In this document: positions 1-64,000 of the stretch, piece by piece
Position numbering within the stretch: position 1 is the stretch's first letter
Layout of the letters: each line of letters starts with the position of its first letter
From: Solirubrobacterales bacterium
Lineage (GTDB): Bacteria > Actinomycetota > Thermoleophilia > Solirubrobacterales > JACPNS01
Assembly (NCBI GenBank): GCA_051306435.1
Contig: JBPPNF010000012.1
Span: 1,908-65,907 of the forward strand
Length of the DNA: 64,000 bases
Direction: 5' to 3'
Notes under the pieces: model-generated
Told to the model about the DNA's origin: nothing
What the model saw: the letters and a program-made list of their open reading frames with translations, nothing else
The model's database searches: none
Program-made: the position numbers and the translations under genes

Positions 1-317
1 GCGTGAAGTGCCCGGTCGAGCCGGTCGACGCCGCCGAATCCTGCACCGCCCGCGTGCTCGACGAGCTGATGATCGTGCAGCCGCGGATCCTTGTGGTGAT
101 GGGCGAGGGCGCGCTTGACGCGATCAACTCGCTCGGCATGCCGGGCGCCGCTGCGCTCGAGCCGATGCTCGGTCAGGTGCAGCCCTGGACGGCCCACACC
201 GAGGCACTTTTCACGCCCGACCTGGATGACTGCCTGGACGACGAGCCCTACAAGCGCGAGTTCTGGCGCGCCTTCAAGCGGCTCGGCGACTGGCACGGCG
301 ACCTGCCGCCGTACTGA
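1..317 (+). CDS. Uracil-DNA glycosylase family protein, C-terminal part (runs off window start)
   Basis: KC..., ELMIVQPRILVVMGEGA resembles the family-4/5 UDG core strand-helix (ExxxxxPxxxxxxG); the reading frame is open to the window edge. Confidence 0.6.
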   Translation, partial: VKCPVEPVDAAESCTARVLDELMIVQPRILVVMGEGALDAINSLGMPGAAALEPMLGQVQPWTAHTEALFTPDLDDCLDDEPYKREFWRAFKRLGDWHGDLPPY

Positions 318-349
318 AGAACCCCAGCGGCCGCTTAGGATCAGCCGCG

Positions 350-1321
350 ATGGGACACCGCATCGGAATGGTCGCCACCGGCGGCACGATCAGCATGCGC
401 CACGGCGAGGCGGGTAAAGCCGCCCGCCCGGAGCTCGGCGCAGCGCACCTGGTCAGCATGCTCGACGAGGGCGCACACGTGGCGGATGTCGAGGTCACGA
501 TGTACGAACCGCACCGGATCCCGTCGGAGGACCTCTCCTTCAGCCTGCTCAGCAATCTCGCAAAAACGATCGAGCAGGCGCTCACAGAGAACGACTCCGT
601 GATCGTCACGCACGGCACCGACACGATGGAGGACGCAGCCTTCTTCGTGGCCGAAGCGCTGGGCAACCCCGACGTGATCTTCACCGGCTCGATGCTGCCC
701 GCCGATCACCCTGAGTACGACGGGATCAGCAACCTCACCGCATCGTTCATCGTCGCCCACAGCGACGAGTCGATGGGCACGATCATCTGCATGTACCGCT
801 ACTGCCTGCCGGCGTGGTCGGCCATAAAGCGCGACTCGGCGGCGATGGACGCATTCAACATCCGCGAGGGCAAGGCCGTCGGCCGGGTCATCGAGAACGA
901 GGTCGAGCGGATCACCGCCCGCCCGCAGGCCAACTGGATCGACGACTACAAAATGCTCGACGACCGCGACCCGATCGTGCCGATCCTGACGCTCGGCGTC
1001 GGCACCAGCCCAGACGCACTCGAGCTGATGACCTCAGTCGCAAAAGGGATCGTGATCGAGACCACGGGGACTGGTTCAGTACCGAGTTCGATGAAAGCGG
1101 CGATAATTGCCACGTCGAGGCAGATCCCGGTGATCGTCACCACGCGCTGCGCCAACGGACCGACGATCGCTCAGGACGTCTACCCGAACAAGTGGGACGA
1201 GTTGCTCGAGAACGGCGTGCATTTCGAGAACCATCTGGACTCGTTCAAGGCGCGGACGCGCCTGATCCTCACGATCTCGCTCGGGCGTGAATACGAACCA
1301 TTTCACGTAGCGCCCATTTAA
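350..1321 (+). CDS. L-asparaginase (asparaginase/glutaminase family)
   Basis: Signature motifs VATGGTISM and HGTDTMED, plus TGSM. Confidence 0.9.
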   Translation: MGHRIGMVATGGTISMRHGEAGKAARPELGAAHLVSMLDEGAHVADVEVTMYEPHRIPSEDLSFSLLSNLAKTIEQALTENDSVIVTHGTDTMEDAAFFVAEALGNPDVIFTGSMLPADHPEYDGISNLTASFIVAHSDESMGTIICMYRYCLPAWSAIKRDSAAMDAFNIREGKAVGRVIENEVERITARPQANWIDDYKMLDDRDPIVPILTLGVGTSPDALELMTSVAKGIVIETTGTGSVPSSMKAAIIATSRQIPVIVTTRCANGPTIAQDVYPNKWDELLENGVHFENHLDSFKARTRLILTISLGREYEPFHVAPI

Positions 1322-1381
1322 GAAATCGGTAAACACTTGCGTGGGAGCATGGACCCAGTCCACGAAACAGGAGTCCAAGAA

Positions 1382-1849
1382 ATGCTCAAGACACGTTCCA
1401 GACACTTTTATCTGCTGACGCTGACCGCAGCGGTCGCATCCCTCTTCATCGCCTTCGCGATGGTCGACGTCGCCTCTGCAGGCGGCGGCAAGCGGATCAA
1501 GACCGGCAGGACCAGCTTCGGCACGATCATTCAGGACTCGCGCGGTCGCACGCTCTATCTCTTCACCAAAGAGCGCAGCACCAGAAGCAGGTGTTACGGC
1601 GAGTGCGCCAAGGCGTGGCCGCCAGTGCTCACGAGCAACGACCCGGTCGCGACCGGTGGCGCGATCCAGTCGAAGCTCGGCACCACGCGTCGTCGCGGTG
1701 GCAAGACTCAGGTCACCTACAACGGCCACCCGCTCTACTACTACGTCGCCGAGGACGAGGCCAACGAAGTCCTCTGCCAGAACGTCTACGAGTTCGGCGG
1801 CAAGTGGTACATCGTGAACCGTCAGGGCAACGCGATCAAGGGTGGATGA
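1382..1849 (+). CDS. Secreted COG4315-type protein (Lipoprotein_15-like repeat), copy 1
   Basis: Signal peptide; GRTLYLFTKE, CYGECAKAWPP, QVTYNGHPLYYY; AGGAG RBS before ATG 1382. Confidence 0.8.
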   Translation: MLKTRSRHFYLLTLTAAVASLFIAFAMVDVASAGGGKRIKTGRTSFGTIIQDSRGRTLYLFTKERSTRSRCYGECAKAWPPVLTSNDPVATGGAIQSKLGTTRRRGGKTQVTYNGHPLYYYVAEDEANEVLCQNVYEFGGKWYIVNRQGNAIKGG

Positions 1850-2379
1850 ACATGTTGCGAGCCAAAGGCATTTTGGCGCTGTGCGTCGTGGCGATGTTGG
1901 CGTTCGTCGCTGCCGGGTGCGGCGACGAAGCGGACACCACAGCCTCAGCGCCGTCGGCAACGGCCGCGACCGGCTCGACCGAAGCCGCGATGAAGGCCGC
2001 GCCCAAGCGCAAGAGCGGCCAGAAGGAGATCCAGACCGGGAAGGTCAGCCCCTACGGCAAGATCCTCCAGGACGGTCGCGGCCACACGATCTACCTGTTC
2101 ACCAAAGAGGAGTCAAGCAAGAGCGAGTGCTACGACGCATGCGCTGCTGCCTGGCCTCCGGTCCTGACCAGGAACACCCCGTTCGCGGGCGAGGGTGTCA
2201 GGCAGAGCAAGCTCGGAACAACGAAGCGGACCGACGGCAAGAAGCAGGTGACCTACAACGGCCACCCGCTCTACTACTACGTCGACGAGCGCGAGCCCGA
2301 CCTCGTGCTCTGCCAGGCAGTCGAGGAGTTCGGCGGCCTCTGGTACATCATGGACAAGCGTGGGAACGCGGTCACGTAA
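1846..2379 (+). CDS. COG4315-type lipoprotein, copy 2
   Basis: ATGA overlap with copy 1; lipobox AAGC; GHTIYLFTKE, CYDACAAAWPP, QVTYNGHPLYYY. Confidence 0.8.
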   Translation: MNMLRAKGILALCVVAMLAFVAAGCGDEADTTASAPSATAATGSTEAAMKAAPKRKSGQKEIQTGKVSPYGKILQDGRGHTIYLFTKEESSKSECYDACAAAWPPVLTRNTPFAGEGVRQSKLGTTKRTDGKKQVTYNGHPLYYYVDEREPDLVLCQAVEEFGGLWYIMDKRGNAVT

Positions 2380-2461
2380 TCCTGAACGGGCGCGCTGGTT
2401 CGTGGCAATCGAGCAAACAAATACGCTGGTCTCGATGTCGAGCGTGCGATCAAGCGGACCG

Positions 2462-3166
2462 ATGCAGACCGTGCTCGTCGTCGACGACGAGGAGATCGTC
2501 CGCGACGTCGTCGTGCGCTATCTCGAGCGCGACGGCTACAGAACAATCCAGGCCGGCGACGGGGCGACCGCGCAGGCGCTGATCGAAGAGCACGAGCATT
2601 CGCTTGCGCTCGTCGTGCTTGACCTGATGCTCCCGCAGATCAACGGACTCGAGCTCTGCAGCTGGATCCGTTCGCGCGGCGATCTTCCGGTGATCATGCT
2701 GACCGCGCGCAGCGATGAGACCGATCGCATCGTCGGGCTTGAGATCGGCGCCGATGACTATCTCGGGAAGCCGTTCTCGCCACGCGAACTCGCCGCGCGG
2801 GTGCGCAGCGTGCTGCGCCGGTCCGGTTCGGCCGGTGAGCGCGAGGCCGACGAAGCCGCCGTCGGCAGCGTCGTCGAGTTCGGCGACATCTCACTCAATC
2901 CAGTCTCGCGCGCGGCGTCGCGCGGCGGCGCCCCGGTCAAGCTGACTGCGCGCGAATTCGATCTCCTCGAGTTCCTCGCGCGCAACCCCGGCGAAGTGTT
3001 CTCGCGTGATCAGTTGATGGCGCGTGTGTGGGGCTACGACGCCGCCTACGACACAGGAACTGTCTCGGTGCACGTGCGCCGGTTGCGCGAGAAGATCGAA
3101 GCGGATCCGTCCAGGCCCAGACACCTGCAGACGGTGTGGGGCCTCGGCTACAGGCTCGACACATGA
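2462..3166 (+). CDS. OmpR/PhoB-family response regulator
   Basis: LVVDDE, VVLDLMLP, KPFSPREL, winged-helix LTAREFDLL...TVWGLGY. Confidence 0.95.
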   Translation: MQTVLVVDDEEIVRDVVVRYLERDGYRTIQAGDGATAQALIEEHEHSLALVVLDLMLPQINGLELCSWIRSRGDLPVIMLTARSDETDRIVGLEIGADDYLGKPFSPRELAARVRSVLRRSGSAGEREADEAAVGSVVEFGDISLNPVSRAASRGGAPVKLTAREFDLLEFLARNPGEVFSRDQLMARVWGYDAAYDTGTVSVHVRRLREKIEADPSRPRHLQTVWGLGYRLDT

Positions 3167-4242
3167 TCCAGTTCGCCGCCGTAGTTCTCGTGCTCGCGCT
3201 CGCTGCCGGCTTCGCGGCGACCGCGCTCGTCATGCGCATGCATTCAATCCGCGCGCGAACGATCGGCGCGTTGCTGGTGACCGCCGCCCTGCCGCTGATT
3301 GCCGTTGCCGCGAGCGGCCTGATCATGTTCGAATCCAAACACGACTTGGTCGTGCTGGCAGTGGTTGTCGGGACCACGCTGGTTGCGCTGGGCGCGGCCG
3401 TCCTGCTTCTGCGCGGAATAGCTGCCCCGATCGACGCGCTCAATGAAACCGCGCACGAGATTGCCGCCGGAGACCTCGCCGCGCGCGCTCCTCATGCCGG
3501 GATCGCCGAAACAGACGAACTCGCGGACTCTTTCAATCAGATGGCCGACTACGTGGAGTCTCTCTTTGACGCGCGCCGTCAGCTCGTCGCCTGGGCCAGT
3601 CACGATCTGCGAACTCCGCTCACCGCGATGCAGGCGATGCTCGAAGCGATCGAGGACGGCGTCTCCACGCCGGAGGAGTATCTGCCGGAGATCAGCGGTC
3701 AGGTGCAGCGGCTCTCCCAGCTGGTCGACAACCTTTTCGAGCTGGCGACGATCGACGCTGCGGCGCTCTCGCTTGAGTACGACGACGTGCGTGTCGGCGA
3801 GCTGATCTCAAGCTGCGTCCACGGCTTCGAAGGTCAGGCGCGCGCCGGCGGGATCGAACTGACCACCGAAGTCAGCGACCCGGAGGCCGTGATCCGCTGC
3901 GCGCCCGACAAGATCGAGCGCGTGATGATGAACCTTCTGACCAACGCGCTGCGCCACACCCCGAGCGACGGCGCGGTCGCGGTGTCGGCCACCGGCACGC
4001 GCGATCAGGGAATCCTCGTGCGCATCAGCGACAGCGGCAGCGGGCTCGCCGATGACGAGGCCGATCAGGTGTTTGACCGATTCTTTCGCGGCGACTCTGC
4101 GCGCGACTCCTCACGCGGCGCGGGCCTCGGACTTGCGATCGCAAAGGGTCTGGTTGAAGCGCACGGCGGCGAGATCCACGCCGAAAACCGCCCCGAAGGC
4201 GGCGCAAGTTTCAGCTTCACGCTTCCGAGCACGGCGGCCTGA
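3163..4242 (+). CDS. HAMP-domain sensor histidine kinase (BaeS-like)
   Basis: Two TM helices, HAMP, SHDLRTPL H-box, NLLTNA, DSGSG, GAGLGL; ATGA overlap with the regulator. Confidence 0.95.
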   Translation: MIQFAAVVLVLALAAGFAATALVMRMHSIRARTIGALLVTAALPLIAVAASGLIMFESKHDLVVLAVVVGTTLVALGAAVLLLRGIAAPIDALNETAHEIAAGDLAARAPHAGIAETDELADSFNQMADYVESLFDARRQLVAWASHDLRTPLTAMQAMLEAIEDGVSTPEEYLPEISGQVQRLSQLVDNLFELATIDAAALSLEYDDVRVGELISSCVHGFEGQARAGGIELTTEVSDPEAVIRCAPDKIERVMMNLLTNALRHTPSDGAVAVSATGTRDQGILVRISDSGSGLADDEADQVFDRFFRGDSARDSSRGAGLGLAIAKGLVEAHGGEIHAENRPEGGASFSFTLPSTAA

Positions 4243-4629
4243 TCACCACGCGGCGACATCCGGCGCGAACTCGAGCAGCCGTTGATCTTTGGTGACGAGC
4301 TTCGCACGTAGCGCTTCGGCGGTGGCGAGGATCACCTGGTCGCCGGGGTCTCCCGAGAGGCCGCGATCGATCAGATCAATCGCGTGCTGGGCGATCTTCG
4401 ATCCCATCGGAACCTCGACGATTCTTGGATCGTGCTTGAAGGCAAGGTCGATCCAACGCGGGTGATCGAGGGCGATGCGGCCGAGACTCCTTGCGCGCGC
4501 GAGCTCGAGGGCGGAGTACGAGCTGATTCCGATCTCACGTGATTCGTCGATCAGCCTGGCCGCCGTGGGGGAGAGCTTCTTCGGCTCGGTGATCCACCAG
4601 AACCAGGCGTGGCTGTCGAGAACGATCAA
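4243..4629 (-). CDS. vapC: VapC PIN-domain toxin
   Basis: LDSHAWFWW N-terminus, DPGDQVILATA, LVTKD; TTG start overlaps the antitoxin stop (TTGA). Confidence 0.9.
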   Translation of the reverse strand: MIVLDSHAWFWWITEPKKLSPTAARLIDESREIGISSYSALELARARSLGRIALDHPRWIDLAFKHDPRIVEVPMGSKIAQHAIDLIDRGLSGDPGDQVILATAEALRAKLVTKDQRLLEFAPDVAAW

Positions 4630-4898
4630 GGGCTGGCCGGGGGAGTGGAATCCCAGACCTCGTCGTTCCACTCGACTTCGAATGGCGCGATCAGCTCCTC
4701 GTCGCTGACCAGTTGCCTGGCGGTCGCGGCAAGGTCAACTTTCTCAGCGTGTACGTGCGGGACGATGTTGGCCACCGGCTTGCCGTGCTTCGTGACGACG
4801 ATGGTCTGTCCGGTGCGCGCCACTTCGTCGAGCACCCCGAGGAGTGTCGCTTTCAAATGCGTTGCTGTGATCGATTCGTCGTTCATGACCATGGTCAT
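4626..4898 (-). CDS. Phd/YefM-family antitoxin (start may be ATG 4892 or 4886)
   Basis: ITATHLKATLLGVLDEVARTGQTIVVTKHGKPVA is typical Phd/YefM; lies directly upstream of the PIN toxin. Confidence 0.9.
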   Translation of the reverse strand: MTMVMNDESITATHLKATLLGVLDEVARTGQTIVVTKHGKPVANIVPHVHAEKVDLAATARQLVSDEELIAPFEVEWNDEVWDSTPPASP

Positions 4899-4914
4899 AT
4901 TACCATGGTCATAT
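4885..4914. promoter_or_regulatory. Putative TA autoregulation operator and extended -10
   Basis: Perfect palindrome ATGACCATGGTCAT (4885-4898); ACCATGGTCATAT repeated at 4888-4900 and 4902-4914; TGgTAATAT on the minus strand. Confidence 0.65.
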
Positions 4915-4924
4915 ATGGTGCGGA

Positions 4925-6424
4925 TCAGGTCGGGCGATTTTTTCCCTTGGCTCGACGCTCTTCGATCCGCGCCGCAATGACTGCCAGCCGCTTCTCGTCA
5001 TCCACCAGATCAAGCACCGCAACGGTCTCGATGTGCGGCGTGTGCGGGAACATGTCAACCGGGCGCACGCGACGCAGCTCGTATCCGCTCTCGACCATCT
5101 GCTTGATGTTCGGCGCGAGTGTCGTGGGGTTGCAGCTGACGTAGACGATGCGCTTGGGCGCAGCTTCCATCACGCGGCGCACGACCTTCGCCGACAGCCC
5201 CGCGCGCGGCGGGTCGACGATCGCGACATCTGGAGTTCCGGTGTGTTCGATCAGCTGCGGCAAGGCCAGGCGCATGTCGCCGGCAAGGAAGTCGGCGTCG
5301 GTCACGCCGTTGAGGTTCGCGTTGAGCGCCGCGTCTTCGACGGCATCGACGACGATCTCGATTCCCCAGACGTGCTTGGCGTGCTCGGCCAATGAAATGC
5401 CGATCGTGCCCGACCCGCAGTACAGGTCGTAGACAAGCTCTTTGCCTGTCAGGTCGGCAAACTCGATCGCCGTCTCGTAAAGCTTCTCGGTCTGAGCGGA
5501 GTTGGTCTGGAAGAAGGCGTCGGGCGAAATCCGAAAGCGCAGGCCGAGGATCTCTTCTTCGACGTAGGCGTTGCCGGCGAGCGTCTTGTCGCGCGCGTCG
5601 TGGGTCCAGCCGCCCGGGCTGTCAGAGCGCGACCAGATGATCGAGCTCGGCGGCGGGTCGAGCTGCTGCAGCTCCTCGACAAAGCCCGCCGAGTCAAACC
5701 CGCCGGGCTCTGGCTCTCGGCTCGTGGTGACCAGGCGCACCATCGTCTCGCCGGTCGCGCGGCCTTCGCGCACCACAAGATTGCGCAGGAAGCCGAAGTT
5801 CTCGTCGGGGTCATACGTCGAAAGTTCGCGGCTGACACACCAGTCCTTGACGATCTGGCGGATCTGATTGGTGCGCGCGCTGGCCAGCACGGTGTCGTCG
5901 ACGTCCTCGACCAGATCCCAGCGGCCGGGCGGGTGAAAGCCGAGCGCGAGCGTGCCGTCCCCGCCGCGGCCGAACGAGAACTCGACCTTGTTGCGGTAGT
6001 TCCAGATCGCCGGGTCGTCATGGCCGGTGCCGGCGGGGACGATCGACTCGAACTCGATCGGTGAAGACTCAGACAGATCGAAATTGCCGAAGCGTTCAAG
6101 CGCGTCGCGGACCTGGTTCTGCTTCTCGGTCAGCTGCGCCGCGTAGTCGAGCGTCTGCCACTGGGCACCGGGGTGCGGGGCGCGCTCGGGCACGCGGTCG
6201 GGACCGGCCTCGAGGACCTCGGTCACCCGGGCCTCGGCGAAGTTCTTCTTGCCGCCCGTGACCTGGGCGATCACGCGGTCGCCGGGCAGCGCGCCGCGCG
6301 CAAACACGACGAAACCGTCGGCGCGCCCGACCCCTGCGCCGCCATGAGCGAGCGACTCGATCGACAGTTCGACGACCTCGCCTTTTTGCAATCTGCGCAG
6401 CCGTGATGGTGATTCCGAGGACAT
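4925..6424 (-). CDS. rlmD: 23S rRNA (uracil-C5)-methyltransferase RlmD/TrmA family, with TRAM domain
   Basis: TRAM N-terminus (LAHGGAGV..GALPGD), YRNKVEF, FFQTN, DLYCGSG, DPPRAG, YVSCNP, DMFPHTPHIE. Confidence 0.93.
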   Translation of the reverse strand: MSSESPSRLRRLQKGEVVELSIESLAHGGAGVGRADGFVVFARGALPGDRVIAQVTGGKKNFAEARVTEVLEAGPDRVPERAPHPGAQWQTLDYAAQLTEKQNQVRDALERFGNFDLSESSPIEFESIVPAGTGHDDPAIWNYRNKVEFSFGRGGDGTLALGFHPPGRWDLVEDVDDTVLASARTNQIRQIVKDWCVSRELSTYDPDENFGFLRNLVVREGRATGETMVRLVTTSREPEPGGFDSAGFVEELQQLDPPPSSIIWSRSDSPGGWTHDARDKTLAGNAYVEEEILGLRFRISPDAFFQTNSAQTEKLYETAIEFADLTGKELVYDLYCGSGTIGISLAEHAKHVWGIEIVVDAVEDAALNANLNGVTDADFLAGDMRLALPQLIEHTGTPDVAIVDPPRAGLSAKVVRRVMEAAPKRIVYVSCNPTTLAPNIKQMVESGYELRRVRPVDMFPHTPHIETVAVLDLVDDEKRLAVIAARIEERRAKGKNRPT

Positions 6425-6460
6425 TGCAGCGACGGTAGCGCGGGCAAATAGACTCGCGGC

Positions 6461-7378
6461 GTGTCAAAACACTTTCTCAGCGGCGCAGAGCTCGCTCCCG
6501 AGGAGCTCGCAGCGATTCTCAACCGGGCCGCGGACTTCAAGGCCATCCGCGAAACGCTCGCCGCCCAGCGCGGCGCCCTCGCAGCCAAGACGGTCGCGCT
6601 GATCTTCGAGCACCCGTCGACGCGCACACGCATGTCCTCGGAAGTCGCCGTCTACGAACTCGGCGGTCACCCGATGGTGCTCTCTGGCGCCAACATGCAG
6701 CTCGCGCGCGGCGAGTCGGTCAAGGACACGGCGCTCGTCACCTCGCGCTTTGTCCACGCGATCGGAATTCGCACCGGCTCCCACGAGACGGTCGAGGATC
6801 TGGCCGCGCACGCCACCGTCCCGGTCTTCAACCTTCTGACCGACCAACACCACCCGATGCAGGGCCTCGCAGACCTCCTGACGATGCAGCAGCGCTTCGG
6901 CACGCTCGAAGGCCGCAGGCTCGCCTACGTCGGCGACGGCAACAACGTCACGGCATCGCTGATGGTGCTCGGTGCGATGGCCGGCATGACCGTCGCTGTA
7001 GCCACGCCAGAGGGTTTTGAGCCTGCATCTGAAGCTGTCGCGCTGGCCGAATCAGTCGCCACAGCCGGCGGCGCGATCGAGCTGACCAACGACCCGCAGT
7101 CGGCCGCGGCCGAAGCGGACGCCGTCTACACCGATGTCTGGGTCAGCATGGGCGATCAGGAATCAGATGCCAAGAAGACAGCGCTCGCGCCGTACCAACT
7201 GAGCGGTGAGCTGCTCGCCCACGCAAAGCCCGAAGCCGTCGCTCTGCACTGCCTGCCGGCCCACGTCGGCGAAGAGATCACCGAGGAGGCGCTGTACGGG
7301 CCGCGCTCGGCGATCTTCGACCAGGCCGAGAACCGGTTGCACGTGCAGAAAGCTCTGCTGGAATTCCTGCTCTCGTGA
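6461..7378 (+). CDS. argF: Ornithine carbamoyltransferase
   Basis: FEHPSTRTR, HPMQ, YVGDGNN, YTDVWVSMG, LHCLP. Confidence 0.95.
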   Translation: MSKHFLSGAELAPEELAAILNRAADFKAIRETLAAQRGALAAKTVALIFEHPSTRTRMSSEVAVYELGGHPMVLSGANMQLARGESVKDTALVTSRFVHAIGIRTGSHETVEDLAAHATVPVFNLLTDQHHPMQGLADLLTMQQRFGTLEGRRLAYVGDGNNVTASLMVLGAMAGMTVAVATPEGFEPASEAVALAESVATAGGAIELTNDPQSAAAEADAVYTDVWVSMGDQESDAKKTALAPYQLSGELLAHAKPEAVALHCLPAHVGEEITEEALYGPRSAIFDQAENRLHVQKALLEFLLS

Positions 7379-7911
7379 CCGAAGTGACCGAACCGAACGA
7401 AGAGCTCGATCCTCGGGCATCCGCCCGCGCGCGCACCGAGGCCAAGAACCAGGCCGTTCGCGATTCGCTCGCGCCGCTCGCGCCGGGCGAACGCCCGGGT
7501 GCGGTCACGGTCGCTTCGATCGTCGCAGGGCTGCTGGCGGTGGGAAATCTCGTCACCTACCTGCTGAGCGATCATGCGGCCAACGCCGATCGCGGCAAGG
7601 AAGTCGTCCAGACGCTCGTGATCTGCGGCATCCTCGCGCTAGCCTCATGGGGGATGTGGCGCGCCAAGTACTGGGCCGTGCTCGGCTTTCAGACGATCCT
7701 CGGGCTGCAGGTTCTCGTCATCTCACTGAGCCTTCTCACGGTCAACAATGCGCTGGTCGCGCTGCTCTTCCTGACAATCGTTCTGCTGTCGGCCGTATTG
7801 TTCTGGTACCTCGTCAGGGCGATGGCGCGCATTCAGATGCCCGAAACGCCCGGCATGATCTCATTGCAGGAACAGCGAGAAAGAGCAGAGTCGGAGGAGT
7901 CAGATGGCTGA
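7375..7911 (+). CDS. Hypothetical membrane protein (about 4 TM)
   Basis: Hydrophobic helices; GTGA/ATG coupling to neighbours; GC-biased codons. Confidence 0.7.
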   Translation: MTEVTEPNEELDPRASARARTEAKNQAVRDSLAPLAPGERPGAVTVASIVAGLLAVGNLVTYLLSDHAANADRGKEVVQTLVICGILALASWGMWRAKYWAVLGFQTILGLQVLVISLSLLTVNNALVALLFLTIVLLSAVLFWYLVRAMARIQMPETPGMISLQEQRERAESEESDG

Positions 7912-9319
7912 GGGAGTTTTTGACGTCGCAGTGATCGGCGGAGGACCGGGTGGATACGTCGCCGCGATCCGTGCTCGCCAGCTCGGCCTGACCACCGTGC
8001 TGATCGAGAAGGACAAGCTCGGCGGCCGCTGCCTGAACTACGCGTGCATACCGGCCAAGGCCGTCCTGCGCAGTGCCGATGTGATCAAGGAAGTCCAGGA
8101 CGCCGCAACCTTCGGCGTGACGATTCCGCCCGCCGGGGAAATCGGCGTTGACTTCGCCACAGTCGCAAAGCGCCGCGACCGCGTCGTAAAGATGATGGTC
8201 GGCGGTGTCCGCGGGCTGATGAAGAAGAACGAAGTTCTCGTGGTCGAGGGCGAGGCGAGCTTTGCCGCCCCGGCAGAAGCGGGCGTCGTGGATCTGCACG
8301 TGCAGACCGCCGAGGGTATGAAGCTCATCCGCACCTCGAACGCGATCGTCGCCACCGGGTCAATCGCACTGCCCGTGCCGGTTCCCGGTGTGACCTTCGG
8401 TGGTCGCATAGTCGACACGGCCGGCGCCTGGCTCGCTCCAGATCTGCCCGAGTCGCTCGCCGTGATCGGCGCAGGAGCAAGTGGCGTCGAGGTCGCGTCG
8501 GCCTACGGACGCATGGGCGTGCCGGTCACGTTGCTCGAAGCGCTGCCGCAGATCCTCCCGGCAGAAGAGCCCGCGATCGCCGAGCTGCTGACCAAGGAAC
8601 TCGCGAAGCAGAACGTCACCGTGATCGCCGGAGCTCAGATCACCGAAGTGCTCCAGGGCGACGGCATGGTCCAGATCGGCGTGGGCGGAGAGACACTGCA
8701 GGTCGCGCGGCTGTGCATCGCGGCCGGTCGCTCGCCGGACCTCGCAGCACTGAACACACAGCCCTACGGCCTTGCGGTTGATCAGACCGGCCGCATCCAG
8801 GTCGGCCCCGATCAGCGCACCAGCCACCAACAGATCTTTGCGATCGGAGACGTCGTGGCCGGACCCGCGCTTGCGCACAAGGCTTCCGAAGAGGCCGTGG
8901 TCGCCGTCGAGACGCTCGCCGGCTGGCAGGGCGTCCACCCGATCGACGCGACCAACATTCCGCGCGTCACCTTCTGCTCACCGCAGGTCGCATCGATCGG
9001 CCTCACAGAGGCGCAGGCTCACGAGGCCGGCGTACAGGTGAGAATCGGAGAGTTTCCGCTGGCTGCGGCCGGCGCCGCCACCGTCTACGGCGACCGCAAC
9101 GGCCTGATCAAGATCGTCGGCGACGCCACGACCGGACAGATCGTCGGCGCACATGCGATCGCCGCAAAGGCCGGCGACTTGATCGCCGAGCTCACCGTCG
9201 CCAAGTCCGCGGGCATCGGCTACCCGCAGCTCGCCAGGATCATCCACGCTCACCCGACAGTCGGCGAGGCGGTGATGGAAGCCGCCCGCACTGCCGATGG
9301 ATGGGCGATCCACGTATGA
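7904..9319 (+). CDS. lpdA: Dihydrolipoamide dehydrogenase (E3)
   Basis: GGGPGGY, GGRCLNYACIP redox disulfide, IGAGASG, HAHPTVGEA. Confidence 0.95.
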   Translation: MAEGVFDVAVIGGGPGGYVAAIRARQLGLTTVLIEKDKLGGRCLNYACIPAKAVLRSADVIKEVQDAATFGVTIPPAGEIGVDFATVAKRRDRVVKMMVGGVRGLMKKNEVLVVEGEASFAAPAEAGVVDLHVQTAEGMKLIRTSNAIVATGSIALPVPVPGVTFGGRIVDTAGAWLAPDLPESLAVIGAGASGVEVASAYGRMGVPVTLLEALPQILPAEEPAIAELLTKELAKQNVTVIAGAQITEVLQGDGMVQIGVGGETLQVARLCIAAGRSPDLAALNTQPYGLAVDQTGRIQVGPDQRTSHQQIFAIGDVVAGPALAHKASEEAVVAVETLAGWQGVHPIDATNIPRVTFCSPQVASIGLTEAQAHEAGVQVRIGEFPLAAAGAATVYGDRNGLIKIVGDATTGQIVGAHAIAAKAGDLIAELTVAKSAGIGYPQLARIIHAHPTVGEAVMEAARTADGWAIHV

Positions 9320-9885
9320 GCTATTCCTTCCATTTCGACATCGGTTCGCCGTACGCCTGGGTTGTCGCCGAGCGCGTCGCCAGCTCGCTCCCCAGCGCCG
9401 AGTGGATCCCCGTGCTCCAGCCCGACGTCGACGACGGCCCGCTCTGGGACGGTGACGAAGACCGCATCATCGAGTACGCCCAGAAGTTCGGCCTGATCCG
9501 CCCGAAGTTCAACGAAGAGCGCATGAACCTGACGATCGCCGACTCGCGCAAGATGGCGCTCGCCGCCACCTATGCGAAGTCGATCGGCCGCACCGTCGCC
9601 TTCTCACTCGCCGCGTTTCGCCAGTGCTTCGGCGCCGCGCGCCCGATCGACCAGGAAGATACGATTCTGCTTGCCGCGGCCGCCTGCGAAATGCATCCGC
9701 GCGCGGTCCTGCAGGCGCTCGAGATGAAGTCGACCGCGGAGTCGCTCGCCGCCGCGGGCGCAACGCTGCGCGAGACGGTCGGTGGACGTACGGAGCTTCC
9801 GGTGCTGACCGGACCAGACGGATTCATCGCCACCGAGAACGACCTCTTCGCCCTCGCGCTGGGCGATTTCGCCGACCTTTCCTGA
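9316..9885 (+). CDS. DsbA-like / 2-hydroxychromene-2-carboxylate isomerase family protein
   Basis: FHFDIGSPYAW N-terminal motif; ATGA overlap with lpdA. Confidence 0.75.
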   Translation: MSYSFHFDIGSPYAWVVAERVASSLPSAEWIPVLQPDVDDGPLWDGDEDRIIEYAQKFGLIRPKFNEERMNLTIADSRKMALAATYAKSIGRTVAFSLAAFRQCFGAARPIDQEDTILLAAAACEMHPRAVLQALEMKSTAESLAAAGATLRETVGGRTELPVLTGPDGFIATENDLFALALGDFADLS

Positions 9886-9921
9886 GCCGTAAAGTGGGCT
9901 GCCGCCCCTGCGGCGGTCAAT

Positions 9922-11223
9922 ATGGTGGATGAGATGGAAGCCGGTGATCCCTCTGCGGCAGGACAGCCCTCGCCGGGCGTGAATCCGGCGGGAGAATCCG
10001 CTGCGCCCCAGCAGCAGCCCGCGCCGCGTTTTCAGCCCGACCACATGTTGCCCGACGCCGAGCGCGGCAAGGCCGTGCTCTACAGAATGCTGCTGATCCG
10101 CCGCTTTGAAGAACGCGCCGGCGAGATGTACGCGCGCGCGAAAATCGGCGGCTTCCTGCACCTCTGCATCGGCGAGGAAGCGACTGTCGTCGGCACCTCC
10201 GCCGCGATGCGTTCAGACGACTACCTGATCAGTACCTACCGCGAGCATGGACAGGTGCTCGCGCGCGGCACTCCGGCCAACGCAGTGATGGCCGAGCTCT
10301 TCGGCCGCGTGACCGGCGTTTCAAAGGGCCGCGGCGGATCGATGCACATGTTCGACGCCGAGCGGCGCTTCATGGGGGGCTACGGAATCGTCGGCGGAAA
10401 CCTCCCGATCGCGGCCGGCCTTGGCCTAGCCGCCGCATACCAGGGCACCGATGACGCGGTCGTCTGCATGCTCGGCGACGGCGCGACCAACCAGGGCACC
10501 TTCGGCGAGACGCTGAACCTCGCCGCGCTCTGGAAGCTGCCGGTCGTCTTCATCATCGTCAACAACCAGTTCGGGATGGGCACCTCGCTCGCGCGCCATT
10601 CGGCGATGACCAACCTCGCCGCCAAGGGCGAAGGCTTCGGCGTGCCCGGGACGCGCTGCGACGGCATGGACGTGCTCGACGTCGAGTCCTGCGTGAAGAA
10701 CGCGCTGGACCTCGCGCGCACCGACCGCCAGCCGGTTCTCATCGAGGCCGTCACGTACCGCTTCCGCGGCCACTCGGTCGCCGACCCCGAGGAGTACCGC
10801 ACCAAGGAAGAAGTCGAGCAGTGGCGCAAGCGCGACCCGATCGTCCAGTTCGCCAACAAGTTGATCCGCGGCGGGGCGATCAACGGTGCCGAAGCCGAGG
10901 CGCTCGACAAGCTGGCGCTGCAGGAAGTCGACGCGGCTGTGACTTTCGCTGACGAGTCGCCATATCCGGCGCTCGATTCGCTCTATGACGATGTCTACGT
11001 GCTCGGCGACCAGCTGCGCGGCTGGTACTCGGTCGACGCGCGCTCGCCCGACACTCAGCGCGGCGAGCACATCGCCGGCGACGGCGAGCTCCAGCGCATC
11101 GCCGAGGCCAGCGCCGCCCACACCGAAGGGTCCGAGTTTGATGAGCAGATCGTGATGCGCGAGGGCGTCGCCCGTGCCGGCGGCGCGCCGCCGCCGCCGC
11201 TCCCGCCGGAAGAGGGGTTCTGA
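9922..11223 (+). CDS. pdhA: Pyruvate dehydrogenase E1 alpha
   Basis: GFLHLCIGEE, STYREHG, GDGATNQG..NN TPP motif, YRFRGHS.ADP. Confidence 0.95.
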   Translation: MVDEMEAGDPSAAGQPSPGVNPAGESAAPQQQPAPRFQPDHMLPDAERGKAVLYRMLLIRRFEERAGEMYARAKIGGFLHLCIGEEATVVGTSAAMRSDDYLISTYREHGQVLARGTPANAVMAELFGRVTGVSKGRGGSMHMFDAERRFMGGYGIVGGNLPIAAGLGLAAAYQGTDDAVVCMLGDGATNQGTFGETLNLAALWKLPVVFIIVNNQFGMGTSLARHSAMTNLAAKGEGFGVPGTRCDGMDVLDVESCVKNALDLARTDRQPVLIEAVTYRFRGHSVADPEEYRTKEEVEQWRKRDPIVQFANKLIRGGAINGAEAEALDKLALQEVDAAVTFADESPYPALDSLYDDVYVLGDQLRGWYSVDARSPDTQRGEHIAGDGELQRIAEASAAHTEGSEFDEQIVMREGVARAGGAPPPPLPPEEGF

Positions 11224-11226
11224 GCA

Positions 11227-12219
11227 GTGCCCGAGATGCGATATCGCGAAGCGCTCAACCTCGCGCTGCGCGAAGAGCTGACCGCCGACCGCAACGTCTT
11301 TCTGATGGGCGAGGACATCGGCGTCTTCAACGGCGCCTTCAAGGTGACCGAAGGCCTGCTCAAGGAGTTCGGCGAAGAGCGCGTGCGCGACACCCCGATC
11401 AGCGAGAACACGATCGTCGGCATGGGGGTGGGCGCGGCGATGGCCGGCCTGCGTCCGGTCATCGAGCTGATGACGATCAACTTCTCGCTGCTGGCGATGG
11501 ATCAGATCATCAACCACATGGCGCCGATCCACTACATGTTCGGCGGTCAGGTCAAGGTGCCGATCGTCGTGCGCATGCCCCAGGGCGCCGGGCACCAGCT
11601 CGCAGCAACGCATTCACACAGCTTCGAGGCCTTCTTCCAGCACGTGCCCGGCCTGCTTGTCGCCACGCCGTCAACGCCGGCTGACGCCAAGGGCCTTCTG
11701 AAGGCCGCGATCCGCGATGACAACCCGGTGATCTTCATCGAGCACGAAACGCTCTACGGGATGAAGGGCGAGGTGCCGTCAGACCCGGCGTTCATCGTGC
11801 CGTTCGGTCAGGCAGCGGTGCGCCGCGAAGGCACCGACGTGACGATCATCGGCATCTCACGCATGGCGGTCACCGCCGAGAAGGCGGCAGAGCAGCTCGC
11901 TGAGCGCGGCGTCTCGGCCGAGGTGATCGACCCGCGCACGTTGCGCCCGCTCGATCTGGACACGATCCTCCGTTCTGTCGAGAAGACGAACCGCGTCGTG
12001 ATCGCCGAGGAAGGCTGGCCGCACGGCGGCGTAGGAGCGAACATGACCGCTCTGATCCAGGAGCAGGCATTCGACTATCTCGACGCCCCGATCCAGCGCG
12101 TCGCCGGGGCAGACGTCCCGATGCCGTACTCCAGACCGCTTGAGCAGGCGGCCTACCCACATGCAGAAAACATTGTCGCCGCAGCGATGGCCACATTCGA
12201 AACAGGGGATCGCGCCTAG
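11227..12219 (+). CDS. pdhB: Pyruvate dehydrogenase E1 beta
   Basis: MGEDIG, DTPISE, AATHSHS, EVIDPRTLRPLD, DVPMPY. Confidence 0.95.
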   Translation: MPEMRYREALNLALREELTADRNVFLMGEDIGVFNGAFKVTEGLLKEFGEERVRDTPISENTIVGMGVGAAMAGLRPVIELMTINFSLLAMDQIINHMAPIHYMFGGQVKVPIVVRMPQGAGHQLAATHSHSFEAFFQHVPGLLVATPSTPADAKGLLKAAIRDDNPVIFIEHETLYGMKGEVPSDPAFIVPFGQAAVRREGTDVTIIGISRMAVTAEKAAEQLAERGVSAEVIDPRTLRPLDLDTILRSVEKTNRVVIAEEGWPHGGVGANMTALIQEQAFDYLDAPIQRVAGADVPMPYSRPLEQAAYPHAENIVAAAMATFETGDRA

Positions 12220-12297
12220 CCCTTGAACTCACCTGCTGTGGGCCTCGTCGTCATCTGCGACGCTGCGCCTACAGGGATCTTCTACAGGTGAATTCTG

Positions 12298-14178
12298 ATG
12301 AGTGACATTGTGATGCCGCGCCTCTCCGACTCGATGGAGGAGGGGACTGTCGTGCGCTGGCTGAAACAACCGGGTGATTTTGTGCACCGCGGCGAACCGC
12401 TGGTCGAGATCGAGACCGACAAAGCGACGCTCAGCTACGAGTCAGACGTCGAGGGAGTGATTACGCACTTCACGGTCGGCGAGGGTCAGACCGTCGCCGT
12501 CGGCACGCCGATCGCGTACATCGAGCCGCAGGTCGCGCAGCCGGGCCAGCCGCCGGCGCAACAGCCGCCGCAGGCTTCATCGCCTCCGCCGCTACCGACG
12601 CCGGGCCCGCCTCCACCGCTTCCGACTCCGGAATCCCAGCCGCCGCAGGCCCCTGTTCCGGCCGCGATGAGCGAGTCGCTCCACGAACAGCCGGTGTACG
12701 GAGAGCCGCCCGGCGAGTACGAGGTCTTTGACGATGCAGGGGTCGAGCCGCCGCAGCCGCCCGAGCATCACGACGTCACCGAGGAGTTCCCGGTCGATGA
12801 CGAGTTCACAGCGACGGCTGAGTACGAGGCCGCGCAGTCGCCTCATGAGATCTACACACAGGAAGCTCACGAGTTCCTGCCTGCGGGCGAGACTCCCGAC
12901 CGGGTGAAGGCTTCGCCGATCGCCCGCCGCCTGGCCAACAAGCTCGGCGTGAACATCGCGTCGATCTCCGGGAGCGGGCCCGGTGGTCGCGTCGTGAAGG
13001 AAGACGTCGAGGCCGCCGCGGACGCAGCCGCTCAGGCGCAGGCAGCGCCGAGCACGCCGACGCAGGCACCTGCGCCGCTCGCGCTTCCGCCCGAGGAGGA
13101 GCAGATCGTCCCGCCGGCCGCGCAGGAGCCGGAGCCGAGTTTCACGCCGATTGAACAGCCCCCGATCGTGCAGCCCCCGATCCAGCCGCCGCCGATCCAG
13201 GAGCCGCCGCTGATCCCGAACTTCCCGCCGCCGCCCGCGCCGACGCCGCAGCAGCCGTATCCGCAGCAGCCCGCCTACGGCCAGCAGCAGGGCTACCCGC
13301 CGCAGCAACAGCCGTACCCGCAGCAGCCCCAGCAACCGCAGCAGCCCTTCCCGGGGCCGCCACCGTTCGTGCAGGGCATGACCGGCAACTTCCCGGCGAT
13401 CCAGCCGCAACAGCCGCAGAACCCGTACCCGCCGCAACAGGCACCGCCGACGCAGCCGCCCGCCCCGGGCGCCGCCGAAACGGCCACCCGCGGCCAGTCA
13501 ACTTCAGTGGACCCGACCAGCGCCCAGCAGACGGTCGCCCGCCGCATGGCCGAATCGAAGGCGACCGCGCCCGAGTTCTTCGTCGAGACCGAAGTCGACA
13601 TGACGACCGCAGTCGCCTACCGCGAGCAGCTGCGCAGCATGGTCAGCCCGCTGCCGTCATTCAACGACTTCGTGATCAAGGCCTCAGCGCAGGCGCTGCG
13701 CCAGTACCCCAACGTCAACGCCGCCTACAAGGACGGGCACTTCGAGCAGTACTCGGACGTGAACATCGGCATGGTCGTCAGCGCCGTGGAACTTCTGGCC
13801 GTGCCGACGCTCTTCAACGTCGACCGGAAGGGCCTCGCCCAGATCGCCGGCGAAGCGCAGCAGCTCGCAGAGGCGGTGCGAACGCGCACGATCAAGCCCT
13901 CGCAGATGTCGGGCGGGACTTTCAGCATCAGCAATCTCGGTATGTACGGGGTGGACCGCTTCACCGCGATCCTCAATCCGCCCCAAGCCGCGATCCTCGC
14001 CGTCGGCGCGATCAACCGCCGCGCGGTGATCGCCGAGGACGGCATGTCGCTGGTGATACGCCAGATCATGAACATGACCCTGACCTGCGACCACCGAATT
14101 CTTTACGGCGCCGAGGCTGCGGAGTTCCTGGGTGCGATCAAGGCCTGGCTGGAGAGCCCCCAGTTGTTGCAGGTCTGA
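12298..14178 (+). CDS. pdhC: Dihydrolipoamide acetyltransferase (E2) with very long Pro/Gln-rich linkers
   Basis: Lipoyl domain EIETDKAT; E3-binding domain ASPIARRLA..GSGPGGRV; catalytic GGTFSISNLG and TCDHRILYG. Confidence 0.93.
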   Translation: MSDIVMPRLSDSMEEGTVVRWLKQPGDFVHRGEPLVEIETDKATLSYESDVEGVITHFTVGEGQTVAVGTPIAYIEPQVAQPGQPPAQQPPQASSPPPLPTPGPPPPLPTPESQPPQAPVPAAMSESLHEQPVYGEPPGEYEVFDDAGVEPPQPPEHHDVTEEFPVDDEFTATAEYEAAQSPHEIYTQEAHEFLPAGETPDRVKASPIARRLANKLGVNIASISGSGPGGRVVKEDVEAAADAAAQAQAAPSTPTQAPAPLALPPEEEQIVPPAAQEPEPSFTPIEQPPIVQPPIQPPPIQEPPLIPNFPPPPAPTPQQPYPQQPAYGQQQGYPPQQQPYPQQPQQPQQPFPGPPPFVQGMTGNFPAIQPQQPQNPYPPQQAPPTQPPAPGAAETATRGQSTSVDPTSAQQTVARRMAESKATAPEFFVETEVDMTTAVAYREQLRSMVSPLPSFNDFVIKASAQALRQYPNVNAAYKDGHFEQYSDVNIGMVVSAVELLAVPTLFNVDRKGLAQIAGEAQQLAEAVRTRTIKPSQMSGGTFSISNLGMYGVDRFTAILNPPQAAILAVGAINRRAVIAEDGMSLVIRQIMNMTLTCDHRILYGAEAAEFLGAIKAWLESPQLLQV

Positions 14179-14183
14179 ACGAT

Positions 14184-14801
14184 CTAGCGACGCTCATCCG
14201 CCAGCTCCGGATGCCACTCCAGAGCCTGCGCCGCATTGGACTTGCCGGGGCCGTGTTTGACAACCACCAACTTGTCGTTCTGAACCTGAGTCACCACGCA
14301 CCAACCGGTCTTCACTGACTCCGGCGTCGGGACGCACGTGCGATACGTGCGCTCACTCATCTTCCATGTGTCTGCGCCACCCAGCTGGCGTCGGTAGATC
14401 GGTGGGGCTTCAAGCTCAACCGTGCGCTTGACGAGTTCAGCGTTCTGGTCGAGCCGCTTGGTCGGCGTGATCACGAGCTCGGTTGAAGCGAGCGTCACCG
14501 CAAGCAGCGCGAGCGATCCAAACGTCAGCAGGGTTCCAGCTGTCCAGCGCTCGGCCACGGCCACGTAGTGCGGGTCGGCTTCGCTCGCTCCGGCGCGACC
14601 GCCGGTCGAGGCAAGGTAGGGCGCCGCCCACGCCGTCAGCACGTAGGCAAGAAACAGGTTGCCGAGCAGCGCGACCAGTAGCGCGACCGGCCAGGCGATA
14701 CTGCCGCTCCCGAACGGGTTGTTGTGCAGCAACCACGCCGAGATGAGAGTGAACACGGCGACGATCGCGGCGACCGGCCGGTTCGAGAACGTCCTTTTCA
14801 T
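14184..14801 (-). CDS. Hypothetical membrane protein
   Basis: Three hydrophobic segments; TAACCT -10 eight nt before ATG. Confidence 0.65.
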   Translation of the reverse strand: MKRTFSNRPVAAIVAVFTLISAWLLHNNPFGSGSIAWPVALLVALLGNLFLAYVLTAWAAPYLASTGGRAGASEADPHYVAVAERWTAGTLLTFGSLALLAVTLASTELVITPTKRLDQNAELVKRTVELEAPPIYRRQLGGADTWKMSERTYRTCVPTPESVKTGWCVVTQVQNDKLVVVKHGPGKSNAAQALEWHPELADERR

Positions 14802-14839
14802 CGACTGACAGGTTAGGCGTCAGGGGTACGATCGAATCC

Positions 14840-15559
14840 ATGCCCGACGCCCGCAACGAACTTTGGACAGTCCGCCTCGGCCTGATCGGCTACGACGAGG
14901 CGCTTGCGCTTCAACACGAAGTTCATGCGGCGCGCGTTCGCGGTGAGATCCCGGACGTCCTGCTCACGCTTGAGCATCCACCGGTCTACACAAAGGGTCG
15001 ACGCAGCAAGCCCGATGAGTTGCCGATGGGCGAGGACTGGTACCGCACCCAGGGCATCGAACTGCGCGACGTCGACCGTGGGGGCAAGGTCACCTACCAC
15101 GGCCCCGGCCAGCTTGTCGCCTATCCGATCGTCAGCACGCAGCCCTTCGGCGGCGATGTGTCCGCGCTCGTGGCCGCCCTCGAGGGCGCGATGATTGACG
15201 CGCTCGCCGGCGAAGCCATCCCCGCGCATCGCGACGAGGCCGGGCGCGGCGTCTGGGCCGGCGAGGGCCCGGCGGCAGGCAAGATCGGTTCGGTCGGTCT
15301 GCGCATCTCTCAGGGCGTCACCACGCACGGTCTGATGGTCAACGTCGACAATGATCTTCAACCGTTCAGCTGGATCCGCCCCTGTGGGCTCGACGACCAG
15401 GCGACCTCAGTCTCGAAGATCACCAAGCGGTCTGGCCAGCTCAGGTGTTTCGAGAAGCGCGTCGCGTTCGCCACTGCCGAGCGCTTCGGCCTGCGCCAGC
15501 GACTCGTCTCACGCGCAAGGCTCGAAGAGCACGTCCACGATCTAGTCTTGGCCTCGTGA
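14840..15559 (+). CDS. lipB: Lipoyl(octanoyl) transferase
   Basis: LEHPPVYTKG, RGGKVTYHGPGQLVAYPI, KIGSVG, HG, PCG. Confidence 0.95.
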   Translation: MPDARNELWTVRLGLIGYDEALALQHEVHAARVRGEIPDVLLTLEHPPVYTKGRRSKPDELPMGEDWYRTQGIELRDVDRGGKVTYHGPGQLVAYPIVSTQPFGGDVSALVAALEGAMIDALAGEAIPAHRDEAGRGVWAGEGPAAGKIGSVGLRISQGVTTHGLMVNVDNDLQPFSWIRPCGLDDQATSVSKITKRSGQLRCFEKRVAFATAERFGLRQRLVSRARLEEHVHDLVLAS

Positions 15560-16620
15560 ATCCTCCAGTCGCAGCGCCGCCCAGCCCGAATACGACAGAG
15601 CGAAAGCACCGCACCCGCTCGCGCGCGAACCCCGGCGGGGTCACGCCCGAGCAGCTCGCCGAGCAACTCGGCGGCGGAGAAGTCCGCCCCTTCCGCGACC
15701 GCAAACCCGAGTGGTTCCGGGTCCATCAGCCGGGTGGACCGAAGTACCGCGAGATTCGTAAGGAGCTCGAGTCCGCCGGCCTGAACACCGTCTGCCAAGA
15801 GGCCAACTGCCCGAACATCGGCGAGTGCTGGGAGCGCGGCACGGCAACCTTCATGATTCTGGGCGACACCTGCACCCGTCGCTGCGGCTTCTGCAACATC
15901 AACACCGGCAAGCCGACCTTCCACGACCCGATCGAGGGTTTCAAGGTTGCCGCGCAGGTCAAAAAGATGGGCCTGAAGTTCGCCGTCATCACCAGCGTCG
16001 ACCGCGATGACCTGCCCGACTACGGTGCCGCAGCGTTCGTTCAGACGATCCGTGCGATCAAGGCGCAGGCACCCGGTTGCCAGATCGAAGTTCTCACGCC
16101 GGACTTCCGTGGCCAGGAGATGCCGCTCGCCAAGGTGATCGCAGCGCGTCCCGAGGTCTTCAACCACAACGTCGAAGTCGTCCCGCGTCTCTACCAGTTC
16201 GCCCGTCGCGGCTCAACCTTCGAGCGCAGTTCACGGGTGCTCAAGAACGCCAAACTGATGGGCGGCGACGAAGTGGCGACCAAGTCCGGCCTGATGCTCG
16301 GCCTCGGCGAGACCAGGGAAGAAGTGATCGAGACCTTCAAGCTCCTGCGCGAGAGCCTCGTGCAGGTGCTCACCGTCGGCCAGTACCTGCGCCCGACGCG
16401 CAACCATCTTCCGGTCGTCCGCTACTGGCACCCCGACGAGTTCAAAGAGCTGGAGGCGGCCGCTTACGAGATCGGTTTCGAGTCGGTGGCCGCCGGCCCG
16501 CTCGTGCGCAGCAGCTACCACGCTGATGAGCACGCGCCGGGCGCGCTCAAGGCGAAGCGCGCGACTTCGGCTCAGGCGCCGGGCGCCAGAACCTGTAACC
16601 CGGCAGTCTCGGCGGCGTGA
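15556..16620 (+). CDS. lipA: Lipoyl synthase (radical SAM)
   Basis: CQEANCPNIGEC, CTRRCGFC, RSSY; GTGA overlap with lipB. Confidence 0.96.
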   Translation: MNPPVAAPPSPNTTERKHRTRSRANPGGVTPEQLAEQLGGGEVRPFRDRKPEWFRVHQPGGPKYREIRKELESAGLNTVCQEANCPNIGECWERGTATFMILGDTCTRRCGFCNINTGKPTFHDPIEGFKVAAQVKKMGLKFAVITSVDRDDLPDYGAAAFVQTIRAIKAQAPGCQIEVLTPDFRGQEMPLAKVIAARPEVFNHNVEVVPRLYQFARRGSTFERSSRVLKNAKLMGGDEVATKSGLMLGLGETREEVIETFKLLRESLVQVLTVGQYLRPTRNHLPVVRYWHPDEFKELEAAAYEIGFESVAAGPLVRSSYHADEHAPGALKAKRATSAQAPGARTCNPAVSAA

Positions 16621-16739
16621 GCCTGACTTCGGTCGTACGTCACAAATTGTTCGTTCCCGGAATCGAGCGCGGTCACGACATGAATCGCGTCCAACGAGCG
16701 AAGCAGTGCCGGCGGCATGGTTCCGGCTGCGATCAACAT
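16572..16739 (-). pseudogene. C-terminal remnant of a VapC PIN toxin (55 codons, absent from the ORF track)
   Basis: Manual translation MLIAAGTMPPALLRSLDAIHVVTALDSGNEQFVTYDRSQAHAAETAGLQVLAPGA matches the actinobacterial VapC C-terminus (LRSLDAIH..FVTYD..A..AG..V.APG); in-frame TGA five codons upstream of the ATG. Confidence 0.75.
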
Positions 16740-16809
16740 TCCCTCGCCCGATCAACTCGTGCGCGGTGAAGTGCGGACTGGCTTCGCTTCGATCGTCTCA
16801 TGCGACCGG

Positions 16810-17373
16810 TCAACCGAGATAGGTGACGAAGCTCGACGAGTCGGCGCGATCCGGCGGCATCGGCGGTGCGCCCTTTGCGCGGCCGAGATGGAGCAACCCG
16901 AGCACGTCTTCTTCCGGTCCGATTCCGAGCGCGTGAGTGCCGGCGTTGTCGCGCAGCACCTCGGGCGTGCGCCAGTAACCCGCGAAGCCGTTCGCGTGCG
17001 CGGCAAGCAGAACGATGTAGGACGCCACAGCGGTCGCCGCGAAGTCCTCAGCCTCGAGCACCGGGTCGGCGTTTCGGACACACGAGACCGCGACCAGCGT
17101 CGGCGCGCGGTCGAGCTTCTTCGCCGCGACTGCCCCGACCAACTGGGCGTCGGCAGCTTCAGGGGCGTGAGCGACCGCCACGTCCGCGGCTGCGGTCTTC
17201 AGCGCGGCGCGGCTGGCCTCGCCCAGTACACGAAAGCGCCACGGCTCGGTGAGCTTGTGATTGGGTGCCCAGCGCGCCGCGTCAAAAAGCGGCTCGAGTT
17301 CGTCAGGAGTGAGCGCCGGACCGGTGAACGCCTTGACTGTACGGCGTCCGACAATTGCTTCAAAGACTTCCAT
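16810..17373 (-). CDS. Nitroreductase family protein (YdjA-like)
   Basis: AIVGRRTVKAF, AARWAPNHKLTEPWRF, GFAGYWRT. Confidence 0.9.
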   Translation of the reverse strand: MEVFEAIVGRRTVKAFTGPALTPDELEPLFDAARWAPNHKLTEPWRFRVLGEASRAALKTAAADVAVAHAPEAADAQLVGAVAAKKLDRAPTLVAVSCVRNADPVLEAEDFAATAVASYIVLLAAHANGFAGYWRTPEVLRDNAGTHALGIGPEEDVLGLLHLGRAKGAPPMPPDRADSSSFVTYLG

Positions 17374-17528
17374 CAACCGGAGATTAATCACAAAGGCCCG
17401 GCTCGCATCATGCGATCCGGGCCTCAACCTGCGTGTGACCGCGTGTGACCTGTCCTTCGTTGAACCCCCCAGGACAAGCTTCTCGGCTCGGCGGAGGGTG
17501 AGGGGCTCAACTGTCTGCTTCGAAGGAC

Positions 17529-18188
17529 TTAAGCTGCTGCAGGCTCCTTGATGTCGCTCGCGTTGCGCGCCTTGCGGACGACGTCCTCGCAGGAACCTTT
17601 CGGGTTCTCGGTGGTTGCGTCGACGATCTTGTCCTTGTGGTCAAGGATCGCGGTGTCGATTCCGGCGCCGCAGTCGATCGTGTCGCCTTCGCCGTCGCGG
17701 GTGCGGAAGACGTCGTCGCCGTCTTCACCGTGAAGTACGTCGCCCCTGAAGTCCGGACGGTTGCGCACGTCGCTGCGTGCGAGCGCCCAGAGGGTGTCGT
17801 TGCCGGCGCCGCCCCAGGACTCGTCGCGTCCCTTGTTGGCGAAGATCGTGTCGTTGCCGGCTCCGCCGTACTGCTTGTCGGCACCGAGGCCGCCGCGCAG
17901 AAGGTCGTCGCCGTCGCCGCCCTGGACCGTGTCGTTTCCGGCGCCGGCGTTGACGGTGTCGTTGCCGGTTCCGGCGTCAACCACGTCTGCCTTGTTTTTG
18001 GCGTTGATCGTGTCGTTGCCACCGTTTCCGTTGATCGTGTCGACGGAGTTGGTGCCCTTCAGGACGTGGCCGATGTCATCGTCGTTGATTGTCGCGGCTG
18101 TCGCGACTGCGGCGAAGACCATCAGCACGGCGAGTGAGCCGGTGAGCAGGCTGAAGATGTTTTTGGAGCGGTTGTGCATCGCAATCAT
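17529..18188 (-). CDS. Secreted Ca2+-binding protein with RTX/hemolysin-type nonapeptide repeats
   Basis: Signal peptide; repeats GNGGND, AGTGND, AGAGND, GGDGDD, GGLGAD, GGAGND, GEDGDD; C-terminal IDCGAG.D..C. Confidence 0.9.
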   Translation of the reverse strand: MIAMHNRSKNIFSLLTGSLAVLMVFAAVATAATINDDDIGHVLKGTNSVDTINGNGGNDTINAKNKADVVDAGTGNDTVNAGAGNDTVQGGDGDDLLRGGLGADKQYGGAGNDTIFANKGRDESWGGAGNDTLWALARSDVRNRPDFRGDVLHGEDGDDVFRTRDGEGDTIDCGAGIDTAILDHKDKIVDATTENPKGSCEDVVRKARNASDIKEPAAA

Positions 18189-18247
18189 TCCCTCGTGAAG
18201 TGGACGTTGTATTGCAGTAACCGATCCCGCGCGCGGGAGTTGCGGTG

Positions 18248-18628
18248 CTACGCGGCGCGCGTCAGACGGATGATCTGATCGAGGTCGCTGCGGCGCGGTT
18301 CGTAGTGACTGAACTCGCGCAGCACGCTTCCCGAATCGTCGATCACTGCGACGCGCGGCGTCGAGTTGATGCGGTATTTGGCGGCCGCCTGCGGCTGCTC
18401 GCCGACGTCGATCGCCTGTACACGCATCGTGTCCTGCTCGAGCGCGTCAAGCCATTGGCGGCAGCCGTGGCAGTACGGACTGGTGAAGACGATCACCTGC
18501 GTGCCGGGCGCAAAGTCGCTGCCGTCGATCTGTTCGATGTGATGGCGCCGACGAATGGCTGCGCGCGCGAACGCACTGAAAACGCTGACAGCGAGAACGA
18601 GGATCGCGAGAAGCAGTGCGCGGTCCAT
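18248..18628 (-). CDS. Membrane-anchored thioredoxin-fold protein
   Basis: N-terminal TM; FTSPYCHGC (CxxC); INSTP cis-Pro loop. Confidence 0.85.
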   Translation of the reverse strand: MDRALLLAILVLAVSVFSAFARAAIRRRHHIEQIDGSDFAPGTQVIVFTSPYCHGCRQWLDALEQDTMRVQAIDVGEQPQAAAKYRINSTPRVAVIDDSGSVLREFSHYEPRRSDLDQIIRLTRAA

Positions 18629-18635
18629 CCGGTGC

Positions 18636-19112
18636 TCAGTGCGCGAGCGCGATGCCGCGAAGGCGCGCCCAGGCTGCGTACATCTCGCAGCCGACGCAGA
18701 TGCCGCTGATCGCCGCCAGCGAGGCGAGCGTCGTGACGATCAGGGAGAGGATCCAACCGGCCGTCGCGAACCCCGCGATGAACAGCACCGTCGCCGTGGT
18801 CGTGAAGATCGCCGCGACGATGTTTGCGAAGCGAGGCGGGCGCGAGTCTTCGATGTGACCCTCGCCGAAGCGCGGCTGGAGCACCTTGAACCAGAAGACG
18901 CAGGGCACGCAGTAGATCCGCCCGAAGGTGATTCCGATGATCAGCTGCAGGGCCATCAGCCCGACGAGCCATTCCTGGTCGAGCAGGAAGGCGAGGCCGG
19001 TGACGATCGCGACCGTCGTCTGGAGCGCGCGGGGTGCGCGCTCGTCGATCACATCGGTGTCCTTGAACGGATCGACGGACGGCGTGTAGCGCTTTTCAAG
19101 ATTCAGAACCAC
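18636..19112 (-). CDS. DUF4395-family membrane protein
   Basis: IDERAPR, DSRPPRFAN..A, LAAISGICVGCEMY; typically adjacent to a thioredoxin. Confidence 0.85.
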   Translation of the reverse strand: MVLNLEKRYTPSVDPFKDTDVIDERAPRALQTTVAIVTGLAFLLDQEWLVGLMALQLIIGITFGRIYCVPCVFWFKVLQPRFGEGHIEDSRPPRFANIVAAIFTTTATVLFIAGFATAGWILSLIVTTLASLAAISGICVGCEMYAAWARLRGIALAH

Positions 19113-19176
19113 AACGGTGATCTTATCGACAATCGCACTGGATATCGGCAGCGCGAACGAGGGATAAGCTCGCCGC

Positions 19177-19521
19177 GTGGACGAAGCTGACGATCAGGCG
19201 CGCGAGCGCGAGGAAGTAGACCGCGTCGAAGAACGCGAACTGACCGTCATTGAAATGATGAACGGACCGGCACGGCCGTCACCGCGGCGCCAGCGCACCT
19301 TCCTCTGGGTCGGACTGGCATTTTCTTCCTTCCTCTTCGCGATGACCGTGGCCGTGATCGGCCTCTACGGGCTGGACGTGCTGACGCTGATGACAATTGT
19401 CCCGCTCGGATTTCTCGTCGCCGCGATGATCGGCGCGCTGCGTTACAAGGGCGAGGATCCGATGGCGCAGTTTGATCCCCCGGATCCAGTTGCTCCGCGC
19501 CCTTTCTGGCGGCGCAAATAG
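19177..19521 (+). CDS. Hypothetical membrane protein (2 TM)
   Basis: Two hydrophobic helices; TAAGCT -10 six nt before GTG. Confidence 0.65.
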   Translation: MDEADDQAREREEVDRVEERELTVIEMMNGPARPSPRRQRTFLWVGLAFSSFLFAMTVAVIGLYGLDVLTLMTIVPLGFLVAAMIGALRYKGEDPMAQFDPPDPVAPRPFWRRK

Positions 19522-19658
19522 TTACGACCGGCCGATGACATTTCTCGAGTTGCTCGCCTTCGCGCACGTTGCTGCGGCGATGATCCGGGTCGGTAGCGGC
19601 ACGCTCCCCCAGATTCTTGGTCGACGGTCGGATGGCTGATCCGCCAAGATTGAGGGCG

Positions 19659-20402
19659 ATGCCCTCACTGCTTGCCGTACTCGCTCTGATGTTCTCGTTG
19701 GCCACCGCCGCGGCACCTGGCGCCGCCAAACCGCTGGCATCGCTGGAGGGCAGGACGATCCTTGTAGATCCCGGCCACAACGGAGGCAACGCCGAGCACC
19801 CGGACGAGATCAACCGGCTCGTGCCGGCAGGAGGATTCCTCAAGGAGTGCGACACCACCGGCGCCACCACCAACGATGAGCGCCTCACGGAGGCAGCCTT
19901 CAACTGGGACGTCGCAAGGCGACTGACGCGCCTGCTGCGCGCGTCTGGCGCGAAGGTCGTGCTCACCCGCAGAAGCAACACCGGCGTCGGTCCGTGCATC
20001 AACAAGCGCGCCTCGATCGGCAACCGCGCCAAGGCTGACGCTGCGATCTCGATCCACGCCGACGGCGGGGAGCCGGGTGGCAAGGGCTTTCACGTGATCC
20101 GCCCGGGACTCGTGCGCGGTCACACCGGGCCGATCGTCAAGCCGTCGAAGGATTTGGCGTTGGACATCCGCGCGTCGTTGGACAAAGCTGGCCTGGCCCG
20201 CGCCGACTACATCGCGCACAACGGAATGATCGCGCGGCGTGACCTCGGCGGGCTGAATCTCTCAAAGGTGCCCAAGGTGCTCGCTGAGCTCGGGAACATG
20301 CGCAACGCCGCTGACGCGCGTCGGCTCAAGAGCGCCAAGTGGCGTGAGCATGTCGCGCGCGCCCTGCGCAGCGGCCTTGCCAGCTACCTGAAGGACAACT
20401 GA
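19659..20402 (+). CDS. N-acetylmuramoyl-L-alanine amidase (Amidase_3)
   Basis: Signal peptide; VDPGHNG, E-AAFN, SIHADG, AELGNM Zn ligands; resembles mycobacterial Ami1. Confidence 0.92.
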   Translation: MPSLLAVLALMFSLATAAAPGAAKPLASLEGRTILVDPGHNGGNAEHPDEINRLVPAGGFLKECDTTGATTNDERLTEAAFNWDVARRLTRLLRASGAKVVLTRRSNTGVGPCINKRASIGNRAKADAAISIHADGGEPGGKGFHVIRPGLVRGHTGPIVKPSKDLALDIRASLDKAGLARADYIAHNGMIARRDLGGLNLSKVPKVLAELGNMRNAADARRLKSAKWREHVARALRSGLASYLKDN

Positions 20403-20404
20403 GC

Positions 20405-20437
20405 AAAAAAAACGGCGCCCCCCGGAGGGAGCGCCGT
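20405..20437 (-). terminator. Intrinsic terminator of cspA
   Basis: Stem ACGGCGC/GCGCCGT followed by an 8-nt T run on the minus strand. Confidence 0.85.
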
Positions 20438-20483
20438 ATTGAAAACAGCACGAAGTCTGTTGTCAGGTGTCGGAGGAGAAGCT

Positions 20484-20687
20484 CTAGAGCTTCTTGATTC
20501 CGACGGCCTTGGGACCCTTGTCCCCGGGCTCAACTTCGAACTCGACGCGTTCACCCTCGCTGAGTGAACGGAAGCCGTCCGAGAGGATCTCGGTGTGGTG
20601 GGCGAAGACGTCCTTGGAACCGTCTTCCGGGGCAATGAAGCCGAAGCCCTTGTCGTCGTTGAACCACTTGACTGTGCCAGTGGGCAT
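20484..20687 (-). CDS. cspA: Cold-shock protein
   Basis: [21 protein letters not shown]; AGGAG RBS. Confidence 0.97.
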
Positions 20688-21054
20688 TGATTTCTCCTGT
20701 GTATTGCTTACGTCGCGAACCAGAAAATCAAAAGAACCCCCGGCGCAAAGCGACTTACTTGATCGATCGCATCGGCATATGCCAAATACGACTTGAAGCG
20801 AAATGTAGTCGCTCCGGCGCCCAAATCGTGAAAACCTCGTGGTCATGTTGGTACCAGCTGGTTTCAGTTCTCGACCAGATCCATGGCTGGTGAGCTTTCA
20901 GGCGAAGCAACGGTGACTCCGGTGGACCGCCTCTCGCGCGGTCGCCACAAGCTTTCTCGCGCGCATCGGATCTGTAGGAAAGGCTTCGCGAGCGTCTCTC
21001 CCCGCTTCGCCACCAAGGCGTGGAAGTCCGACCTGGAGCCTCACGTCCATGAAT

Positions 21055-21618
21055 TCAGGAATCATCCCCGCCGCCCGCTCCATCCAACCCGTGGAGCACC
21101 AACTGTTCGAGCAGTTCCGGCAGGTTCTCCGCTGAAGACACATCTCGCGGCCAATGAGCCACCGAGAGCAGCAAGCCGATCGCCGCATGCGCTGAGATGG
21201 CGAGTTCGGGCTCCGAGCGGTCAGGGAAGCAGCGATGCAACACCTCCACCCAACGCTCGACGTGACTTCGCTGACGCCGGTGCAGACGTTTTCGGGTGTC
21301 GCCGTCCAATGACCGATCCTCACGTGCGTAGACGGCGACGAGTTCGCGATGGTTCGCAACGAACCGAACCTGCGCGCGAATCAGGTGTTTCAACTCAACC
21401 CACGGATCGTCGTCCGGTGGTCCGGCAAGCTGCAGCAGCCGGTCCATCGCCTCGTCGAAGAGCGTCGTAAGAATCTCGTCCTTGCCGCGAAAGTGCCGAT
21501 AGATCGCCGGCCCGGTAACTCCCGCTGCGGCTCCAATTTCGTCAACACTGACCGCGTCAAATCCTCGTTCGACAAACAACCGCGAAGCGGCATCAAGGAT
21601 TGCGCGGTCCCGATCCAT
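21055..21618 (-). CDS. TetR-family regulator (divergent from MBL-P450)
   Basis: ILDAASRLFVERGFDAVSVDEIGAAAGVTGPAIYRHF HTH. Confidence 0.93.
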   Translation of the reverse strand: MDRDRAILDAASRLFVERGFDAVSVDEIGAAAGVTGPAIYRHFRGKDEILTTLFDEAMDRLLQLAGPPDDDPWVELKHLIRAQVRFVANHRELVAVYAREDRSLDGDTRKRLHRRQRSHVERWVEVLHRCFPDRSEPELAISAHAAIGLLLSVAHWPRDVSSAENLPELLEQLVLHGLDGAGGGDDS

Positions 21619-21679
21619 GTCGGCAACTTAACCCAAACTCGATCCGGGACCGAAAAATGGCGCGTCGATCGGACCAGTA

Positions 21680-21695
21680 GTTAACGTTCGTTCAC
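21680..21695. promoter_or_regulatory. Putative TetR operator A (GTTAACG-N2-CGTTAAC) over the -35 of the MBL gene
   Basis: GTTAACGTTCGTTCAC; TTAACG -35, 17-nt spacer, TAAGTT -10 at 21704. Confidence 0.6.
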
Positions 21696-21716
21696 ATAAA
21701 TGGTAAGTTCCCCACT

Positions 21717-22640
21717 ATGAATGAGGTCCGCCCAGATGTACCGCATTGGGACCAGCCGGCAGACGGCGTGTTCAGGTTGCGACTCCCGCTGGCGCTGGCG
21801 TCACCGGATCACATCAACTGCTACCTGCTCCGTGACCCTGATGGGGATGTGCTTGTCGACACGGGGATGATTGGTTCCGAAGACGCGCTCGATTTGTGTT
21901 TGGCTGAGATCGGTGCCAGACCGGACCGCGTTCTCGTAACTCACGGACACATCGATCATTGGGGCCTGGCCACCAGATTCGCCGACCGCATACTCGTGCA
22001 TCCGGCATGCAGCGACTCATTCAGTTTCATGGAGCAGACGAATGGCGCCGATCAGTCTGCAGACCCGGGTGGATCGCAATTTCCGTCGGAGATGGAGCGC
22101 GTGTTTTCACGCTACAGGCAGCAGGTGACGGGGGTTCCCGGTCGAGATTCGCTCGCAGAGGGCGACATGATAGGAGACTGGCGCGTGCTTTGGACTCCGG
22201 GGCATGCGCCGGGTCACGTGTGCTTGTTACGTGAAACTGACGGAGTGCTGATCGCCGGAGATCACCTGCTCCCGGGATTCACTCCCAACATTCAGCCCTC
22301 CACGCAACGTGAAGATGCTCTTTCGGACTACCTGGATTCGCTCAGCCGAATGCATGAAATCGATGTGCGGCTGGTTCTGCCCGGCCATGGCGAACCGTTC
22401 GCCGACGCGAGCGGCCGTGCCACCGAATTACTGGACCACCATGAAACGCGCCTGCAGATGCTTGAGAGCGCCCTCACGCAAGAGCCGACGACATTGGAAT
22501 CCTTGACCGCAGAGTTGTTCCGTTCCACCCCCGGCGCTGAGGACCGAATGCTCGCGTCGATGGAGACTTTCGCGCATCTCGAGTATTTGCGGTTGCGTGG
22601 AAGAGCGGATTCGAACACAGTCGGCGAGTGGTCAGGTTGA
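21717..22640 (+). CDS. Metallo-beta-lactamase-fold hydrolase
   Basis: THGHIDHWG (HxHxDH), GHAPGH, GDH, PGHG. Confidence 0.92.
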   Translation: MNEVRPDVPHWDQPADGVFRLRLPLALASPDHINCYLLRDPDGDVLVDTGMIGSEDALDLCLAEIGARPDRVLVTHGHIDHWGLATRFADRILVHPACSDSFSFMEQTNGADQSADPGGSQFPSEMERVFSRYRQQVTGVPGRDSLAEGDMIGDWRVLWTPGHAPGHVCLLRETDGVLIAGDHLLPGFTPNIQPSTQREDALSDYLDSLSRMHEIDVRLVLPGHGEPFADASGRATELLDHHETRLQMLESALTQEPTTLESLTAELFRSTPGAEDRMLASMETFAHLEYLRLRGRADSNTVGEWSG

Positions 22641-22658
22641 CCCGATGCGGCACAATGG

Positions 22659-22674
22659 CGTAACGTGCGTTAAC
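22659..22674. promoter_or_regulatory. Putative TetR operator B upstream of the P450
   Basis: CGTAACGTGCGTTAAC, 12/16 identical to site A with the same palindromic consensus. Confidence 0.55.
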
Positions 22675-22739
22675 CGATCTCTGAAAGTCTTCCGGATGTC
22701 GACCCTACTCACACGCGCACAGCGCGGAGGTACTCGAAG

Positions 22740-24146
22740 ATGAATCGCAAGAATCGTTCAGCCCTCTCTGCAATCGGCGCAGTCGGCGCAGGTTTGGTTT
22801 TGATCCGGCTTACGCGCGGCAACGCCACAGACACACGCACGAATGTGCCGGGACCCGGCGGCCCGCGCTGGCTGCAGACAGTTCATTTCTTGGCGCGTCC
22901 CACGTCATTTTTGGAGCGAAACCAGCGCAAACACGGAGACACGTTTGCCGGGCACCTTGCCGGACTCGGCCGCGGGAGGATGATCGTGGTGAGTGACCCT
23001 GCGACGATCGAGGAGGTGTTCAAATCCGATCCGTACGTCTTGCAGGCTGGGCGCGCGGCCGCCGGCACGATTACTCCGATCGCCGGCTCCAATTCCCTGC
23101 TCGTGTTGGACGCGCCGAAGCATCTCGAGGACCGCCGGTTGATGTCGCCGCCGTTCCACGGCGAGCGTATGCGAACTTACGAATCCGTGATGGTCGAGGA
23201 AACGCATCGATCAATGGCCGGATGGCCACACGGAGAACCGTTCGAGCTTCGCGAGAAAATGGCCGACATCACGCTCGATGTAATCCTCAGAGCAGTTTTC
23301 GGGATGGAACGGAGCGCGGCGTATGACGAGCTCCGCGCCGCGCTGCTGGCGATGGTCCAGAATGATTCCGCCGTAAGCCTCGGACTGATGGTTCCAGGAC
23401 TCCGCCGAGACATCGGGCCCTGGCGAAAATGGTCAGCTTTTGAGCGGGCGGTCGAACACGGGAACACGCTCATATTCGCGGAGATCGCTCGCCGACGCGA
23501 ATCCGATGAGATCTCCGACCGTGTCGACATCCTCTCGATGCTCATGGAAGCAGATCGTGAAGATGGCTCGAAGATGTCCGACCAGGAGTTGCGCGACGAA
23601 CTCATCACACTGCTGCTGGCAGGTCATGAAACAACGTCCACCGGGATGGCATGGACATTCGAACTGTTGTTCCGTCACCCCGAAGCGATGGAGAAACTAC
23701 GGGCGAGCATCCAGGACGGCGAGTCGGACTATCTGGAGGCCGTGATCTACGAGTCCTTGCGTCTGCGAACGGTCATACCGTTTGTTGCCCGCGTCGTGTC
23801 CCAGCCGACAACAATCGGTGGCTATGACTTGGAAATTGGCGACACTGTCGTGCCGGCCGTTCACCTCGTTCACCGCCGAGCAGATATTTACCCGGATCCA
23901 GAATCCTTTCGTCCTGAGAGATTCTTGAACACCAAGCCGGGCACGTACGAGTGGATCCCATTCGGTGGCGGAATGCGACGGTGCATCGGCGCGAGCTTCG
24001 CAACCTTTGAAATGAAGACGTTGATTCGTGAGATTCTCACGCACACGGAGCTTGCACCAGCGAGTTCGCGTCCGGAGCGAGTTCGCCGCCGCGCTTTTAC
24101 GCTGGTGCCGAATCACGGCACGATGACGATTCAGCGGGACATTTGA
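22740..24146 (+). CDS. Cytochrome P450
   Basis: AGHETT I-helix, ESLR (ExxR), PERF, FGGGMRRCIG heme-Cys. Confidence 0.97.
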   Translation: MNRKNRSALSAIGAVGAGLVLIRLTRGNATDTRTNVPGPGGPRWLQTVHFLARPTSFLERNQRKHGDTFAGHLAGLGRGRMIVVSDPATIEEVFKSDPYVLQAGRAAAGTITPIAGSNSLLVLDAPKHLEDRRLMSPPFHGERMRTYESVMVEETHRSMAGWPHGEPFELREKMADITLDVILRAVFGMERSAAYDELRAALLAMVQNDSAVSLGLMVPGLRRDIGPWRKWSAFERAVEHGNTLIFAEIARRRESDEISDRVDILSMLMEADREDGSKMSDQELRDELITLLLAGHETTSTGMAWTFELLFRHPEAMEKLRASIQDGESDYLEAVIYESLRLRTVIPFVARVVSQPTTIGGYDLEIGDTVVPAVHLVHRRADIYPDPESFRPERFLNTKPGTYEWIPFGGGMRRCIGASFATFEMKTLIREILTHTELAPASSRPERVRRRAFTLVPNHGTMTIQRDI

Positions 24147-24158
24147 AGCGACTCAGCT

Positions 24159-25400
24159 TTACGCCTGGCGAGTCGCGGTCTCGCCAGGTGAATCACCGGA
24201 GCCAAACTGGGCCAACACCTTTGCCCGCTTGCGGGGCAAGATGTTCGCGCGGGAGATATCGCCGTGATAATGCTCGATCACCCGCTTGTCCATCACGCGC
24301 CTCCAGACTGGCGGGAACAGGGCCAGGACGATCATTCCCGCATAGCCGGTGGGCAGATGGGGAGCCTCGTCGAAGCTGCGGAGTGCCTGGTAGCGACGGG
24401 TCGGGTGGGCATGATGATCGCTGTGGCGCTGCAGGTGATACAGAAACACGTTGGACGCGACGTTGTTGTTGTTCCAGCTGTGCGAAGGCATGCAACGCTC
24501 GAAACGCCCATCTTCCTTCTTCTGGCGAGCCAGTCCGTAGTGCTCAAGATAGTTGACGACCTCCAACAGGCTGAAGCCGAGCAGCCCCTGAAGTATGAGG
24601 TATGGCAGCACGACCCAGCCGAACACGGCGACAAGCGTTCCGAACAGCGCGATCGACATCAACCACGCATTGAGCAGATCGTTCTTGATCGTCCAGAACG
24701 ATGAACCGGTGCGCTTCAGCCGCTTGCTTTCAATCTCAATCGCCGAGCGCATACTGCCTGCCACCGTCCGCGGCCAGAATTCGTAGAAGTTCTCGCCAAA
24801 GCGCGAACTTGCCGGATCTTCTGGCGTCGCGACTCTCACGTGGTGGCCGCGATTGTGCTCGATGAAAAAGTGCCCGTAAAAAGTCTGGGCGAGAGCGATC
24901 TTGCTGAGCCACCGCTCAAGCGAATCACGTTTGTGTCCAAGTTCGTGGGCCGCATTGATGCCGAGGCCACCGATCGTACCGATTGTCAACGCGAGACCGA
25001 TGTCTGCGGCCGTCGAGAGGTCGCCGTACGCCCACATCCAGCAGGCAAAAATGAGTCCGGCAAACTGAAGCGGAATGAATCCGTAGGTGATCCATCGATA
25101 GTAAGGATCCTCTTCCAACCAGGCGAGCACGCTGTCTGGTGGATTCTTGGAATCTTCGCCGATGATCAAGTCGAGCAGTGGGAAGATCACAAAAAGCAGT
25201 GCCGGGCCGATGAACCAGAACGCGATCGAGCCGGTCAGTTCGACGAGTCCCCAGGCCACAAATGGTGCCAGAGGGATGATTGTGCCGAGAATCCACGCGT
25301 AGCGCTTCGGGTCCTTCCACGTGGCCGGGGTGAGTTCAACCGGATCATTCTCGTCACTGGCTGTGTACTCCAGATCAGACAGGCTCGACGTGCTGGGCAT
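24159..25400 (-). CDS. alkB: Alkane 1-monooxygenase (membrane di-iron hydroxylase)
   Basis: HELGHK, EHNRGHH, NYLEHYG (HYG motif), LQRHSDHHA; AAGGAG RBS before ATG 25400. Confidence 0.95.
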   Translation of the reverse strand: MPSTSSLSDLEYTASDENDPVELTPATWKDPKRYAWILGTIIPLAPFVAWGLVELTGSIAFWFIGPALLFVIFPLLDLIIGEDSKNPPDSVLAWLEEDPYYRWITYGFIPLQFAGLIFACWMWAYGDLSTAADIGLALTIGTIGGLGINAAHELGHKRDSLERWLSKIALAQTFYGHFFIEHNRGHHVRVATPEDPASSRFGENFYEFWPRTVAGSMRSAIEIESKRLKRTGSSFWTIKNDLLNAWLMSIALFGTLVAVFGWVVLPYLILQGLLGFSLLEVVNYLEHYGLARQKKEDGRFERCMPSHSWNNNNVASNVFLYHLQRHSDHHAHPTRRYQALRSFDEAPHLPTGYAGMIVLALFPPVWRRVMDKRVIEHYHGDISRANILPRKRAKVLAQFGSGDSPGETATRQA

Positions 25401-25669
25401 TATTTCGAACTCCTTGCGCATTTGGACAATGGGACCGGTGTGATCTTTTTCGAACGCACAATGCTTGGCTGCGAAAAACTGTTGAGCAGCTCAATTTCAG
25501 CGATGACTCTGGATTGGACGGATTCGGACTCAACGGGCAGTCGCTCAGAATCGCGGGTTGTTCTGGCGCTCGCTCAAAGCGACGGCTGGGAAATGCTTCA
25601 CCGTGCGTCCGTCATGATCAGCTTCCAGATTCAAATGTGTGCTACCCGTTAAGCCTGCATACACCCCGT

Positions 25670-25684
25670 TTTACATCGTGTCAA
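25670..25684. promoter_or_regulatory. Operator copy 1 (TTGACA-N3-TGTCAA) upstream of alkB
   Basis: TTTACA-TCG-TGTCAA, one mismatch. Confidence 0.65.
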
Positions 25685-25807
25685 TCTAGCACTTCAGCTG
25701 CCTGTATGTGGCTATTTCCAGGTGGCAGGACACTCCACTCGTAGTCACTCAGGCGAAAGCGCGTGGTTCAATCCCTTGGCCCGTCCGAGCCCGGTCTGAT
25801 CCTCGGG

Positions 25808-26395
25808 TCAGATCGCGTTTGTCCAGACTTCGTAAAGGCCTTCGACCATTTCATCAGCGGACATGTCGTCGGGCGCGACCACGCGCAAATAACATGCGCG
25901 CTCCGTCATCCACACAAGTAGATAGGCCTTGGTTCGCGCCGCTTCGGCGGTCCCTCCATCAGCGACGATGCGGCCTTGGGTTGCAGTGATGAATCGATCT
26001 ATTATTTCGTGCCAAAGGCGCCGAATTTCGCCGTCGTACGTGGACGCCTCTACGACAGCACCCATTACCGGACCATGTTCGTCGTAGATTCGAACAACAT
26101 TCTCCATAGCTACGTGAAGGTCTTGTGGGTCACTCGCCCCACTCCACCAAACTTCGGCTTCATCAAACAACGAGCTCGCGACTCGGTGCACAATTGTGGC
26201 CAGAAGATCCCGCTTGTCGCGAAAGTAAAAGTAAAACGCGGTTCGCGTGCGGCCCGCGTGTTCGGCAATCCGGCCCACGCTCAGATCGGCAAAAGGTGAA
26301 CCCGCCGCAAGAAGCTGCTCTGTCGCAAGAATGAACGAATCTTCGACCTCGCTGCGCTGTTGATCGGTTTCGCTGCGGCGCGAAATTGTGCTCAT
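25808..26395 (-). CDS. TetR-family regulator, EthR-like
   Basis: ILATEQLL..ADLSVGRIAEHAGRTRTAFYFYF; C-terminal W..MTER resembles EthR; TAGGCT -10 seven nt before ATG. Confidence 0.92.
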   Translation of the reverse strand: MSTISRRSETDQQRSEVEDSFILATEQLLAAGSPFADLSVGRIAEHAGRTRTAFYFYFRDKRDLLATIVHRVASSLFDEAEVWWSGASDPQDLHVAMENVVRIYDEHGPVMGAVVEASTYDGEIRRLWHEIIDRFITATQGRIVADGGTAEAARTKAYLLVWMTERACYLRVVAPDDMSADEMVEGLYEVWTNAI

Positions 26396-26419
26396 GCTTC
26401 AGAGCCTAATCGCTTGGGC

Positions 26420-26434
26420 TTGACATGTTGTCAA
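26420..26434. promoter_or_regulatory. Operator copy 2 (perfect TTGACA-TGT-TGTCAA) in the TetR promoter
   Basis: Perfect 6-bp-arm inverted repeat overlapping the -35 region. Confidence 0.75.
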
Positions 26435-26443
26435 ACAGTGTGT

Positions 26444-26600
26444 TTAACCATCCCGGGTCTCGGTGAGGCTTGACTCAAGACGGTGGTTCTTCTCGAACTC
26501 CTCGGGCGTGACGTCACCCAGGCTCTCGTTGAGTCCACCCGAGTTGAACCAGCCGATGAAGGTTGCGATGGCAAGCTATGCGTCGAAGTGCGAGCGAGCG
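26444..26600 (-). mobile_element. IS3-family remnant (transposase C-terminus and right terminal IR)
   Basis: Manual translation HFDA*LAIATFIGWFNSGGLNESLGDVTPEEFEKNH resembles the IS3 OrfB end (ELAIAEYIGWFN..RLHESLG..P.EFE); end TTAACCATCCCGGGTCT resembles IS6110-type TGAACCGCCCCGG. Confidence 0.75.
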
Positions 26601-26611
26601 AATCAATTCCA

Positions 26612-27385
26612 CTACCGAACGCCGGCACCCATCGCATGAAATCCGCCGTCGACATGCACAATCTCGCCGGTGATGGCCCTCGCGTGGTCGGACATCAGAA
26701 AGCAGATTGTCGAGGCGACCGGCCCCGAGTCGCCAGGGTCCCAGCCAAGCGGCGCCTGCTCCGCCCAAGCGGCCGAAAGTTTGTTGAACCCCGCGATCCC
26801 TCCGGCTGCGGCGGTGTCGAGTGGTCCTGCCGCAACGAGATTCACCCGCGTGCCCCGTGGTCCAAGGTCACGCGCCAGGTACCGGGATGTCGACTCCAAC
26901 GCAGCCTTTGCCACGCCCATCCAGTCGTATGCCGGCCAGGCGACGGTGGCATCGAAGTCGAGCCCGACGAGGGAACCATTGCCCGGGGGGAAAAGCGGCG
27001 CGAGCGTCGCGCCGAGCGCTTTGAGCGAGAATGCGCTGACCGAGAATGCGTCGATCGCGGACGGCAAGGGCGTGGTCAGAAATTCTCCGCCAATTGCATC
27101 TTTCGGCGCGTAGGCGATCGCATGGAGCGCGGCGTCGAGCCCGCCCCAACTCGAACTCAGGTCGTCGGCGAGCGCCGCAAATGCGTCCTGGTCACGCACG
27201 TCGAGTTCGAAGATCTCAACTGGCGTTTCCAGCGCACGGGCAGTTCGTTCGGTCATCCGGCGCACTCGGCCAAAGCTGGTCAGAACTACTTCGGCTCCCA
27301 ATGACTGGGCAAGCCGCGCCGTCTCGAAGGCGATCGACTCACGGGTGACAACTCCCGTCAGAAGCACGCGTTTGCCGGCAATCAT
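26612..27385 (-). CDS. fabI: Enoyl-ACP reductase (InhA/FabI)
   Basis: TGVVTRESIAF, LHAIAYAP, YDWMGVAKAALES, AGPLDT, DGGFH. Confidence 0.93.
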   Translation of the reverse strand: MIAGKRVLLTGVVTRESIAFETARLAQSLGAEVVLTSFGRVRRMTERTARALETPVEIFELDVRDQDAFAALADDLSSSWGGLDAALHAIAYAPKDAIGGEFLTTPLPSAIDAFSVSAFSLKALGATLAPLFPPGNGSLVGLDFDATVAWPAYDWMGVAKAALESTSRYLARDLGPRGTRVNLVAAGPLDTAAAGGIAGFNKLSAAWAEQAPLGWDPGDSGPVASTICFLMSDHARAITGEIVHVDGGFHAMGAGVR

Positions 27386-27858
27386 CTGGACGCCTCGCGG
27401 TCTCGTTGCCAGATCAGATCAACCGAAGCGGAAGTCGTGCGCTTTTCGTTCTGATTTCTTATGTCGAGCGTGCAACTGACCAGCCCCGTGGCTTCGGAAA
27501 TCTCTCGGAGCTCAACGATTGTCCCGTGGACGGTGATCGTGTCCCCGAGGTACACCGGTCGTTTGAATGTTGCCTCGTTCACTCGTCGCATCGCGATCAC
27601 GCGTTCAGGGTCGAGCGGCAGCAATCCGAATGCATAAGAAAGGACAAGAAGCCCGTTGGCAATTCGCGAGCCGAAGATGCTTTGTCCCGCCCAGTTCGCG
27701 TCAGTGTGAACCGGGTGGCGATCTCCTGTCAGGTGCGAAAACATCACGACATCGGACTCCGTGACAGTTCTGCCAGGACTGTGAAAGCCCATGCCCGGCG
27801 ATAGCTGATCGAAGTACAGAGCAAACGACGAAGGCTCAAAGTGGAATGTTTCCGACAC
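27382..27858 (-). CDS. MaoC-like hot-dog dehydratase
   Basis: RTVTESDVVMFSHLTGDRHPVHTD, RIANG, FKRPVYLGDT. Confidence 0.88.
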   Translation of the reverse strand: MSETFHFEPSSFALYFDQLSPGMGFHSPGRTVTESDVVMFSHLTGDRHPVHTDANWAGQSIFGSRIANGLLVLSYAFGLLPLDPERVIAMRRVNEATFKRPVYLGDTITVHGTIVELREISEATGLVSCTLDIRNQNEKRTTSASVDLIWQRDREASR

Positions 27859-29287
27859 GCGCGGGTCCCTTCCTGGGGTTGCTGAAGAATTCGATGGCAC
27901 CGGCAATTCTTTCTCTGGTCGTGTGTGGCTCGATCACTTCGTCGATGTGACCGAGCGCAGCGGCTTTGCTCGCAGTCAGGTGTTCGCGCTGGTATTCGTC
28001 GCGTAGCTCGGCCTCTTTGGCCGGACCCTCGCTTCCGGCAGCTTCGATTTCTCGACGGTTGACGAGCTGCACAGCTGAGGTTGCGGACATCACGCCGATT
28101 TCGGCGGTTGGCCACGCCAGCGCGGTAGTCGCTCCCAGCGCCTTGGAGTTCATCGCGATGTAGGCACCGCCGAAGGCCTTGCGCAGAACGATCGTGAGCT
28201 TCGGGACGTCCGCCTCGGCGAATGCGTGGACGAGCTTCACTCCGCGTCGGATGATTCCGTTCGCCTCTTGAGCCTCACCCGGGAGGAATCCCGGGGTGTC
28301 CACGAGCACAACCAACGGAATCCCGAATGAATTGCATGTTCGTACGAACCGAGCTGCCTTCTCAGACGAATGCGAATCGAGTACGCCTCCGAGCCAGCGT
28401 GGTTGGTTGGCAACGAATCCGACCGAATGTCCGTTGACTCGCGCAAACCCGATTGAGATGTTTCGTGCCCAGAGCGGCTGGATCTCCAAAAATGTGCCGG
28501 GATCGACGAGCCGCTCGATAACGAGTCGAACGTCGTACACCTTTCGCGGGCTACGAGGCACCAGGAGCTCGACTCCGAACTGATCCTGGGGATCCCGAAC
28601 CGGAGGTGTGATCGGCACCTGAAGTCTCTCGAGCAGATCACGTGCATATGAAATCGCCTCAGCATCCGTCTCCGCAACATGGTGCGCCACGCCATTCTTG
28701 CTGTGAACGAGCGGGCCACCGAGTTGCTCTGCGGATATCTCCTCCCCCAGTGCCGCGCGCACGATTGCGGGGCCGGTGAGGAACATTCGCGCGTCGCGCG
28801 TGAGGACGACGAAATCCATCAATGCGGGCGAGTACGCGCCGCCGCCCGCTGCCGCGCCGGACACGACGGCGATCTGGGGAACTCGACCGGACATTGCAAC
28901 CTGATGACGGAACATCGCCGCATATCCGGCGAGCGAATCGATGCCCTCCTGGACTCGTGCGCCGGCGGATTCGATGATCGCGACGACCGGCTTGTCGGCT
29001 TTGTGAGCGCGTTCAAGATGCCTGGCGATCGTTTCGGCCTGCGCCGCACCGAGCGCGCCGGCCATGTACGACCTGTCCTGCGCATACGCGGCGACCGGTC
29101 GGCCGTTGCATTTTCCGATTGCGGCAACGACTCCGTCTCCGTCACTGGACTCGATCCCTGCGTTGCGCGAGCGCACGCGGGATCCAACGATCTGCATACT
29201 GCCCGAGTCGAAGAGGTGCTCGAGGCGCGTTATCGGAAGCCACGCAGTCTCTGCTTTGTTCGCCGCCGAGACCCGCATCACGCTCAC
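27836..29287 (-). CDS. Acyl-CoA carboxylase carboxyltransferase (beta) subunit
   Basis: GALG, SAGARVQEG, AAGGGAYSPA, DTPGFLPG, RKAFGGAY. Confidence 0.93.
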   Translation of the reverse strand: MSVMRVSAANKAETAWLPITRLEHLFDSGSMQIVGSRVRSRNAGIESSDGDGVVAAIGKCNGRPVAAYAQDRSYMAGALGAAQAETIARHLERAHKADKPVVAIIESAGARVQEGIDSLAGYAAMFRHQVAMSGRVPQIAVVSGAAAGGGAYSPALMDFVVLTRDARMFLTGPAIVRAALGEEISAEQLGGPLVHSKNGVAHHVAETDAEAISYARDLLERLQVPITPPVRDPQDQFGVELLVPRSPRKVYDVRLVIERLVDPGTFLEIQPLWARNISIGFARVNGHSVGFVANQPRWLGGVLDSHSSEKAARFVRTCNSFGIPLVVLVDTPGFLPGEAQEANGIIRRGVKLVHAFAEADVPKLTIVLRKAFGGAYIAMNSKALGATTALAWPTAEIGVMSATSAVQLVNRREIEAAGSEGPAKEAELRDEYQREHLTASKAAALGHIDEVIEPHTTRERIAGAIEFFSNPRKGPARVGNIPL

Positions 29288-30480
29288 GCCGCCAGGCACA
29301 ACACTGCATTGTGCCCACCGAATCCGAATGAGTTCGAGATTCCGTAGGCGAGAGGTTGGTCGGTTGCAAGCGCTTGAGGCTCGTTCGGAACATAGTTCAG
29401 ATCAAGACCCGGCTCCGGCTCGCGATAGTTGAGTGTTGGCGGGGCAACCCGTTGCTTGAGCGCTGAGATCGTTGCGACCGCTTCGACCGCCGCCGCGCCG
29501 CCGAGCAGGTGCCCAAGGCTCGATTTCAGCGATGAGACCGGCACGTCAGATCCACTCTCACCGAAGACCAACTTGATCGCGGTGGTTTCCGATCGATCGT
29601 TCAGCGGTGTAGATGTTCCGTGAGCATTCACGTAGTCGACCTGCTCCGTGACAAGAGACGCATCGGATATCGCGATCGACATCGCTCTACCTGCCGCAGT
29701 GCCCGCGGGGTCCGGGGCGGTGATGTGAAAAGCGTCGGTCGTCGCGCCGTAGCCGAGTAGAAAGCCGTAGATCGGTGCGCCGCGATCGATCGCCTTGTCT
29801 TCCCACTCGATCACGAGCGCGCCGGCGCCCTCTCCCATGACAAACCCGTCACGTTTTGCGTCGAACGGCCGCGAAATGCCAGACTCCGAGATCGCTCCCA
29901 TGGCCCGAAAACCTGCAGCCGCAAACTCACCGGTGGTCGATTCGCCTCCGCCGGTCACGAATGCGTCGGCGTCCCCAGCCTGGAGCAGACGCATTGCCAC
30001 TCCGATCGCCTGCGCGCTTGCGGCGCAGGCTGAAACGACTCCGTGGACCGGTCCGGTGAAATGCTCCCTCATGGCCACGGCGACCGGTCCAGCGTTCGGC
30101 ATCATCATCGGCACAGTCATCGGTGACACGCGACCGGGACCGAGTTCCCGATACACGTCGTGTTGTGCTTCAGTCGTGTCCAGGCCGCCGACGCCGGAGC
30201 CGATCACGCAGCCGATGCGATCCGCCGGATACGGCGCTTCGTCACGCCATCCCGCCATCTCAATCGCCTCTTCGGCTGCGGCGACGATCAGCTGCGTGGA
30301 CCGGTCAGTTCGCCGGACTTCTTTGCGGGTCATGACGTCCACAGGGTCGAAGTCGGCGCAGAGTGCGTCGGACTCTTCAATGCCGCTTCGGCCGGCGATC
30401 CAGCCGTCAAAAAGGGCGCGGCTGTTGTTGCCGAGCGAAGTGACCGCGCCCAGTCCAGTGATCGCAATGCGCCGCGTCAT
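29284..30480 (-). CDS. fabF: Beta-ketoacyl-ACP synthase II
   Basis: SACAAS (Cys), NAHGTSTPLND, LGHLLG, NSFGFGGHN. Confidence 0.95.
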   Translation of the reverse strand: MTRRIAITGLGAVTSLGNNSRALFDGWIAGRSGIEESDALCADFDPVDVMTRKEVRRTDRSTQLIVAAAEEAIEMAGWRDEAPYPADRIGCVIGSGVGGLDTTEAQHDVYRELGPGRVSPMTVPMMMPNAGPVAVAMREHFTGPVHGVVSACAASAQAIGVAMRLLQAGDADAFVTGGGESTTGEFAAAGFRAMGAISESGISRPFDAKRDGFVMGEGAGALVIEWEDKAIDRGAPIYGFLLGYGATTDAFHITAPDPAGTAAGRAMSIAISDASLVTEQVDYVNAHGTSTPLNDRSETTAIKLVFGESGSDVPVSSLKSSLGHLLGGAAAVEAVATISALKQRVAPPTLNYREPEPGLDLNYVPNEPQALATDQPLAYGISNSFGFGGHNAVLCLAA

Positions 30481-30731
30481 GAGGCCTTGCTGACGATGAA
30501 CTCCACTGCGTCGCCGATCGTGCGGAGACCCTCAAGCGCTTCGCCGCCAAATTTGATGTTGTGTTCGTCGCCGACTATCTGGGCGATCTCCACGAGATCG
30601 AGGGAGTCGACGTCAATTGACTCGAAGCTCGTCGACATCTCGAGCCCCATTGACTCAGTGTCAGGGGAGACTTCGACGATCGCGGCGATCACCTGGCTCA
30701 GGACTTCCGTACTCAGTGCTGTTTCGGGCAT
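30477..30731 (-). CDS. acpP: Acyl carrier protein
   Basis: DVDSLDLVEI phosphopantetheine Ser; acidic 84 aa. Confidence 0.92.
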   Translation of the reverse strand: MPETALSTEVLSQVIAAIVEVSPDTESMGLEMSTSFESIDVDSLDLVEIAQIVGDEHNIKFGGEALEGLRTIGDAVEFIVSKAS

Positions 30732-30749
30732 TGTGTTACCTCCGAGTTT

Positions 30750-31478
30750 TCAGGCGCTCAGCCCGCCGTCAACGACGAGCTCAGCTCCAGTTATGTATTT
30801 GGACGATTCCGATGTGAGAAATCCGATTGCGTCGGCGACCTCGCTCGCGGTTCCGAGCCGACGCATCGGAATGACGTTCGCCGCGCCGCTTGGGATATCG
30901 CTTGTCATGTCGGTCGCGATGAAGCCAGGAAGCACCGCGTTGACCGTGATGTTCTTACGCGCAACTTCGGCCGCGACGGTGCGCGTGAATCCGAGCAGCC
31001 CAGCTTTGGCCGCCGCGTAATTCGCCTGGCCGGGGTTCGCTTTGGGTCCGACCACGGACGCAACGTTCACGATTCGGCCCTCCCGGGCGCGAAGCATTCC
31101 TGGAAGCACCTGCCGGGTCAGCCTGAACGCTGCAGAGAGATTGGTCTCGACGACGCTGTCCCAGTCGCGGTCAGTCAACGTCATGGAAAGTCCGTCTGCG
31201 GTGATGCCGGCGTTGTTGACCAGTGCGCGCACCGGACCGTGTGCGGCGAGCTGCTCCAGCATTGCGCTGACGGCCGGCCCGTCGGTGACGTCGGCCGGGG
31301 CCGCGACCGCGTTTCCGCCGGATTCGCGAATCTTTGACAAAACCTGCTCTGCGGCCGCGGAGTCGGAGCGGTAGTTGACGGCGACGAACCAACCGGACTG
31401 CGAGAGCTTGATGGCGGTGGCTGCGCCAATGCCACGAGACGCACCGGTCACGAGCGCAACGCGCTTCGGCTCGTTCAT
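30750..31478 (-). CDS. fabG: 3-oxoacyl-ACP reductase
   Basis: TGASRGIG, NNAG, YAAAK, PGFIATDMT. Confidence 0.94.
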   Translation of the reverse strand: MNEPKRVALVTGASRGIGAATAIKLSQSGWFVAVNYRSDSAAAEQVLSKIRESGGNAVAAPADVTDGPAVSAMLEQLAAHGPVRALVNNAGITADGLSMTLTDRDWDSVVETNLSAAFRLTRQVLPGMLRAREGRIVNVASVVGPKANPGQANYAAAKAGLLGFTRTVAAEVARKNITVNAVLPGFIATDMTSDIPSGAANVIPMRRLGTASEVADAIGFLTSESSKYITGAELVVDGGLSA

Positions 31479-32476
31479 ACCGCGCTCCACTCGACGACCG
31501 TGCCGGCCCAGGTCAGGCCTGCGCCAAAAGCTGCAAGCAGAACGAGCGATCCATCGGGGATGCGCTCGTTCTGATTGAAGAGATCGAGGGTCAACGGCAT
31601 CGTCCCCGAGGAACTGTTGCCGTAGTCACGAATCGAATACATCACTCGTGACTCGTCGAGGCCGAGCTCAGCAATGACTGCTTCGAGCACACGCCCGTTC
31701 GCTTGATGGAAGAGGAAAAAGTCGATCTCGTCGAGCTCACAACCGAAGGCCTCCGCGGCCGAGACGGCAACTTCAGACATCCGCCGAACCGCCTCACGAA
31801 ATGTGTCGAGACCGCTCATCAGGATTTTTGGATCCGCAGCAGTCGCGGATGCGGTGATGAAATCGCCGTTTGCCCCGTCGCTGCCCATGATCACGGGGCC
31901 TATCCCTCTGGAGTCGTCCACCGCTTCCACAAGCGCGGCGCCGGCGGCGTCGGCAAACAAGCTCAGCGTGCCGCGGTCCTGGGGGTCAAGGAAGCGGGAC
32001 ATCACGTCCACCCCGACCACCAGTACGCGGTCCATCCGGCCTGACTCGATCACTGCCGCGGCGATGCCGATCGCTGATACCCATCCTGAGCACGCGGCAC
32101 CGACGTCGAGTGCACCCGCACTGCGGGCGCCCACGGCGCGGGCGATCAGTGGTGCGACGTTGGGCAGAAGTCGATCGGGTGAGATCGTTGAGACAAGCAC
32201 CAGATCGATCGATTCTGGCTCTGCGCCGGATGAAGCGATCGCCTCGCGAGAAGCAGCCGCGCCGAGGCTCGCCACAGTGTCATCGGCACCGGCAACTCGG
32301 CGTCGCTGGATACCGGTGCGCTTTTCGATCCACCCGGATTCAAGATTCAGCGCGTGCTCAATTGCGCCGTTTTCCACGATCGTTTCCGGCACTGAGTGGC
32401 CGAGCCCAGTGATTCCGGGGGTGGCCCGGTGGTTGGTCATCCGCGAAGGCGAGCTTGGGGGGGAGCCGTTAGTCAT
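31475..32476 (-). CDS. fabH: Beta-ketoacyl-ACP synthase III
   Basis: GAACSG (Cys), FHQAN (His), YGNSSS (Asn), FGAGLTW. Confidence 0.93.
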   Translation of the reverse strand: MTNGSPPSSPSRMTNHRATPGITGLGHSVPETIVENGAIEHALNLESGWIEKRTGIQRRRVAGADDTVASLGAAASREAIASSGAEPESIDLVLVSTISPDRLLPNVAPLIARAVGARSAGALDVGAACSGWVSAIGIAAAVIESGRMDRVLVVGVDVMSRFLDPQDRGTLSLFADAAGAALVEAVDDSRGIGPVIMGSDGANGDFITASATAADPKILMSGLDTFREAVRRMSEVAVSAAEAFGCELDEIDFFLFHQANGRVLEAVIAELGLDESRVMYSIRDYGNSSSGTMPLTLDLFNQNERIPDGSLVLLAAFGAGLTWAGTVVEWSAV

Positions 32477-32543
32477 CCTTCGAGATGAAAGCGGCGCTGT
32501 AGCCGAGAATTCTGATACCTGTCGCTAATGTTTTTTCGATTGT

Positions 32544-33746
32544 ATGGAATCTGGTGATAAAAACGCTTCAAGCGCCAGCGACGACCGCCCTTGGCACGAT
32601 CTTCCGCCAGAACTCGCCCCGTTTCTGGCCCAGGCCGGATCAACATTTGTAGCTGAGATGCTCTCGCAGTTCGAGACCGCGATTCCTGAGTTTTCTCGAC
32701 CGGACGACACTGAATTCGTTCGCAACCTTGAAGCCGCGCTCACCCAGGGTTTCGATGCGTTCGTAGGCCTGGTTTCCGGCGAGAACGAGGGCGTTATCGA
32801 TCCGGATCCCTATCGCGTCGCCGGCGCAGACGAGTTTCGCACGGGTCGTTCAATCTCCTCGCTTCAGTCGACGTATCGACTTGGCGGACGCGTGGCGTGG
32901 CGCCATGTGAGCGCTGCAGCCGTCGAGGGCGGCGCGCACGAGGACGTTCTGAGACCGCTTGCTGATGCATTGTTCGCGTTTGTTGATCAGCTCTGCCAGT
33001 TTTCGCTGGAGGGATATGCGGAAGCTGAGTCGGCGCAGTCGGACTCCGTCGGCGTTGCGCGGCGCAAGCTCTTTGACCTGCTGGTCACCGGTACATCACA
33101 TCCGAATCAGGCAGATTTTGCCGTGCGCGAGGCCAGATGGCGCGACTCAGGTTCGATCGCCGCGCTCGTTTTTGACTCCGATGCGCTCGCCGGTGTCGTG
33201 AACAGGCTTGACGCCGGGGTGTTGTACGGAACAATTTCTGGCGTCGGCTGCGTGCTTCTGCCCGACCCGAGCGGCCCTGGGCGGCGAGCCTTGCTCGATA
33301 CCGCGCTCAACGGGGTCAGTGCTGCGCTCGGTCCTGAATCGGACACGCATGATGCGAACCGATCGTTTCGCTGGGCCCACCAGGCGTGGTCGATGGTTGC
33401 ATCGGGCGAGCTGCCCACATCGAGCCCGTTGGTTGTGGACGAAGCGCTGGTCCCGCTCCTGTTGCGTTCGGATCGAGAACTCGTGGACCGCATCGTGCGA
33501 CTACGTCTGGCACCACTTTCTGAACTGCGGCCTGCCGTCGGCGCGCGGATGTCGGACACGCTTCTCTGCTGGCTGAGGCTCCACGGTGATCGCCGGGCGA
33601 TGGCCGAGGAACTTCATATTCACGTTCAGACGGTTGCCTACCGTGTCGCCCAGCTGCGCGAGATATTCGGCTCGGCGATGGATCGTCCGGATTCCCGGTT
33701 TGAGCTCGAGATCGCGTTGCGGTCAGTCGCACTGAGTGCTCCGTAG
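32544..33746 (+). CDS. PucR/CdaR-family regulator (FasR-like), divergent from the fab operon
   Basis: C-terminal HTH AEELHIHVQTVAYRVAQL; YRLGGRVAWR; placement next to fabH as for actinobacterial FasR. Confidence 0.9.
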   Translation: MESGDKNASSASDDRPWHDLPPELAPFLAQAGSTFVAEMLSQFETAIPEFSRPDDTEFVRNLEAALTQGFDAFVGLVSGENEGVIDPDPYRVAGADEFRTGRSISSLQSTYRLGGRVAWRHVSAAAVEGGAHEDVLRPLADALFAFVDQLCQFSLEGYAEAESAQSDSVGVARRKLFDLLVTGTSHPNQADFAVREARWRDSGSIAALVFDSDALAGVVNRLDAGVLYGTISGVGCVLLPDPSGPGRRALLDTALNGVSAALGPESDTHDANRSFRWAHQAWSMVASGELPTSSPLVVDEALVPLLLRSDRELVDRIVRLRLAPLSELRPAVGARMSDTLLCWLRLHGDRRAMAEELHIHVQTVAYRVAQLREIFGSAMDRPDSRFELEIALRSVALSAP

Positions 33747-33766
33747 GACGTAAGGCCGCCCACGGG

Positions 33767-34249
33767 CTATGCGTTTTCCATGTCTTTCCAGGAATACCAC
33801 GCGTCCGGCAACTCACTGCCGCCGCGCTCAAAATGTTCGACGGGCACTTCCAAGAACAGTGCGTGACAGTCCGCCAACACTGTTGCTCCATCGCTGATCC
33901 GCCCTGCGAGGTAGATCTTGCGACCATCGATCCGCTCGCACCAGGCCTCGACATCCAGGTCGCGGTCGAGGAAAGCCGGGGATCGAAAGTCCACAGTCAA
34001 GCTGGCAGTCACTGCCGGCCGGCGGAGGATCAACAGCATCGTGCCGAGCGCATCATCAAGTACTGTGGCGATCGCTCCGCCGTGAGCGATGCCGGGCGCG
34101 CCTTCCTGGCGACGATCGAGGCGGACCCGACCCTTGATCCGGTCGCCGTCAACGCGCAATTTCAATCCCATGCCGGCGGGGTTCTCAGGCCCGCAGCCCA
34201 GGCAATTCGGGTGGTGAGGCGGGATGCTTCCGTCTGCGAGCGGCTTCAC
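33767..34249 (-). CDS. PaaI-family thioesterase
   Basis: HHPNCLGCGPENPAG, GIAHGGAIATVLDD. Confidence 0.9.
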   Translation of the reverse strand: MKPLADGSIPPHHPNCLGCGPENPAGMGLKLRVDGDRIKGRVRLDRRQEGAPGIAHGGAIATVLDDALGTMLLILRRPAVTASLTVDFRSPAFLDRDLDVEAWCERIDGRKIYLAGRISDGATVLADCHALFLEVPVEHFERGGSELPDAWYSWKDMENA

Positions 34250-35280
34250 AGGCCATTCTCCAACAGACGGGCCATCGCGGCAACCCCATCCTGCTCAAGG
34301 CGGGCGATGTCGCGAACCACCTGACGCCCTGATTCGTGGTCAACGGCCTTGGCGCATTCCGCAAGCATCACCCACGCATCGGCCAGTTCATCGTATTTTT
34401 CTCCGACGCTGACAAGCGCGGGTTCTTCGAGCAGGTCGCCAAGATCATGCAGAAACTGCGCGTGAAGCGAACGAAACATGGCGCCGCCAGTTCCGGTCTT
34501 GACGATGAATATGTTCAGCCCCGCGAGCGCCTCGGGAAGATTCGACCCGAACAATTGCGGCCAATCCTGGTACGTCGCCGCAAAGTAATCGACCCCTTCC
34601 AATCCAGCCGCGCCTTTCATTCCGGCCAGCGCTTCCCCGCCACCCTGCATGTTGTCAAGCGCGCACTGAATCGCTGCTTTTCCGGCTTCCCTGGGGTCTC
34701 TCAGCCGATCAGGCCAGTCATAGACGAACGTCGTGTGACTGTTGGGGCCGGGAAATGAGTCGGAATTCCGCGCTCGCGCAAGCTCGGCAAGGCTGCAGGT
34801 CTGGATTTCCTCACGGTCATTGTCGGCCACGAAGGCCACGCCAGCTGATTCGTCGTAGCCGACGACAACCACATCGTGACGCGTGTTGTGCATTCGAACG
34901 TTGAGGTATTCGAGATGCTTGATGTCGGCCCAGACCATTGTGGGCCGGCCGGCGTCAAGCTCATTCTTCAAAATTGCCCAGCCCTCCGCAGGGTCGCTGG
35001 CCTCGCGGACCGTGAGTTCGATGCCCGTATGGATCGCAAAATCGCGCTCCATATCGGCTGTACGACCGACCAGGTAGAGCGGCGGATTGAAGTTTTCAAC
35101 CTCGACGTACAGAAATCCCAGCCCGCCGCCCAGGCCGAAAACCATCCCCTCGCTCAGAGTGCCGGCTCCGTAGTCGAGCCCGCGAAGCTCGAGGAGATCG
35201 CGAAGCGCTCCAGATCCGCAGTGGCCGGCCTTGCGGTGCGGGAAGGACGCTACTTGCGGGAAGTGTTGCTGCGTGGACAT
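34246..35280 (-). CDS. BtrH N-terminal domain / DUF4872 protein (papain-like Cys-His fold)
   Basis: HCGSGALRDLL, SEGMVFGLGGGLGF, HDVVVVGYDE, ADND. Confidence 0.8.
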   Translation of the reverse strand: MSTQQHFPQVASFPHRKAGHCGSGALRDLLELRGLDYGAGTLSEGMVFGLGGGLGFLYVEVENFNPPLYLVGRTADMERDFAIHTGIELTVREASDPAEGWAILKNELDAGRPTMVWADIKHLEYLNVRMHNTRHDVVVVGYDESAGVAFVADNDREEIQTCSLAELARARNSDSFPGPNSHTTFVYDWPDRLRDPREAGKAAIQCALDNMQGGGEALAGMKGAAGLEGVDYFAATYQDWPQLFGSNLPEALAGLNIFIVKTGTGGAMFRSLHAQFLHDLGDLLEEPALVSVGEKYDELADAWVMLAECAKAVDHESGRQVVRDIARLEQDGVAAMARLLENGL

Positions 35281-35303
35281 CGATGGCGGAGAATAGCCGA
35301 GGT

Positions 35304-35321
35304 GTTCACCAGATGGTGAAC
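35304..35321. promoter_or_regulatory. Putative TetR operator in the btrH-like/tetR divergent promoter
   Basis: GTTCACCA-GA-TGGTGAAC with perfect 8-bp arms. Confidence 0.7.
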
Positions 35322-35362
35322 CCGGCCGTCTCTGCGGCCATTTTCACGGTACGGTTGAGCAC

Positions 35363-35971
35363 GTGAATGTGACAGCCGCCAAGGAAACGTCGGAGCCGCT
35401 ACGCATCCTTGACGCCGCAATCGACGCGCTGGCCGAGTACGGATACGCGACTTGCTCGATGCAACGCATCGCCGATCACGCAGAAGTCGACAAGCGGATG
35501 CTCCACTACTACTTCGGCGACCGCAACAGCCTGATCGTTCAGGTTGCCGAGCGAGTCGGTGATCGCCTGCTGGCAGGATTCGAAAGCGCGGTTGAAGGCT
35601 TGTCAAGCCCCCCCGAGATCGTCGCCGCCAGCTTCGAATCGCTTTGGGAGAATGTGGTGTCGGAGCCGCGGCTCCACGCCGTGCACTTGTGTCTCGTGTC
35701 TGCGGCCGTAACTGATGATTCGCTTCGTCTGCAAGTTGCGCGCATTCGTGATCGCTACTCCGAGCTCATTCTGGAACTCGCTGCGAGGGCTCGCAAGGCA
35801 GGTTTGGCGTTTCGTCTGAATGACGAAACTCTCGTCGGCCTGACCATGGCTGGTCTCAACGGTCTGACCGTCGATTACCTGCAGCGCGGCGAAACCGAAG
35901 AATTGACCCAGTCGTTGGCCGAGTTTCAATCCTGGTTGATGCAACTGGCAAGGCCGCCGGCTGACTCATGA
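35363..35971 (+). CDS. TetR-family regulator
   Basis: ILDAAIDALAEYGYATCSMQRIADHAEVDKRMLHYYF. Confidence 0.92.
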   Translation: MNVTAAKETSEPLRILDAAIDALAEYGYATCSMQRIADHAEVDKRMLHYYFGDRNSLIVQVAERVGDRLLAGFESAVEGLSSPPEIVAASFESLWENVVSEPRLHAVHLCLVSAAVTDDSLRLQVARIRDRYSELILELAARARKAGLAFRLNDETLVGLTMAGLNGLTVDYLQRGETEELTQSLAEFQSWLMQLARPPADS

Positions 35972-36022
35972 CCCGTCAGACAGTACGGAATCCGACCTCT
36001 GCGGCTACAATCGACGTACTGT

Positions 36023-36037
36023 TTGACGCCATGTCAA
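36023..36037. promoter_or_regulatory. Operator copy 3 (TTGACA-N3-TGTCAA) upstream of R2lox-rubredoxin
   Basis: TTGACG-CCA-TGTCAA, one mismatch, just downstream of a TACAAT -10 at 36006-36011. Confidence 0.7.
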
Positions 36038-36080
36038 TCATGGTCTCGAACCAAACATTCTGAATCAGGGAGTTAAACCG

Positions 36081-36986
36081 GTGGCCAATCTTCTCGAACT
36101 CACCAGCCAGGGCGATGTCGGCACGATCAGCGATGAATCGAAACTGGCAAACATCGAACTACAGCAGCCCCAGCAACTTTACGAACTTTGGGAACGTCAG
36201 CCGTGGTCGGCTCACGAGATCGACCTCAGCCAGGACGTCGAAGACTGGAAGAAGTTCCCGGAGTCCGAAAAGGGAGATGTAATCTGGGGCCTCTCCTCGT
36301 TCTTCGTGGGCGAAGAACGCGTAACCACTCAGTTCTCCGGGTTGGTCATGGCGTACGAAGATCAGTCCGAAGAGGCTTTCCTCACGACGCAGCAGGTTGA
36401 CGAAGCTCGTCACACTCAGTTCTTCGCTCGGTACTACGAAGATGTGTTCAGCATCGGCAACGGCATCGAAGCGCAGCTTGCGCGTGTGCGAGAGGACGTC
36501 AACGAGGGTTTCCTCGAGTTGTTCGACGTACACCTCGTGAACGCTTGCAAGCAGCTCGTTGATCATCCTGATGACATGGAAGCCAAGGTCGACTTCGTCA
36601 CGACTTACCACATGATCATCGAAGGCACGCTCGCGCTGACCGGGCAGTTCTTCATCACTGATTTCTTCGAGCAGCGCGGAGTGATGCCGGGATTCGTTGA
36701 CGGATTCAAGAAGATCAGTCAGGATGAGCATCGGCACGTCGCTTATGGGACCTGGTTTCTCAAAGAGGCCTGTAAAGACCCGGCCCTCGCCAGCCGCATG
36801 CAGGCCAAATTGGCCGAGCTCCTGCCGATTGCCGCAACGGTACTGGTCCCCAAGGGCCAGGATCCCTTCGGTGACTGGACGCTTCTTGGCTACGACTCGG
36901 CGAAGGTGAATGAGTTTGCGTTCACCGCGTTGTCGCGCCGCCTCCGCGTTATCGGTGTGGGCCTCCCGGAGGTCGCACCGGCATGA
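36081..36986 (+). CDS. R2-like ligand-binding oxidase (R2lox; ferritin-like dimetal enzyme)
   Basis: GEERVT, DEARH, YHMIIEG, DEHRH match R2lox GEEAVT/EEAKH/YNxxxEG/DExRH, including the cross-link Val and Tyr. Confidence 0.85.
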
Positions 36987-37183
36987 GCCCCTCAGAAACC
37001 ATCGCTGAGTCAGCAACGTCTCAGATATGGATCTGCGAACCGTGCGGGATGATCTATGACCCGGTCGATGGAGATCCCGACGGAGGCATTCCACCAGGAA
37101 CACCGTTTGAAAGCGTTCCCGACACATGGTTGTGTCCCGTGTGCGGCGCGCGCAAGCGCGAGTTTGTTCCATACGTGGACTGA
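36983..37183 (+). CDS. Rubredoxin
   Basis: [34 protein letters not shown]; ATGA overlap with R2lox. Confidence 0.95.
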
Positions 37184-37253
37184 AGGTCATTGACTGCGCC
37201 GGTTGGTACTGAGCAGGCGTCTGCTCTGCCGGCTGGCGCAGTCAAGGCCTTCA
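37181..37253. repeat. Long (73-nt) imperfect hairpin starting at the rubredoxin stop
   Basis: TGAAGG..TTGACTGCGCC pairs with GGCGCAGTCAA..CCTTCA; apical GAGCAG-GCGT-CTGCTC. Confidence 0.7.
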
Positions 37254-37307
37254 CGCAGTAGTCCACATACTGCGACGACCGGGCACTCGTCGGGGCTGCA
37301 CGGAAAG

Positions 37308-37343
37308 AAACCGACGACCCTCTTTCAAAGATCGTCGGTTTCG
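37308..37343 (-). terminator. Intrinsic terminator of tRNA-Ala
   Basis: GAAACCGACGA/TCGTCGGTTTC stem followed by TTT on the minus strand. Confidence 0.7.
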
Positions 37344-37355
37344 ACTTCGACAAAA

Positions 37356-37431
37356 TGGTGGAGCCAGACGGTTTCGAACCGACGACCTCCTGCTTGCAAA
37401 GCAGGCGCTCTACCAGCTGAGCTATGGCCCC
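37356..37431 (-). tRNA. tRNA-Ala (anticodon TGC)
   Basis: GGGGCCATAGCTCAGCTGGTAGAGCGCCTGCTTTGCAAGCAGGAGGTCGTCGGTTCGAAACCGTCTGGCTCCACCA, 76 nt with CCA. Confidence 0.97.
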
Positions 37432-37501
37432 GTAATCTGCAAAGTGTACGTGGCAGAATTCGCTCCAGCGATCCAGCTCAACGAAGAAAGAACGGGGACC
37501 C

Positions 37502-37825
37502 GTGGGTTCAGACGGTAGTTTCGAGGTTGTACGCGGCGCCCAGATCGAGCGCTTCAAGAGCTGGACCGAGTGGCCGCCGTGGGAAGGCATCGATCCGAAG
37601 CTGGAACGCACCTGCGCGGGGCCGGAGTCGGGCGTCGGCTCGAGGTACGCCTGGAAGGGGACGCGCAAGGTCGGCGAAGGCAGGATCGTGACCTGGCGGA
37701 TGCGGGGCAAGCGGCAGGGCCTGATGAAGATCATGGACACGTTCTTCAAGATCGACAAGATGGTCGGGCCTGATTTCGAGAAGGGCCTCGCGCAGCTGAA
37801 AACCGTCGCCGAGTCAAAGTCCTGA
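37502..37825 (+). pseudogene. SRPBCC (polyketide cyclase/dehydrase-like) gene with in-frame internal deletions
   Basis: Recognisable blocks W.PWE..DP, GVG.RY.W.G..KVGEG, VTW.M, MDKMVGPDFEKGL; only 107 aa, lacking central strands (family typically about 150 aa or more). Confidence 0.65.
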
Positions 37826-38148
37826 TGGCTGAGCCGCAGTCAGAACTCGATGCAGTGCTCCAGGAGCTCGCCGAACCCCAGGGATTCGACGCAATCGAAG
37901 AGCGACTCTCGGCCGTCGCGCCGCAGCTTCAGGAGTTGCTCGACGGTGCCCTGAACGCGGGCGGCTGGTTTGACGACGCGCACGAAGCGATCGTCCTGAA
38001 GACGGCCACGCAACCCGATCCGGACCAACGCATCGCGGAGCTGCGCAACTTCGTTCTCGAGCAGACACGGTTGGGAATGCTCGTCGGCGTGGCGGTCGGC
38101 TGGGAGCTCGCAGAGCGCCTCGAAGCCAGGCGTTCAGCGTCGTCATAA
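37825..38148 (+). CDS. Hypothetical protein
   Basis: 107-aa ORF with GC-biased codons, coupled (TGATG) to the upstream gene. Confidence 0.7.
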   Translation: MAEPQSELDAVLQELAEPQGFDAIEERLSAVAPQLQELLDGALNAGGWFDDAHEAIVLKTATQPDPDQRIAELRNFVLEQTRLGMLVGVAVGWELAERLEARRSASS

Positions 38149-38165
38149 AGGAGTAATCTTCGGCG

Positions 38166-38567
38166 ATGCGCTCACGACTTCCACTCATCCTCATCGCCCT
38201 GACCATCCTTTTCTCGCTTGCCGCCGCCGGCTGTGGCGACGACGCCTCAGACAACGCGACGCCGGTGCCGTCAGGTGCCACGCAGAGCACCAGCGAAGGC
38301 TCCACCGGCTCCGATGGCGCCGCCAGCGCCTCGGCACAGAAAATTCTCGATACCTGTCTCGAGGCAGCTGGTGCCCTGCCGGACGCCGACAAGGCCGCAG
38401 ACGCCAAGAAGCGCTGCCAGGACTCCTACGACAACATCAAGGAATCCTCAGAGAAGATCGATCAGGCCACAAGCGACGCCCGCGCCAAGTGCGAAGAAGC
38501 CGCGAAGAACATCCCGAACGCGGAAGCCAGGGCAAGCGCGCTCGAGGCATGTGGAAAGTTCAAGTAG
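38166..38567 (+). CDS. Lipoprotein with Cys-containing helical repeats
   Basis: Lipobox AAAGC; Ser/Thr linker; C..A...D....KKRC and KCEEAAK..ALEAC repeats; AAGGAG RBS. Confidence 0.75.
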   Translation: MRSRLPLILIALTILFSLAAAGCGDDASDNATPVPSGATQSTSEGSTGSDGAASASAQKILDTCLEAAGALPDADKAADAKKRCQDSYDNIKESSEKIDQATSDARAKCEEAAKNIPNAEARASALEACGKFK

Positions 38568-38588
38568 ACGACAGGGGGCGGATCGCAC

Positions 38589-38735
38589 CTAGTGGTGAAT
38601 CCACTCGGTGCGATCCTTCCAGTCGTGTGCCATCAGCAGCCCGCCGGCGACGGCGAGCACTGCTCCGGTGAGACCGTGGTGGAGTCGCCATCCTGCGACC
38701 CAGACCCTCTGCTGATCCCTATCCCATCTGACCAT
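38589..38735 (-). CDS. Small (48 aa) membrane protein absent from the ORF track
   Basis: Manual translation MVRWDRDQQRVWVAGWRLHHGLTGAVLAVAGGLLMAHDWKDRTEWIHH; purine-rich RBS region; one TM flanked by HH and HD. Confidence 0.6.
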   Translation of the reverse strand: MVRWDRDQQRVWVAGWRLHHGLTGAVLAVAGGLLMAHDWKDRTEWIHH

Positions 38736-38831
38736 TGCCCTTACCTCTTCCTTGCTTCAACGCCCGTTCCTGAGCTGCTCGAACGTGAGGCTTGTCCTGT
38801 TGACTACTTATCGGCATTTCCGCGAGGCGGA

Positions 38832-39317
38832 ATGAGCATTTCACATACCTGTAAAACGTATGTTGCGGTCGCGGTTGCGGTCGTTTCTCTGATTGCTTCA
38901 GGTTGTGGCGATTCGACCGAACAGCCGTCCACAAGCGGGCCGACCGGCACAGGCGCAAGTGGTGCTGCGACGCAGCAGGCGACGGCCCCGTCCGCGCCCG
39001 CGGAAGCTGGTCCGGCAACAGAGGAGGCGGACCTCGCGCCGGTCGATCTCCAGCTTGCTGACGGAGGGTTTGCCGCCGACACTCCCAGGACTTTCCACGT
39101 GCCGTCAGGGTTCCTGATCGTTGTCAGCGCAAAGAACACGGACGACAAGACGATCCGCCTGAGCGTGATGGCCAGGTCGATCGCCCAGACCTTCAAGATC
39201 CCCACCGGTGAGACCCAGAAGATCACGATCGCATCGCTCGATGCGGGCGAGACGGCGAAGCTGATTTCAGGACGGGCAACGATCAAGATCGCTGCCGACG
39301 CAGAACCCGGACCGTAG
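38832..39317 (+). CDS. Lipoprotein (possible Ig/cupredoxin-like beta domain)
   Basis: Lipobox IASGC; Pro/Ala/Thr linker; beta-rich C-terminus; GAGG RBS. Confidence 0.7.
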   Translation: MSISHTCKTYVAVAVAVVSLIASGCGDSTEQPSTSGPTGTGASGAATQQATAPSAPAEAGPATEEADLAPVDLQLADGGFAADTPRTFHVPSGFLIVVSAKNTDDKTIRLSVMARSIAQTFKIPTGETQKITIASLDAGETAKLISGRATIKIAADAEPGP

Positions 39318-39324
39318 GCCCGAG

Positions 39325-40818
39325 TTACGCGGTCGGACCGGCTGCGGCGCCTCCACCGGTGACGTCACCGGTGGAGGCTTCCGCCGCGTCGGTGACGCCG
39401 GTCTGGCCGCTCGGTGCCGGTGTCGTGCTCGGCGGCGCGACGGTCGTCGGAGCTGACTCGCCACCGGTCGGGAGACCGGGGGACTCGCTGGCGCCGGACG
39501 GGGCTTCGATGCCCTGCTGGTCGCCGAGCGAAACGGTGGTGCTGTCCTTCTCGACGACCGGCTTGGACGCGTCGATGGTGCCGTCGCTCGTCAGCGTTTC
39601 GGCGGGAGCAGTGACGGCGGGCTCGGCCGAGCCTGTTGTGCCGGTCGGGTCGGCCTTTTCCTTGACGGGCGCGACCGCAGCGACTGCGGGGCTTGCGCCG
39701 CCGGTTGCGGCCCGGTCGATGACCGCGGGTGCGCTCTTGGCGATCGGGGCCGTCGAGTCGACCTTTGAAGTGCTGACGTCGTGGCGTGCCACCTGGGCGA
39801 CTCCGCCGGTGACGATCGCTGCTGCGACGAGGCCCGTTCCGACCTTCGCCGCGACGGCGCCGAGGCCGGCGAGCGCTGCGCTTGATCCGGCCGTTGCCGC
39901 GCCCGCGCCGGCCGCAGCCGTGGTGGCGCTGGCGACGGCGCCGGTGCCGGCGACTGCCGATCCACCTGCGGCGCTTGAGCCTGCGGCAGTTGCACCGCTG
40001 AAGAGCTTGAGTCCGACGATCGCCTTGAAGGCTGCGAATGCTCCGACCGGGGCGAGCATCGTGAGCTTGCGGTTGGTCGTGGAGAGTTCCTTCTTGAAGG
40101 AGCGGCAGCGCTCGCAGTCGCTGACGTGGCGACGGGCGGGTGAAGTGAGTTTCTGGAGACCTTCGGCGACGGCGCCAAGTTCAAGGCGGACTTCGTCGCA
40201 GGAGAGGCGTCGCGACTCGGCGGCCTCGGCCAGCGAGACGCGGGCACGAACGAGCAAGGACTTGACGCTCGGGATCGAGGTGTCCATGGCTTCGGCGATC
40301 TGGTCGTAGGAGAGGTCGCCCATCTCGCGGAGCATCAGCGCGGTGCGCTGGGTCTCGGGGAGACGCTTGACGTCGTCGACCAGGTCGTCGAGGTCGAGCT
40401 TGTCGAGGACGCGGTCGGCGGTGGCGACTGCCGCGCCACCCTCGAAGACGTCCATCGAGTCGACGCCGGTCGGGCGCGGACGACGCAGGTGGTTCAAAGA
40501 GCGGTTGCGGGCGATGCGGTAGAGCCAGGGGCGAACGTTCAGTTCGCGATCGTCGGCGAGCATCGCACGGTAAGCAGAGACGAAGACTTCCTGGAGGATG
40601 TCCTCGGCGTCTTCGGTCGATCCGACCATGTGACGACAGAAGGCCAGCAGCCTGCTGCGGTAGCGGTCGATCAGGGTCTCGAAGGCGGCCTCGTTGCCAC
40701 GTCGGGTCAGCGAGACCAGGCGCTCGTCTGACTGCAGACGCAGAAAACGGGCGCGCGGATCTTGCAGCAGCGCGGCTGACGCGGAAGGGGCGGATTCTCT
40801 CAGGACGGAAGCTTCCAT
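39325..40818 (-). CDS. ECF sigma factor fused to a zinc-finger (ZAS-like) domain, TM and low-complexity tail
   Basis: Sigma2 AFETLIDRY..DAEDILQEVF..WLYRIARN; sigma4 LPETQR..SYDQIA..VKSLLVRAR; C..HVSDCERC. Confidence 0.9.
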   Translation of the reverse strand: MEASVLRESAPSASAALLQDPRARFLRLQSDERLVSLTRRGNEAAFETLIDRYRSRLLAFCRHMVGSTEDAEDILQEVFVSAYRAMLADDRELNVRPWLYRIARNRSLNHLRRPRPTGVDSMDVFEGGAAVATADRVLDKLDLDDLVDDVKRLPETQRTALMLREMGDLSYDQIAEAMDTSIPSVKSLLVRARVSLAEAAESRRLSCDEVRLELGAVAEGLQKLTSPARRHVSDCERCRSFKKELSTTNRKLTMLAPVGAFAAFKAIVGLKLFSGATAAGSSAAGGSAVAGTGAVASATTAAAGAGAATAGSSAALAGLGAVAAKVGTGLVAAAIVTGGVAQVARHDVSTSKVDSTAPIAKSAPAVIDRAATGGASPAVAAVAPVKEKADPTGTTGSAEPAVTAPAETLTSDGTIDASKPVVEKDSTTVSLGDQQGIEAPSGASESPGLPTGGESAPTTVAPPSTTPAPSGQTGVTDAAEASTGDVTGGGAAAGPTA

Positions 40819-40950
40819 GTAATTACTATCGACAGAAACCCCGTTGAAGTAACAGAGTTTCGGCGTTGACCATCGGATCTCACATTACGCCAAACATGGG
40901 ATTAACAATCCCAATCGGCCTGTCTGAGCGGTATGTTGCCCTGCAGCCCC

Positions 40951-41032
40951 GCCTGGGTGGCGGAATTGGTAGACGCGGCTGACTTAAAATCGGCTGTCTT
41001 CGGACGTGTGGGTTCAAGTCCCACCCCGGGCA
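40951..41032 (+). tRNA. tRNA-Leu (anticodon TAA), CCA not encoded
   Basis: GCCTGGG/CCCGGGC acceptor; GGCGGAATTGGTAGACGC D-arm; GCTGA-CTTAAAA-TCGGC; long variable arm; GTGGGTTCAAGTCCCAC. Confidence 0.95.
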
Positions 41033-41049
41033 TCACGCCTCGCTCGCAA

Positions 41050-42966
41050 ATGCGCATCTTCAAATTAACCCTGTACACGCTCGCGGCGATCGCGATCACG
41101 GCCGCTGGTGTCGGGCTCTTCTACGCGCAGATCCACAACGATCCCGACGCGCGTCAGTTCAGCGACAGCGACAGCGGGAAGTCGATGTTCCTGCTCGATG
41201 TCACGAGTGGCTTTGACGTGAAGCGCAACGGCGAGCTTGAGGTCACCGAGGAGCTCACCTACGACCTCGGCAGCGAGGAATGGCGCGGGCTCTACCAGGA
41301 CTTCATTCTGCCGCCCGGAGTCGAGGTGAAGAGCGCCGACGTCTCGCGCGTCAGCCTCAGTGGCTCGATTCAGCCGCTGGGTCCCGGGAGCGGGATCAAG
41401 CTGGGCGTCGGCGGGGCCTACGGCAGCTTCGGCGCCGGCGTGATCAAAGACCCCGATCGCCGGCTGCGCATCGTCTGGAACGTGAAAGACACCGGCAGGC
41501 AGAAGTTCATCGTCCACTACGAACTCACGCGCGCGGTGAAGAACTACCGCGATGCATCGACGATTCTCTGGGACGTCTGGGGCACCGGCTGGGAGACCGG
41601 CGTGGCGGCGATGAACATCGGTGTCCGGTTCCCCGGCGAGATCGAGCTCTTCTATCCCCGCGCCGGGGATTTTCAGCGCCGCATCCGCAACGCGAAGGTG
41701 AACGGCCGCGTCGGGACCTTCTCGGTGACCAATCTGCCGTCCAAGCGTCAGGTTCAGATGCGCGTCGCGGCCGAGCCCCTCCGGCGCATGCCGCAGGAGC
41801 AGTCAGACATCCTGCCCGAGCTGAAGGCCGAACAGGCGACGATCGACAAGCGCAACGCTGGATACGCCAAGCGCACAGCGGAGCTGCGTGACGAGTCATA
41901 CGTCTCGTTCCTGATCAAGTCGCTGATCGCCGCGCTGATCGGGCTGCTGGTCGTCTTCCTCTGCTGGGCCTGGTTCGGCCGTGACAGAACGAAGATGATC
42001 GAGGCGGGCGGCACCTACCAGTACCCGCCGGAGAAGATCCCGGCGCCGGTGATCGCGAAGGCGCTCGGCGGCGCCGAGACCGAGAACCTCGTTTCCGCGA
42101 CGCTGCTTCATCTGCTGCAGCGCGATGTCTTCCGCGTCCTGCCGTCGGTGGAGAAGAAGGAAGACATCTCGATCCGCAACAACGTCGGCGAGACGACCTT
42201 CGACACTTCGAAGGTCGAGTCGTACGAGTTGCCGATCGCCGAGATGCTGCAGGCCGGTATCGACGCCCACCCCGAAAAGTCTCCCGACTTCCTCAAACTG
42301 AAAAAGTACATCCCGGCCGGAACCGCCGAGTCGAAGATCGCCGCCTATGAGAAGGCGCTGAAAGCTCAGCAGTCGGCGCACGCGCTGAAGTCGACGTACC
42401 GCGGGCGCGTGCGGCGCTGGTTCATGGGAATTCTCGCGTCGCTGCTCTACACCGGCGGGGTGATTGCGATCCTCGGCACCGATGGCGGCAACGCGGCGGC
42501 GCGCTACGACGACATGCGCATCGGGCTGTTCCTCGTCGGATTCTCTCCGGTTCTGCTTTTCGCTGCGATCGAGGGCAACGCTTTCTATCGCCTGAAGGAC
42601 GAACAGGCCGAGCGCGTGCGCAAATGGGAGACCTACCAGGACTTCTTCGCGAAGATGGACATGAGCCGCGACTACCCGCTCACCGTCGAGATCTGGGACG
42701 AGGCGCTGATCTACGCAGCTGCCTTCGGCTACGCCAAGAAGGTGATCACCAACATGCCGCGAACCGACAGTGCGGGCACGCCGGTCGTCAGCGACGTGAA
42801 CAGTGCGGGCATCGGTTGGATGGCAGGCAGCGCCTTTGCCGCGAGTTCGATCGGCAACATGACGTCGGGAATCAGCGGCGTCACCGGGATGGCGAGTTCG
42901 TCGTCCTCGGGCGGCGGTGGATTCAGTGGCGGCGGTGGCGGCGGCGGTGGCGGAGGCGGCTGGTAG
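41050..42966 (+). CDS. DUF2207-family membrane protein
   Basis: N-terminal signal/TM; VTEELTY..RGLY..I; WDVWGTGW; WDEALIYAAAFG; Gly-rich SSSSSGGGGFSGGGGGGGGGGGW end. Confidence 0.88.
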   Translation: MRIFKLTLYTLAAIAITAAGVGLFYAQIHNDPDARQFSDSDSGKSMFLLDVTSGFDVKRNGELEVTEELTYDLGSEEWRGLYQDFILPPGVEVKSADVSRVSLSGSIQPLGPGSGIKLGVGGAYGSFGAGVIKDPDRRLRIVWNVKDTGRQKFIVHYELTRAVKNYRDASTILWDVWGTGWETGVAAMNIGVRFPGEIELFYPRAGDFQRRIRNAKVNGRVGTFSVTNLPSKRQVQMRVAAEPLRRMPQEQSDILPELKAEQATIDKRNAGYAKRTAELRDESYVSFLIKSLIAALIGLLVVFLCWAWFGRDRTKMIEAGGTYQYPPEKIPAPVIAKALGGAETENLVSATLLHLLQRDVFRVLPSVEKKEDISIRNNVGETTFDTSKVESYELPIAEMLQAGIDAHPEKSPDFLKLKKYIPAGTAESKIAAYEKALKAQQSAHALKSTYRGRVRRWFMGILASLLYTGGVIAILGTDGGNAAARYDDMRIGLFLVGFSPVLLFAAIEGNAFYRLKDEQAERVRKWETYQDFFAKMDMSRDYPLTVEIWDEALIYAAAFGYAKKVITNMPRTDSAGTPVVSDVNSAGIGWMAGSAFAASSIGNMTSGISGVTGMASSSSSGGGGFSGGGGGGGGGGGW

Positions 42967-42990
42967 GCCGCAGAGTGCCGGCCCAGGCGT

Positions 42991-44200
42991 GGCAACTGGT
43001 CCGCGATGGATCTCGACTTCGCGCAGGACAAGATTGACTGGAACGAGAAGCTCGACGACTTCATGCGCAGGGCCACGCGCTGGGACTACTCGCTGTTCTT
43101 CTTCGGCGAGGACGAGGTGGCCGATCAGCTCTCTCCGTTCATCGACGCTGCGCCGCTGGAGGAGCAGAAGTACTTCCTGACGACGCAGCAGGTCGACGAG
43201 GCGCGCCATGCGAGCTTCTTCTCGCGGTTCTTCAAGGAAGTGATCGGTGTTGACGGTGTCGGCTACGCGGACCGGCTGAACGCGATCGATGGCGACCTGA
43301 CCTACGGGATCAAGAAGGTCTTCGGGCTGCTGAACACCGTCACCGACGAGCTCCGCCGCGGCGATCATTCCAAGCCCAAGCTGGCGCAGGCGATCGCGCT
43401 GTACCACTTCATCATCGAGGGGACGCTCGCTCAGACCGGCCAGCACTTCACCGTCGACTACCTCGAACGCATGGATGTTCTCCCGGGCTTCCGTGAGGGC
43501 ATGCAGAACGTCGAAAACGACGAGCAGCGCCACATCGCCTTCGGCGTCAAGCTGCTCGCCGACCTCAACCGCCAGGATTCGGAAGTCCGGCCGGCAGTGC
43601 GCGAGATCCTCGGCACCGTGATGCCCTTCTCACCGGGAGTCTTCCGCCCACCCGACGACGACGACCGCTACGTCGAAGTCTTTGGCGAGACAATGGTCGG
43701 CATCGCGGTGACGGGAATGCGCCAGTTTGAGACGCGCGTCGGCGCTTGCGGGGCTTCAGGCGTACGGCCCGGAAGGCGTGCTGCCGTTCATCGACCCTGA
43801 GACGAGTCATGCCGAACGCGCCGCCCGTGCGTTCACGATGCAGCGGGCAGGGTTTTTCAGCGGTGGCACCGAGCCGATCAGGGCCGATGACGAGGCGCTC
43901 GACTTCTACTTCGATCTGGTCGCAGCCGCGGTCAGGCCCGACAACAAGCTCAAGAGCCCGACGACGATCTTCTGGGACTTCACCGACGCCACCCCGAGGC
44001 ACATGCGCATCGACGGGGCGAACGCAACTGTGGCGACCGGTCGCACCGAAGGCGCCGACGTGGTGTTCCGAACGGACCTCGCCACCTGGATCGGCATCTC
44101 CGGAGGTTTCGTTCAACCCGGCCGCGCGCTGCTCACACGCAAGCTCAGGATCAAGGGCAGTCCGATGACGCTGGCCAAGCTGACCGGCGTGTTCCAGACG
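42991..44200 (+). pseudogene. Second R2lox fused to a C-terminal SCP2 sterol/lipid-carrier domain; frameshifted and 5-prime truncated
   Basis: GEDEVA, DEARH, YHFIIEG, DEQRH; removing T43747 joins ORF 43006 to the SCP2 frame (IFWDF..ADVVFRTD..KLRIKG); conserved GNWSA lies upstream of the first ATG with no in-frame start before it. Confidence 0.78.
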
Positions 44201-44273
44201 CCCTGGACCAAGCGCAACCATCGCGGTGCCGGGCGGTTAACGTATTGCGCTGACCTTCCCTCAGCCTCTCGAT

Positions 44274-45716
44274 TTGTCTCCAAAGCCGCACACACACTCC
44301 GCCCGCGCGCTGCGCCGGCTCCTACCGGTGCTCGTTGCCGCCATCTGCCTGCCGCTGTTTGCGGCCGCTTCCGCTGGTGCAGTTGCATTCGAGTGGGAGG
44401 GCGCGCCGATCACCGGCGTCGACCCCGGCTCGATCGCGACTGATGCTGCCGGCCGCGTGTACGTGCCGATCCGCAATCAGGCAAAGATCAACATTTACGA
44501 CAACGCCCGCGGCGGCAACCGCCTGCTCGCGAGCATCGGCTCGGCACAGCTTCAGGATCCGATCGCCGTGGTGATCGACCTGCGCGGCTACATCTACGTC
44601 GCCGACGCGGGCAAGAATTCGATTGTGGCCTTCACGCCGTACTACTGGGGCGCGACCTATCTGGCCACCAGTGGTAAGCCCGGCCCGGCGCTCGGCGAGT
44701 TCGCCGGTCTGCGCCAGCTGGCGGCCGACCTCGAGCCACGAATCTACGCCGCAGAGGCCGACAACGGCCGTGTGCAGTCGCTCGACCCGGCGCGTGGAGC
44801 GCTCACCAGTCTTTTCGCCTTCGGCGTGACCGACCCGGGGCCGTGGGGACCGCTCGCCGGCATCGCGATCGACGACAACGAACGAATCGTCGTCTCGAGC
44901 GCGAATCCGACCGACGCGCCGCGCCTCTACAACGGCAACGGCGCTCTGGTCGGCAGTATCGAATCCGCAGGCTCGGCCCCGGGCCAGGTGTCTGGCCCGC
45001 TCGGCCTGACCTTTGATCCGGCGCACCGCCTGATGGTCGCCGACACCGGCAACGATCGCGTCGATCTCTTCAACTCGGTCGCAGGCGGGCTCGGCTACCT
45101 CACGCAGTTCGGCACCACCGGATCGGGCGACGGACAGTTCAACGAGCCGGGATCCGTTGCAGCGGCGCCAGGCGCTCTGGCCTACGTTGGCGACACCGGC
45201 AACGGCCGCGTTGTGCGGCTGCGCTACGACGATGCCGATCGTGACTCGGCGCTCGACGCGTCAGACAACTGCCTCGGAATTTCAAACTTCGCTCAGGGCG
45301 ACATCGACGCAGATCGCATCGGAGACGACTGCGACCCGGACGTCGACGGCGACCTGTTTCCGAATGCGAGCGACAAGTGCCCGTTGCTGAAGCCCTGGAC
45401 CGACCGAAACAAGGACGGCTGCCAGGACCCGTTCTCAAAGCTCAGCCAGCTGCGCAAGGCCGCCGCTGCTGTGACGCTGCGCGGAAGCGCCAGTGGCGGT
45501 TCGCTGGGTCTTGCGCGCGTGGAGGTCGCGATCGCCCGGCCGGGCGCGAAGCTCCGTTACGTGCGGGCCAGGGGCACCAGACGTTGGAGCCTGCGCGTCA
45601 GTACACGCAAGCTTTCGTCGGGCAGGTACCGCGTCTACACCCGTGCGATCCAGAAGCGCAGCAGGCTCGCTGAGGCGTCAAAGGGTGCCCGGGCAAACTT
45701 TCTCATCTCCCGCTGA
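44274..45716 (+). CDS. Secreted NHL-repeat beta-propeller with thrombospondin type 3 Ca-binding repeats
   Basis: Signal peptide; YVAD.GN.RV repeats; DADRDSALDASDNC, DIDADRIGDDCD, DVDGD..PNASDKCP. Confidence 0.88.
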   Translation: MSPKPHTHSARALRRLLPVLVAAICLPLFAAASAGAVAFEWEGAPITGVDPGSIATDAAGRVYVPIRNQAKINIYDNARGGNRLLASIGSAQLQDPIAVVIDLRGYIYVADAGKNSIVAFTPYYWGATYLATSGKPGPALGEFAGLRQLAADLEPRIYAAEADNGRVQSLDPARGALTSLFAFGVTDPGPWGPLAGIAIDDNERIVVSSANPTDAPRLYNGNGALVGSIESAGSAPGQVSGPLGLTFDPAHRLMVADTGNDRVDLFNSVAGGLGYLTQFGTTGSGDGQFNEPGSVAAAPGALAYVGDTGNGRVVRLRYDDADRDSALDASDNCLGISNFAQGDIDADRIGDDCDPDVDGDLFPNASDKCPLLKPWTDRNKDGCQDPFSKLSQLRKAAAAVTLRGSASGGSLGLARVEVAIARPGAKLRYVRARGTRRWSLRVSTRKLSSGRYRVYTRAIQKRSRLAEASKGARANFLISR

Positions 45717-45802
45717 GCGATTTCAGAGTCGGCCGTGCGTGAGATGGCGGTCACGCATGCTCGCTCTCATCGATATGTATACTTGCCCCGAACTTGCCGC
45801 CG

Positions 45803-45978
45803 AGCTCGTTGCGTTCCTGACGCAGCGGGGCGGGGGAACCACTGTTCGAAGGTTTCACTCCAGAAACCCGAGAACCGGGGCGAATCGACTTCACCTCATC
45901 TGAGGCACCGGTCGTAGCGCGACTCTTTCAGCGCGAGCCCTTCAGCTAACTCCGTAGGCCTGTTCGAAAGAGAAGCAA
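45803..45978 (+). ncRNA. c-di-AMP (ydaO/yuaA) riboswitch
   Basis: GGGGCGGGGGAACC...GGGGCGAATC...GTAGCGC...GCGCGAGCCCTTCAGCTAACTCCGTAGGC follows the ydaO consensus; upstream of a cell-wall lytic gene; TATACT -10 at 45778. Confidence 0.85.
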
Positions 45979-45994
45979 CAGTCGTACCCCATAA

Positions 45995-46696
45995 ATGAAC
46001 TTGCCTGCGCCTCGCGCTGACATTCACGTACCCCGGTACCCGCTGCTCGCAGCATTGACCGCCGCCATCATGGTTGTGCTGGCCCTCGCCTGCGGCTCCG
46101 CTGCTGCTGCCGAAGCCGGGCCGATTTCTTCGACCGGCGGCTCCGGCTTCATCGTCCAGCCGGTCACCGCCCCCAAGGGCGCCTTCGCCGGCAAGCCCGC
46201 GACGCTGAACGGCCACCTCGCCGACGCGACGGCAACGATCTCGATCACGGTGAAGCGCGGCAACTCCGACTGGTTGCCGATCGGCACTGCCGAGGCCGAC
46301 GCATACGGCGACTTCACATTCACATGGACACCGCCCAGGTCCGGGCGCTACAACTTCCGTTTCACCGAGGACGGCGCAACCACAGCTACAGACGATGGGC
46401 CGCCGCAGGGGACTGTGTCGGTCTACCGTCGCCAGAAGGCGACCTGGTACGGACCGGGATTCTACGGCAACCGCACCGCCTGTGGTCAGAAGTTGACCAG
46501 GCGCACGCTCGGCGTTGCGCACAAGACCCTTCCCTGTGGCACCCGTGTTGAGTTCTTCCTGCGCGGAAAGAGCATCACGCTGCCGGTCATCGACCGCGGG
46601 CCGTATGCCAACGGCGCAACGTGGGACCTGACGCTCGCGGCGATGAAGCGCCTCGGCAGCTCAAGCACTGAAGTTCTCGGCGCCCTGGCGCTGTAG
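45995..46696 (+). CDS. RlpA-like (DPBB) lytic transglycosylase with an N-terminal Ig-like domain
   Basis: ATWYGPGFYGNRTACG, VAHKTLPCGT, VIDRGPY, WDLT. Confidence 0.92.
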   Translation: MNLPAPRADIHVPRYPLLAALTAAIMVVLALACGSAAAAEAGPISSTGGSGFIVQPVTAPKGAFAGKPATLNGHLADATATISITVKRGNSDWLPIGTAEADAYGDFTFTWTPPRSGRYNFRFTEDGATTATDDGPPQGTVSVYRRQKATWYGPGFYGNRTACGQKLTRRTLGVAHKTLPCGTRVEFFLRGKSITLPVIDRGPYANGATWDLTLAAMKRLGSSSTEVLGALAL

Positions 46697-46708
46697 ATCC
46701 TTCTGTAT

Positions 46709-46731
46709 GAATCCGGTTCCTGACCGGATTC
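46709..46731. terminator. Hairpin after rlpA (terminator or operator)
   Basis: GAATCCGGT-TCCTG-ACCGGATTC; no clear U-tract. Confidence 0.45.
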
Positions 46732-46788
46732 GACCGGAGACCTCATAGAGTGTCGCCCAAGCGGTACGCCCCACACCGCCATTTGGAC

Positions 46789-47412
46789 ATGGCCGAAAAA
46801 ATCTCCTTTCTGATCGTCGACGACCACCCCGTCCTGCGACAGGGCATCTCTGCGGTGCTGAAGTCCCAGTTCGAAGGCGCAACCGTTCGCGAAGCCGACA
46901 GCTACGACCAGGCCCTCGAGCTTGGCGAGAAGTCCGCGCCCGACGTGATCGTCGCCGACCCGAACCTCGGTGGTCTCGACGCGACCACCACGGTCTCGAA
47001 GCTGCGCCGCGGAATCGGCGTGCCGATCGTGGTCTTCGCGGACAACGGCGACATGCGCGTGCTCGCGCAGGCGCTGAAGGCCGGAGCCCGCGCATGTGTG
47101 CGCAAGGACTCTTCGGCCGATGTGCTCGCCGAAGCGATCGAATCGGCCCGTTCCGGCAAGTTCTTCATCGATCAGGCGCTGGCTGACGGCGCCACCTATG
47201 GCGGCGAGGACGGGGATCTCACCCTGACCGACCGCCAGCGCGAGATCCTGCAGATGTTCGCCGACGGTTTCCACACGGAAAAGGTCGCCGACGCGCTCGG
47301 GCTCTCCACGGAGACGATCCGCACGCACACCAAGCGGATCCTCGCAAAGCTGAATGCGAATACGCGCACTCACGCAGTCGCGATCGCAGTCCGCGCTCAG
47401 ATCCTCGATTAG
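46789..47412 (+). CDS. NarL/LuxR-family response regulator (orphan)
   Basis: LIVDDHPVLRQG receiver; LTDRQREIL..TIRTHTKRILAKL HTH. Confidence 0.92.
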   Translation: MAEKISFLIVDDHPVLRQGISAVLKSQFEGATVREADSYDQALELGEKSAPDVIVADPNLGGLDATTTVSKLRRGIGVPIVVFADNGDMRVLAQALKAGARACVRKDSSADVLAEAIESARSGKFFIDQALADGATYGGEDGDLTLTDRQREILQMFADGFHTEKVADALGLSTETIRTHTKRILAKLNANTRTHAVAIAVRAQILD

Positions 47413-47439
47413 TTCGTCGCGGCGATCAGCCGCAACGAA
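47413..47439. terminator. Hairpin between convergent luxR and glpX
   Basis: TTCGTCGCGGC-GATCA-GCCGCAACGAA. Confidence 0.6.
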
Positions 47440-47442
47440 AGG

Positions 47443-48450
47443 TCAGCCGTAACGCTCGCCGGTGATTTCGCGCAGCTTTGCGCGGTTGTGTGTGGCGAGG
47501 ACGCGGCGCACGGTGCCCGAGCGTGAGCGCATGATCAGCGACTCGGTCGTCGCCTTCTTGCGCGGGTAGCGCACGCCCTGGAGCATGTCGCCGTCGGTCA
47601 CGCCGGTGGCGGCGAAGAAGACGTCTTCGCCCTTCACCAGATCGTGCTCTGTGAGGATTCCTTCAAGGTCGTAGCCGCCGTCGAGCGCCTGCTGCTTCTC
47701 GTCGTCGTCGCGGGCGTAGAGTCGACCGACGAGGCGGCCACCCATGCAGTGGATCGCGGCGGCGGCGATGACGCCTTCGGGCGTTCCACCGATGCCCCAC
47801 AGGAGGTCAACCGGCGAGCGGTCGGAGACGGCCATCAGGGCGCCGGAGACGTCGCCGTCGGTGATGAAGCGGATGCGCGCGCCGGCCTTGCGGATTTCTT
47901 CGGCGCGCGGCATGTGGCGCTCGCGGTCGAGCATGATCACGAGTACGTCGGAAACTGTCTTGCTCTTGCGCGCGGCGATCAGCTCAAGGGTTTCGCCGAT
48001 CGGGCGGTCGAGGTCCAGGAGGTCGGCGATCTCGTCGGTGCCGGCCATCTTCTCCATGTACACACAAGGGCCCGGGTCGAACATCGTGCCGCGCTCTGAC
48101 AGCGCAATCACCGAGAGGGCTGACGGGAAGCCCTTGGCCGTGAGCGTGGTGCCCTCCAGCGGGTCCACGGCGATGTCGACCTCCGGCGGGCTGCCGTCGC
48201 CGATCTGCTCGCCGTTGTAGAGCATCGGGGCTTCGTCTTTCTCGCCCTCGCCGATCACGACCACGCCGTTCATCGGGACGGAGTCGAGAACGAACCGCAT
48301 CGCGTCCACGGCGGCCTGGTCTGCGGCGATCTTGTCGCCGTGTCCGACCCAGCGGGCGGAGGCCAGTGCGGCGGCTTCGGTCACGCGAACCAGCTCGAGC
48401 GCGAGGTTGCGGTCGGGGTGGCCTTCGGCTGCGTGAAGATTGCCTTCCAT
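47443..48450 (-). CDS. glpX: Fructose-1,6-bisphosphatase class II
   Basis: NLALELVRVTEAAA, GEGEKDEAPML, DPLEGT, DGDV, GIGGTPEG, ATGVTDG. Confidence 0.97.
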   Translation of the reverse strand: MEGNLHAAEGHPDRNLALELVRVTEAAALASARWVGHGDKIAADQAAVDAMRFVLDSVPMNGVVVIGEGEKDEAPMLYNGEQIGDGSPPEVDIAVDPLEGTTLTAKGFPSALSVIALSERGTMFDPGPCVYMEKMAGTDEIADLLDLDRPIGETLELIAARKSKTVSDVLVIMLDRERHMPRAEEIRKAGARIRFITDGDVSGALMAVSDRSPVDLLWGIGGTPEGVIAAAAIHCMGGRLVGRLYARDDDEKQQALDGGYDLEGILTEHDLVKGEDVFFAATGVTDGDMLQGVRYPRKKATTESLIMRSRSGTVRRVLATHNRAKLREITGERYG

Positions 48451-48515
48451 TTGCGCGGCCAACGATAGCGCGGAAGGCCGCCGCGCACGATCGGAATGCG
48501 CTTTATGATCGGCTG

Positions 48516-48908
48516 ATGACCTGGATGATCGTCGCGTTCGACGATGACACCCTGGCGGCCGTGCTCGACGATGCTCGCGTGCGGTCGCTGGATGAGGATC
48601 GCGACTTCGTGCTCGTCACGCCGCGATCCGACCGCTGGGGCAATGAGCGGTCGGTGGACAGTCAGTACCTGACCTCGCTTGACGACCGGGTTGACGGACT
48701 GTGCAAGGAGGGCGTCGAAATCGAACACGAATGGGTCGCGGGCGAGGATCTCGAGACCGAGGTGATTGAAGTCGGTCGCGCCCATGAAGTCGACGGCGTG
48801 GTGATCGCCCACCACAACCCCGACAAGTCGATCCCCGACCCGGGAGCGTTCGACGATTCAATCCGCGAGGAACTCGGTCTACCGCTGGACGTAATCTCAC
48901 TCGAGTGA
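48516..48908 (+). CDS. Acidic hypothetical protein (universal-stress-protein-like fold possible)
   Basis: beta-alpha pattern ending EVDGVVIAH..LGLPLDVI; coupled to the next gene. Confidence 0.6.
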   Translation: MTWMIVAFDDDTLAAVLDDARVRSLDEDRDFVLVTPRSDRWGNERSVDSQYLTSLDDRVDGLCKEGVEIEHEWVAGEDLETEVIEVGRAHEVDGVVIAHHNPDKSIPDPGAFDDSIREELGLPLDVISLE

Positions 48909-49570
48909 GACTGATCCTCGTACGCCACGGCGAGAGCGAATGGAATGCGATCGGCCGCCTGCAAGGCCAGGCCAATCCGCCGCTCTCCAAACTCGGTCGC
49001 CGTCAGGCGGCGCACATGGCCGCACGCCTTGTGGACGAGGGCGTCGACGCGATCGTCGCCTCGGATCTCGAACGCGCCTACCTGACAGCAGATGCGCTGG
49101 CTGCGTCCGTCGGCCTGGAAATCGTTCGCCGGGAGGATCTGCGCGAGGTCGACGTCGGCTCCTGGACCGGAACAACTCGCGAAGAGGTTGAGCGTGAAAA
49201 CCCTCAGGCCTGGACGCGTTGGCGCGTCGAGGGAATTGAAGGCTGGGAGGGCGGCGAGACCTATGCCGACGCCATGGTACGGGTTGGCGGGGCGATCTCT
49301 GAGCTGGCCGCAGTTCATGCCGATCAGACCGTCGTGGCGGTGACACACGGTGGTTGCATTCGTCTGGCGACCTGCCACCTGCTCGGGATGCCTGCGGCTG
49401 AGTTCGGCCGGATCATGTCGATCGGGAATGCGTCGCTCACGGAGTTTCTTGTCGAGCCGGACGGCACCGGTCGGCTCGTCAGGCTGAACGACACTGCGCA
49501 TCTGGCCGAGGTCACGACGGCCGACGACCTCGAGCCGACGGCCACCACGGAGTTCGACTCGATCTTCTGA
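48905..49570 (+). CDS. Histidine phosphatase (phosphoglycerate mutase family)
   Basis: LVRHGESEWN, LREVDVG.W, VTHGG. Confidence 0.93.
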   Translation: MRLILVRHGESEWNAIGRLQGQANPPLSKLGRRQAAHMAARLVDEGVDAIVASDLERAYLTADALAASVGLEIVRREDLREVDVGSWTGTTREEVERENPQAWTRWRVEGIEGWEGGETYADAMVRVGGAISELAAVHADQTVVAVTHGGCIRLATCHLLGMPAAEFGRIMSIGNASLTEFLVEPDGTGRLVRLNDTAHLAEVTTADDLEPTATTEFDSIF

Positions 49571-49613
49571 CGTCGCCGCGACAATCTGGCGCGGTTTGAA
49601 TACACTCTGCGGC

Positions 49614-50858
49614 ATGGATTTGCGAGACACGCCTGGGGAGGCGAAACTACGCGAAGAAATCCGTGGCTGGCTTGAGCAGAACTACAAGCCCGGGATTTCT
49701 CAGAGCGACTGGCACAAGGTGCTCGCCGATAGCGGATGGGCTGCGCCTTTGTGGCCCGAGCAGTACGGCGGACGTGGCGCGAGTGCCTCTGAAGCGATCA
49801 TCTTCAACCAGGAGCGCCACAACATCGGCGCTGAACCGCCGCCAACCGGTATCGGTGTGCCGATGGCCGGTCCGACGATCATCACCCACGGCACCGAGGA
49901 GCAGAAGGAGCGCTTCCTCGGACCGATGCTTCGCGGCGAAGAAGTCTGGTGCCAACTCTTCAGTGAACCCGGCGCCGGCAGCGACCTTGCTGCGATCCAG
50001 ACGCGCGCCGAGTTGAAGGGCGACACGTGGCACATTTCCGGCCAGAAGGTCTGGACGACGCACGCGCAGCTCGCGCGCTGGGGAATTCTGATGGCGCGCC
50101 ACGACCCGGCGTTGCCCAAACACGCCGGCATCACCTACTTCATCATGGACATGGAGGCCGAGGGCGTCGAGATCGTCCCCCTGAAAGAGATGACCGGCGA
50201 GGCCGTTTTCAATGAAGTCTTCATGACCGACGTTGTGATCCCCGACGACCTGCGCATTGGACATGTGGGCGAAGGTTGGAAGGTCTCGATGACCACGCTC
50301 GCCAACGAACGCATGTCGCTCGGTGTCAGCGGACTCACCAGCACCGACGAGGACGCCGAAGTGAATCTCGAGGAGGCCGATGCTGAGTCCGCGCTCGAGA
50401 CCATGGGCAGGTTCATCCAACGCGGCCCTCGCGCATTGATCGCGCTTGCAGAGAGGGCCGGCGTGATCGACGATCCGTTGATCCGCGACGACCTGGCCCG
50501 CGTTTACACGATGTACGAGGTCGGTCGTTTCACCGGCTATCGCGTGATGACCGCGCTGATGAAGGGCCGTGGCCCCGGCGTTGAGGCCTCGACCGGAAAG
50601 CTTTCCTACAACCTGCTCGTGCGCGCAGTCGCGGATATGATGATCAAGATCGCCGGCGTCGGCGCGCTTGGTGCACCCGAGGACGACAAGCTCCTGAAGG
50701 TTGCCGAGCGCCTGAACCTCGCGGTCCCCGCCACCTCGATTTACGGCGGCACCGACCAGATCCAGCGCAACATCGTCAGCGAGCGCGTCCTTGGCATGCC
50801 CAAGGAACCGCGCACCGACGCCGCGCAGCCGTTCTCAGAGATCAGGAAGGGCGGCTGA
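49614..50858 (+). CDS. Acyl-CoA dehydrogenase (catalytic subunit of a probable heteromeric pair)
   Basis: WCQLFSEPGAGSDLA, GQKVWTT, FNEVF, TLANER, IYGGTDQIQRNI. Confidence 0.95.
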   Translation: MDLRDTPGEAKLREEIRGWLEQNYKPGISQSDWHKVLADSGWAAPLWPEQYGGRGASASEAIIFNQERHNIGAEPPPTGIGVPMAGPTIITHGTEEQKERFLGPMLRGEEVWCQLFSEPGAGSDLAAIQTRAELKGDTWHISGQKVWTTHAQLARWGILMARHDPALPKHAGITYFIMDMEAEGVEIVPLKEMTGEAVFNEVFMTDVVIPDDLRIGHVGEGWKVSMTTLANERMSLGVSGLTSTDEDAEVNLEEADAESALETMGRFIQRGPRALIALAERAGVIDDPLIRDDLARVYTMYEVGRFTGYRVMTALMKGRGPGVEASTGKLSYNLLVRAVADMMIKIAGVGALGAPEDDKLLKVAERLNLAVPATSIYGGTDQIQRNIVSERVLGMPKEPRTDAAQPFSEIRKGG

Positions 50859-50861
50859 CGA

Positions 50862-52025
50862 ATGGACTTCGCATTCAACGATGAGCAGCGCGAGATCCAG
50901 GAATCGGCCAGGCGGCTGATCGCCGAGACCGCTTCGCTCGATCAGGTCGTCGCGCTCGCAGGCAGCGAGCTCGGCTACGACACCGACGCCTACAAACACA
51001 TCGCTGAACTCGGCTGGACCGGCATGCACGTGCCCGAGGAGTTCGGTGGGGTTGGACTTTCTTACGTCGAGCTGATCGTCGTGCTCGAACAGATGGGTGG
51101 ATCGCTCTATCCGTCGCCGTTCTTTGCGAGCGTCTGTCTCGCCGCGAACGCGCTGATCGAGGGATCGAAGATCGCCCCGCTTTCAGAGGACAACGCAGCG
51201 CTGCTCGCCGCGATCGCCGCGGGTGAGAAGACCGCGACGCTCGCCTACACGGAGCCTGGTGGTAAGTACATCCCGCGCGATGTGAAGCTCGCTGCCAAGC
51301 GTGATGGCGACGACTATGTCTTGAACGGAACCAAGAGCTACGTGCTCGACGGGCACACGGCTGACGCGATCATCACCGTCGCCCGCTTCGGCGAGGCGGA
51401 TGGCGAGATCGTCCTGCTGGCGGTGCCCGGCGATGCTCCCGGCCTCACTCGCACAGAAGCCCACGCCGTCGACCCGACCCGCAAGCTCGCGCTGCTCGAA
51501 TTCAACGACGTGCGCGTTCCGGCCAGCGCCGTGATCGGCGACCCGGAGTTCGCGTGGAGCACTTTGAACCCGACGATGCAGCTCGGCGCAGTCGCGCTGG
51601 CCGCAGAATCGCTCGGCGCCGCGCAACACTGTTTTGACACCGCGCTCGCCTACACCAAGGACCGTGTGCAGTTTGGTCGCCCGATCGCGTCGTTCCAGGT
51701 GATCAAGCACATCTGCGCCGACCTGCTGATGGCCGTCGAGGGATCGCGCAGCGCCGCCTACTACGCCGGCTGGGTCGCCGCGGAGCAGCGCGAAGAGTTG
51801 CCGGCGATAGCGCCGCTCGCGAAGGCTCAGGTGTGTGAGGCCTTCTGGGACGTCTCCAAGGGGAACATCCAGCTGCACGGCGGCATCGGCTTCACGTATG
51901 AGCACGAGGCGCACTACTACTACCGCCGCGCCACCTCAAGCCGAGTACTGCTCGGCGACACGAGCTTCAACCGCGAGATGCTGCTTCAGGGTCTTGGCGT
52001 TGCGCCGGTCGGCGCGCCGAGCTAG
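50862..52025 (+). CDS. Acyl-CoA dehydrogenase (partner subunit)
   Basis: R.QFGRPIASFQ.IKH, QLHGGIGFTYEH; adjacent to a second ACAD, as in FadE26/27-type pairs. Confidence 0.93.
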   Translation: MDFAFNDEQREIQESARRLIAETASLDQVVALAGSELGYDTDAYKHIAELGWTGMHVPEEFGGVGLSYVELIVVLEQMGGSLYPSPFFASVCLAANALIEGSKIAPLSEDNAALLAAIAAGEKTATLAYTEPGGKYIPRDVKLAAKRDGDDYVLNGTKSYVLDGHTADAIITVARFGEADGEIVLLAVPGDAPGLTRTEAHAVDPTRKLALLEFNDVRVPASAVIGDPEFAWSTLNPTMQLGAVALAAESLGAAQHCFDTALAYTKDRVQFGRPIASFQVIKHICADLLMAVEGSRSAAYYAGWVAAEQREELPAIAPLAKAQVCEAFWDVSKGNIQLHGGIGFTYEHEAHYYYRRATSSRVLLGDTSFNREMLLQGLGVAPVGAPS

Positions 52026-52500
52026 CTGTCGAACCCCAACACCTCCCGAACGCGATCCATCGGAGGCCGGTCGCCGAGCGCGCTGTGCGTGCGCCGCTCG
52101 TTGTAATGGTCGATCCAGCGTGGCAATGACTCACGTCTTGCCGCGCGTGAGGCGTATTCCATCGCGTAGGCCCACTCGCGACCGAGCGTCTGTTGGAAAC
52201 GCTCGACCTTGCCGAACTTCTTGACGTCCATGTGCAGGAGGTTTCCCGGACAGGGCCACTCGTAGTGGACGACCTCCGGGGCCGGGGGCTTTGGGCGCCT
52301 TGAGCAGCCGCCCCGCACGAGTACGCGATGAACGGTCGCGTGCGAGCGAGACACCGATGGATCGTCGGCCAGCCTTCTCGGGCTCCAGCCCTTCTCCTCG
52401 CGCAGCTCGCAGATCGCTCTGGCCTTCGTCCTCTGGCACCTGCTTTGGCGAACTGTGCGGCCGGCAGGAGCGGTCTCTCAGGCAGGTGAGACAGTGGCGT
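52022..52500 (-). mobile_element. IS481-family transposase remnant (frameshifted, core DDE region deleted)
   Basis: LRDRSCRPHSSP / ICELR..GW.PRRLA / LLHMDVKKFGK joined directly to VERFQQTL.REWAY / HYN..R.HSALG..P; terminal TGT at 52027. Confidence 0.85.
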
Positions 52501-52707
52501 TCTCGACTTCCGGAAAAGTTTCGTTGACCTGATCTCCGATGATGCGCGGCGTTCTGGTTTCGCGTCGCCCATCACCGCCGCAGTTTTTGCAGCAGAACCC
52601 GATTCGTGATCATGCGATGTTGTCGAACAATCTGAGGATTCCGGAACGACGTTGTCAGTCTGTCGATTGTCAATCTGCCGTGCGGGGTATCCGCTATTCG
52701 CTTGGAT

Positions 52708-53367
52708 TCACGGCTGCGTCGCGCAACGGGGCTGCTTGCTGAGCGGCTGGGTCCGGTAGACAAATCCTCCCGGCAGGCGGACCTCTCCCACGATGTCCAC
52801 AAACGTATTGCCCGATACGACCGACCCCGGTGCCGGACACTGCTGAACAACACGGGTCAGTGCGTCTAGCTGCCAAGGCTTCGGTGCTGGTGAACCGCTC
52901 TGGCGTCCATGGCATCCATCCGTCGAGACAAGCAAGCCAGCGCCCTTCACCGCGCCAACCGCGTGGGCAACGTCTTGACCAACTACGTTCGGCGTGGTGC
53001 TCGGGGAATCATTGGGAAGCACCAAGACCTCTGGACAGATCCCATCCAGGGTCTTCGCGGGGTGTCGGCTAATCCGCACTCCGTAATGGGCTCGAAGGTA
53101 TTCGATGTTTGCGGGCGTCGGATTGATCAATTCAACTGGCTTTCGTCTGTTTATCGACCCACCGTTTGCGGCGAGGAATATTCCTGCCTTCGAGAGTTTT
53201 CGATTGTCTTGCTCTAATTGACGGGACCCCGCTTGCCCCTTCTCGGCGATGGTCGCGACCGGCTGCGCAGGCGGGATCCTCCCGTAGAAGACGGCGACTA
53301 GCGCGACTGCAGTGCAAATCATTGCGACGGTCAGGCCGAGGCGACGTGTGTGTTTGGCACCAATCAT
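52708..53367 (-). CDS. Secreted PASTA-domain protein
   Basis: N-terminal TM; PNVVGQDVAHAVGAVKGAGL and VVQQCPAPGSVV PASTA blocks; AT-richer codons. Confidence 0.7.
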   Translation of the reverse strand: MIGAKHTRRLGLTVAMICTAVALVAVFYGRIPPAQPVATIAEKGQAGSRQLEQDNRKLSKAGIFLAANGGSINRRKPVELINPTPANIEYLRAHYGVRISRHPAKTLDGICPEVLVLPNDSPSTTPNVVGQDVAHAVGAVKGAGLLVSTDGCHGRQSGSPAPKPWQLDALTRVVQQCPAPGSVVSGNTFVDIVGEVRLPGGFVYRTQPLSKQPRCATQP

Positions 53368-53445
53368 GATCTGGATTGTCCCAAAAACACGGAAGCAGCA
53401 GGTCGAATTCCCGCAGGGCTCCCACTGCACTTGAATAGAGCGAAT

Positions 53446-53466
53446 TGAACCACCCCGGGTCTAACA
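53446..53466. mobile_element. Isolated IS3-type terminal inverted repeat scar
   Basis: TGAACCACCCCGGGTCT is 15/17 identical to the IS3 end at 26444-26460 and sits exactly at the SGNH truncation point. Confidence 0.6.
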
Positions 53467-53852
53467 CCGATCGAGATCGTCACGAGCGTCTCGGTGCCGT
53501 TCAGCGTGTCGAACTGTGGCGGCGCGGTGTCCTCGTAGGCCATGGTCGAGGGGTTCCAGAGCTCCTGGGTGGTCGTGAAGTCGTTGACCCACGCGGCGCT
53601 GCATGCGGCCGATGCGAAATTGCTGATGTCGAACGCGGAGGCGACGAAGACCGGGTAGCTGTTCTGCGTCTGCCAGCAGAGCGGGCGTGAGCCCGGATAC
53701 TGCGTGCCGAGGCTACCGGAGTCGCCGACCGCGACGTAGCGTCCGGCCGCGCCGGCCTGCCCCGCGCCGAGGGCCGAGAGTCCGAACGCGAAAAACGCGA
53801 CGGCAATGAGGGCCACATGGGGCGTGGTCAGTCGTGGAAAGAGTGCTTGCAT
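53467..53852 (-). pseudogene. Truncated secreted SGNH/GDSL hydrolase (N-terminal half)
   Basis: YVAVGDS, ACS, PPQFDTL, VTISIG; homology to the neighbouring paralog stops just before the G.ND block. Confidence 0.85.
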
Positions 53853-53879
53853 CGAGAGGTGGAGCCTTATCCTTGGCCC

Positions 53880-54767
53880 TTACTCCTGAGCATCCAGTTT
53901 AGATCGCTTCACTGATTCGACAAGTGCAGCGGCCGCGGCCTTCGATCCCGCAAGGTTCGGATGCAGCGGCCAGCCGGCCGCGCCCACGCCCTTCACCGGG
54001 TTGGTCCAGCGCCGGCCGGCGGGCTGGCACGCATCGTGTCCGACGCCGGCCGCGAACAGGTCCACGAAGATCGCTTCGTTCGCCTCGGCAGTAGTCCTGA
54101 GCGTCTGGTTGATCGCCTTCTGCCAGCCGAAGACGAGCTGCGCGTCTGAGTTCGAGACGTTCACCTTTCCCCAGCAGCCGGCGCCGCCGGCGGGAACCAT
54201 CGGGGCGTAGCCGACCACAAAGATCCTGGCTTGCGGGGAGTGCTCGCGAACCTCTGAGAGTCTCTCGCTCAGCGGCGCGGCCAGCGTGGCGGCCACCTGT
54301 TCGAGCTGATTGCCACCCGCGGTCACGTACTTGTCCTCGCACGGCGTGTCTTCAGGATTCTTGGCCTTGAGGCAGTTCTCGGTCACCTCGCCGTAGCCCG
54401 CATCGTTGTCGCCGATCGTGATGCTGACGACCGTCTCATTGCCCTTCAGAGCATCGAACTGCGGCGGAGCCCTGCCGTCGGGATAAAGCGCGATCTCATC
54501 GCTGAAGGCATTCATGCCTGCTCCGCTGCATGCGACCGACTCGAACTCCTCGAGGTTCAACTGCTCGGCGGCGAAGGCGGGGTATCCACTGTCGGTCCGG
54601 AAACAGTTCTCCGGCGCGCCGGTCTCTGGGGTGGGCAGCCCCGCTCCGCTTGCATTTGAGTCGCCGAGTGCCACGTATCGGCTCGCGTTCGAGGGCGCGG
54701 GATCAGTGCCGCAGCCGGCGAGAATCGCGGCCAGAAACACGAACATGATCGTTGCGATCGGGCGCAT
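53880..54767 (-). CDS. SGNH/GDSL hydrolase lipoprotein
   Basis: Lipobox LAGC; YVALGDS, ACSGA, SITIGDND, HPN. Confidence 0.92.
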   Translation of the reverse strand: MRPIATIMFVFLAAILAGCGTDPAPSNASRYVALGDSNASGAGLPTPETGAPENCFRTDSGYPAFAAEQLNLEEFESVACSGAGMNAFSDEIALYPDGRAPPQFDALKGNETVVSITIGDNDAGYGEVTENCLKAKNPEDTPCEDKYVTAGGNQLEQVAATLAAPLSERLSEVREHSPQARIFVVGYAPMVPAGGAGCWGKVNVSNSDAQLVFGWQKAINQTLRTTAEANEAIFVDLFAAGVGHDACQPAGRRWTNPVKGVGAAGWPLHPNLAGSKAAAAALVESVKRSKLDAQE

Positions 54768-54898
54768 CGGGCCAGTCTAGGTGCGCTCAGATCAGCAGAG
54801 TCCGAACGATCGTGCGGTAATGTTTTTGACCCCGGGAACCCATCCTCCCGACCAGATTTTTCCTCACCACTTCCCCTCACCAGCGCAAGGAGCGTTAC

Positions 54899-56056
54899 AT
54901 GCCTGATGCAGTAATCGTCGACGTCGTCCGTACCCCGATCGGCCGTGCCTTCAAGGGCTCGCTCGCCGGTGAGCGTGCCGAGGACCTTGGAGCTTTCGCG
55001 ATCAAGACCCTCGTCGAGAAGTACAAGGACGCGGTCGCGCCCGAGGACTACGACGAGGTCATCCTCGGCGTCGGCTTCCCCGACAACGAGCAGGGCTACA
55101 ACGTCGGCCGCAACGCCTGGCTGCTGGCCGGCTACCCCGAGTCGGTTCCGGGCCACATCGTCTCGCGCTTCTGCGCGTCGTCGGTGCAGAGCATCCGCTC
55201 GGCCGCCAACTCGATCATCGCCGGCGACGGCGAGATCTACCTCGCCGGTGGCCTCGAGGCCTCCAGCCGGGCCGGCGCAAGCCCGGACTTCACGATGCAC
55301 CCCAAGCTCGACGGCTCTGAGGGTTCACTCTGGAACGTCTACATCCCGATGGGTGTGACGGCCGAGAACGTCGCCGAGCGCTACGGAGTCAGCCGCGAGG
55401 AGCAGGACGAATTCGCCGCGCGCAGCCAGCAGCTTGCTGTTGAGGGTCAGGAGAACGGCTTCTGGGATCGCGAGATCACGCCGTACACGGCCAAGGACGG
55501 CGTTGTCGTCGCCAAGGACGACGGCCCGCGCGCCGGCACCACGGTCGAGAAGCTCGCGGGACTGAACCCGGTCTTCAAGCCCGAGGGCGGCACGGTCACG
55601 GCCGGCAACGCCTGCCCGCTCAACGACGGCGCGGCAGCCGCGCTGATCATGAGCGCCGACAAGGCCGCAGAGCTCGGCCTCACGCCGCGCGCGAAGATCA
55701 TCGGAGCAGTCGCCGGCGGAGTCGAGCCTGAGTACATGGGCGTCGGTCCGATCCCGGCAGTCGAGAAGCTGCTCAAGCGCACCGGAATGTCCGTTGGCGA
55801 CATCGACCTCTTCGAGATCAACGAGGCCTTCGCCGCGCAGGTTCTTCCGAGCGCCGAGCAGCTGAACATTCCGATCGACAAGATCAACGTCCAGGGTGGA
55901 GCGATCGCCGTCGGCCATCCGTTCGGCATGACCGGAGCACGCATCATGGGCACGCTGCTGAACAACCTCGAGACCAATGACAAGCAGTTCGGTCTTGAGA
56001 CGATGTGCGTCGCCGGTGGTCAGGGAATGGCCATCATCGTCGAGCGCCTGAACTAG
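54899..56056 (+). CDS. Acetyl-CoA C-acyltransferase (thiolase)
   Basis: RFCASS, NEAFA, GHPFG.TG, TMCVAGGQG; AAGGAG RBS. Confidence 0.96.
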   Translation: MPDAVIVDVVRTPIGRAFKGSLAGERAEDLGAFAIKTLVEKYKDAVAPEDYDEVILGVGFPDNEQGYNVGRNAWLLAGYPESVPGHIVSRFCASSVQSIRSAANSIIAGDGEIYLAGGLEASSRAGASPDFTMHPKLDGSEGSLWNVYIPMGVTAENVAERYGVSREEQDEFAARSQQLAVEGQENGFWDREITPYTAKDGVVVAKDDGPRAGTTVEKLAGLNPVFKPEGGTVTAGNACPLNDGAAAALIMSADKAAELGLTPRAKIIGAVAGGVEPEYMGVGPIPAVEKLLKRTGMSVGDIDLFEINEAFAAQVLPSAEQLNIPIDKINVQGGAIAVGHPFGMTGARIMGTLLNNLETNDKQFGLETMCVAGGQGMAIIVERLN

Positions 56057-56086
56057 CCTCCCCCGCATCGTCGGGTCAAGCAAAAT

Positions 56087-57625
56087 ATGAGCATCGTCGT
56101 AGGTGACCGGCCCGCCGAAGGGGGGTCGGTCACTCGCATGCTCGAGCGCCTGACCGACGTCCTCGATCGTCGGAACGTCGAGTACGGAATATTCATCGGC
56201 CTGTTCGTGGCGCTGGTCGCGTTAACGATCTACCGGCCGGTCTTTCCGAACTACGACACGTACTACGCGCTGATCTGGGGCGACGAGATGGCGCATCTCA
56301 AGCTCCCGGACTACTACGTGAACCGAACGCCGACTCCGCACCCGCTCTTCAACGTCTACACCGCGCTGATCTCATTCACCGGCGGCGCGGCGATCCACAT
56401 TCTCACGATCGCGTCACTGGGCATGTACGTGGGTCTGCTCTACGCCGCCTACAAGCTGGTGAAATTGCAGGTCGGCACGCTGGTCGCCTTCTTCACGCTG
56501 CTCGTGCTGCTCACGCGCACGGACCTGCTGGCCTTCGGCTTCCGCTCGATGCTGGACATCCCGTTCCTGGCGATGATCGTCTGGGCGGCGGTGCTCGAGG
56601 TGCAGAAGCCGCGACGCGGCACCGCGCCGCTGGTGCTCCTGCTGCTGGCCGGGCTGCTCCGCCCGGAGGCCTGGCTCATGGCCGGCATCTACTGGCTCTG
56701 GCTCGCGCTCGGGCACGTGCGACCGAAGCTGAAACTGCCGGGCGAGCTCCCCTCTTACAAGCAGCTTTTCTGGTTTGCGTTTCTGGTCGTTGCGTCGCCG
56801 GTGATCTGGCTCGCATGGGACTGGATTGTCACCGGCGATCCGCTCTACTCGGTCAACTCGACCAGCGAGGTCGCCGCCGAACTCAAGCGCAACAAGTCGC
56901 TCTTCGGTGCGATCGCCGCGATCCCGAAGAACATCAGCGGTACCGAGCAGTGGGTCACGGCGATCTGCGGCACGCTCGGCTTCGGGCTCGCCTTCTACGT
57001 CTACCGGCAGCGGATGCTGATGCTCGCGGCACTCGGCGTGGTCGGCGTGATCACCTACCTCCTGATCGCCGTCGCGGGGCTGTCGGTGATCCCGCGCTAC
57101 CTCGTGATCCCGTCGATAATTCTCTGCTTCGGCGTCGCCTTCGCGCTCGTCGGCTGGGAGCGCCTCGAAGGCAAACCGCGCAAGTGGGGGATCGCGCTGG
57201 CGATTCTCACTGTTCTGCTCGGCCTCGCCCGCGCGCCGACCTACATCGACAACTTCCGCGCGCTGAACACCAGCACGCAGGACGTCTCGATCACTTACAG
57301 CCGGATCTACAACATCCTCGACAAGCCAAAGGTGCAGATGGCAATCGAGAACTGCCAGCCGATCACGGCCTTCACGCACGAGACGGTGCCGATCATCCGC
57401 TACAAGCTCGGGCTGGCCAAGGGCGATGTGCCCACCACCACCCAGCTCAAGAGCGCGCCGACCGAGGGCACGATCCTGATCCAGACCAGCGCACTGGACC
57501 CGCTGCAAATGACCGTCGTCGACCGCGTCCTGCGCAAACAATGGACCGGCTTCCACCAGCCGGGCTTCAAGTTCCGCGGCGAGAACCGCGCCTGGATCAT
57601 CTACACGAGTTGCGGGGCGAAGTGA
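56087..57625 (+). CDS. Polytopic membrane protein, probable GT-C-fold glycosyltransferase
   Basis: About 11 TM; NYDTYYALIWG first-loop acidic motif; PHPL; LLRPEAW; PRY. Confidence 0.65.
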   Translation: MSIVVGDRPAEGGSVTRMLERLTDVLDRRNVEYGIFIGLFVALVALTIYRPVFPNYDTYYALIWGDEMAHLKLPDYYVNRTPTPHPLFNVYTALISFTGGAAIHILTIASLGMYVGLLYAAYKLVKLQVGTLVAFFTLLVLLTRTDLLAFGFRSMLDIPFLAMIVWAAVLEVQKPRRGTAPLVLLLLAGLLRPEAWLMAGIYWLWLALGHVRPKLKLPGELPSYKQLFWFAFLVVASPVIWLAWDWIVTGDPLYSVNSTSEVAAELKRNKSLFGAIAAIPKNISGTEQWVTAICGTLGFGLAFYVYRQRMLMLAALGVVGVITYLLIAVAGLSVIPRYLVIPSIILCFGVAFALVGWERLEGKPRKWGIALAILTVLLGLARAPTYIDNFRALNTSTQDVSITYSRIYNILDKPKVQMAIENCQPITAFTHETVPIIRYKLGLAKGDVPTTTQLKSAPTEGTILIQTSALDPLQMTVVDRVLRKQWTGFHQPGFKFRGENRAWIIYTSCGAK

Positions 57626-58701
57626 TGAATGTGCGTGCTCTCTCTGCGCTCACAGCGCTGGCGATTGCGCTTGCGGCTTCCGGCTGCGGTGACGACCGCG
57701 CGACGACGGTCTCGCGCAACGGCAACAATCTCGTTGTCGCGCCCTTCACCGGTCAGCTGACCGACGTCGACGAGCGACCGATTGCCGTGGCGACCGGCGA
57801 GGGCGGCGTCTGGGCCACCAGCATGGCCGGCGGGGTGCTGACGAAGATCGACCCGCAGACCGGCAGGACGATCGGCAGGCCGACGGTGACAGATGACGCT
57901 CCGTACGCCGTCGACGCCGCCTTCGGCAAGGTCTGGGTGGCCGCCTTCCAGAACGACGAGTTGATCCAGGTGGACCCCGCCACGCGCAGGGTCGTCAAAA
58001 CGACAAAAGTCGCCAACCGTCCCTTCGGTCTGACTCACGGCTTCGGCTCGATGTGGGTGACCAGCATTCGCAACGAGACGGTCAGCCGGATCGACCCGAA
58101 GACCGGCGAGGAGATCGGCGACCCGATCCAGCTTGAGGGCCCGCCGTATACGATCGCTGCAGGCTTCGGGTTTCTCTGGGTGACCAACATCCGCGACGGC
58201 AACGTCGTGAAGATCGACCCGGACACGAACAAGATCGTGGGCGATCCGATCGTGATCGGCGAGCGTTCATGCAAGGACGTACCGGCCGACGAGCCGCTGG
58301 TCAACTGCGGCGCGCCCAGCGCAATCGTCGCTGCGGGCGAGTACCTCTGGGTCGCAAATTTGCGCGGGCTTGCGCTCACCGGTGGTCAGGGCACCCCGAC
58401 GCAGATCAAGCGGAAGATCCCCAACGGCGAGGTCTGGCGGATCGACCCGAAGACTGGCAAGGCCGTCGGCGATCCGATCCCGGTGCCGATCCGCCCGCAG
58501 GCGATCGCCGGTGACGACACGGCGGTCTGGGTGGTCAGCCTCGGTGCGAACGCCGTCACGCGCATCGACACGAAGACTGGCGTGCGCGACAAGCTGCCGA
58601 TCGACATCAGCGGTCAACCCACTGATGCCGCGATCGGCTACGGAAAGGTCTGGTTCTCGCTCTCGAGCGACGACCAGGTCGCTTCGCTCGAGAACAGGTA
58701 G
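57625..58701 (+). CDS. Lipoprotein with Vgb/YVTN-like beta-propeller repeats
   Basis: Lipobox ASGC; repeated G..WV....G.V.RIDP.T motif; TGATG coupling. Confidence 0.88.
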   Translation: MNVRALSALTALAIALAASGCGDDRATTVSRNGNNLVVAPFTGQLTDVDERPIAVATGEGGVWATSMAGGVLTKIDPQTGRTIGRPTVTDDAPYAVDAAFGKVWVAAFQNDELIQVDPATRRVVKTTKVANRPFGLTHGFGSMWVTSIRNETVSRIDPKTGEEIGDPIQLEGPPYTIAAGFGFLWVTNIRDGNVVKIDPDTNKIVGDPIVIGERSCKDVPADEPLVNCGAPSAIVAAGEYLWVANLRGLALTGGQGTPTQIKRKIPNGEVWRIDPKTGKAVGDPIPVPIRPQAIAGDDTAVWVVSLGANAVTRIDTKTGVRDKLPIDISGQPTDAAIGYGKVWFSLSSDDQVASLENR

Positions 58702-58755
58702 TCCGGCCGCAGTCTCGCACCGCGCCCGAGCAGCGACCCGATCTCGAGGCCCGTA

Positions 58756-58902
58756 TTGCATGCCTCAGGCATGCAAGCGATTGGCAGGCAGAAACGCATG
58801 ATTCCCTGGCCATTTCTTTTGCATGCCTGAGGCATGCAATGAAAACCGCTTGATCAGCGGGTCTGGAAACGTCTTCCGGGCTTGCATGCCTGAGGCATGC
58901 AA
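58756..58902. repeat. Array of three 21-bp perfect palindromes (TTGCATGCCT-S-AGGCATGCAA) with unique 42-bp spacers and a 63-bp period
   Basis: Copies at 58756-58776 (centre C), 58819-58839 and 58882-58902 (centre G); intergenic between convergent genes. Confidence 0.95.
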
Positions 58903-58928
58903 GTGCTTGGGAGGGGGCGGGGGGCGGC

Positions 58929-60386
58929 CTACTTGGGGCCGAGGTAGCGCAGGTAGACCTGGTTGTTGCCGGCCAGGTTGCGGATCAGGCGGTCAGCCTT
59001 TTCCGACTGCGACTGGAAGAGCACGTAGTTGCCGCGCAGGCTCGTCGAGGGGTTCTCGGAGGGGCCTGTGAGGTACTCGTTGTTGTGATCGCGCGATTCG
59101 ACCGAGACGTGCCTGGTCGGCTTGTTCCAGAGCATGAAGTTCTGGACGCCGTTGCGCGTGAAGCGGATGTCGCGTGACGGACGCAGGTTCGTTGCGTTCG
59201 AGTTGAAGAGCACGAACTCGCCACCACCGGTGATCGTCGGGTCGCCTGAGGGGCCGTTTGCCGGCCCGTCGATCGACTTCGAGACCCACTGCATGCGGCG
59301 GGTGATCAGGTCGGCCTGGGCGATGTCGGTGACGCGGTTGTTGTCACCGGCCAGGAGGTTTGAAGCGTCCGTCTGGAAAGCGACGAACTGGCCGTACTCG
59401 TTGATCGCCGGGTGGCTCGACGGCTTGTTGCCGCGGCGGCCGTTGCGCTGCGAGACGAGCTTGGTCTTGAAGTGAAGCTTGTTGCCCTTGCGGAAGCCGC
59501 GGGTGTAGACGTCGGTGCCGTCGTCGCGGTCGGCGCGGGAGAGGTTGGTCGCTTCAGAGGTGAACGCGACGAAGTTGCCGTAGCGGGCGAAGGAGACCTG
59601 GTAGCTGGGACCGTTGCCCGCGCTGCCGCCGCCACTGGCCGATGCGATGAAGGTCAGGCGCGCGAAGCGACCGGAACGGATGTGAACGTAGACCTGGCTG
59701 TTGCCGTTGGTGCCGCCGCTGGTGCGGGCGGTGCTCCAGATGCCCTTGCCGCCTCCGCTGTAGCCGAGGTTGGTCGCGGTCGAGACGAATCCGATGCGTC
59801 CGCAGTTTGCGGTCACGGTGACTTCCGTCGTCGGGCCGTTGGCCTGCTGGCCGCTGCTGCCGACCGAGACACGCGTGATGCGGCGGTTCTTGAAGTTGTA
59901 GACAAACGCGTCAGCGACGTCGTTGGTGTCGTTCGGAACCAGATTGCTGGCCTTGGAGACGAATGCGATGCAGGTCGGCAGGTTGAAGCTCGAGCCTGCG
60001 ACCGCCGGCTTGTAGGATGGGCCGTTCGCGGGCTTGCCGCCCATGCCCTTCGAGATCAGCGTCGTCCTGCCGATGCGCCACGGGGTGCCGTTCTGGCCCC
60101 AGCCGCGTCCGCGCTTGACCATGAAGACGTCAGTCGCGTTGTTGTCGTCACCGCGGACGATGTTGCTGGCGTCTGACTCGTATGCGGCGACACGCGCGAT
60201 GCGCTGGTCGCGGCTGATCGAGGCGTTACGGGATTCCCCGTTGGGGATACCACCGTTGTAAGAACGCGAGAGTAGAAACGTGGTGCGCAAAGATCCCGCG
60301 CTGGCTGTTGCCGCAGTCATGGCGATCAGCGAAGAAAGAATCGCGAGCGTCGCCAGCGCGGCCAATGTCATCCTTGACCTGGTCAC
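58929..60386 (-). CDS. Secreted TolB/PD40-like beta-propeller protein
   Basis: Signal peptide; AYESDASN.V..D.N...DVF repeats; PS.S..G..VAF repeats. Confidence 0.88.
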   Translation of the reverse strand: MTRSRMTLAALATLAILSSLIAMTAATASAGSLRTTFLLSRSYNGGIPNGESRNASISRDQRIARVAAYESDASNIVRGDDNNATDVFMVKRGRGWGQNGTPWRIGRTTLISKGMGGKPANGPSYKPAVAGSSFNLPTCIAFVSKASNLVPNDTNDVADAFVYNFKNRRITRVSVGSSGQQANGPTTEVTVTANCGRIGFVSTATNLGYSGGGKGIWSTARTSGGTNGNSQVYVHIRSGRFARLTFIASASGGGSAGNGPSYQVSFARYGNFVAFTSEATNLSRADRDDGTDVYTRGFRKGNKLHFKTKLVSQRNGRRGNKPSSHPAINEYGQFVAFQTDASNLLAGDNNRVTDIAQADLITRRMQWVSKSIDGPANGPSGDPTITGGGEFVLFNSNATNLRPSRDIRFTRNGVQNFMLWNKPTRHVSVESRDHNNEYLTGPSENPSTSLRGNYVLFQSQSEKADRLIRNLAGNNQVYLRYLGPK

Positions 60387-60430
60387 GGCTCAACTATCGG
60401 CCGATAACCGCGGATGGTTTAGCGGCTACG

Positions 60431-62104
60431 TCAACTTTTTCCGTCCGGAGCGCATTTTCCACCAGAAAGGCGGTAGATGTCGATCTGCGGTCCGGGGCGG
60501 TGATACCCCATCGGGTAGTAGTTGTAAGAGATGTCGAAGTTGAATCTCGGCAGGGCCTCGCCGGGTTTCATCGGACTGAAGGTCGCGACCTTCTCCGCGC
60601 GCTGCTCGAGCGCCTCGTGGTACGCGGTGGCGCCGGGAGACTTCTCGGGGAATTTGGTGACACGGCCTTTCTGGATGCTTGCCGAAACCACGTGGCAGTA
60701 GCCCTCTGATTCGAACTGGTCGATCATGGCCGGGCTGAGCTTCTGTGCGTAGAGCTCGACCTCTTTGCCGCGTGGCAGTGGCCGAATCTTCAGTCCCTTG
60801 TAGTACGCGGGCGGACCGACAAGGTCGATCGCGATCTTCTCGCCAGGGGCGTTTTCGATCAGCCAGTCCTTTGCCAGGGCGCGCGTGTCGGTACGGGTGA
60901 GAACCTTGTCGTTGTGGACCACGTGGACGAGCGGGATGATCAGCGCCACCGCCATCACCGCGACGGCCGCATACGCCGGCGGGCGTTCGGCACCACCACG
61001 TGCGAACTTCGTCGTGAGCCAACGCGCGATCTCGATCGCTGCGTATCCCGAAAACAGCGCCAGTACCGGATAGACCGGCATCATCCAGCGCGCGTAGAAA
61101 CGCAGCTCTTTCCCCATGAAGAGAAACACGATCAAGCCGAACAGGACGAGCGGCAGCGCGCGACGCCAGTCCTTTTTGAGTGCGATCACGGCGCCGCTGA
61201 CGGCGAGGATCAGCGGCAGTGCGCCAAAGCCCCACCACATCGTCCAGGCGTAGTAGAACCAGCCATTGGTGTCGTCGGTGCCGAGCTTCTCGATGTTGCC
61301 GGTGTAGTCGGCCTGTCGGCGCACGTCATAGACGAATTTGTCGGCGTCGAGCAGCGCGTAGGGATTGGCGATGAAGAACGCGATCAGCGAGAGTGCGCCG
61401 GCGCCGATCAGGAACAGGAACTCGCGCTTGCCGCGCTCCTTGTCCTCGAAGAAGCGAATCAGCCAGGCGACGGCGATCGCCACGCAGAGCGCGGCAGCCG
61501 TGTACTTGGTGGCCGTCGCAAGGCCCAGCCCGACACCGGCGATGCCGTAGTCGAGCAGGCGCCCCTTGTTGATGATTCCGGCGAGCCCGAAGATGCCGAG
61601 CGCAAGCGGCAACAGCGTCGGCACGTCGTTGAGCGCGAAGTGGCTGTAGTGGACGGGCAGAAAGGTGAAGCACATGAAGGCTGCCGTCGCCAGGCCCGCC
61701 GCGGTGCCGTAGAGGCGCCTGCCGGCGAAGTACATCAGCCAGGCAGCGCCGACGCCCGTCAGCGCGCTGGCCGCGCGGGCGATCGTGTAGATCGTCGTCG
61801 GGTCGGTGTCGAAGGCCCGGTGGATCGCCGCTCCGGTCGAGCCGATCGGCGGAACACCGAACCAGATCGAATAGAGCGTGTGCAGCAGATACGTGTAGGC
61901 CGGCGGGTTCTGGAAGTAGTCGGGGTTGAGCCCGTCGCCGAACATGTCGACGGCCTGGATCGTGAAGTGCGCGTACTCGTCGAGGTTGTAGACGATCGGC
62001 AGTCCGCTGCGGATGCCCCACAGGCGCAGCGCCAGACCGGCCAGGAGGATTCCGGCGAGCGTCCATGCGGCGGCGGACCCCCGTCGTTTTGTGGCTTCGG
62101 TCAC
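60431..62104 (-). CDS. Glycosyltransferase family 39 / PMT-like (GT-C) membrane protein
   Basis: YNLDEYAH, YFQNPP, YSHFALNDVP, ATKY, ELRFYARW. Confidence 0.85.
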   Translation of the reverse strand: MTEATKRRGSAAAWTLAGILLAGLALRLWGIRSGLPIVYNLDEYAHFTIQAVDMFGDGLNPDYFQNPPAYTYLLHTLYSIWFGVPPIGSTGAAIHRAFDTDPTTIYTIARAASALTGVGAAWLMYFAGRRLYGTAAGLATAAFMCFTFLPVHYSHFALNDVPTLLPLALGIFGLAGIINKGRLLDYGIAGVGLGLATATKYTAAALCVAIAVAWLIRFFEDKERGKREFLFLIGAGALSLIAFFIANPYALLDADKFVYDVRRQADYTGNIEKLGTDDTNGWFYYAWTMWWGFGALPLILAVSGAVIALKKDWRRALPLVLFGLIVFLFMGKELRFYARWMMPVYPVLALFSGYAAIEIARWLTTKFARGGAERPPAYAAVAVMAVALIIPLVHVVHNDKVLTRTDTRALAKDWLIENAPGEKIAIDLVGPPAYYKGLKIRPLPRGKEVELYAQKLSPAMIDQFESEGYCHVVSASIQKGRVTKFPEKSPGATAYHEALEQRAEKVATFSPMKPGEALPRFNFDISYNYYPMGYHRPGPQIDIYRLSGGKCAPDGKS

Positions 62105-62195
62105 GGCGGGAACGATAGTGGTGGCGCGTTCAGCTGAGATTGTGTACGGTATGTGAATCCCGATTCACATTGGTATCGCCAGATCGGAGGATCAG

Positions 62196-63809
62196 ATGGA
62201 AGTCGCGCAGAAGGCCGATCGCGCAACGCACGAAGTCTTCAACCAGGCCGCGCCGCTCGAGCCGATCAATCACTTCACGGCTGACGTCGTGCTCCAGGAG
62301 TCGGTTGCTCGAGAGGGCGGCGCCTGGGGCGCCGATCGCCTGACCGCGCTAGGCGAGCTGGCAGGATCACGCGAGCAGAAGGAGCACTGCTGGCGCGCCG
62401 AGCACAATCTGCCCCGCCTCACAACCCACGACCGCTTCGGCAACCGGATCGATCAGGTCGAGCTCGATCCCTCATGGCATCACCTGCTCGGAACCGGCAT
62501 TGAGGCCGAGTGTCACTCGCTGCCCTGGCGTGAGCCGCAGCCGGGCGCGCATGTCGTGCGCGTCGGCCTGTTTCAGCTGTGGTCGCAGACCAACGGCGGC
62601 GTGATGTGTCCGATCTCGATGACACACGCGGTGATCCCGCCCCTGCGTAACCACGCTCCCGAGATCGCCGCCGAGTGGGAAGACCGGCTGACGATGCCCG
62701 ACTACGAACAGGGCGCGATCGCCGGAATGGCGATGACCGAGAAGCAGGGCGGCTCGGATGTCCGCGCCAACACGACGCAGGCGGTGCCGGTCGGGGGCGA
62801 TGAGTACGAGCTGACCGGGCACAAGTGGTTCTGCTCGTATCCGCCATGCGATGTCTTTCTGGTTCTGGCGCAGGCGCCGGGCGGGCTCACGTGCTTCTTC
62901 GTCGAGCGCGGCGAGGGGATGGAGTTTCAGCGCCTGAAGGACAAGCTCGGTTCGCGGTCGCTGCCGTCGAGCGAGGTCGAGTTCCGTGCGGCGCGTGCGC
63001 GGATTGTCGGCGAAGAAGGACGCGGGGTCGCGACGATCATCCAGATGGTCAACCACACGCGGCTTGACTGCATGATCGGCTCGGTGGCCTCGATGCGTCG
63101 CGGGGTGCTGGAGGCGACCCATCACGCGCGCGGGCGCAAGGCCTTCGGCGCGCTGCTTGTCGATCAGCCGGCGATGCAGAACGTGCTCGCCGATCTGGCG
63201 ATCGAGTCCGAGGCTGCCACCACCGCGCTCTACCGGGTTGCCCGCGCGTTCGACGAGGGCGATGACGTGCTTCGCCGATTTGCGACTGCGGTGATGAAGT
63301 ACTGGATCTGCAAGCGCGCGGCCGGTCACGCCGGCGAGGCGCTCGAGTGCTTTGGCGGGAATGGCTACGCCGAGGATTCCGGGATGCCGCTGCTCTACCG
63401 CGACGCGCCGCTGATGTCGATCTGGGAGGGCTCCGGGAACGTCGCTGCGCTGGATGTGTTGCGCGCGATGGCGAAAGAACCCGACGGGCTGCCGGCCTTT
63501 CTGGCTGAATGCGAGCTTGGGCGCGGGGCCGACCGGCGTTTTGACAAGCATCTCGATTCGCTGGGCGCTCGGCTGGCCGGGCTCGCTTCCGGCGAGACTG
63601 AGGCGGATCTGATCGACGCTCAGTTTGGCGCGCGTCGGGTCGTGGAGGACCTCGGCGTCGCGTTTCAGGCATCGCTGATTCTGCGGCATGCGCCGGACTA
63701 CGTCTCCGATGCTTTCTGCGCGGGCCGCCTTGGCGAGGGTGGTCGCGCCTACGGCACGCTGCCGACCGGCGTTGACGCTCGCGCGATCGTCGACCGCGTG
63801 ATCGCGTGA
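62196..63809 (+). CDS. aidB: AidB-like acyl-CoA dehydrogenase
   Basis: HEVFNQ, CPISMTHA, MTEKQGGSDVRAN, RLKDKLG.RS..SSEVEF, IWEGSGNV.ALD. Confidence 0.9.
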   Translation: MEVAQKADRATHEVFNQAAPLEPINHFTADVVLQESVAREGGAWGADRLTALGELAGSREQKEHCWRAEHNLPRLTTHDRFGNRIDQVELDPSWHHLLGTGIEAECHSLPWREPQPGAHVVRVGLFQLWSQTNGGVMCPISMTHAVIPPLRNHAPEIAAEWEDRLTMPDYEQGAIAGMAMTEKQGGSDVRANTTQAVPVGGDEYELTGHKWFCSYPPCDVFLVLAQAPGGLTCFFVERGEGMEFQRLKDKLGSRSLPSSEVEFRAARARIVGEEGRGVATIIQMVNHTRLDCMIGSVASMRRGVLEATHHARGRKAFGALLVDQPAMQNVLADLAIESEAATTALYRVARAFDEGDDVLRRFATAVMKYWICKRAAGHAGEALECFGGNGYAEDSGMPLLYRDAPLMSIWEGSGNVAALDVLRAMAKEPDGLPAFLAECELGRGADRRFDKHLDSLGARLAGLASGETEADLIDAQFGARRVVEDLGVAFQASLILRHAPDYVSDAFCAGRLGEGGRAYGTLPTGVDARAIVDRVIA

Positions 63810-64000
63810 CGGTCGCCGCCCCACCATCGACTCGTCAACGTCTGCTCGACGCGACTACGGAACTGCTGGCCGAAGGCGGGTATGCCGCCGCGACGGTCGC
63901 TGCGTTGACCACGCGCGCGGGGGTTGCGTCGGGCACGCTCTACAGGCACTTCGCCTCGAAAGAAGAGTTGTTTGTGGAGATTTTCCGCAGCCTCAGCGGG
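63806..64000 (+). CDS. TetR-family regulator, N-terminal part (runs off window end)
   Basis: Manual translation MTVAAPPSTRQRLLDATTELLAEGGYAAATVAALTTRAGVASGTLYRHFASKEELF; GTGA overlap with aidB. Confidence 0.88.
   Translation, partial: MTVAAPPSTRQRLLDATTELLAEGGYAAATVAALTTRAGVASGTLYRHFASKEELFVEIFRSLSG

Follow-up and report, generated by a model that had tools for sequence, protein, structure and literature searches.

What regulates the R2lox protein encoded in this 64,000-nucleotide stretch of a Solirubrobacterales genome (hereafter the window), and which reaction might that regulation point to? The first-pass annotation had noticed one inverted repeat upstream of an alkane hydroxylase gene (alkB), a tetR gene and an R2lox–rubredoxin gene pair, and had proposed that a single operator unites them in an alkane-oxidation regulon. 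The comparisons presented here suggest, with a probability of about 0.8, that the palindrome is the operator of an EthR-like TetR protein (TetR1) that controls its own gene, alkB and R2lox–rubredoxin, and that the rubredoxin feeds R2lox.

A rare palindrome at three predicted promoters

The 15-bp palindrome TTGAC(A/G)-N3-(C/T)GTCAA occurs at the three places where it had been reported, all intergenic (Table 1). The copy ahead of R2lox has one mismatch to TTGACA/TGTCAA and is a perfect match to TTGACR-N3-YGTCAA. Within the window, the inverted repeat with up to two mismatches is found six times (1.11 expected) and TTGACRNNNYGTCAA with up to one mismatch four times (0.48 expected), counts matched by 0 of 100 shuffles in either case. 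A scan of the genome (2,309,521 bp, 64% GC), which the first-pass annotation had called for, shows the palindrome to be rare, not frequent: only four sites have up to one mismatch, three of them inside a 10.4-kb stretch, and the fourth (C54:284) adjoins a transposase fragment. A position weight matrix built from other genomes, partly circular because its sites were picked by pattern match, ranks the window sites first (26420, 22.8 bits), second (36023, 20.2 bits) and third (25670, 17.8 bits) in the whole genome.

Table 1. Positions of genes, putative operators and predicted promoter elements in the window
Feature	Position	Strand	Remarks
Cytochrome P450	22740..24146	+	Convergent with alkB; nearest solved CYP4B1, CYP51, CYP102
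AlkB-type integral-membrane alkane 1-monooxygenase	24159..25421	-	Pfam FA_desaturase PF00487, 104 bits
alkB leader	25425..25669	-	Includes ~200 bp insertion parting O-alkB from the alkB start
O-alkB, putative operator	25670..25684		TTTACATCGTGTCAA; 1 mismatch, one half-site defective; between tetR and alkB
alkB extended -10 (TGC-TAGATT), predicted	25683..25691	-	Overlaps O-alkB edge
TetR1 (EthR-type C-terminal domain)	25808..26395	-	Proposed repressor, putative binder of the palindrome
tetR -10 hexamer TAGGCT, predicted	26403..26408	-	7 nt before ATG
O-tetR, putative operator	26420..26434		TTGACATGTTGTCAA; perfect palindrome, 25-39 nt upstream of tetR ATG
TetR2	35363..35971	+	Second TetR, directly upstream of R2lox
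R2lox-rubredoxin -10 hexamer TACAAT, predicted	36006..36011	+	TAnnAT at the same place in relatives
O-R2lox, putative operator	36023..36037		TTGACGCCATGTCAA; 44 nt before R2lox GTG
R2lox	36081..36986	+	GTG start; best solved relatives 7qbp (5e-28), 3ee4 (1e-23)
Rubredoxin	36983..37183	+	Start overlaps R2lox stop (ATGA); Pfam Rubredoxin PF00301, 73.6 bits
Very stable hairpin	37181..37253	+	Directly past rubredoxin stop; -57 kcal/mol, z=-8.6

The three copies are placed differently with respect to the predicted promoters. The −10 hexamer of tetR is conserved across G000, G001 and G007 (alignment A2); the transcript is probably leaderless, with O-tetR lying over the −35 region of the predicted promoter. 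The site upstream of tetR is kept in G001 and absent from G007-type relatives (alignment A2). Ahead of R2lox, the TACAAT hexamer noticed in the first-pass annotation ends 11 nt before the palindrome, and TAnnAT is kept in G001 (TAACAT) and G007 (TATTAT), which puts O-R2lox at about +5 to +19 from the predicted transcription start. In the same alignment (A3), nothing upstream of R2lox orthologues is conserved as a block except O-R2lox, the ribosome-binding site and the start codon; O-R2lox has counterparts at orthologues in five other families.

The product of the window alkB gene, one of four alkB paralogues in this genome, contains all four His boxes of its family (HELGHK, EHNRGHH, NYLEHYG and LQRHSDHHA). 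G000, G001 and G007 share a TGC-TAnnnT element immediately upstream of the operator (alignment A2). The site lies between tetR and alkB in every one of the eight same-genus genomes that carry a TetR1 orthologue, and the sites orthologous to O-alkB are perfect in G001, G007, G002, G004, G011, G012 and G014; the contig with another alkB paralogue, in G049, carries none. In the window, O-alkB has a G-to-T mismatch where 73 of 74 aligned half-sites have G, and the insertion in the leader leaves it 249 bp away from the alkB ATG. This insertion is unique to this genome in the alignment with G001 and G007 and has no further copy in the genome or the comparison loci. Given this mismatch and distance, control of alkB by O-alkB may be weak in this genome.

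TetR1 and its proposed partnership with R2lox

TetR1 combines an N-terminal TetR helix–turn–helix (PF00440 TetR_N, 32.2 bits, cut-off 24) with an EthR-type C-terminal ligand domain (PF21313 EthR_C, 42.5 bits, cut-off 27). Its best match in the protein data bank is EthR (E=1.3e-10, residues 9–192), and its helix–turn–helix segment SRTAFYFYFRDKR, including the recognition helix, is conserved among orthologues. TetR1 orthologues with 34–47% identity adjoin R2lox in other families, and the top TetR1 match in G036, G038, G033, G023 and G015 is the gene beside R2lox. Across Solirubrobacterales these orthologues are divergent from the adjoining R2lox orthologues with the palindrome in between, so that a palindrome at its own or a neighbouring promoter is conserved together with the regulator.

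The phylogenetic footprinting that had been suggested upstream of R2lox orthologues bears this out. Of 80 public loci, 32 have a TetR1-like gene in divergent orientation, and 30 of these carry the palindrome, as do 2 of the 48 others (Fisher p=2.6e-17, a value that overstates independence because the loci are phylogenetically related); the two exceptional loci carry three-mismatch versions. The palindrome lies 33–135 bp upstream of R2lox orthologues (59–94% identity) of several families and is absent from R2lox paralogues with at most 48% identity. Some small MAGs, G042 and G046 among them, contain no match other than the one upstream of R2lox. Genomic rarity and footprinting thus strongly support the earlier proposal that one operator links TetR, alkB and R2lox–rubredoxin.

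The role of TetR1 as regulator of an alkane regulon needs to be qualified. The operator link holds, but no alkB is found in most genomes with a TetR1–R2lox pair, and only this genus shows the alkB link. Because the TetR–operator–R2lox pair is kept in families without alkB, TetR1 appears from these comparisons to be ancestrally a regulator of R2lox, with alkB and P450 joining the regulon only in this genus. R2lox in most lineages stands alone with TetR amid housekeeping genes (glyA, wecA-like, atpB), so that the alkane link rests on few lineages. Where other partners are found, they support the hydrocarbon- or lipid-oxidation context that had been proposed: the consecutive same-strand order R2lox–rubredoxin–P450 occurs within the genus (G007, L041), and in Baekduia the operator also lies ahead of a CYP124/125-like P450 and of a GMC oxidoreductase/SDR pair (two genomes). 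A similar site accompanies a TetR1 paralogue that lies ahead of a soluble di-iron monooxygenase.

Two other accounts of the palindrome can be set against control by TetR1. One half of the motif is identical to the −35 consensus of sigma-70, and the first-pass annotation had itself cautioned that the motif might partly be just this TTGACA box, in which case the three sites could be chance matches or ordinary −35 boxes without a dedicated regulator. The motif is not simply a −35 box, however, since a strict sigma-70 scan of both regions detected no TTGACA-17-TATAAT-type promoter and no fitting −10 hexamer at 16–18 nt, and both half-sites are near-invariant across families in the alignments while spacer and flanks vary. 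Nor did the motif prove common in related genomes, where 74 motif sites and 21 control sites were counted across 41 genomes; with the clustering of the few genomic sites and the outcome of the shuffles, this makes chance an extremely improbable explanation. It is also very unlikely that TetR2 or a global regulator binds the palindrome and that the association with TetR1 is mere synteny. TetR2, which had escaped the first-pass annotation, does immediately precede R2lox in this genus, but it is absent from the motif-keeping TetR1–R2lox loci of other families, and the motif tracks TetR1-like genes. TetR2 also has a different palindrome of its own (GTTCACCAGATGGTGAAC, TTCACCA-N2-TGGTGAA, at 35304–35321), conserved in G001 and L041, and is not proposed to bind the TTGAC motif.

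Known regulators offer two comparisons for TetR1. Like AlkU of Rhodococcus jostii RHA1 (PMC6921075) and AlkX of M. tuberculosis (Rv3252c–Rv3249c; PMC9430723), which belong to alkB-rubA-rubB-alkU/alkX clusters, it is a TetR-family protein with palindromes at promoters and a gene adjoining alkB, and AlkB and a rubredoxin would be controlled together. The AlkU operators differ, however (Rhodococcus IR1 GATTTacAAATC and IR2 ACAAAT...ATTTGT are unrelated to TTGACR-N3-YGTCAA), tetR1 is found upstream of alkB, not downstream of alkB-rubA-rubB, and no rub genes separate the two, and the window rubredoxin shares an operon with R2lox and not alkB. TetR1 is further set apart by its EthR-type C-terminal domain and its apparent ancestral tie to R2lox. 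Given its operator and gene position, TetR1 is not classed as an AlkU orthologue, though it is proposed to act like AlkU. The nearest solved relative, EthR of M. tuberculosis, shares the EthR_C domain at low identity and is divergent from the monooxygenase gene that it controls, as in the TetR1–R2lox pairs of other families. Its target, EthA, is a flavin Baeyer–Villiger monooxygenase, unlike R2lox. EthR covers a long 55-bp region as several dimers, whereas the operator here is a compact 15-bp palindrome in one copy or, in Baekduia, two spaced 22 bp apart. EthR crystals hold long aliphatic ligands.

R2lox and its rubredoxin

The metal ligands of R2lox (E78, E108/H111, E181 and E216/H219) align with those of 3ee4 and 7qbp and are invariant in nine orthologues, giving the six ligands of a ferritin-like R2 fold (Pfam Ribonuc_red_sm, 66.8 bits). 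The residues of the Val–Tyr cross-link are V81 (GEERV) and Y176 (TYHMIIEG), and F115, four residues past H111, replaces the R2 radical tyrosine; all three are invariant in alignment A1. The best NCBIfam model, NF006200, scores 150.7 bits, short of its curated cut-off of 194, but the top NCBIfam models are all R2lox and NrdB models reach at most 36 bits. By these features of its sequence the protein is a divergent R2lox member, not NrdB. It shares the six carboxylate and His ligands, the Val–Tyr pair and the Phe at the radical-tyrosine position with MtR2lox (Rv0233), GkR2loxI and SeR2lox, at ~30–35% identity to the solved R2lox proteins and below NCBIfam equivalog cut-offs. M. tuberculosis R2lox likewise has an adjacent TetR gene (predicted operon Rv0232–Rv0233; PMC2724278, PMC4477654). 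The window R2lox differs from the three in being, as the gene overlap suggests, translationally coupled to a rubredoxin, an arrangement not mentioned in the literature searched.

The rubredoxin has the two CxxCG knuckles of its family, CEPCG and CPVCG. The hairpin that follows it has no T tract, so that a terminator role is presumed, and it probably marks the end of the operon. Overlapping R2lox and rubredoxin genes (ATGA or TGATG) also occur in five further lineages (L042, L047, L050, L056 and L118), and a search for alkB in the MAGs of these lineages gave no match. The lack of alkB in the MAGs G041–G043 (1.7–1.9 Mb) could stem from incompleteness. Such operons in MAGs without a detected alkB make it more likely that the rubredoxin is present for R2lox than for AlkB, which the first-pass annotation had noted to need one, and in L050 the rubredoxin is followed by a Pyr_redox_2 + Reductase_C gene of ferredoxin/rubredoxin-reductase type. 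The L050 operon resembles AlkB–AlkG–AlkT in joining oxygenase, rubredoxin and FAD/NAD(P)H reductase; its oxygenase is predicted to be a soluble ferritin-fold Mn/Fe protein, not a membrane di-iron protein of the desaturase fold.

Proposed regulation and possible function

In the mechanism that we propose, ligand-free TetR1 dimers would occupy their own promoter, probably leaderless, over the −35 region, the alkB promoter across the extended −10 element and transcription start, and a position just past the R2lox–rubredoxin promoter, ~+5 to +19 after TACAAT. Binding of a hydrophobic long-chain compound in the EthR-type pocket, be it the hydrocarbon or an alcohol, acid or acyl-CoA derived from an alkane, would free the DNA, and derepression would lead to joint synthesis of membrane AlkB, soluble Mn/Fe R2lox and rubredoxin. 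The TetR–operator–R2lox pair would be the old, Solirubrobacterales-wide core, and alkB and P450 would have been recruited to the operator in this genus. Rubredoxin, translationally coupled to R2lox, would shuttle electrons to it from an NAD(P)H-dependent reductase and may in this genome additionally serve the adjacent AlkB. This mechanism builds on the rarity and conservation of the sites, their co-occurrence with TetR1-like genes and the gene linkage; DNA binding, repression, the ligand, electron transfer and the R2lox substrate are its predicted parts. We tentatively extend it, at somewhat less than even odds, to a soluble Mn/Fe hydroxylase not recognised before, which would hydroxylate long aliphatic chains, either alkanes or fatty alcohols/acids. 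Its three components would be R2lox, rubredoxin and NAD(P)H–rubredoxin reductase; it would be induced via the dedicated EthR-like TetR and TTGACR-N3-YGTCAA and would act beside or instead of AlkB and P450s in Thermoleophilia.

The partner and the substrate of R2lox can each be read differently. AlkB enzymes need a rubredoxin (PMC8918992), and the window alkB has none beside it, unlike the canonical alkB-alkB-Rd-TetR cluster on contig C32 of this genome; the rubredoxin might therefore serve AlkB only (perhaps P450), with R2lox a mere operon neighbour and the shared operator co-regulating AlkB with its electron carrier. The overlapping gene pairs of the five MAGs, one with an adjacent reductase, argue against this, and we consider it improbable; the rubredoxin most probably donates electrons to R2lox. 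A possible, though rather unlikely, alternative keeps the regulon and places R2lox outside alkane oxidation: the signal for TetR would be a membrane lipid or fatty acid, R2lox would act on the cell's own lipids by hydroxylating, desaturating or deformylating fatty acyl compounds, and a single genus would have brought alkB under this sensor since both respond to lipid load. The conservation of the TetR–R2lox pair amid housekeeping genes in many genomes without alkB favours it, as do the C16/C18 hydroxy fatty acids that co-purify with R2lox proteins (PMC9314684) and an SCP2-linked R2lox paralogue. On the other side, the partners in three lineages are all long-aliphatic-chain hydroxylases or alcohol oxidoreductases (AlkB, P450s, GMC), and alkane loss with crude GkR2loxI has been published.

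That crude preparation degraded alkanes, removing C10–C22 (PMC10867098, 2024), and hexadecane is cited as an inducer of a haloarchaeal R2lox (in PMC9314684). These reports partly outdate the earlier statement that the R2lox reaction is unresolved. Alkane monooxygenase activity of Geobacillus R2lox was claimed in that 2024 paper, so that the functional idea has a precedent; the regulator, operator and rubredoxin(-reductase) partner of R2lox appear to be undescribed. For a poorly understood protein, this provides a probable regulator and a probable electron donor, together with a testable hydrocarbon- or lipid-oxidation context. The haloarchaeal R2lox–ferredoxin–SCP2 clusters, as cited in PMC9314684, likewise combine R2lox, a small iron–sulfur carrier and exposure to hydrocarbon. 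They belong to another domain of life, have ferredoxin in place of rubredoxin, and are cited there with no description of a TetR or operator. Both in the window and across the order, an R2lox paralogue is fused to or stands beside an SCP2 lipid-carrier domain, which parallels the SCP2 link of the haloarchaeal clusters as cited.

A rare palindrome at alkB, tetR and R2lox

The first-pass annotation proposed that one operator joins alkB, its EthR-like TetR gene (TetR1) and the R2lox-rubredoxin operon in a candidate alkane/fatty-acid oxidation regulon. Palindromes of the form TTGAC(A/G)-N3-(C/T)GTCAA do lie exactly where it placed them, at 25670, 26420 and 36023, but it left a second TetR gene, TetR2, unmentioned. 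The R2lox protein retains all six metal ligands, the Val/Tyr cross-link pair and a Phe at the radical-tyrosine position; it scores below the NCBIfam equivalog cut-offs and is therefore a divergent R2lox.

Features of the region carrying the palindromes
Feature	Position	Strand	Remarks
P450	22740–24146	+	
alkB	24159–25421	-	all four His boxes present
TetR1	25808–26395	-	TetR family, EthR-type C-terminal domain
FAS-II-like block	26612–32476	-	
PucR-like regulator	32544–33746	+	
thioesterase and BtrH_N/DUF4872 gene	33767–35280	-	
TetR2	35363–35971	+	second TetR
R2lox	36081–36986	+	
rubredoxin	36983–37183	+	start overlaps R2lox stop (ATGA)
hairpin	37181–37253	+	-57 kcal/mol, z=-8.6; right after rubredoxin stop
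tRNA-Ala	37356–37431	-	

The palindrome is over-represented in the window, with 6 sites against 1.1 expected at up to two mismatches and, for the refined pattern TTGACRNNNYGTCAA, 4 against 0.48 at up to one mismatch; in both cases 0/100 shuffles reach the count. A genome-wide scan, proposed with the annotation as a check, showed the motif to be rare: the whole assembly (2.31 Mb, 64% GC) contains only four sites at up to one mismatch, three of which cluster within 10.4 kb of the window, all intergenic. The fourth (C54:284), next to a fragment of a transposase and without related genes, was set aside, and a site at 35592, inside the TetR2 coding sequence and with a low position weight matrix (PWM) score, was treated as chance. 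Weaker PWM matches (14 bits or less) were not accepted into the regulon, since they fall within the ACP gene or else within or close to housekeeping genes (nuo, ffh, ribosomal proteins). In 41 related genomes, 74 copies of the motif were counted versus 21 of a reversed control pattern. The objection that the motif is only a -35 box fails, since a strict scan of both regions predicts no sigma-70-type -35/-10 pair around the sites; for the same reason, the promoter elements described below are drawn from conservation only. A repeat search requiring arms of at least 12 nt found nothing because the palindrome arms measure 6 nt.

Perfect TTGACA-N3-TGTCAA copies also occupy a conserved place between two small membrane-protein genes in two other genomes (G014:C6:25168 and G009:C5:15979), the latter of which lacks orthologues of both TetR1 and R2lox; these sites may represent an unrelated promoter or the site of another factor.

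Proposed assignment of the palindrome to TetR1

Phylogenetic footprinting, another check suggested with the annotation, bears out the link to R2lox. The palindrome recurs 33–135 bp upstream of R2lox orthologues (59–94% identity) from several families within the order and was not found at R2lox paralogues (48% identity or less). In other families, the best TetR1 homologue (34–47% identity) is the gene that adjoins R2lox and diverges from it, and the palindrome lies in the shared intergenic region in genomes G036 (two loci), G038, G033, G023, G015 and G040. Among 80 public Thermoleophilia/Solirubrobacterales loci, the motif (up to two mismatches) is present in 30/32 loci with a divergent TetR1-like gene versus 2/48 without one (Fisher p=2.6e-17, a value inflated because the loci are phylogenetically related). 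The two TetR1-like loci below threshold carry three-mismatch versions of the form YTGACR-N3-YGTCAR. Half-sites are nearly invariant, the 3-bp spacer and flanks being free to vary, and the recognition-helix segment (SRTAFYFYFRDKR) is kept among the regulators. In small metagenome-assembled genomes (MAGs) the site upstream of R2lox is the sole match in the genome, which fits a TetR regulator that acts locally.

TetR2 is the other regulator to be weighed, and its gene lies directly upstream of R2lox in the window. It is missing from the R2lox loci of other families and has a palindrome of its own, GTTCACCAGATGGTGAAC, a perfect 8-2-8 repeat in the divergent BtrH-TetR2 promoter region (35304–35321) that is conserved in G001, the closest relative, and at a further locus (L041). 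Through this second palindrome, probably its operator, TetR2 would control both its own gene and the BtrH/thioesterase genes. Co-occurrence, orthology, conservation of half-sites and recognition helix, and the separate TetR2 palindrome together argue for assigning the TTGAC palindrome to TetR1, the pattern being unambiguous despite the inflated p value.

Promoter geometry was predicted for tetR and R2lox. At tetR, the hexamer TAGGCT, 7 nt ahead of the ATG, is kept even where the operator is missing; the tetR mRNA may thus be leaderless, with the operator covering the -35 region. At R2lox, TACAAT, TAACAT or TATTAT is found 11 nt before the operator in three same-genus sequences, which would place the operator at about +5 to +19. 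Both predicted positions are typical for repression. Baekduia R2lox promoters carry two operators 22 bp apart.

One R2lox orthologue with an operator (L043, 4934–6484) has no adjoining TetR1-like gene; the gene after it, convergent, encodes an FMO/Baeyer-Villiger-type monooxygenase, in a setting that resembles an EthA-like context. In other families, the genes that consistently flank TetR1-R2lox pairs (SHMT, MraY/WecA-like, ATP synthase a) were dismissed as housekeeping synteny, with no functional hint.

A TetR1-R2lox core, its rubredoxin and the proposed recruitment of alkB

In 8/8 same-genus genomes that carry a TetR1 orthologue, tetR is followed immediately downstream by an alkB orthologue (82–86% identity), and the palindrome that lies between the two genes is perfect in seven of the eight. 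The operator upstream of tetR is also present in the present genome and in G001. In the compact cluster typified by the same-genus genome G007, TetR2, operator, R2lox, rubredoxin and P450 follow one another on one strand, and alkB, operator and TetR1 on the other. Among the searched genomes with a TetR1-R2lox pair, alkB was not found outside this genus except in Baekduia G049, where an alkB paralogue has no operator on its contig; an extension of the alkB link beyond the genus was rejected on that ground. The restriction to one genus points to TetR1 being ancestrally the regulator of R2lox, with alkB recruited in this genus.

In the present genome the alkB operator carries a G-to-T change at a near-invariant position and lies 249 bp from the ATG, the corresponding distances being 35 bp (G001) and 86 bp (G007). 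An insertion of about 200 bp (25425–25669), absent from G001 and G007, separates operator and start codon; a search for a second copy, as a mobile-element test, found none in the genome or fetched loci. An extended -10 element, TGC-TAnnnT, is kept at the edge of the operator in the present genome, G001 and G007, so that the promoter-operator geometry has probably been preserved and the insertion would lie in the leader. In G001 a four-gene soluble di-iron monooxygenase cluster (G001:C94, 786–4900; alpha, reductase, beta and MmoB-like coupling protein) is convergent to alkB, at the slot of the P450 in the present genome; the island carries interchangeable hydrocarbon oxygenases.

R2lox-rubredoxin operons with an equal stop/start overlap occur at five further loci (L042, L047, L050, L056 and L118), all with a TetR1-like gene and operator; alkB was not detected in any of the five MAGs, three of which are small assemblies. 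At L050 the gene after rubredoxin has Pyr_redox_2 and Reductase_C domains, a ferredoxin/rubredoxin-reductase architecture that would give an oxygenase-rubredoxin-reductase operon. The present genome holds one homologue of this reductase (C7:8555–9760, 45% identity), four alkB genes and three rubredoxins, two of them besides the R2lox-linked one. Apart from the EthR-like regulon, contig C32 (6900–9660, outside the window) carries a cluster of the canonical actinobacterial type, in which two alkB genes in tandem are accompanied by a rubredoxin and a TetR-like gene. No rubredoxin gene adjoins the alkB of the window, and its product could share the rubredoxin linked to R2lox; comparison of the loci indicates that this rubredoxin most likely belongs with R2lox.

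The proposal of a shared operator for TetR, alkB and R2lox-rubredoxin is thus supported by rarity and by conservation in relatives, but its emphasis shifts: the operator-linked regulon stands, and the evidence supports an R2lox-centred TetR regulon that would have captured alkB and P450 in one genus only.

Between 26420 and 36037 the order is tetR, operator, 9.6 kb of DNA (FAS-II block, PucR, thioesterase, BtrH, TetR2), operator and R2lox. This layout, arranged differently in G007-type relatives, looks like the ancestral TetR-operator-R2lox pair that other families keep in divergent orientation, here parted by inserted DNA. The outer arms of the exceptionally stable hairpin after rubredoxin are TTGAC...GTCAA, and G007-type relatives have a P450 gene at its position; it may mark both the end of the operon and the joint left by the rearrangement.

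Functional context of R2lox

R2lox, reportedly described in 2009, has solved structures and detailed spectroscopy; we know of no accepted physiological reaction, electron donor or regulator for it. Its regulon partners offer hints. Same-genus relatives have a P450 after R2lox and rubredoxin on the same strand, and the nearest solved relatives of the P450 are CYP4B1, CYP51 and CYP102. In two Baekduia genomes (G048 and G049) the operator also lies upstream of a P450 closest to the CYP125/CYP124 lipid omega-hydroxylases and between a GMC oxidoreductase and an SDR, with no TetR gene adjacent at either site; these operators (L122, L123, L125, L126) are perfect or one-mismatch and conserved between the two genomes, with differing spacers. 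A TetR1 paralogue (31–34% identity) with a similar site, TTGACACGATGTCAG, is paired divergently with the hydroxylase genes (alpha and beta) of a soluble di-iron monooxygenase (L040, G020:C6, 4784–9302), which suggests that the TetR1 subfamily generally guards hydrocarbon oxygenases. The nearest solved regulator to TetR1 is EthR, which accommodates long aliphatic ligands. All identified partners oxidise long aliphatic chains or their alcohols, and AlkB, the P450s and the GMC oxidoreductase point to long-aliphatic-chain oxidation.

That R2lox acts on alkanes or long-chain lipids is plausible and would fit hints from earlier work. The sole activity report, which calls R2lox an alkane monooxygenase, describes loss of C10–C22 alkanes with a crude lysate containing recombinant GkR2loxI, NADH and unknown host cofactors (PMC10867098, 2024). 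PMC9314684 regards the function as not yet established and cites haloarchaeal gene clusters that unite R2lox with ferredoxin and SCP2, as well as induction by hexadecane. For M. tuberculosis, the TetR gene Rv0232 and the R2lox gene Rv0233 are given in the literature as one operon (PMC2724278, PMC4477654). The TTGAC palindrome bears no sequence relationship to the operator of Rhodococcus AlkU (PMC6921075). The literature searched yielded no publication on R2lox together with rubredoxin and no description of an R2lox regulator or operator; as far as found, neither regulator nor operator, nor the partnership with rubredoxin(-reductase), has been described.

These new partners make the R2lox question approachable by experiment. 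A repressor with a defined 15-bp operator would offer a route to the natural inducer, hence the substrate class of R2lox, and the translationally coupled rubredoxin, followed in one lineage by a reductase, would provide a defined electron-transfer chain for reconstitution. Alkane-hydroxylase regulons of Thermoleophilia, a widespread and mostly uncultured soil class, appear to be built unlike the Rhodococcus/Mycobacterium model.

The window contains a second R2lox paralogue (43006–44443; 36% identity, Pfam Ribonuc_red_sm, ligand motifs present), with no TTGAC operator nearby. An SCP2 sterol-carrier domain follows it in another reading frame, and the counterpart open frames in relatives span 440–650 aa. 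These lengths suggest that R2lox and SCP2 form a fusion throughout the order, which may have suffered a frameshift in the present genome.

Follow-up and report, generated by a model that had tools for sequence, protein, structure and literature searches.

Fatty-acid synthesis genes lying next to a gene for a BtrH-like acyltransferase raise the question of whether the two form one specialised lipid pathway or are separate gene sets that share a neighbourhood. We addressed this question in a 64,000-nucleotide stretch of the genome of an uncultured Solirubrobacterales (Thermoleophilia) bacterium (contig JBPPNF010000012.1, assembly GCA_051306435.1; hereafter the window, in whose numbering all coordinates are given). 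The initial annotation, made from the sequence alone, had proposed a self-contained accessory FAS-II cluster whose dedicated acyl-ACP is offloaded by the BtrH-like enzyme or a thioesterase.

The FAS-II operon and its divergent regulator

The following genes were assigned.

26612..27385, minus strand: fabI, enoyl-ACP reductase, last gene of the operon (NCBIfam FabI equivalog PRK07889, 345.6 bits against a cut-off of 299)
27382..27906, minus strand: MaoC-type (R)-hydratase/dehydratase (Pfam MaoC_dehydratas, E 2e-20); start uncertain, 27906 in the longest ORF and 27792 in other gene calls
27836..29299, minus strand: accD-like acyl-CoA carboxylase carboxyltransferase (beta) subunit (Carboxyl_trans, E 6e-136)
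29284..30480, minus strand: fabF, KAS II (ketoacyl-synt N and C domains; NCBIfam PRK07314, 435.8 bits against 387)
30477..30731, minus strand: second acyl carrier protein, ACP (PP-binding)
30750..31490, minus strand: fabG, 3-oxoacyl-ACP reductase (adh_short, E 1.9e-57; NCBIfam FabG subfamily, above cut-off)
31475..32476, minus strand: fabH, KAS III, first gene of the operon (Pfam ACP_syn_III and ACP_syn_III_C; NCBIfam PRK09352, 320 bits against a cut-off of 249)
32544..33746, plus strand: PucR-type regulator, divergent from fabH (HTH_30; RsbRD_N and PucR-like_N)

All cluster genes were found at these positions with strong Pfam/NCBIfam support. The operon fabH-fabG-acp-fabF-accD-maoC-fabI (26612-32476, minus strand) is as tightly coupled as initially annotated, its genes overlapping by 4-16 nt (16 nt between fabG and fabH) or lying no more than 43 nt apart, and 68 bp separate fabH from the PucR gene. 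Motif reading showed that the Cys-His-His active site of FabF is intact and that the Cys/His/Asn motifs of FabH and the Asp/His hydratase motif of the MaoC-type dehydratase are present. The ACP has a DSL phosphopantetheine site (...DVDSLDLVEI...) whose serine is the predicted attachment site. The nearest solved homologues of the AccD-like protein are of the PccB/AccD5/AccD6 type, and it carries Ile at the position of PccB D422. Together, the Pfam/NCBIfam assignments and the motifs place in this operon the initiating and elongating ketosynthases, a discrete ACP and the full reductive cycle (ketoreductase, dehydratase and enoyl reductase) of a FAS-II system. Judged from their sequences, none of the genes is broken and selection on them is purifying, with dN/dS of 0.05-0.13 (G000 versus G001), equal to or below the values of the primary FAS genes.

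Two further statements of the initial annotation were confirmed. Codon usage is AT-richer in the cluster (GC3 0.69-0.76) than in the flanks (about 0.8-0.9), and the cluster has neither fabD nor biotin carboxylase, of which the genome's single copies lie on contigs C6 and C40, respectively. The cluster cannot be called self-contained, since FabD, the BC-BCCP subunit and the PPTase are encoded elsewhere. The thioesterase|PucR and FabI|TetR junctions on either side were seen again in independent single-run assemblies, so the arrangement is not a binning artefact.

In G001, and likewise in a third lineage, L140, the PucR gene has been inherited together with the extra operon, and PucR homologues at 50-54% identity are likewise divergent to fabD-acp-fabF-maoC-fabI clusters. 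PucR relatives were also found beside fatty-acid desaturase genes.

The window operon as an accessory copy of the order's usual FAS-II

The proposal of a second FAS held: a separate primary locus, fabD-fabH-fabG-acp-fabF-fabI, was found on contig C6, where it adjoins ftsEX and carries the genome's only fabD. This primary locus is syntenic in 15/15 genus genomes. Identity between the extra and primary proteins is 59% for FabI, 45% for ACP and 37% for FabH. The window-type FabF, and with it the extra operon, occurs in two of the 15 genus genomes (the source genome and G001), a count that may be too low, since MAGs are incomplete and islands bin poorly. By sequence comparison, the window operon is an accessory second FAS-II.

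In sister families of the order, fabD-fabH-fabG-acp-fabF-accD-(maoC)-fabI is the single FAS-II locus. In Thermoleophilia, a FAS-II operon with accD and MaoC is the housekeeping design, and the presence of these two genes, earlier taken as a sign of specialisation, is no reason to annotate a specialised lipid cluster. MaoC does stand in the place of FabZ, as had been noted, but this is no sign of specialisation, since no FabZ/FabA was found anywhere in the source genome and MaoC is usual in the order. The genome has five MaoC genes, and MaoC/Had-type enzymes are its only dehydratase type.

Phylogeny of FabH/FabF/ACP had been suggested as a check. In trees of FabF and of FabH+G+F+I, the window operon pairs with that of G001 (support 100/100) inside the clade of sister-family primary loci (100/99), and the extra FabF groups with primary FabF of other families, apart from the genus's own primaries. 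The stem of the accessory pair is long (0.7-1.2 substitutions per site), and this length could reflect more than an unsampled donor, namely a change in function.

The BtrH-like/thioesterase module

Downstream of the PucR gene lie three further genes.

33767..34249, minus strand: hot-dog thioesterase, 4HBT/PaaI, THEM4-like (4HBT; solved relatives THEM4/THEM5)
34246..35280, minus strand: BtrH_N + DUF4872 protein (BtrH_N E 9.5e-42, DUF4872 E 1.4e-29)
35363..35971, plus strand: TetR, divergent from the BtrH-like gene and co-directional with R2lox (TetR_N)

The divergent PucR and the coupled BtrH-like/thioesterase pair with its own TetR are all in place, as initially described. The pair overlaps by 4 bp and is kept together in relatives. 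The PucR gene, antisense to both, stands between the FAS operon and the BtrH-thioesterase pair, so that each of the three forms a transcription unit of its own.

[quoted passage not shown] Foldseek matched it to AziU3/U2, CtaG and CcbD at E 3e-11 to 1e-7, with TM 0.55-0.64 to 8gs1, 9qvj and 7yn1. Across 34 homologues, C21, H135, D153 and D155 never vary; spaced much like CtaG C11/H128/D144, they suggest a putative Cys-His-Asp triad. On this predicted structure, the protein has the papain-like transacylase fold seen in carrier-protein-dependent transacylases. The suggestion that it takes a carrier-bound acyl group is enzymologically reasonable, given the match to CtaG/CcbD/AziU3 (PMC12865890), but the part that tied it to the FAS found no support. 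Since the fold is of the carrier-protein-dependent type, some connection with the extra ACP nearby is conceivable, though unsupported.

The distribution of the module bears on this point. BtrH-thioesterase-TetR occurs in 8/15 genus genomes. It adjoins R2lox in all seven genus genomes examined and has a FAS neighbour in only one of them, the source genome; the six relatives have thioesterase-BtrH-TetR-R2lox with no adjacent FAS. In G001, the extra FAS and the BtrH/thioesterase pair lie on different contigs, each among unrelated neighbours. The BtrH-like gene and the FAS are not co-conserved, an outcome that the initial annotation had itself named as counting against its proposal. The TetR gene is conserved beside the BtrH-like gene in relatives and in distant orthologues, in which the thioesterase may be present or absent. 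No carrier protein was found beside BtrH orthologues in the genus relatives or distant Solirubrobacterales examined. The source genome alone has an ACP nearby: the extra ACP, 3.5 kb from the BtrH-like gene, is the nearest carrier protein.

A low-GC island beside tRNA-Ala

Both gene sets lie in a region with the following features.

20900..37300, no strand: genomic island holding the FAS, the BtrH module and oxygenases (missing from this site in G007 and G004; low GC)
21055..21618, minus strand: TetR (Pfam)
21717..22640, plus strand: metallo-beta-lactamase fold (Pfam)
22740..24146, plus strand: P450 (Pfam)
24159..25421, minus strand: AlkB (Pfam)
25808..26395, minus strand: EthR-like TetR (Pfam), closing the left part of the island (21055..26395)
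36081..37183, plus strand: R2lox-like di-metal oxidase + rubredoxin (Ribonuc_red_sm; Rubredoxin)
37356..37431, minus strand: tRNA-Ala(TGC), 3' end toward the island (ARAGORN; 97-100% conserved in G007 and G004)

The island is about 16 kb long, with a GC content of 60.5% against 64.5% for the genome. The distance from the cold-shock gene (20484-20687) to tRNA-Ala is about 1 kb in G007 and G004, on one contig, versus 16.7 kb here. No integrase or transposase domain was detected among the island genes, and a search for flanking att repeats found no repeat of the tRNA end. In relatives, the P450-AlkB-TetR block directly follows R2lox-rubredoxin. Operator-like sites at 25670, 26420 and 36023 are common to AlkB, its TetR and R2lox and are absent from the FAS and BtrH genes. 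The source genome encodes four AlkB paralogues.

Interpretation of the locus

The reading that we favour, with a probability of about 0.7, is that the window holds an accessory, island-borne second copy of the order's usual FAS-II operon, and that the BtrH/thioesterase pair is an independent neighbouring module. A second FAS-II of ordinary type in an island next to a separate module amounts to a fairly ordinary accessory gene set, not to a new lipid pathway. The operon encodes initiation (FabH), the full elongation cycle (FabF, FabG, the MaoC-type dehydratase and FabI), its own ACP and the carboxyltransferase beta subunit. For the rest, it would depend on the housekeeping FabD, on the genome's one BC-BCCP alpha subunit and on a PPTase. 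By analogy with MabR, the divergent PucR may switch the operon. Its probable role would be to make ordinary acyl-ACP for membrane or storage lipids as a second pool under separate control, and it may prefer another starter or chain length. The 16-kb island beside tRNA-Ala would also have gathered an alkane/lipid oxidation module (AlkB, P450 and R2lox-rubredoxin). The conserved genus partner of the BtrH-like/thioesterase pair is R2lox-rubredoxin, not the FAS, and the pair's adjacency to the FAS here would be an outcome of island assembly. More generally, a nearly complete FAS operon with its own regulator can act as a flexible island-borne set in small (2.3 Mb) genomes, and the widespread carrier-less TetR/BtrH-like/thioesterase module belongs to a newly recognised thiotemplated ligase class, found here beside lipid oxygenases and without a natural-product cluster.

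A specialised lipid pathway, in which a dedicated acyl-ACP is delivered to BtrH-like transfer or thioesterase release and then oxidised by AlkB/P450/R2lox, is in our judgement unlikely. The genes are adjacent in the source genome in four independent assemblies, and the BtrH-like fold with its invariant Cys/His/Asp is that of enzymes taking acyl groups from carrier proteins (PMC12865890). BtrH-like genes also occur in dialkylresorcinol clusters containing ACP and ketosynthase (PMC3949708), and the BtrH-like protein has an NCBIfam match to DarH, a weak one. Both extra-FAS genomes carry the BtrH-thioesterase pair, but against a background of 8/15 this 2/2 co-occurrence is not significant (p about 0.27). 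Set against the proposal are the separate contigs and unrelated neighbours in G001, the six genus genomes with the pair and no extra FAS, the lack of a nearby carrier protein in distant BtrH orthologues, a FAS architecture equal to that of primary loci in other parts of the order, and an antisense PucR that splits the transcription units, with no common operator. A narrower form places the joining in the island itself: its assembly would have brought a spare FAS-II to an orphan carrier-protein-dependent transacylase, so that the extra ACP feeds a particular acyl chain to the BtrH-like Cys-His-Asp enzyme to give an amide or ester lipid, with the thioesterase editing or releasing and AlkB/P450/R2lox possibly modifying. 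We hold this to be quite unlikely; if true, the pathway would have been caught while being assembled from a FAS-II and an orphan BtrH-like transacylase.

It is very doubtful that the extra FAS works with AlkB, P450 and R2lox-rubredoxin while BtrH takes no part, for instance in elongation of alkane-derived acids or in making hydroxy-acid, wax or storage lipids. The FAS and the oxygenases share one 16-kb island, the genome has its four AlkB paralogues, and the desaturase neighbours of PucR relatives would suit such a pathway, but six relatives have the oxygenase module without the FAS, the FAS of G001 has no oxygenases nearby, and the operators of the two sets differ. Most improbable is a relic, that is, an ancestral order-type FAS-II that was displaced in the genus by another FAS-II lineage and is being lost with little function. 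In the trees, the operon does fall within the clade of the order's primary loci; fabD has been lost, as has the GDSL hydrolase gene carried by some such loci; and G000-G001 divergence resembles that of core genes. Strong purifying selection and the absence of any broken gene argue against decay, and the position is not ancestral: the tRNA-adjacent low-GC island is absent at the same site in relatives and the operon has another context in G001.

Comparison with known systems

The nearest counterparts of the favoured accessory FAS-II are the primary operons of other Solirubrobacterales families, fabD-fabH-fabG-acp-fabF-accD-[GDSL]-maoC-fabI, which match it in gene order and gene content between fabH and fabI, have 45-66% protein identity and fall in the same clade. 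The window copy differs in lacking fabD and the GDSL hydrolase, in having gained PucR, in its long branch and in being an island-borne extra, not the sole FAS.

In M. tuberculosis, a PucR-family sensor + HTH_30 regulator, MabR, likewise lies directly upstream of a FAS-II operon, fabD-acpM-kasA-kasB-accD6, which it activates (PMC11617747, PMC5541348). Although the PDB contains MabR domain structures (PMC11617747), a phmmer search of the PDB with the window regulator gave no match to MabR at E <= 0.01, and the two are alike in domain architecture only. The mycobacterial system also has an AccD-type beta subunit inside the operon and dehydrates with MaoC/Had-type hot-dog enzymes, not FabZ. Unlike it, the window operon has no fabD, gathers FabH, FabG, the dehydratase and FabI in one operon, and is the cell's second, not main, FAS-II. 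To our knowledge, the source organism makes no mycolic acids.

The BtrH-like protein shares with the CtaG/CcbD/BtrH/AsbE transacylases a papain-like BtrH_N and a C-terminal helical domain, invariant Cys/His/Asp and a full-length structure match (PMC12865890), at only 12-17% identity to solved members. In contrast to those enzymes, it has no conserved neighbour that encodes a carrier protein, an adenylating enzyme or another biosynthetic function; the genes conserved with it are those for TetR, the hot-dog thioesterase and, in the genus, R2lox-rubredoxin.

Gene content of the cluster

The window belongs to contig C12 of a metagenome-assembled genome (MAG) of 2.3 Mb and 96% completeness, here G000, whose closest named relatives are Thermoleophilaceae/Solirubrobacterales MAGs. 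Pfam and NCBIfam searches confirmed all the genes named in the initial annotation:

26612–27385, minus strand, fabI
27382–27906, minus strand, MaoC-type dehydratase
27836–29299, minus strand, AccD-type carboxyltransferase
29284–30480, minus strand, fabF
30477–30731, minus strand, acp
30750–31490, minus strand, fabG
31475–32476, minus strand, fabH
32544–33746, divergent from fabH, PucR regulator
33767–34249, hot-dog thioesterase, 4-bp overlap with the BtrH-like gene
34246–35280, BtrH_N+DUF4872 (BtrH-like) protein
35363–35971, divergent, beyond the BtrH_N+DUF4872 gene, TetR regulator

The reported tight coupling (overlaps of 4–16 nt or gaps of ≤43 nt between neighbours) and AT-richer codon usage (GC3 of 0.69–0.76, against about 0.8–0.9 in the flanks) were both recovered. 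Active-site motifs read in the sequence were all intact in FabH, FabF, ACP, MaoC and the BtrH-like protein. Both outer junctions were seen again in independent single-run assemblies, which rules out both a binning artefact and a chimeric MAG as the source of the arrangement. A promoter and terminator scan of the 25.4–36.2 kb region gave sites no more numerous than in shuffled sequence.

The window operon is accessory to a conserved primary fab locus

Since the cluster had been proposed to encode a second, self-contained FAS-II, its proteins were compared with the whole genome by tblastn. A second set, fabD-fabH-fabG-acp-fabF-fabI, was found on contig C6, followed by ftsE, ftsX and the genes of a Ctp protease and RNase R. 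The genome's sole FabD is encoded there, and the paralogues at this locus are 37–59% identical to the window proteins. The C6-type locus is present in 15 of 15 genomes of the genus (70–97% identity), and its flanks are conserved in G007 and G001, the two genomes examined for this. Window-type FabF was detected in G000 and G001 only (2/15), which designates the window operon as accessory. The second FAS-II is thus real but not self-contained, with fabD, the single biotin carboxylase (contig C40) and a PPTase all encoded elsewhere. The extra FAS would then rely on the housekeeping FabD, BC-BCCP subunit and PPTase. Between G000 and G001, dN/dS ranged from 0.05 to 0.13 for the seven extra FAS genes and pucR and from 0.07 to 0.21 for the primary genes, so the extra genes are constrained at least as strongly; the extra operon is intact and under selection, and appears to be functional. 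Comparison of the primary-locus flanks between families, performed as a test of in-situ replacement, revealed no flanks in common.

The primary C6 locus is itself without a dehydratase gene. No FabA or FabZ was found anywhere in the G000 genome, which carries five MaoC genes, one Had-like adjacent pair among them. The adjacent MaoC-domain pair at G000:C5:32074-32819 resembles HadA/HadB and may be the dehydratase that serves the primary FAS-II. Another genome of the genus has a different extra set, fabH-fabF-accD (locus L101, G006:C11, 7802–11605); the FabF of this set shares 58% identity with the primary FabF of the genus and is sister to the genus primaries in the FabF tree.

The operon has the design and ancestry of primary FAS-II loci of the order

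In sister families, the only FabF-type gene lies within a fabD-fabH-fabG-acp-fabF-accD-(maoC)-fabI operon, an architecture seen in G016, G017, G023, G026, G034, G035, G037 and G039 as well as in named Conexibacter and Solirubrobacterales MAGs. The accD gene and the MaoC-type dehydratase, initially read as marks of specialisation, are therefore the norm in primary FAS-II operons of the order. In maximum-likelihood trees of FabF and of concatenated FabH+FabG+FabF+FabI, the window and G001 sequences formed a pair (100/100) on a long stem (0.7–1.2) within the clade of sister-family primary loci (100/99), and the genus's own primary loci formed a separate clade. Judged from sequence, the cluster is a separately regulated second copy of an order-typical FAS-II operon, carried on a tRNA-adjacent island. 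It would supply an additional pool of ordinary acyl-ACPs.

The window AccD is a PccB/AccD5/AccD6-type beta subunit with Ile at the position of PccB Asp422. In work on PccB/AccB specificity, Ile at this position reportedly goes with acetyl-CoA acceptance; by analogy, the window AccD would accept acetyl-CoA and supply malonyl-CoA. The gene was also considered as a methylmalonyl-CoA decarboxylase, a reading that was rejected on its NCBIfam mmdA score (465 bits, cut-off 999) and is opposed as well by the fixed membership of the same accD gene in primary FAS-II operons.

Sister-family primary operons contain an extra gene of about 190 codons between accD and maoC (locus L095 of G026, 12362–12940; also L094, L096–L098 and L108), which the window operon lacks. 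The G026 gene encodes a GDSL/SGNH hydrolase that may be a TesA-like acyl-ACP thioesterase; the G023 gene at this position had no Pfam match. A FabF-like match (E ≤ 1e-40) was absent from 11 of the 41 order genomes searched, including all seven of family f2; these genomes may have a highly divergent FAS or one of a different type.

A PucR-type regulator accompanies the extra FAS

The PucR regulator, which combines an RsbRD_N globin-type sensor with PucR-like_N and HTH_30 domains, accompanies the FAS operon in G001 as well as in a third metagenomic lineage. Homologues with 50–54% identity are divergent to fabD-acp-fabF-maoC-fabI clusters, and the regulator appears to belong with the extra FAS. 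In mycobacteria, the PucR-type activator MabR is encoded upstream of fabD-acpM-kasA-kasB-accD6 and senses long-chain acyl-CoAs (PMC11617747, PMC5541348). The window PucR likewise adjoins a FAS-II operon and might work like MabR, although the likeness is one of arrangement, with no detectable sequence similarity: a phmmer search of the PDB returned no matches, none to the solved MabR domains.

The BtrH-like/thioesterase pair is separable from the FAS operon

The acyl-ACP had been proposed to be off-loaded by the BtrH-like enzyme or the thioesterase. A PDB sequence search with the BtrH-like protein gave no matches, and solved relatives were seen by fold search only. Its AlphaFold model (pLDDT 91) matched AziU3/U2, CtaG and CcbD over the full length of the model (E 3e-11 to 1e-7, TM about 0.6), one of the CcbD entries being a complex with a PCP domain. 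C21, H135, D153 and D155 did not vary among 34 homologues. AziU3/U2, CtaG, CcbD, BtrH and AsbE have recently been grouped as papain-like Cys-His-Asp ligases whose acyl donors are carrier proteins (PMC12865890), and dialkylresorcinol clusters containing ACP and ketosynthase genes also hold BtrH-like genes (PMC3949708). Because this fold class draws on carrier proteins, local use of the extra ACP would be chemically plausible; conservation gives it no support.

Eight of the 15 genus genomes carry the BtrH-like gene. Five of them (G002, G004, G007, G012 and G014) have the units thioesterase-BtrH, TetR-R2lox-rubredoxin-P450 and AlkB-TetR in that order, and FAS genes are absent from the vicinity. 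G001 is the one other genome to have the extra FAS, and there the FAS and the BtrH-like gene are on different contigs: one bears R2lox-TetR-BtrH-thioesterase, with no PucR fragment beyond the thioesterase, and the other has PucR and FAS between VWA/AHSA1/HTH genes and thiamine genes. Solirubrobacterales commonly carry BtrH orthologues of about 60% identity. These keep the TetR, and the thioesterase is present or not; no carrier protein or biosynthetic genes were found beside them. In the window, PucR lies antisense between the two units, making co-transcription of BtrH-thioesterase with fabH unlikely. An operator-like palindrome, TTGACA-N3-TGTCAA (6 matches at ≤2 mismatches versus 1.1 expected), occurs upstream of AlkB, its EthR-like TetR and R2lox (25670, 26420 and 36023); there is no copy upstream of fabH or the BtrH-like gene. 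The BtrH-like gene and FAS-II are thus not co-conserved, and the off-loading link falls by the very comparison suggested with it. What persists of the specialised lipid cluster first envisaged is the second FAS-II, stripped of its marks of specialisation and of this link. The BtrH-like/thioesterase/TetR trio appears to be an autonomous module and, from the modelled fold, the TetR/BtrH-like part looks like an orphan thiotemplated ligase. TetR + BtrH_N/DUF4872 modules (window 34246–35971; loci L134 and L135) frequently have FMO, SDR, desaturase or R2lox genes in the vicinity.

Both units lie on a tRNA-adjacent island

The interval from the cold-shock gene (20484–20687) to tRNA-Ala(TGC) (37356–37431) spans 16.7 kb in G000 and about 1 kb in G007 and G004 (one contig each). 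The inserted block (about 20.9–37.3 kb), not at this site in G007 and G004, carries a TetR, an MBL-fold protein, a P450, AlkB, a second TetR, the seven FAS genes, PucR, the thioesterase, BtrH, a third TetR, R2lox and rubredoxin. No integrase was found among these genes, and repeat searches, covering att-type copies of the tRNA-Ala end as well as long direct or inverted repeats at the borders, gave chance-level matches only. The contigs of five relatives end at this site, which suggests that it is hypervariable. The GC content of the island is 60.5% versus 64.5% for the genome. The island oxygenase and BtrH genes share 81–94% identity with their G002 and G007 counterparts, diverging more than the primary-locus FabF of the same genomes (96–97%), which suggests that the island is of different origin. 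Across its 2.3 Mb, G000 encodes four AlkB paralogues with 69–71% mutual identity and three P450s (C12, C24 and C32), a set that fits an alkane-using lifestyle.

Follow-up and report, generated by a model that had tools for sequence, protein, structure and literature searches.

The window is a stretch of 64,000 nucleotides (G000:C12:1908-65907), and the assembly to which it belongs, G000, amounts to 2.31 Mb in 56 contigs, with 64% G+C and a completeness of 96%. At the locus analyzed here, two convergent open reading frames end 227 bp apart, and most of the gap between their stop codons is occupied by an array of three exact copies of TTGCATGCCT(C/G)AGGCATGCAA (Table 1). Each copy is built as TTGCATGCC-N3-GGCATGCAA, a palindrome of 21 nt with a perfect 9-bp stem and a 3-nt loop. 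The sequence bears out what the initial annotation had described: the palindromes are perfect and recur with a period of exactly 63 bp, and the first is inverted with respect to the other two, their centres being C, G and G in order. None of 100 dinucleotide-preserving shuffles contained a match to them with up to 3 mismatches permitted. The same annotation had placed the array between convergent beta-propeller genes; the genes are indeed convergent and the left-hand one has weak Pfam matches of the beta-propeller type, but the right-hand one has no Pfam match. The stop codons of both genes directly abut the segment 58702-58928. The array sits inside a 75-kb contig with unique genes on both sides, and no cas or transposase gene lies next to it. 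When 58300-59300 was scanned against Rfam, no family was obtained by E-value; the miRNA and sRNA matches were at chance level and far under the gathering scores.

Table 1 Parts of the element at 58702-58928 and its two neighbouring genes (positions in the window).
Feature	Positions	Strand	Evidence or remark
Upstream neighbour gene, 628 aa	56815..58701	+	Weak beta-propeller-type Pfam (Vgb_lyase, SGL); outside element
C-rich left flank of inserted element	58702..58755	.	Absent at relatives' orthologous site (empty-site comparison); pairs with G-rich right flank (ssDNA fold)
REP hairpin 1, TTGCATGCC-TCA-GGCATGCAA	58756..58776	.	9-bp stem, 3-nt loop
Linker module 1, "B-type" AAGAAATGGCCAGGGAATCA...	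58777..58818	-	Diverged inverted copy of the family's 42-nt module; nhmmer best match on minus strand, E=1.2e-16 (C12:60663-60746)
REP hairpin 2 (central), loop TGA	58819..58839	.	Symmetry centre of element
Linker module 2, "A-type" TGAAAACCGCTTGATCAGCGGG...	58840..58881	+	nhmmer plus strand, E=1.2e-18; holds small terminator-like hairpin 58846-58860, then T-run on minus strand
REP hairpin 3, loop TGA	58882..58902	.	Loop is reverse complement of loop 1
G-rich right flank of insertion (GTGCTTGGGAGGGGGCGGGGGGCGGC)	58903..58928	.	
Convergent neighbour gene, 485 aa	58929..60386	-	No Pfam match; outside element

The two 42-nt intervals between the palindromes had been taken for unrelated spacers, and this reading does not stand: they are diverged, mutually inverted copies of a single 42-nt module. 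Seventy-eight oriented spacers have the common consensus gaAAaccgCTTGttCAaGgGGtttt, which is followed by a variable tail of ~18 nt, and a profile of these spacers has matches in all three-hairpin arrays of G000, where the left unit always fits on the minus strand and its right-hand partner on the plus strand. The loops obey the same orientation, the left-hand ones reading TCY and the right-hand ones RGA. Therefore, the element is made of two 63-bp units set back to back, each a 21-bp hairpin plus a 42-nt linker, which share the central hairpin and carry a C-rich and a G-rich tail. The stems are far more conserved than the spacers, the mean pairwise identity over the 78 units being 98.7% for the former and 47% for the latter. 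As single-stranded DNA, 58702-58928 folds with -74.8 kcal/mol (z=-7.5) into a structure in which the outer hairpins and the flanks pair mutually; three local hairpins are just as plausible, since every palindrome is complementary to itself. Spacer tails searched against G000 found matches only in other arrays, and a ruler-type capture of genomic "protospacers" was rejected on this ground. Neither a GTAG nor a CGTC tetranucleotide is present at the foot of the palindrome, where the oriented consensus reads ..ggc/TTGCATGCC...GGCATGCAA/g.aAa (slashes mark the palindrome borders), so that the classical guide-based choice of the cleavage site cannot be assumed.

The flanks have a composition of their own. 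In all oriented copies the right flank has a high G content (47% over 60 nt, as in GGGAGGGGGCGGGGGGCGG) and the opposite flank is C-rich. These flanks could form G-quadruplex or i-motif structures, or could simply prolong the inverted repeat.

In G000, the palindrome TTGCATGCC-N3-GGCATGCAA occurs as 29 hairpins (two mismatches or fewer), which make up about 11 arrays spread over 9 contigs. Almost every array has three copies, and all neighbour distances are 63 bp except one. When one genome per species was scanned with gaps of 28-58 nt permitted, we obtained 26 loci, confined to three MAGs whose labels are Solirubrobacterales, Thermoleophilaceae or "Actinomycetes"; hairpins at these loci were 42 nt apart with a single exception of 43. 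Over all these loci the neighbour distance was 63 bp in 78 of the 83 pairs, and the arrays comprised 2-7 hairpins, mostly 3. A scan of metagenomes yielded three more short contigs, each with the 42-nt gap, and IMG/VR held no copy of the palindrome. No solo copies of the element were detected in G000 by an nhmmer profile. As judged by a heuristic ORF call, the arrays are extragenic, lying between ORFs and adjoining the 3' ends of genes, and for a REP family about 10 arrays are few. According to the initial annotation, a plain REP should appear across the genome as singlets or variably spaced doublets; the whole-genome count did reveal a REP-like family, but one that occurs only as arrays of fixed period.

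Two further observations concern the assemblies. G010 (MAG mag.17g; e.g. L022:4454-4851 and L018:97-369) contains 82 hairpins in an assembly of 1.7 Mb that is 71% complete; its arrays reach 7 units and their spacers are far more uniform, suggesting a recent burst of the same hairpin family. In G000, 4 of the 11 arrays lie at contig ends (C32:16-99, C37:97276-97422, C40:79802-79948 and C47:30-176) and the repeat therefore breaks the assembly; some of these arrays may be the two halves of one locus.

The comparison of the orthologous intergenic site, which had been proposed as a check, showed that the array is absent from relatives. In G002, where the flanks are 82-84% identical, the site measures 17 bp as against 227 bp here, and in G004, G008 and G014 it measures 10-11 bp; the window array is therefore an insertion. 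Likewise, the sites of the G000 arrays on C21 and C5 are empty in G002 and measure 21 and 27 bp there. A direct target-site duplication, as expected of a MITE, or an exact insertion boundary was sought against the relatives and none was definable, the empty sites being too short and too diverged. Leaving aside the arrays around the transposase gene described below, G000 and G002 have only one array in common. Its flanks are ~91% identical and 53 of the 54 stem positions are kept without any indel, while the two spacers are identical at 29/42 (69%) and 16/42 (38%) positions. Such a lack of indels in strongly diverged spacers is poorly explained by simple copy-and-decay.

Several loci have inverted arrays on both sides of an interval of 500-900 bp of other sequence, and at one of them, on a contig other than that of the window, this interval encodes a protein of 215 aa (G000:C52:56080-56724, minus strand). 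The palindromes lie at 55947 and 56010 on one side of the gene and at 56842 and 56905 on the other, in inverted arrays. The same arrangement is repeated in G002 (protein 83% identical) and G010 (73%), and the locus is syntenic in these three species. The gene is single-copy, its nearest paralogue in G000 being 66% identical. Among 20 homologues, N-H-x-H (residues 77-80) and A-Y-x-x-L-N-x-P (139-146) are invariant, giving H78-x-H80 and Y140 (in YxxLNxP) as the motif residues, and past the Y1 core the homologues keep a basic C-terminal stretch of ~70 aa (MNRRGPxIVRRKL...). An AlphaFold model of the protein (pLDDT 89.5) had as its top PDB match by Foldseek 4er8_A, the E. coli TnpA-REP with a REP hairpin (E=1.9e-5, probability 1.0), followed by the ISDra2, IS608 and IS200 transposases at ranks 2-26. 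By sequence the relationship is more distant: the Pfam Y1_Tnp match (E=2.9e-4, 21.4 bits) stays under the gathering score of 23 bits, the NCBIfam equivalog REP_Tyr_transpos (NF047646) scores 14.8 bits against a cut-off of 80, and searches of PDB sequences with the single protein and with the family profile returned no transposase, which was found by fold comparison alone. A profile search of 1.84 billion representatives gave 4003 relatives at E<=1e-3 and only 14 at E<=1e-30; intermediate relatives retrieved by the family profile exceed the Pfam Y1_Tnp cut-off, and some homologues are annotated as RayT by JGI. The protein is thus a divergent branch of the RAYT family with a C-terminal extension, outside the classical family, and the C52 gene is most likely the partner Y1 (HUH) tyrosine transposase that spreads the window-type hairpin repeat. 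The absence of a RAYT gene, noted in the initial annotation, is correct for the neighbourhood of the array but not for the genome, where the RAYT-like gene on the other contig is flanked by the same palindrome.

The palindrome is carried by 5 of the 15 same-genus genomes, in 29, 30, 82, 8 and 4 copies; the 26 genomes of other genera within the order all lack it. All three genomes with 29, 30 and 82 copies possess the palindrome-flanked gene, and the 10 same-genus genomes that are free of the palindrome have no homologue of the 215-aa protein above 63% identity. G004 (8 copies) and G009 (4 copies) have the palindrome, and no RAYT gene flanked by a window-type palindrome was found in these two assemblies, which are 90-92% complete; their few copies fit decay after loss of the gene.

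G000 encodes about 10 paralogues of the 215-aa Y1 transposase-like protein, and paralogues have hairpin families of their own. One of them (C36:124-750, 66% identical) is flanked by CTGCACACC-N3-GGTGTGCAG within the bracketed locus C36:59-909, and this palindrome forms about 10 arrays in G000 with a period of 64/65 bp. Another (C53:20391-21017, 63% identical) is flanked by TCGCTCACC-N3-GGTGAGCGA within C53:20263-21176, and here about 9 three-hairpin arrays with a period of 63/64 bp are present in G000. In other genomes, the top homologue of G009 (69% identical) is flanked by TTGCAAGCT-N3-AGCTTGCAA with a period of 63 bp, and those of G004 and G008 by CTGCGCACC-N3-GGTGCGCAG; the association of the gene with the window-type palindrome itself was verified in G000, G002 and G010 only. 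The hairpin families have the linker motif CCGCWTGAACAAGCGGTTTT and the geometry in common. Since each paralogue has its own flanking palindrome, protein and hairpin vary together.

Several other loci touch on these families. A distant G000 paralogue (C34:15004-15525) is flanked by CTCGATCC-N5-GGATCGAG, and two further G000 loci (C5:7293-7664 and C40:33344-33706) are near palindromes of the TGGCAC-CAG-GTGCCA type. A linker palindrome, GAAAACCGC(T/A)TGAACAAGCGGTTTTC, seen for example at 58840-58865 of the window, is common to three families with differing main hairpins and resembles an intrinsic terminator working in both directions, or a second site for a protein. At the site orthologous to G000:C5:74510-74656, G009 holds a complete RAYT gene with TTGCAAGCT-N3-AGCTTGCAA of period 63 (G009:C9:24447-25485, L045); the same site measures 27 bp in G002 and about 590 bp in G007, and it resembles a hot spot for insertions, or what an old REPtron has left behind.

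We consider that 58702-58928 is very probably a non-autonomous copy of a REP/BIME-type mobile repeat whose partner, a Y1 RAYT-type gene, resides elsewhere in the genome. A REP/BIME-like dispersed family was among the options offered by the initial annotation, and it is this option that is supported by the 29 extragenic, regularly arrayed hairpins and by the Y1 HUH transposase gene that they bracket. The whole is a REP/BIME ("REPtron")-like system of Thermoleophilia and works like a REPtron: a palindromic unit, dispersed extragenic copies, regular clusters of opposed units, a flanked single-copy Y1 gene and paralogue-specific units are all found, the clusters being of the BIME type with inverted rather than strictly alternating halves. 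As the GTAG/CGTC head is lacking and the RAYT score is below the cut-offs, we file the system as a variant and not as a member of the classical groups 2/3.

By analogy with TnpA-REP and IS608, we infer that the RAYT-type protein would act on single-stranded DNA, binding the 9-bp stem with its 3-nt loop and cleaving beside the hairpin. It may then copy or move entire units bounded by hairpins. Unit-wise copying of this kind would make arrays grow in exact steps of 63 bp, as in the arrays of 4-7 units of G010. Where such elements have inserted behind genes, their hairpins and A-tract/stem/T-tract linker probably serve as a two-way transcript end or stabilizer.

The resemblance to the REPtrons of E. 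coli, Stenotrophomonas and Pseudomonas (PMC2817692, PMC8266576, PMC3479197) covers the short palindromic stem-loops, their extragenic position at the 3' ends of genes, the regularly spaced clusters with inverted halves, and the single-copy Y1 HUH gene bracketed by inverted units, with one hairpin family per paralogue. The REP of S. maltophilia, with a perfect 8-bp stem and a 3-nt loop, is similar to the window hairpin. Unlike the classical systems, however, the family described here has no GTAG/CGTC head (compare PMC8266576, PMC3733652) and forms about 10 arrays per family instead of hundreds of copies; there are no singlets, only arrays with the exact 63-bp period. Its RAYT is a protein of 215 aa with a conserved basic C-terminal extension that falls under the Pfam/NCBIfam cut-offs, and its host belongs to Thermoleophilia (Actinomycetota). 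REPINs, the REP doublets of Bertels and Rainey (PMC3116915, PMC3337134), are likewise non-autonomous, with two inverted halves able to fold together as a long hairpin; their partner RAYT, too, is single-copy and vertically inherited, and copy number here is low where the cognate RAYT was not found (G004, G009). The window element differs from them in having three self-complementary hairpins instead of two REPs, and arrays of its family extend up to 7 units. Because the A-type and B-type linker arms are poorly complementary, the long hairpin is not clearly favoured over three local hairpins. With IS200/IS605 elements such as IS608 and ISDra2, the system shares the Y1 HUH fold and the subterminal hairpins flanking the gene, but the gene is not multiplied (closest paralogue 66%), only the hairpin arrays are dispersed, and there is no tnpB. 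CRISPR arrays also have identical short repeats at intervals of fixed length and variable sequence, whereas the intervals here are homologous inverted copies in many three-repeat arrays, with no cas genes and no protospacer matches.

A different reading, compatible with a REP origin, is that the array is kept mainly for the host, as a two-way transcription terminator or an mRNA 3'-end stabilizer for the convergent genes. All arrays that can be placed abut the 3' ends of genes, several of them between convergent genes, and the linker consensus GAAAACCGCTTGWWCAAGCGGTTTTC is itself palindromic with A- and T-runs on either side. Perfect stems of at least 5 bp are present in 21 of the 78 spacers, as against 3.7 in shuffles; AAA stands ahead of the stem in 43/78 (3.3 in shuffles) and TTT behind it in 34/78 (12.3 in shuffles). 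In the window, the minus strand has a predicted terminator-like site at 58860-58846, beyond the 3' end of the right-hand gene, and the array shared by G000 and G002 kept its stems while its spacers drifted. The enriched A-tract/stem/T-tract linker, the terminator call and the placement at 3' ends make a two-way transcript-ending or stabilizing role of the arrays plausible, as far as can be judged from sequence. On the other hand, the same two genes are separated by only 10-17 bp in relatives, so that the array is not needed between these two genes; the B-type left arm of the window array lacks a clear stem followed by a T-run; and a terminator explains pairing but not the 98.7% conservation of the stem sequence. 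As the main reason why the array is kept, we regard transcript ending as a tentative possibility. Another reading starts from the spacing: 63 bp is about six helical turns, and three palindromes six turns apart could all be contacted from the same face of the duplex by a protein acting as a dimer or oligomer, the resulting complex of fixed geometry being the selected function. The strict period (78 of 83 pairs, and the gap of 42 nt bar one under a scan that permitted 28-58 nt) in arrays whose spacers are only 47% identical suggests selection on the spacing, for which a helical-phase constraint and selection for a transposable or terminator form are candidate causes. The near-random spacers without indels in the orthologous arrays of G000 and G002, the periods of 63-65 bp held by the sister families and the conserved basic ~70-aa C-terminal stretch of the RAYT family also speak for phased binding, and the candidate binders are this RAYT extension, a nucleoid protein and gyrase. 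The phased protein binding suggested initially may be an additional property of the arrays, the period being far better conserved than the spacers, but the sites lie at the 3' ends of genes and not at promoters. Moreover, no candidate binding protein besides RAYT was identified, the exact period may instead stem from unit-wise copying bounded by hairpin-directed cleavage, and the argument from a strict helical phase is weakened by the sister families, whose periods include 64 and 65 bp. We find it improbable that such a complex is what the arrays are selected for. The wider proposal, that the 63-65 bp spacing is selected and that in-phase palindromes assemble a nucleoprotein complex with the RAYT extension, or else with a nucleoid or topoisomerase protein of the host, is somewhat less remote, though doubtful.

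The initial annotation had also considered an orphan mini-CRISPR, in which 21-bp repeats would separate 42-bp spacers taken from foreign DNA. Identical repeats and a fixed spacer length provide a superficial likeness, but the spacers share a consensus and are mutually inverted, they match only other arrays within the genome, and there are about 11 arrays of which nearly all have three repeats. Pfam Cas1 (PF01867) is absent from G000, which is 96% complete, while control genomes were positive. The suggested search of the spacers against phage and plasmid databases was negative as well: the array had no match among 50,697 phage records, 72,556 plasmids and IMG/VR. With homologous inverted spacers, no Cas1 and no phage, plasmid or viral match, a CRISPR array is ruled out for practical purposes. 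Hardly any more probability attaches to an assembly artefact in which a repeat of the metagenome-assembled genome would have been collapsed or joined as a chimera. Contig ends do coincide with 4 of the 11 arrays, the assembler breaking at the repeat, but the window array is internal to its 75-kb contig between unique genes, and the three-hairpin design recurs in three other MAGs assembled independently in separate studies as well as in three metagenome contigs. A MIRU-like translated repeat or a function in translational coupling was also rejected for this locus; the window array lies between convergent stop codons, and periods of 64 and 65 bp occur in the sister families.

The founding RAYT paper reported no homologues outside Proteobacteria (PMC2817692), and later work extended the RAYT groups to many classes without naming Thermoleophilia (PMC5581495); in the literature searched, we found no paper joining RAYT, REP and Actinobacteria. 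REP/RAYT systems have been studied almost only in Proteobacteria, and the arrays described here represent a clear REPtron-like system in uncultured freshwater Thermoleophilia. For annotators they are also a warning, in that REP-type arrays mimic mini-CRISPRs and break metagenome assemblies. With at least three transposase/hairpin pairs in one 2.3-Mb genome, these bacteria offer a natural experiment on the co-evolution of a Y1 transposase and its hairpin without the GTAG guide. The preservation of spacing despite divergence of the spacers points to a ruler-like copying step or a phased protein complex, neither of which is predicted by known REP models. Should the spacing indeed be selected for a nucleoprotein complex, the "REPtrons" of Thermoleophilia would be a domesticated device for structuring the chromosome or ending transcripts, with a geometry rule unknown in proteobacterial REPs.
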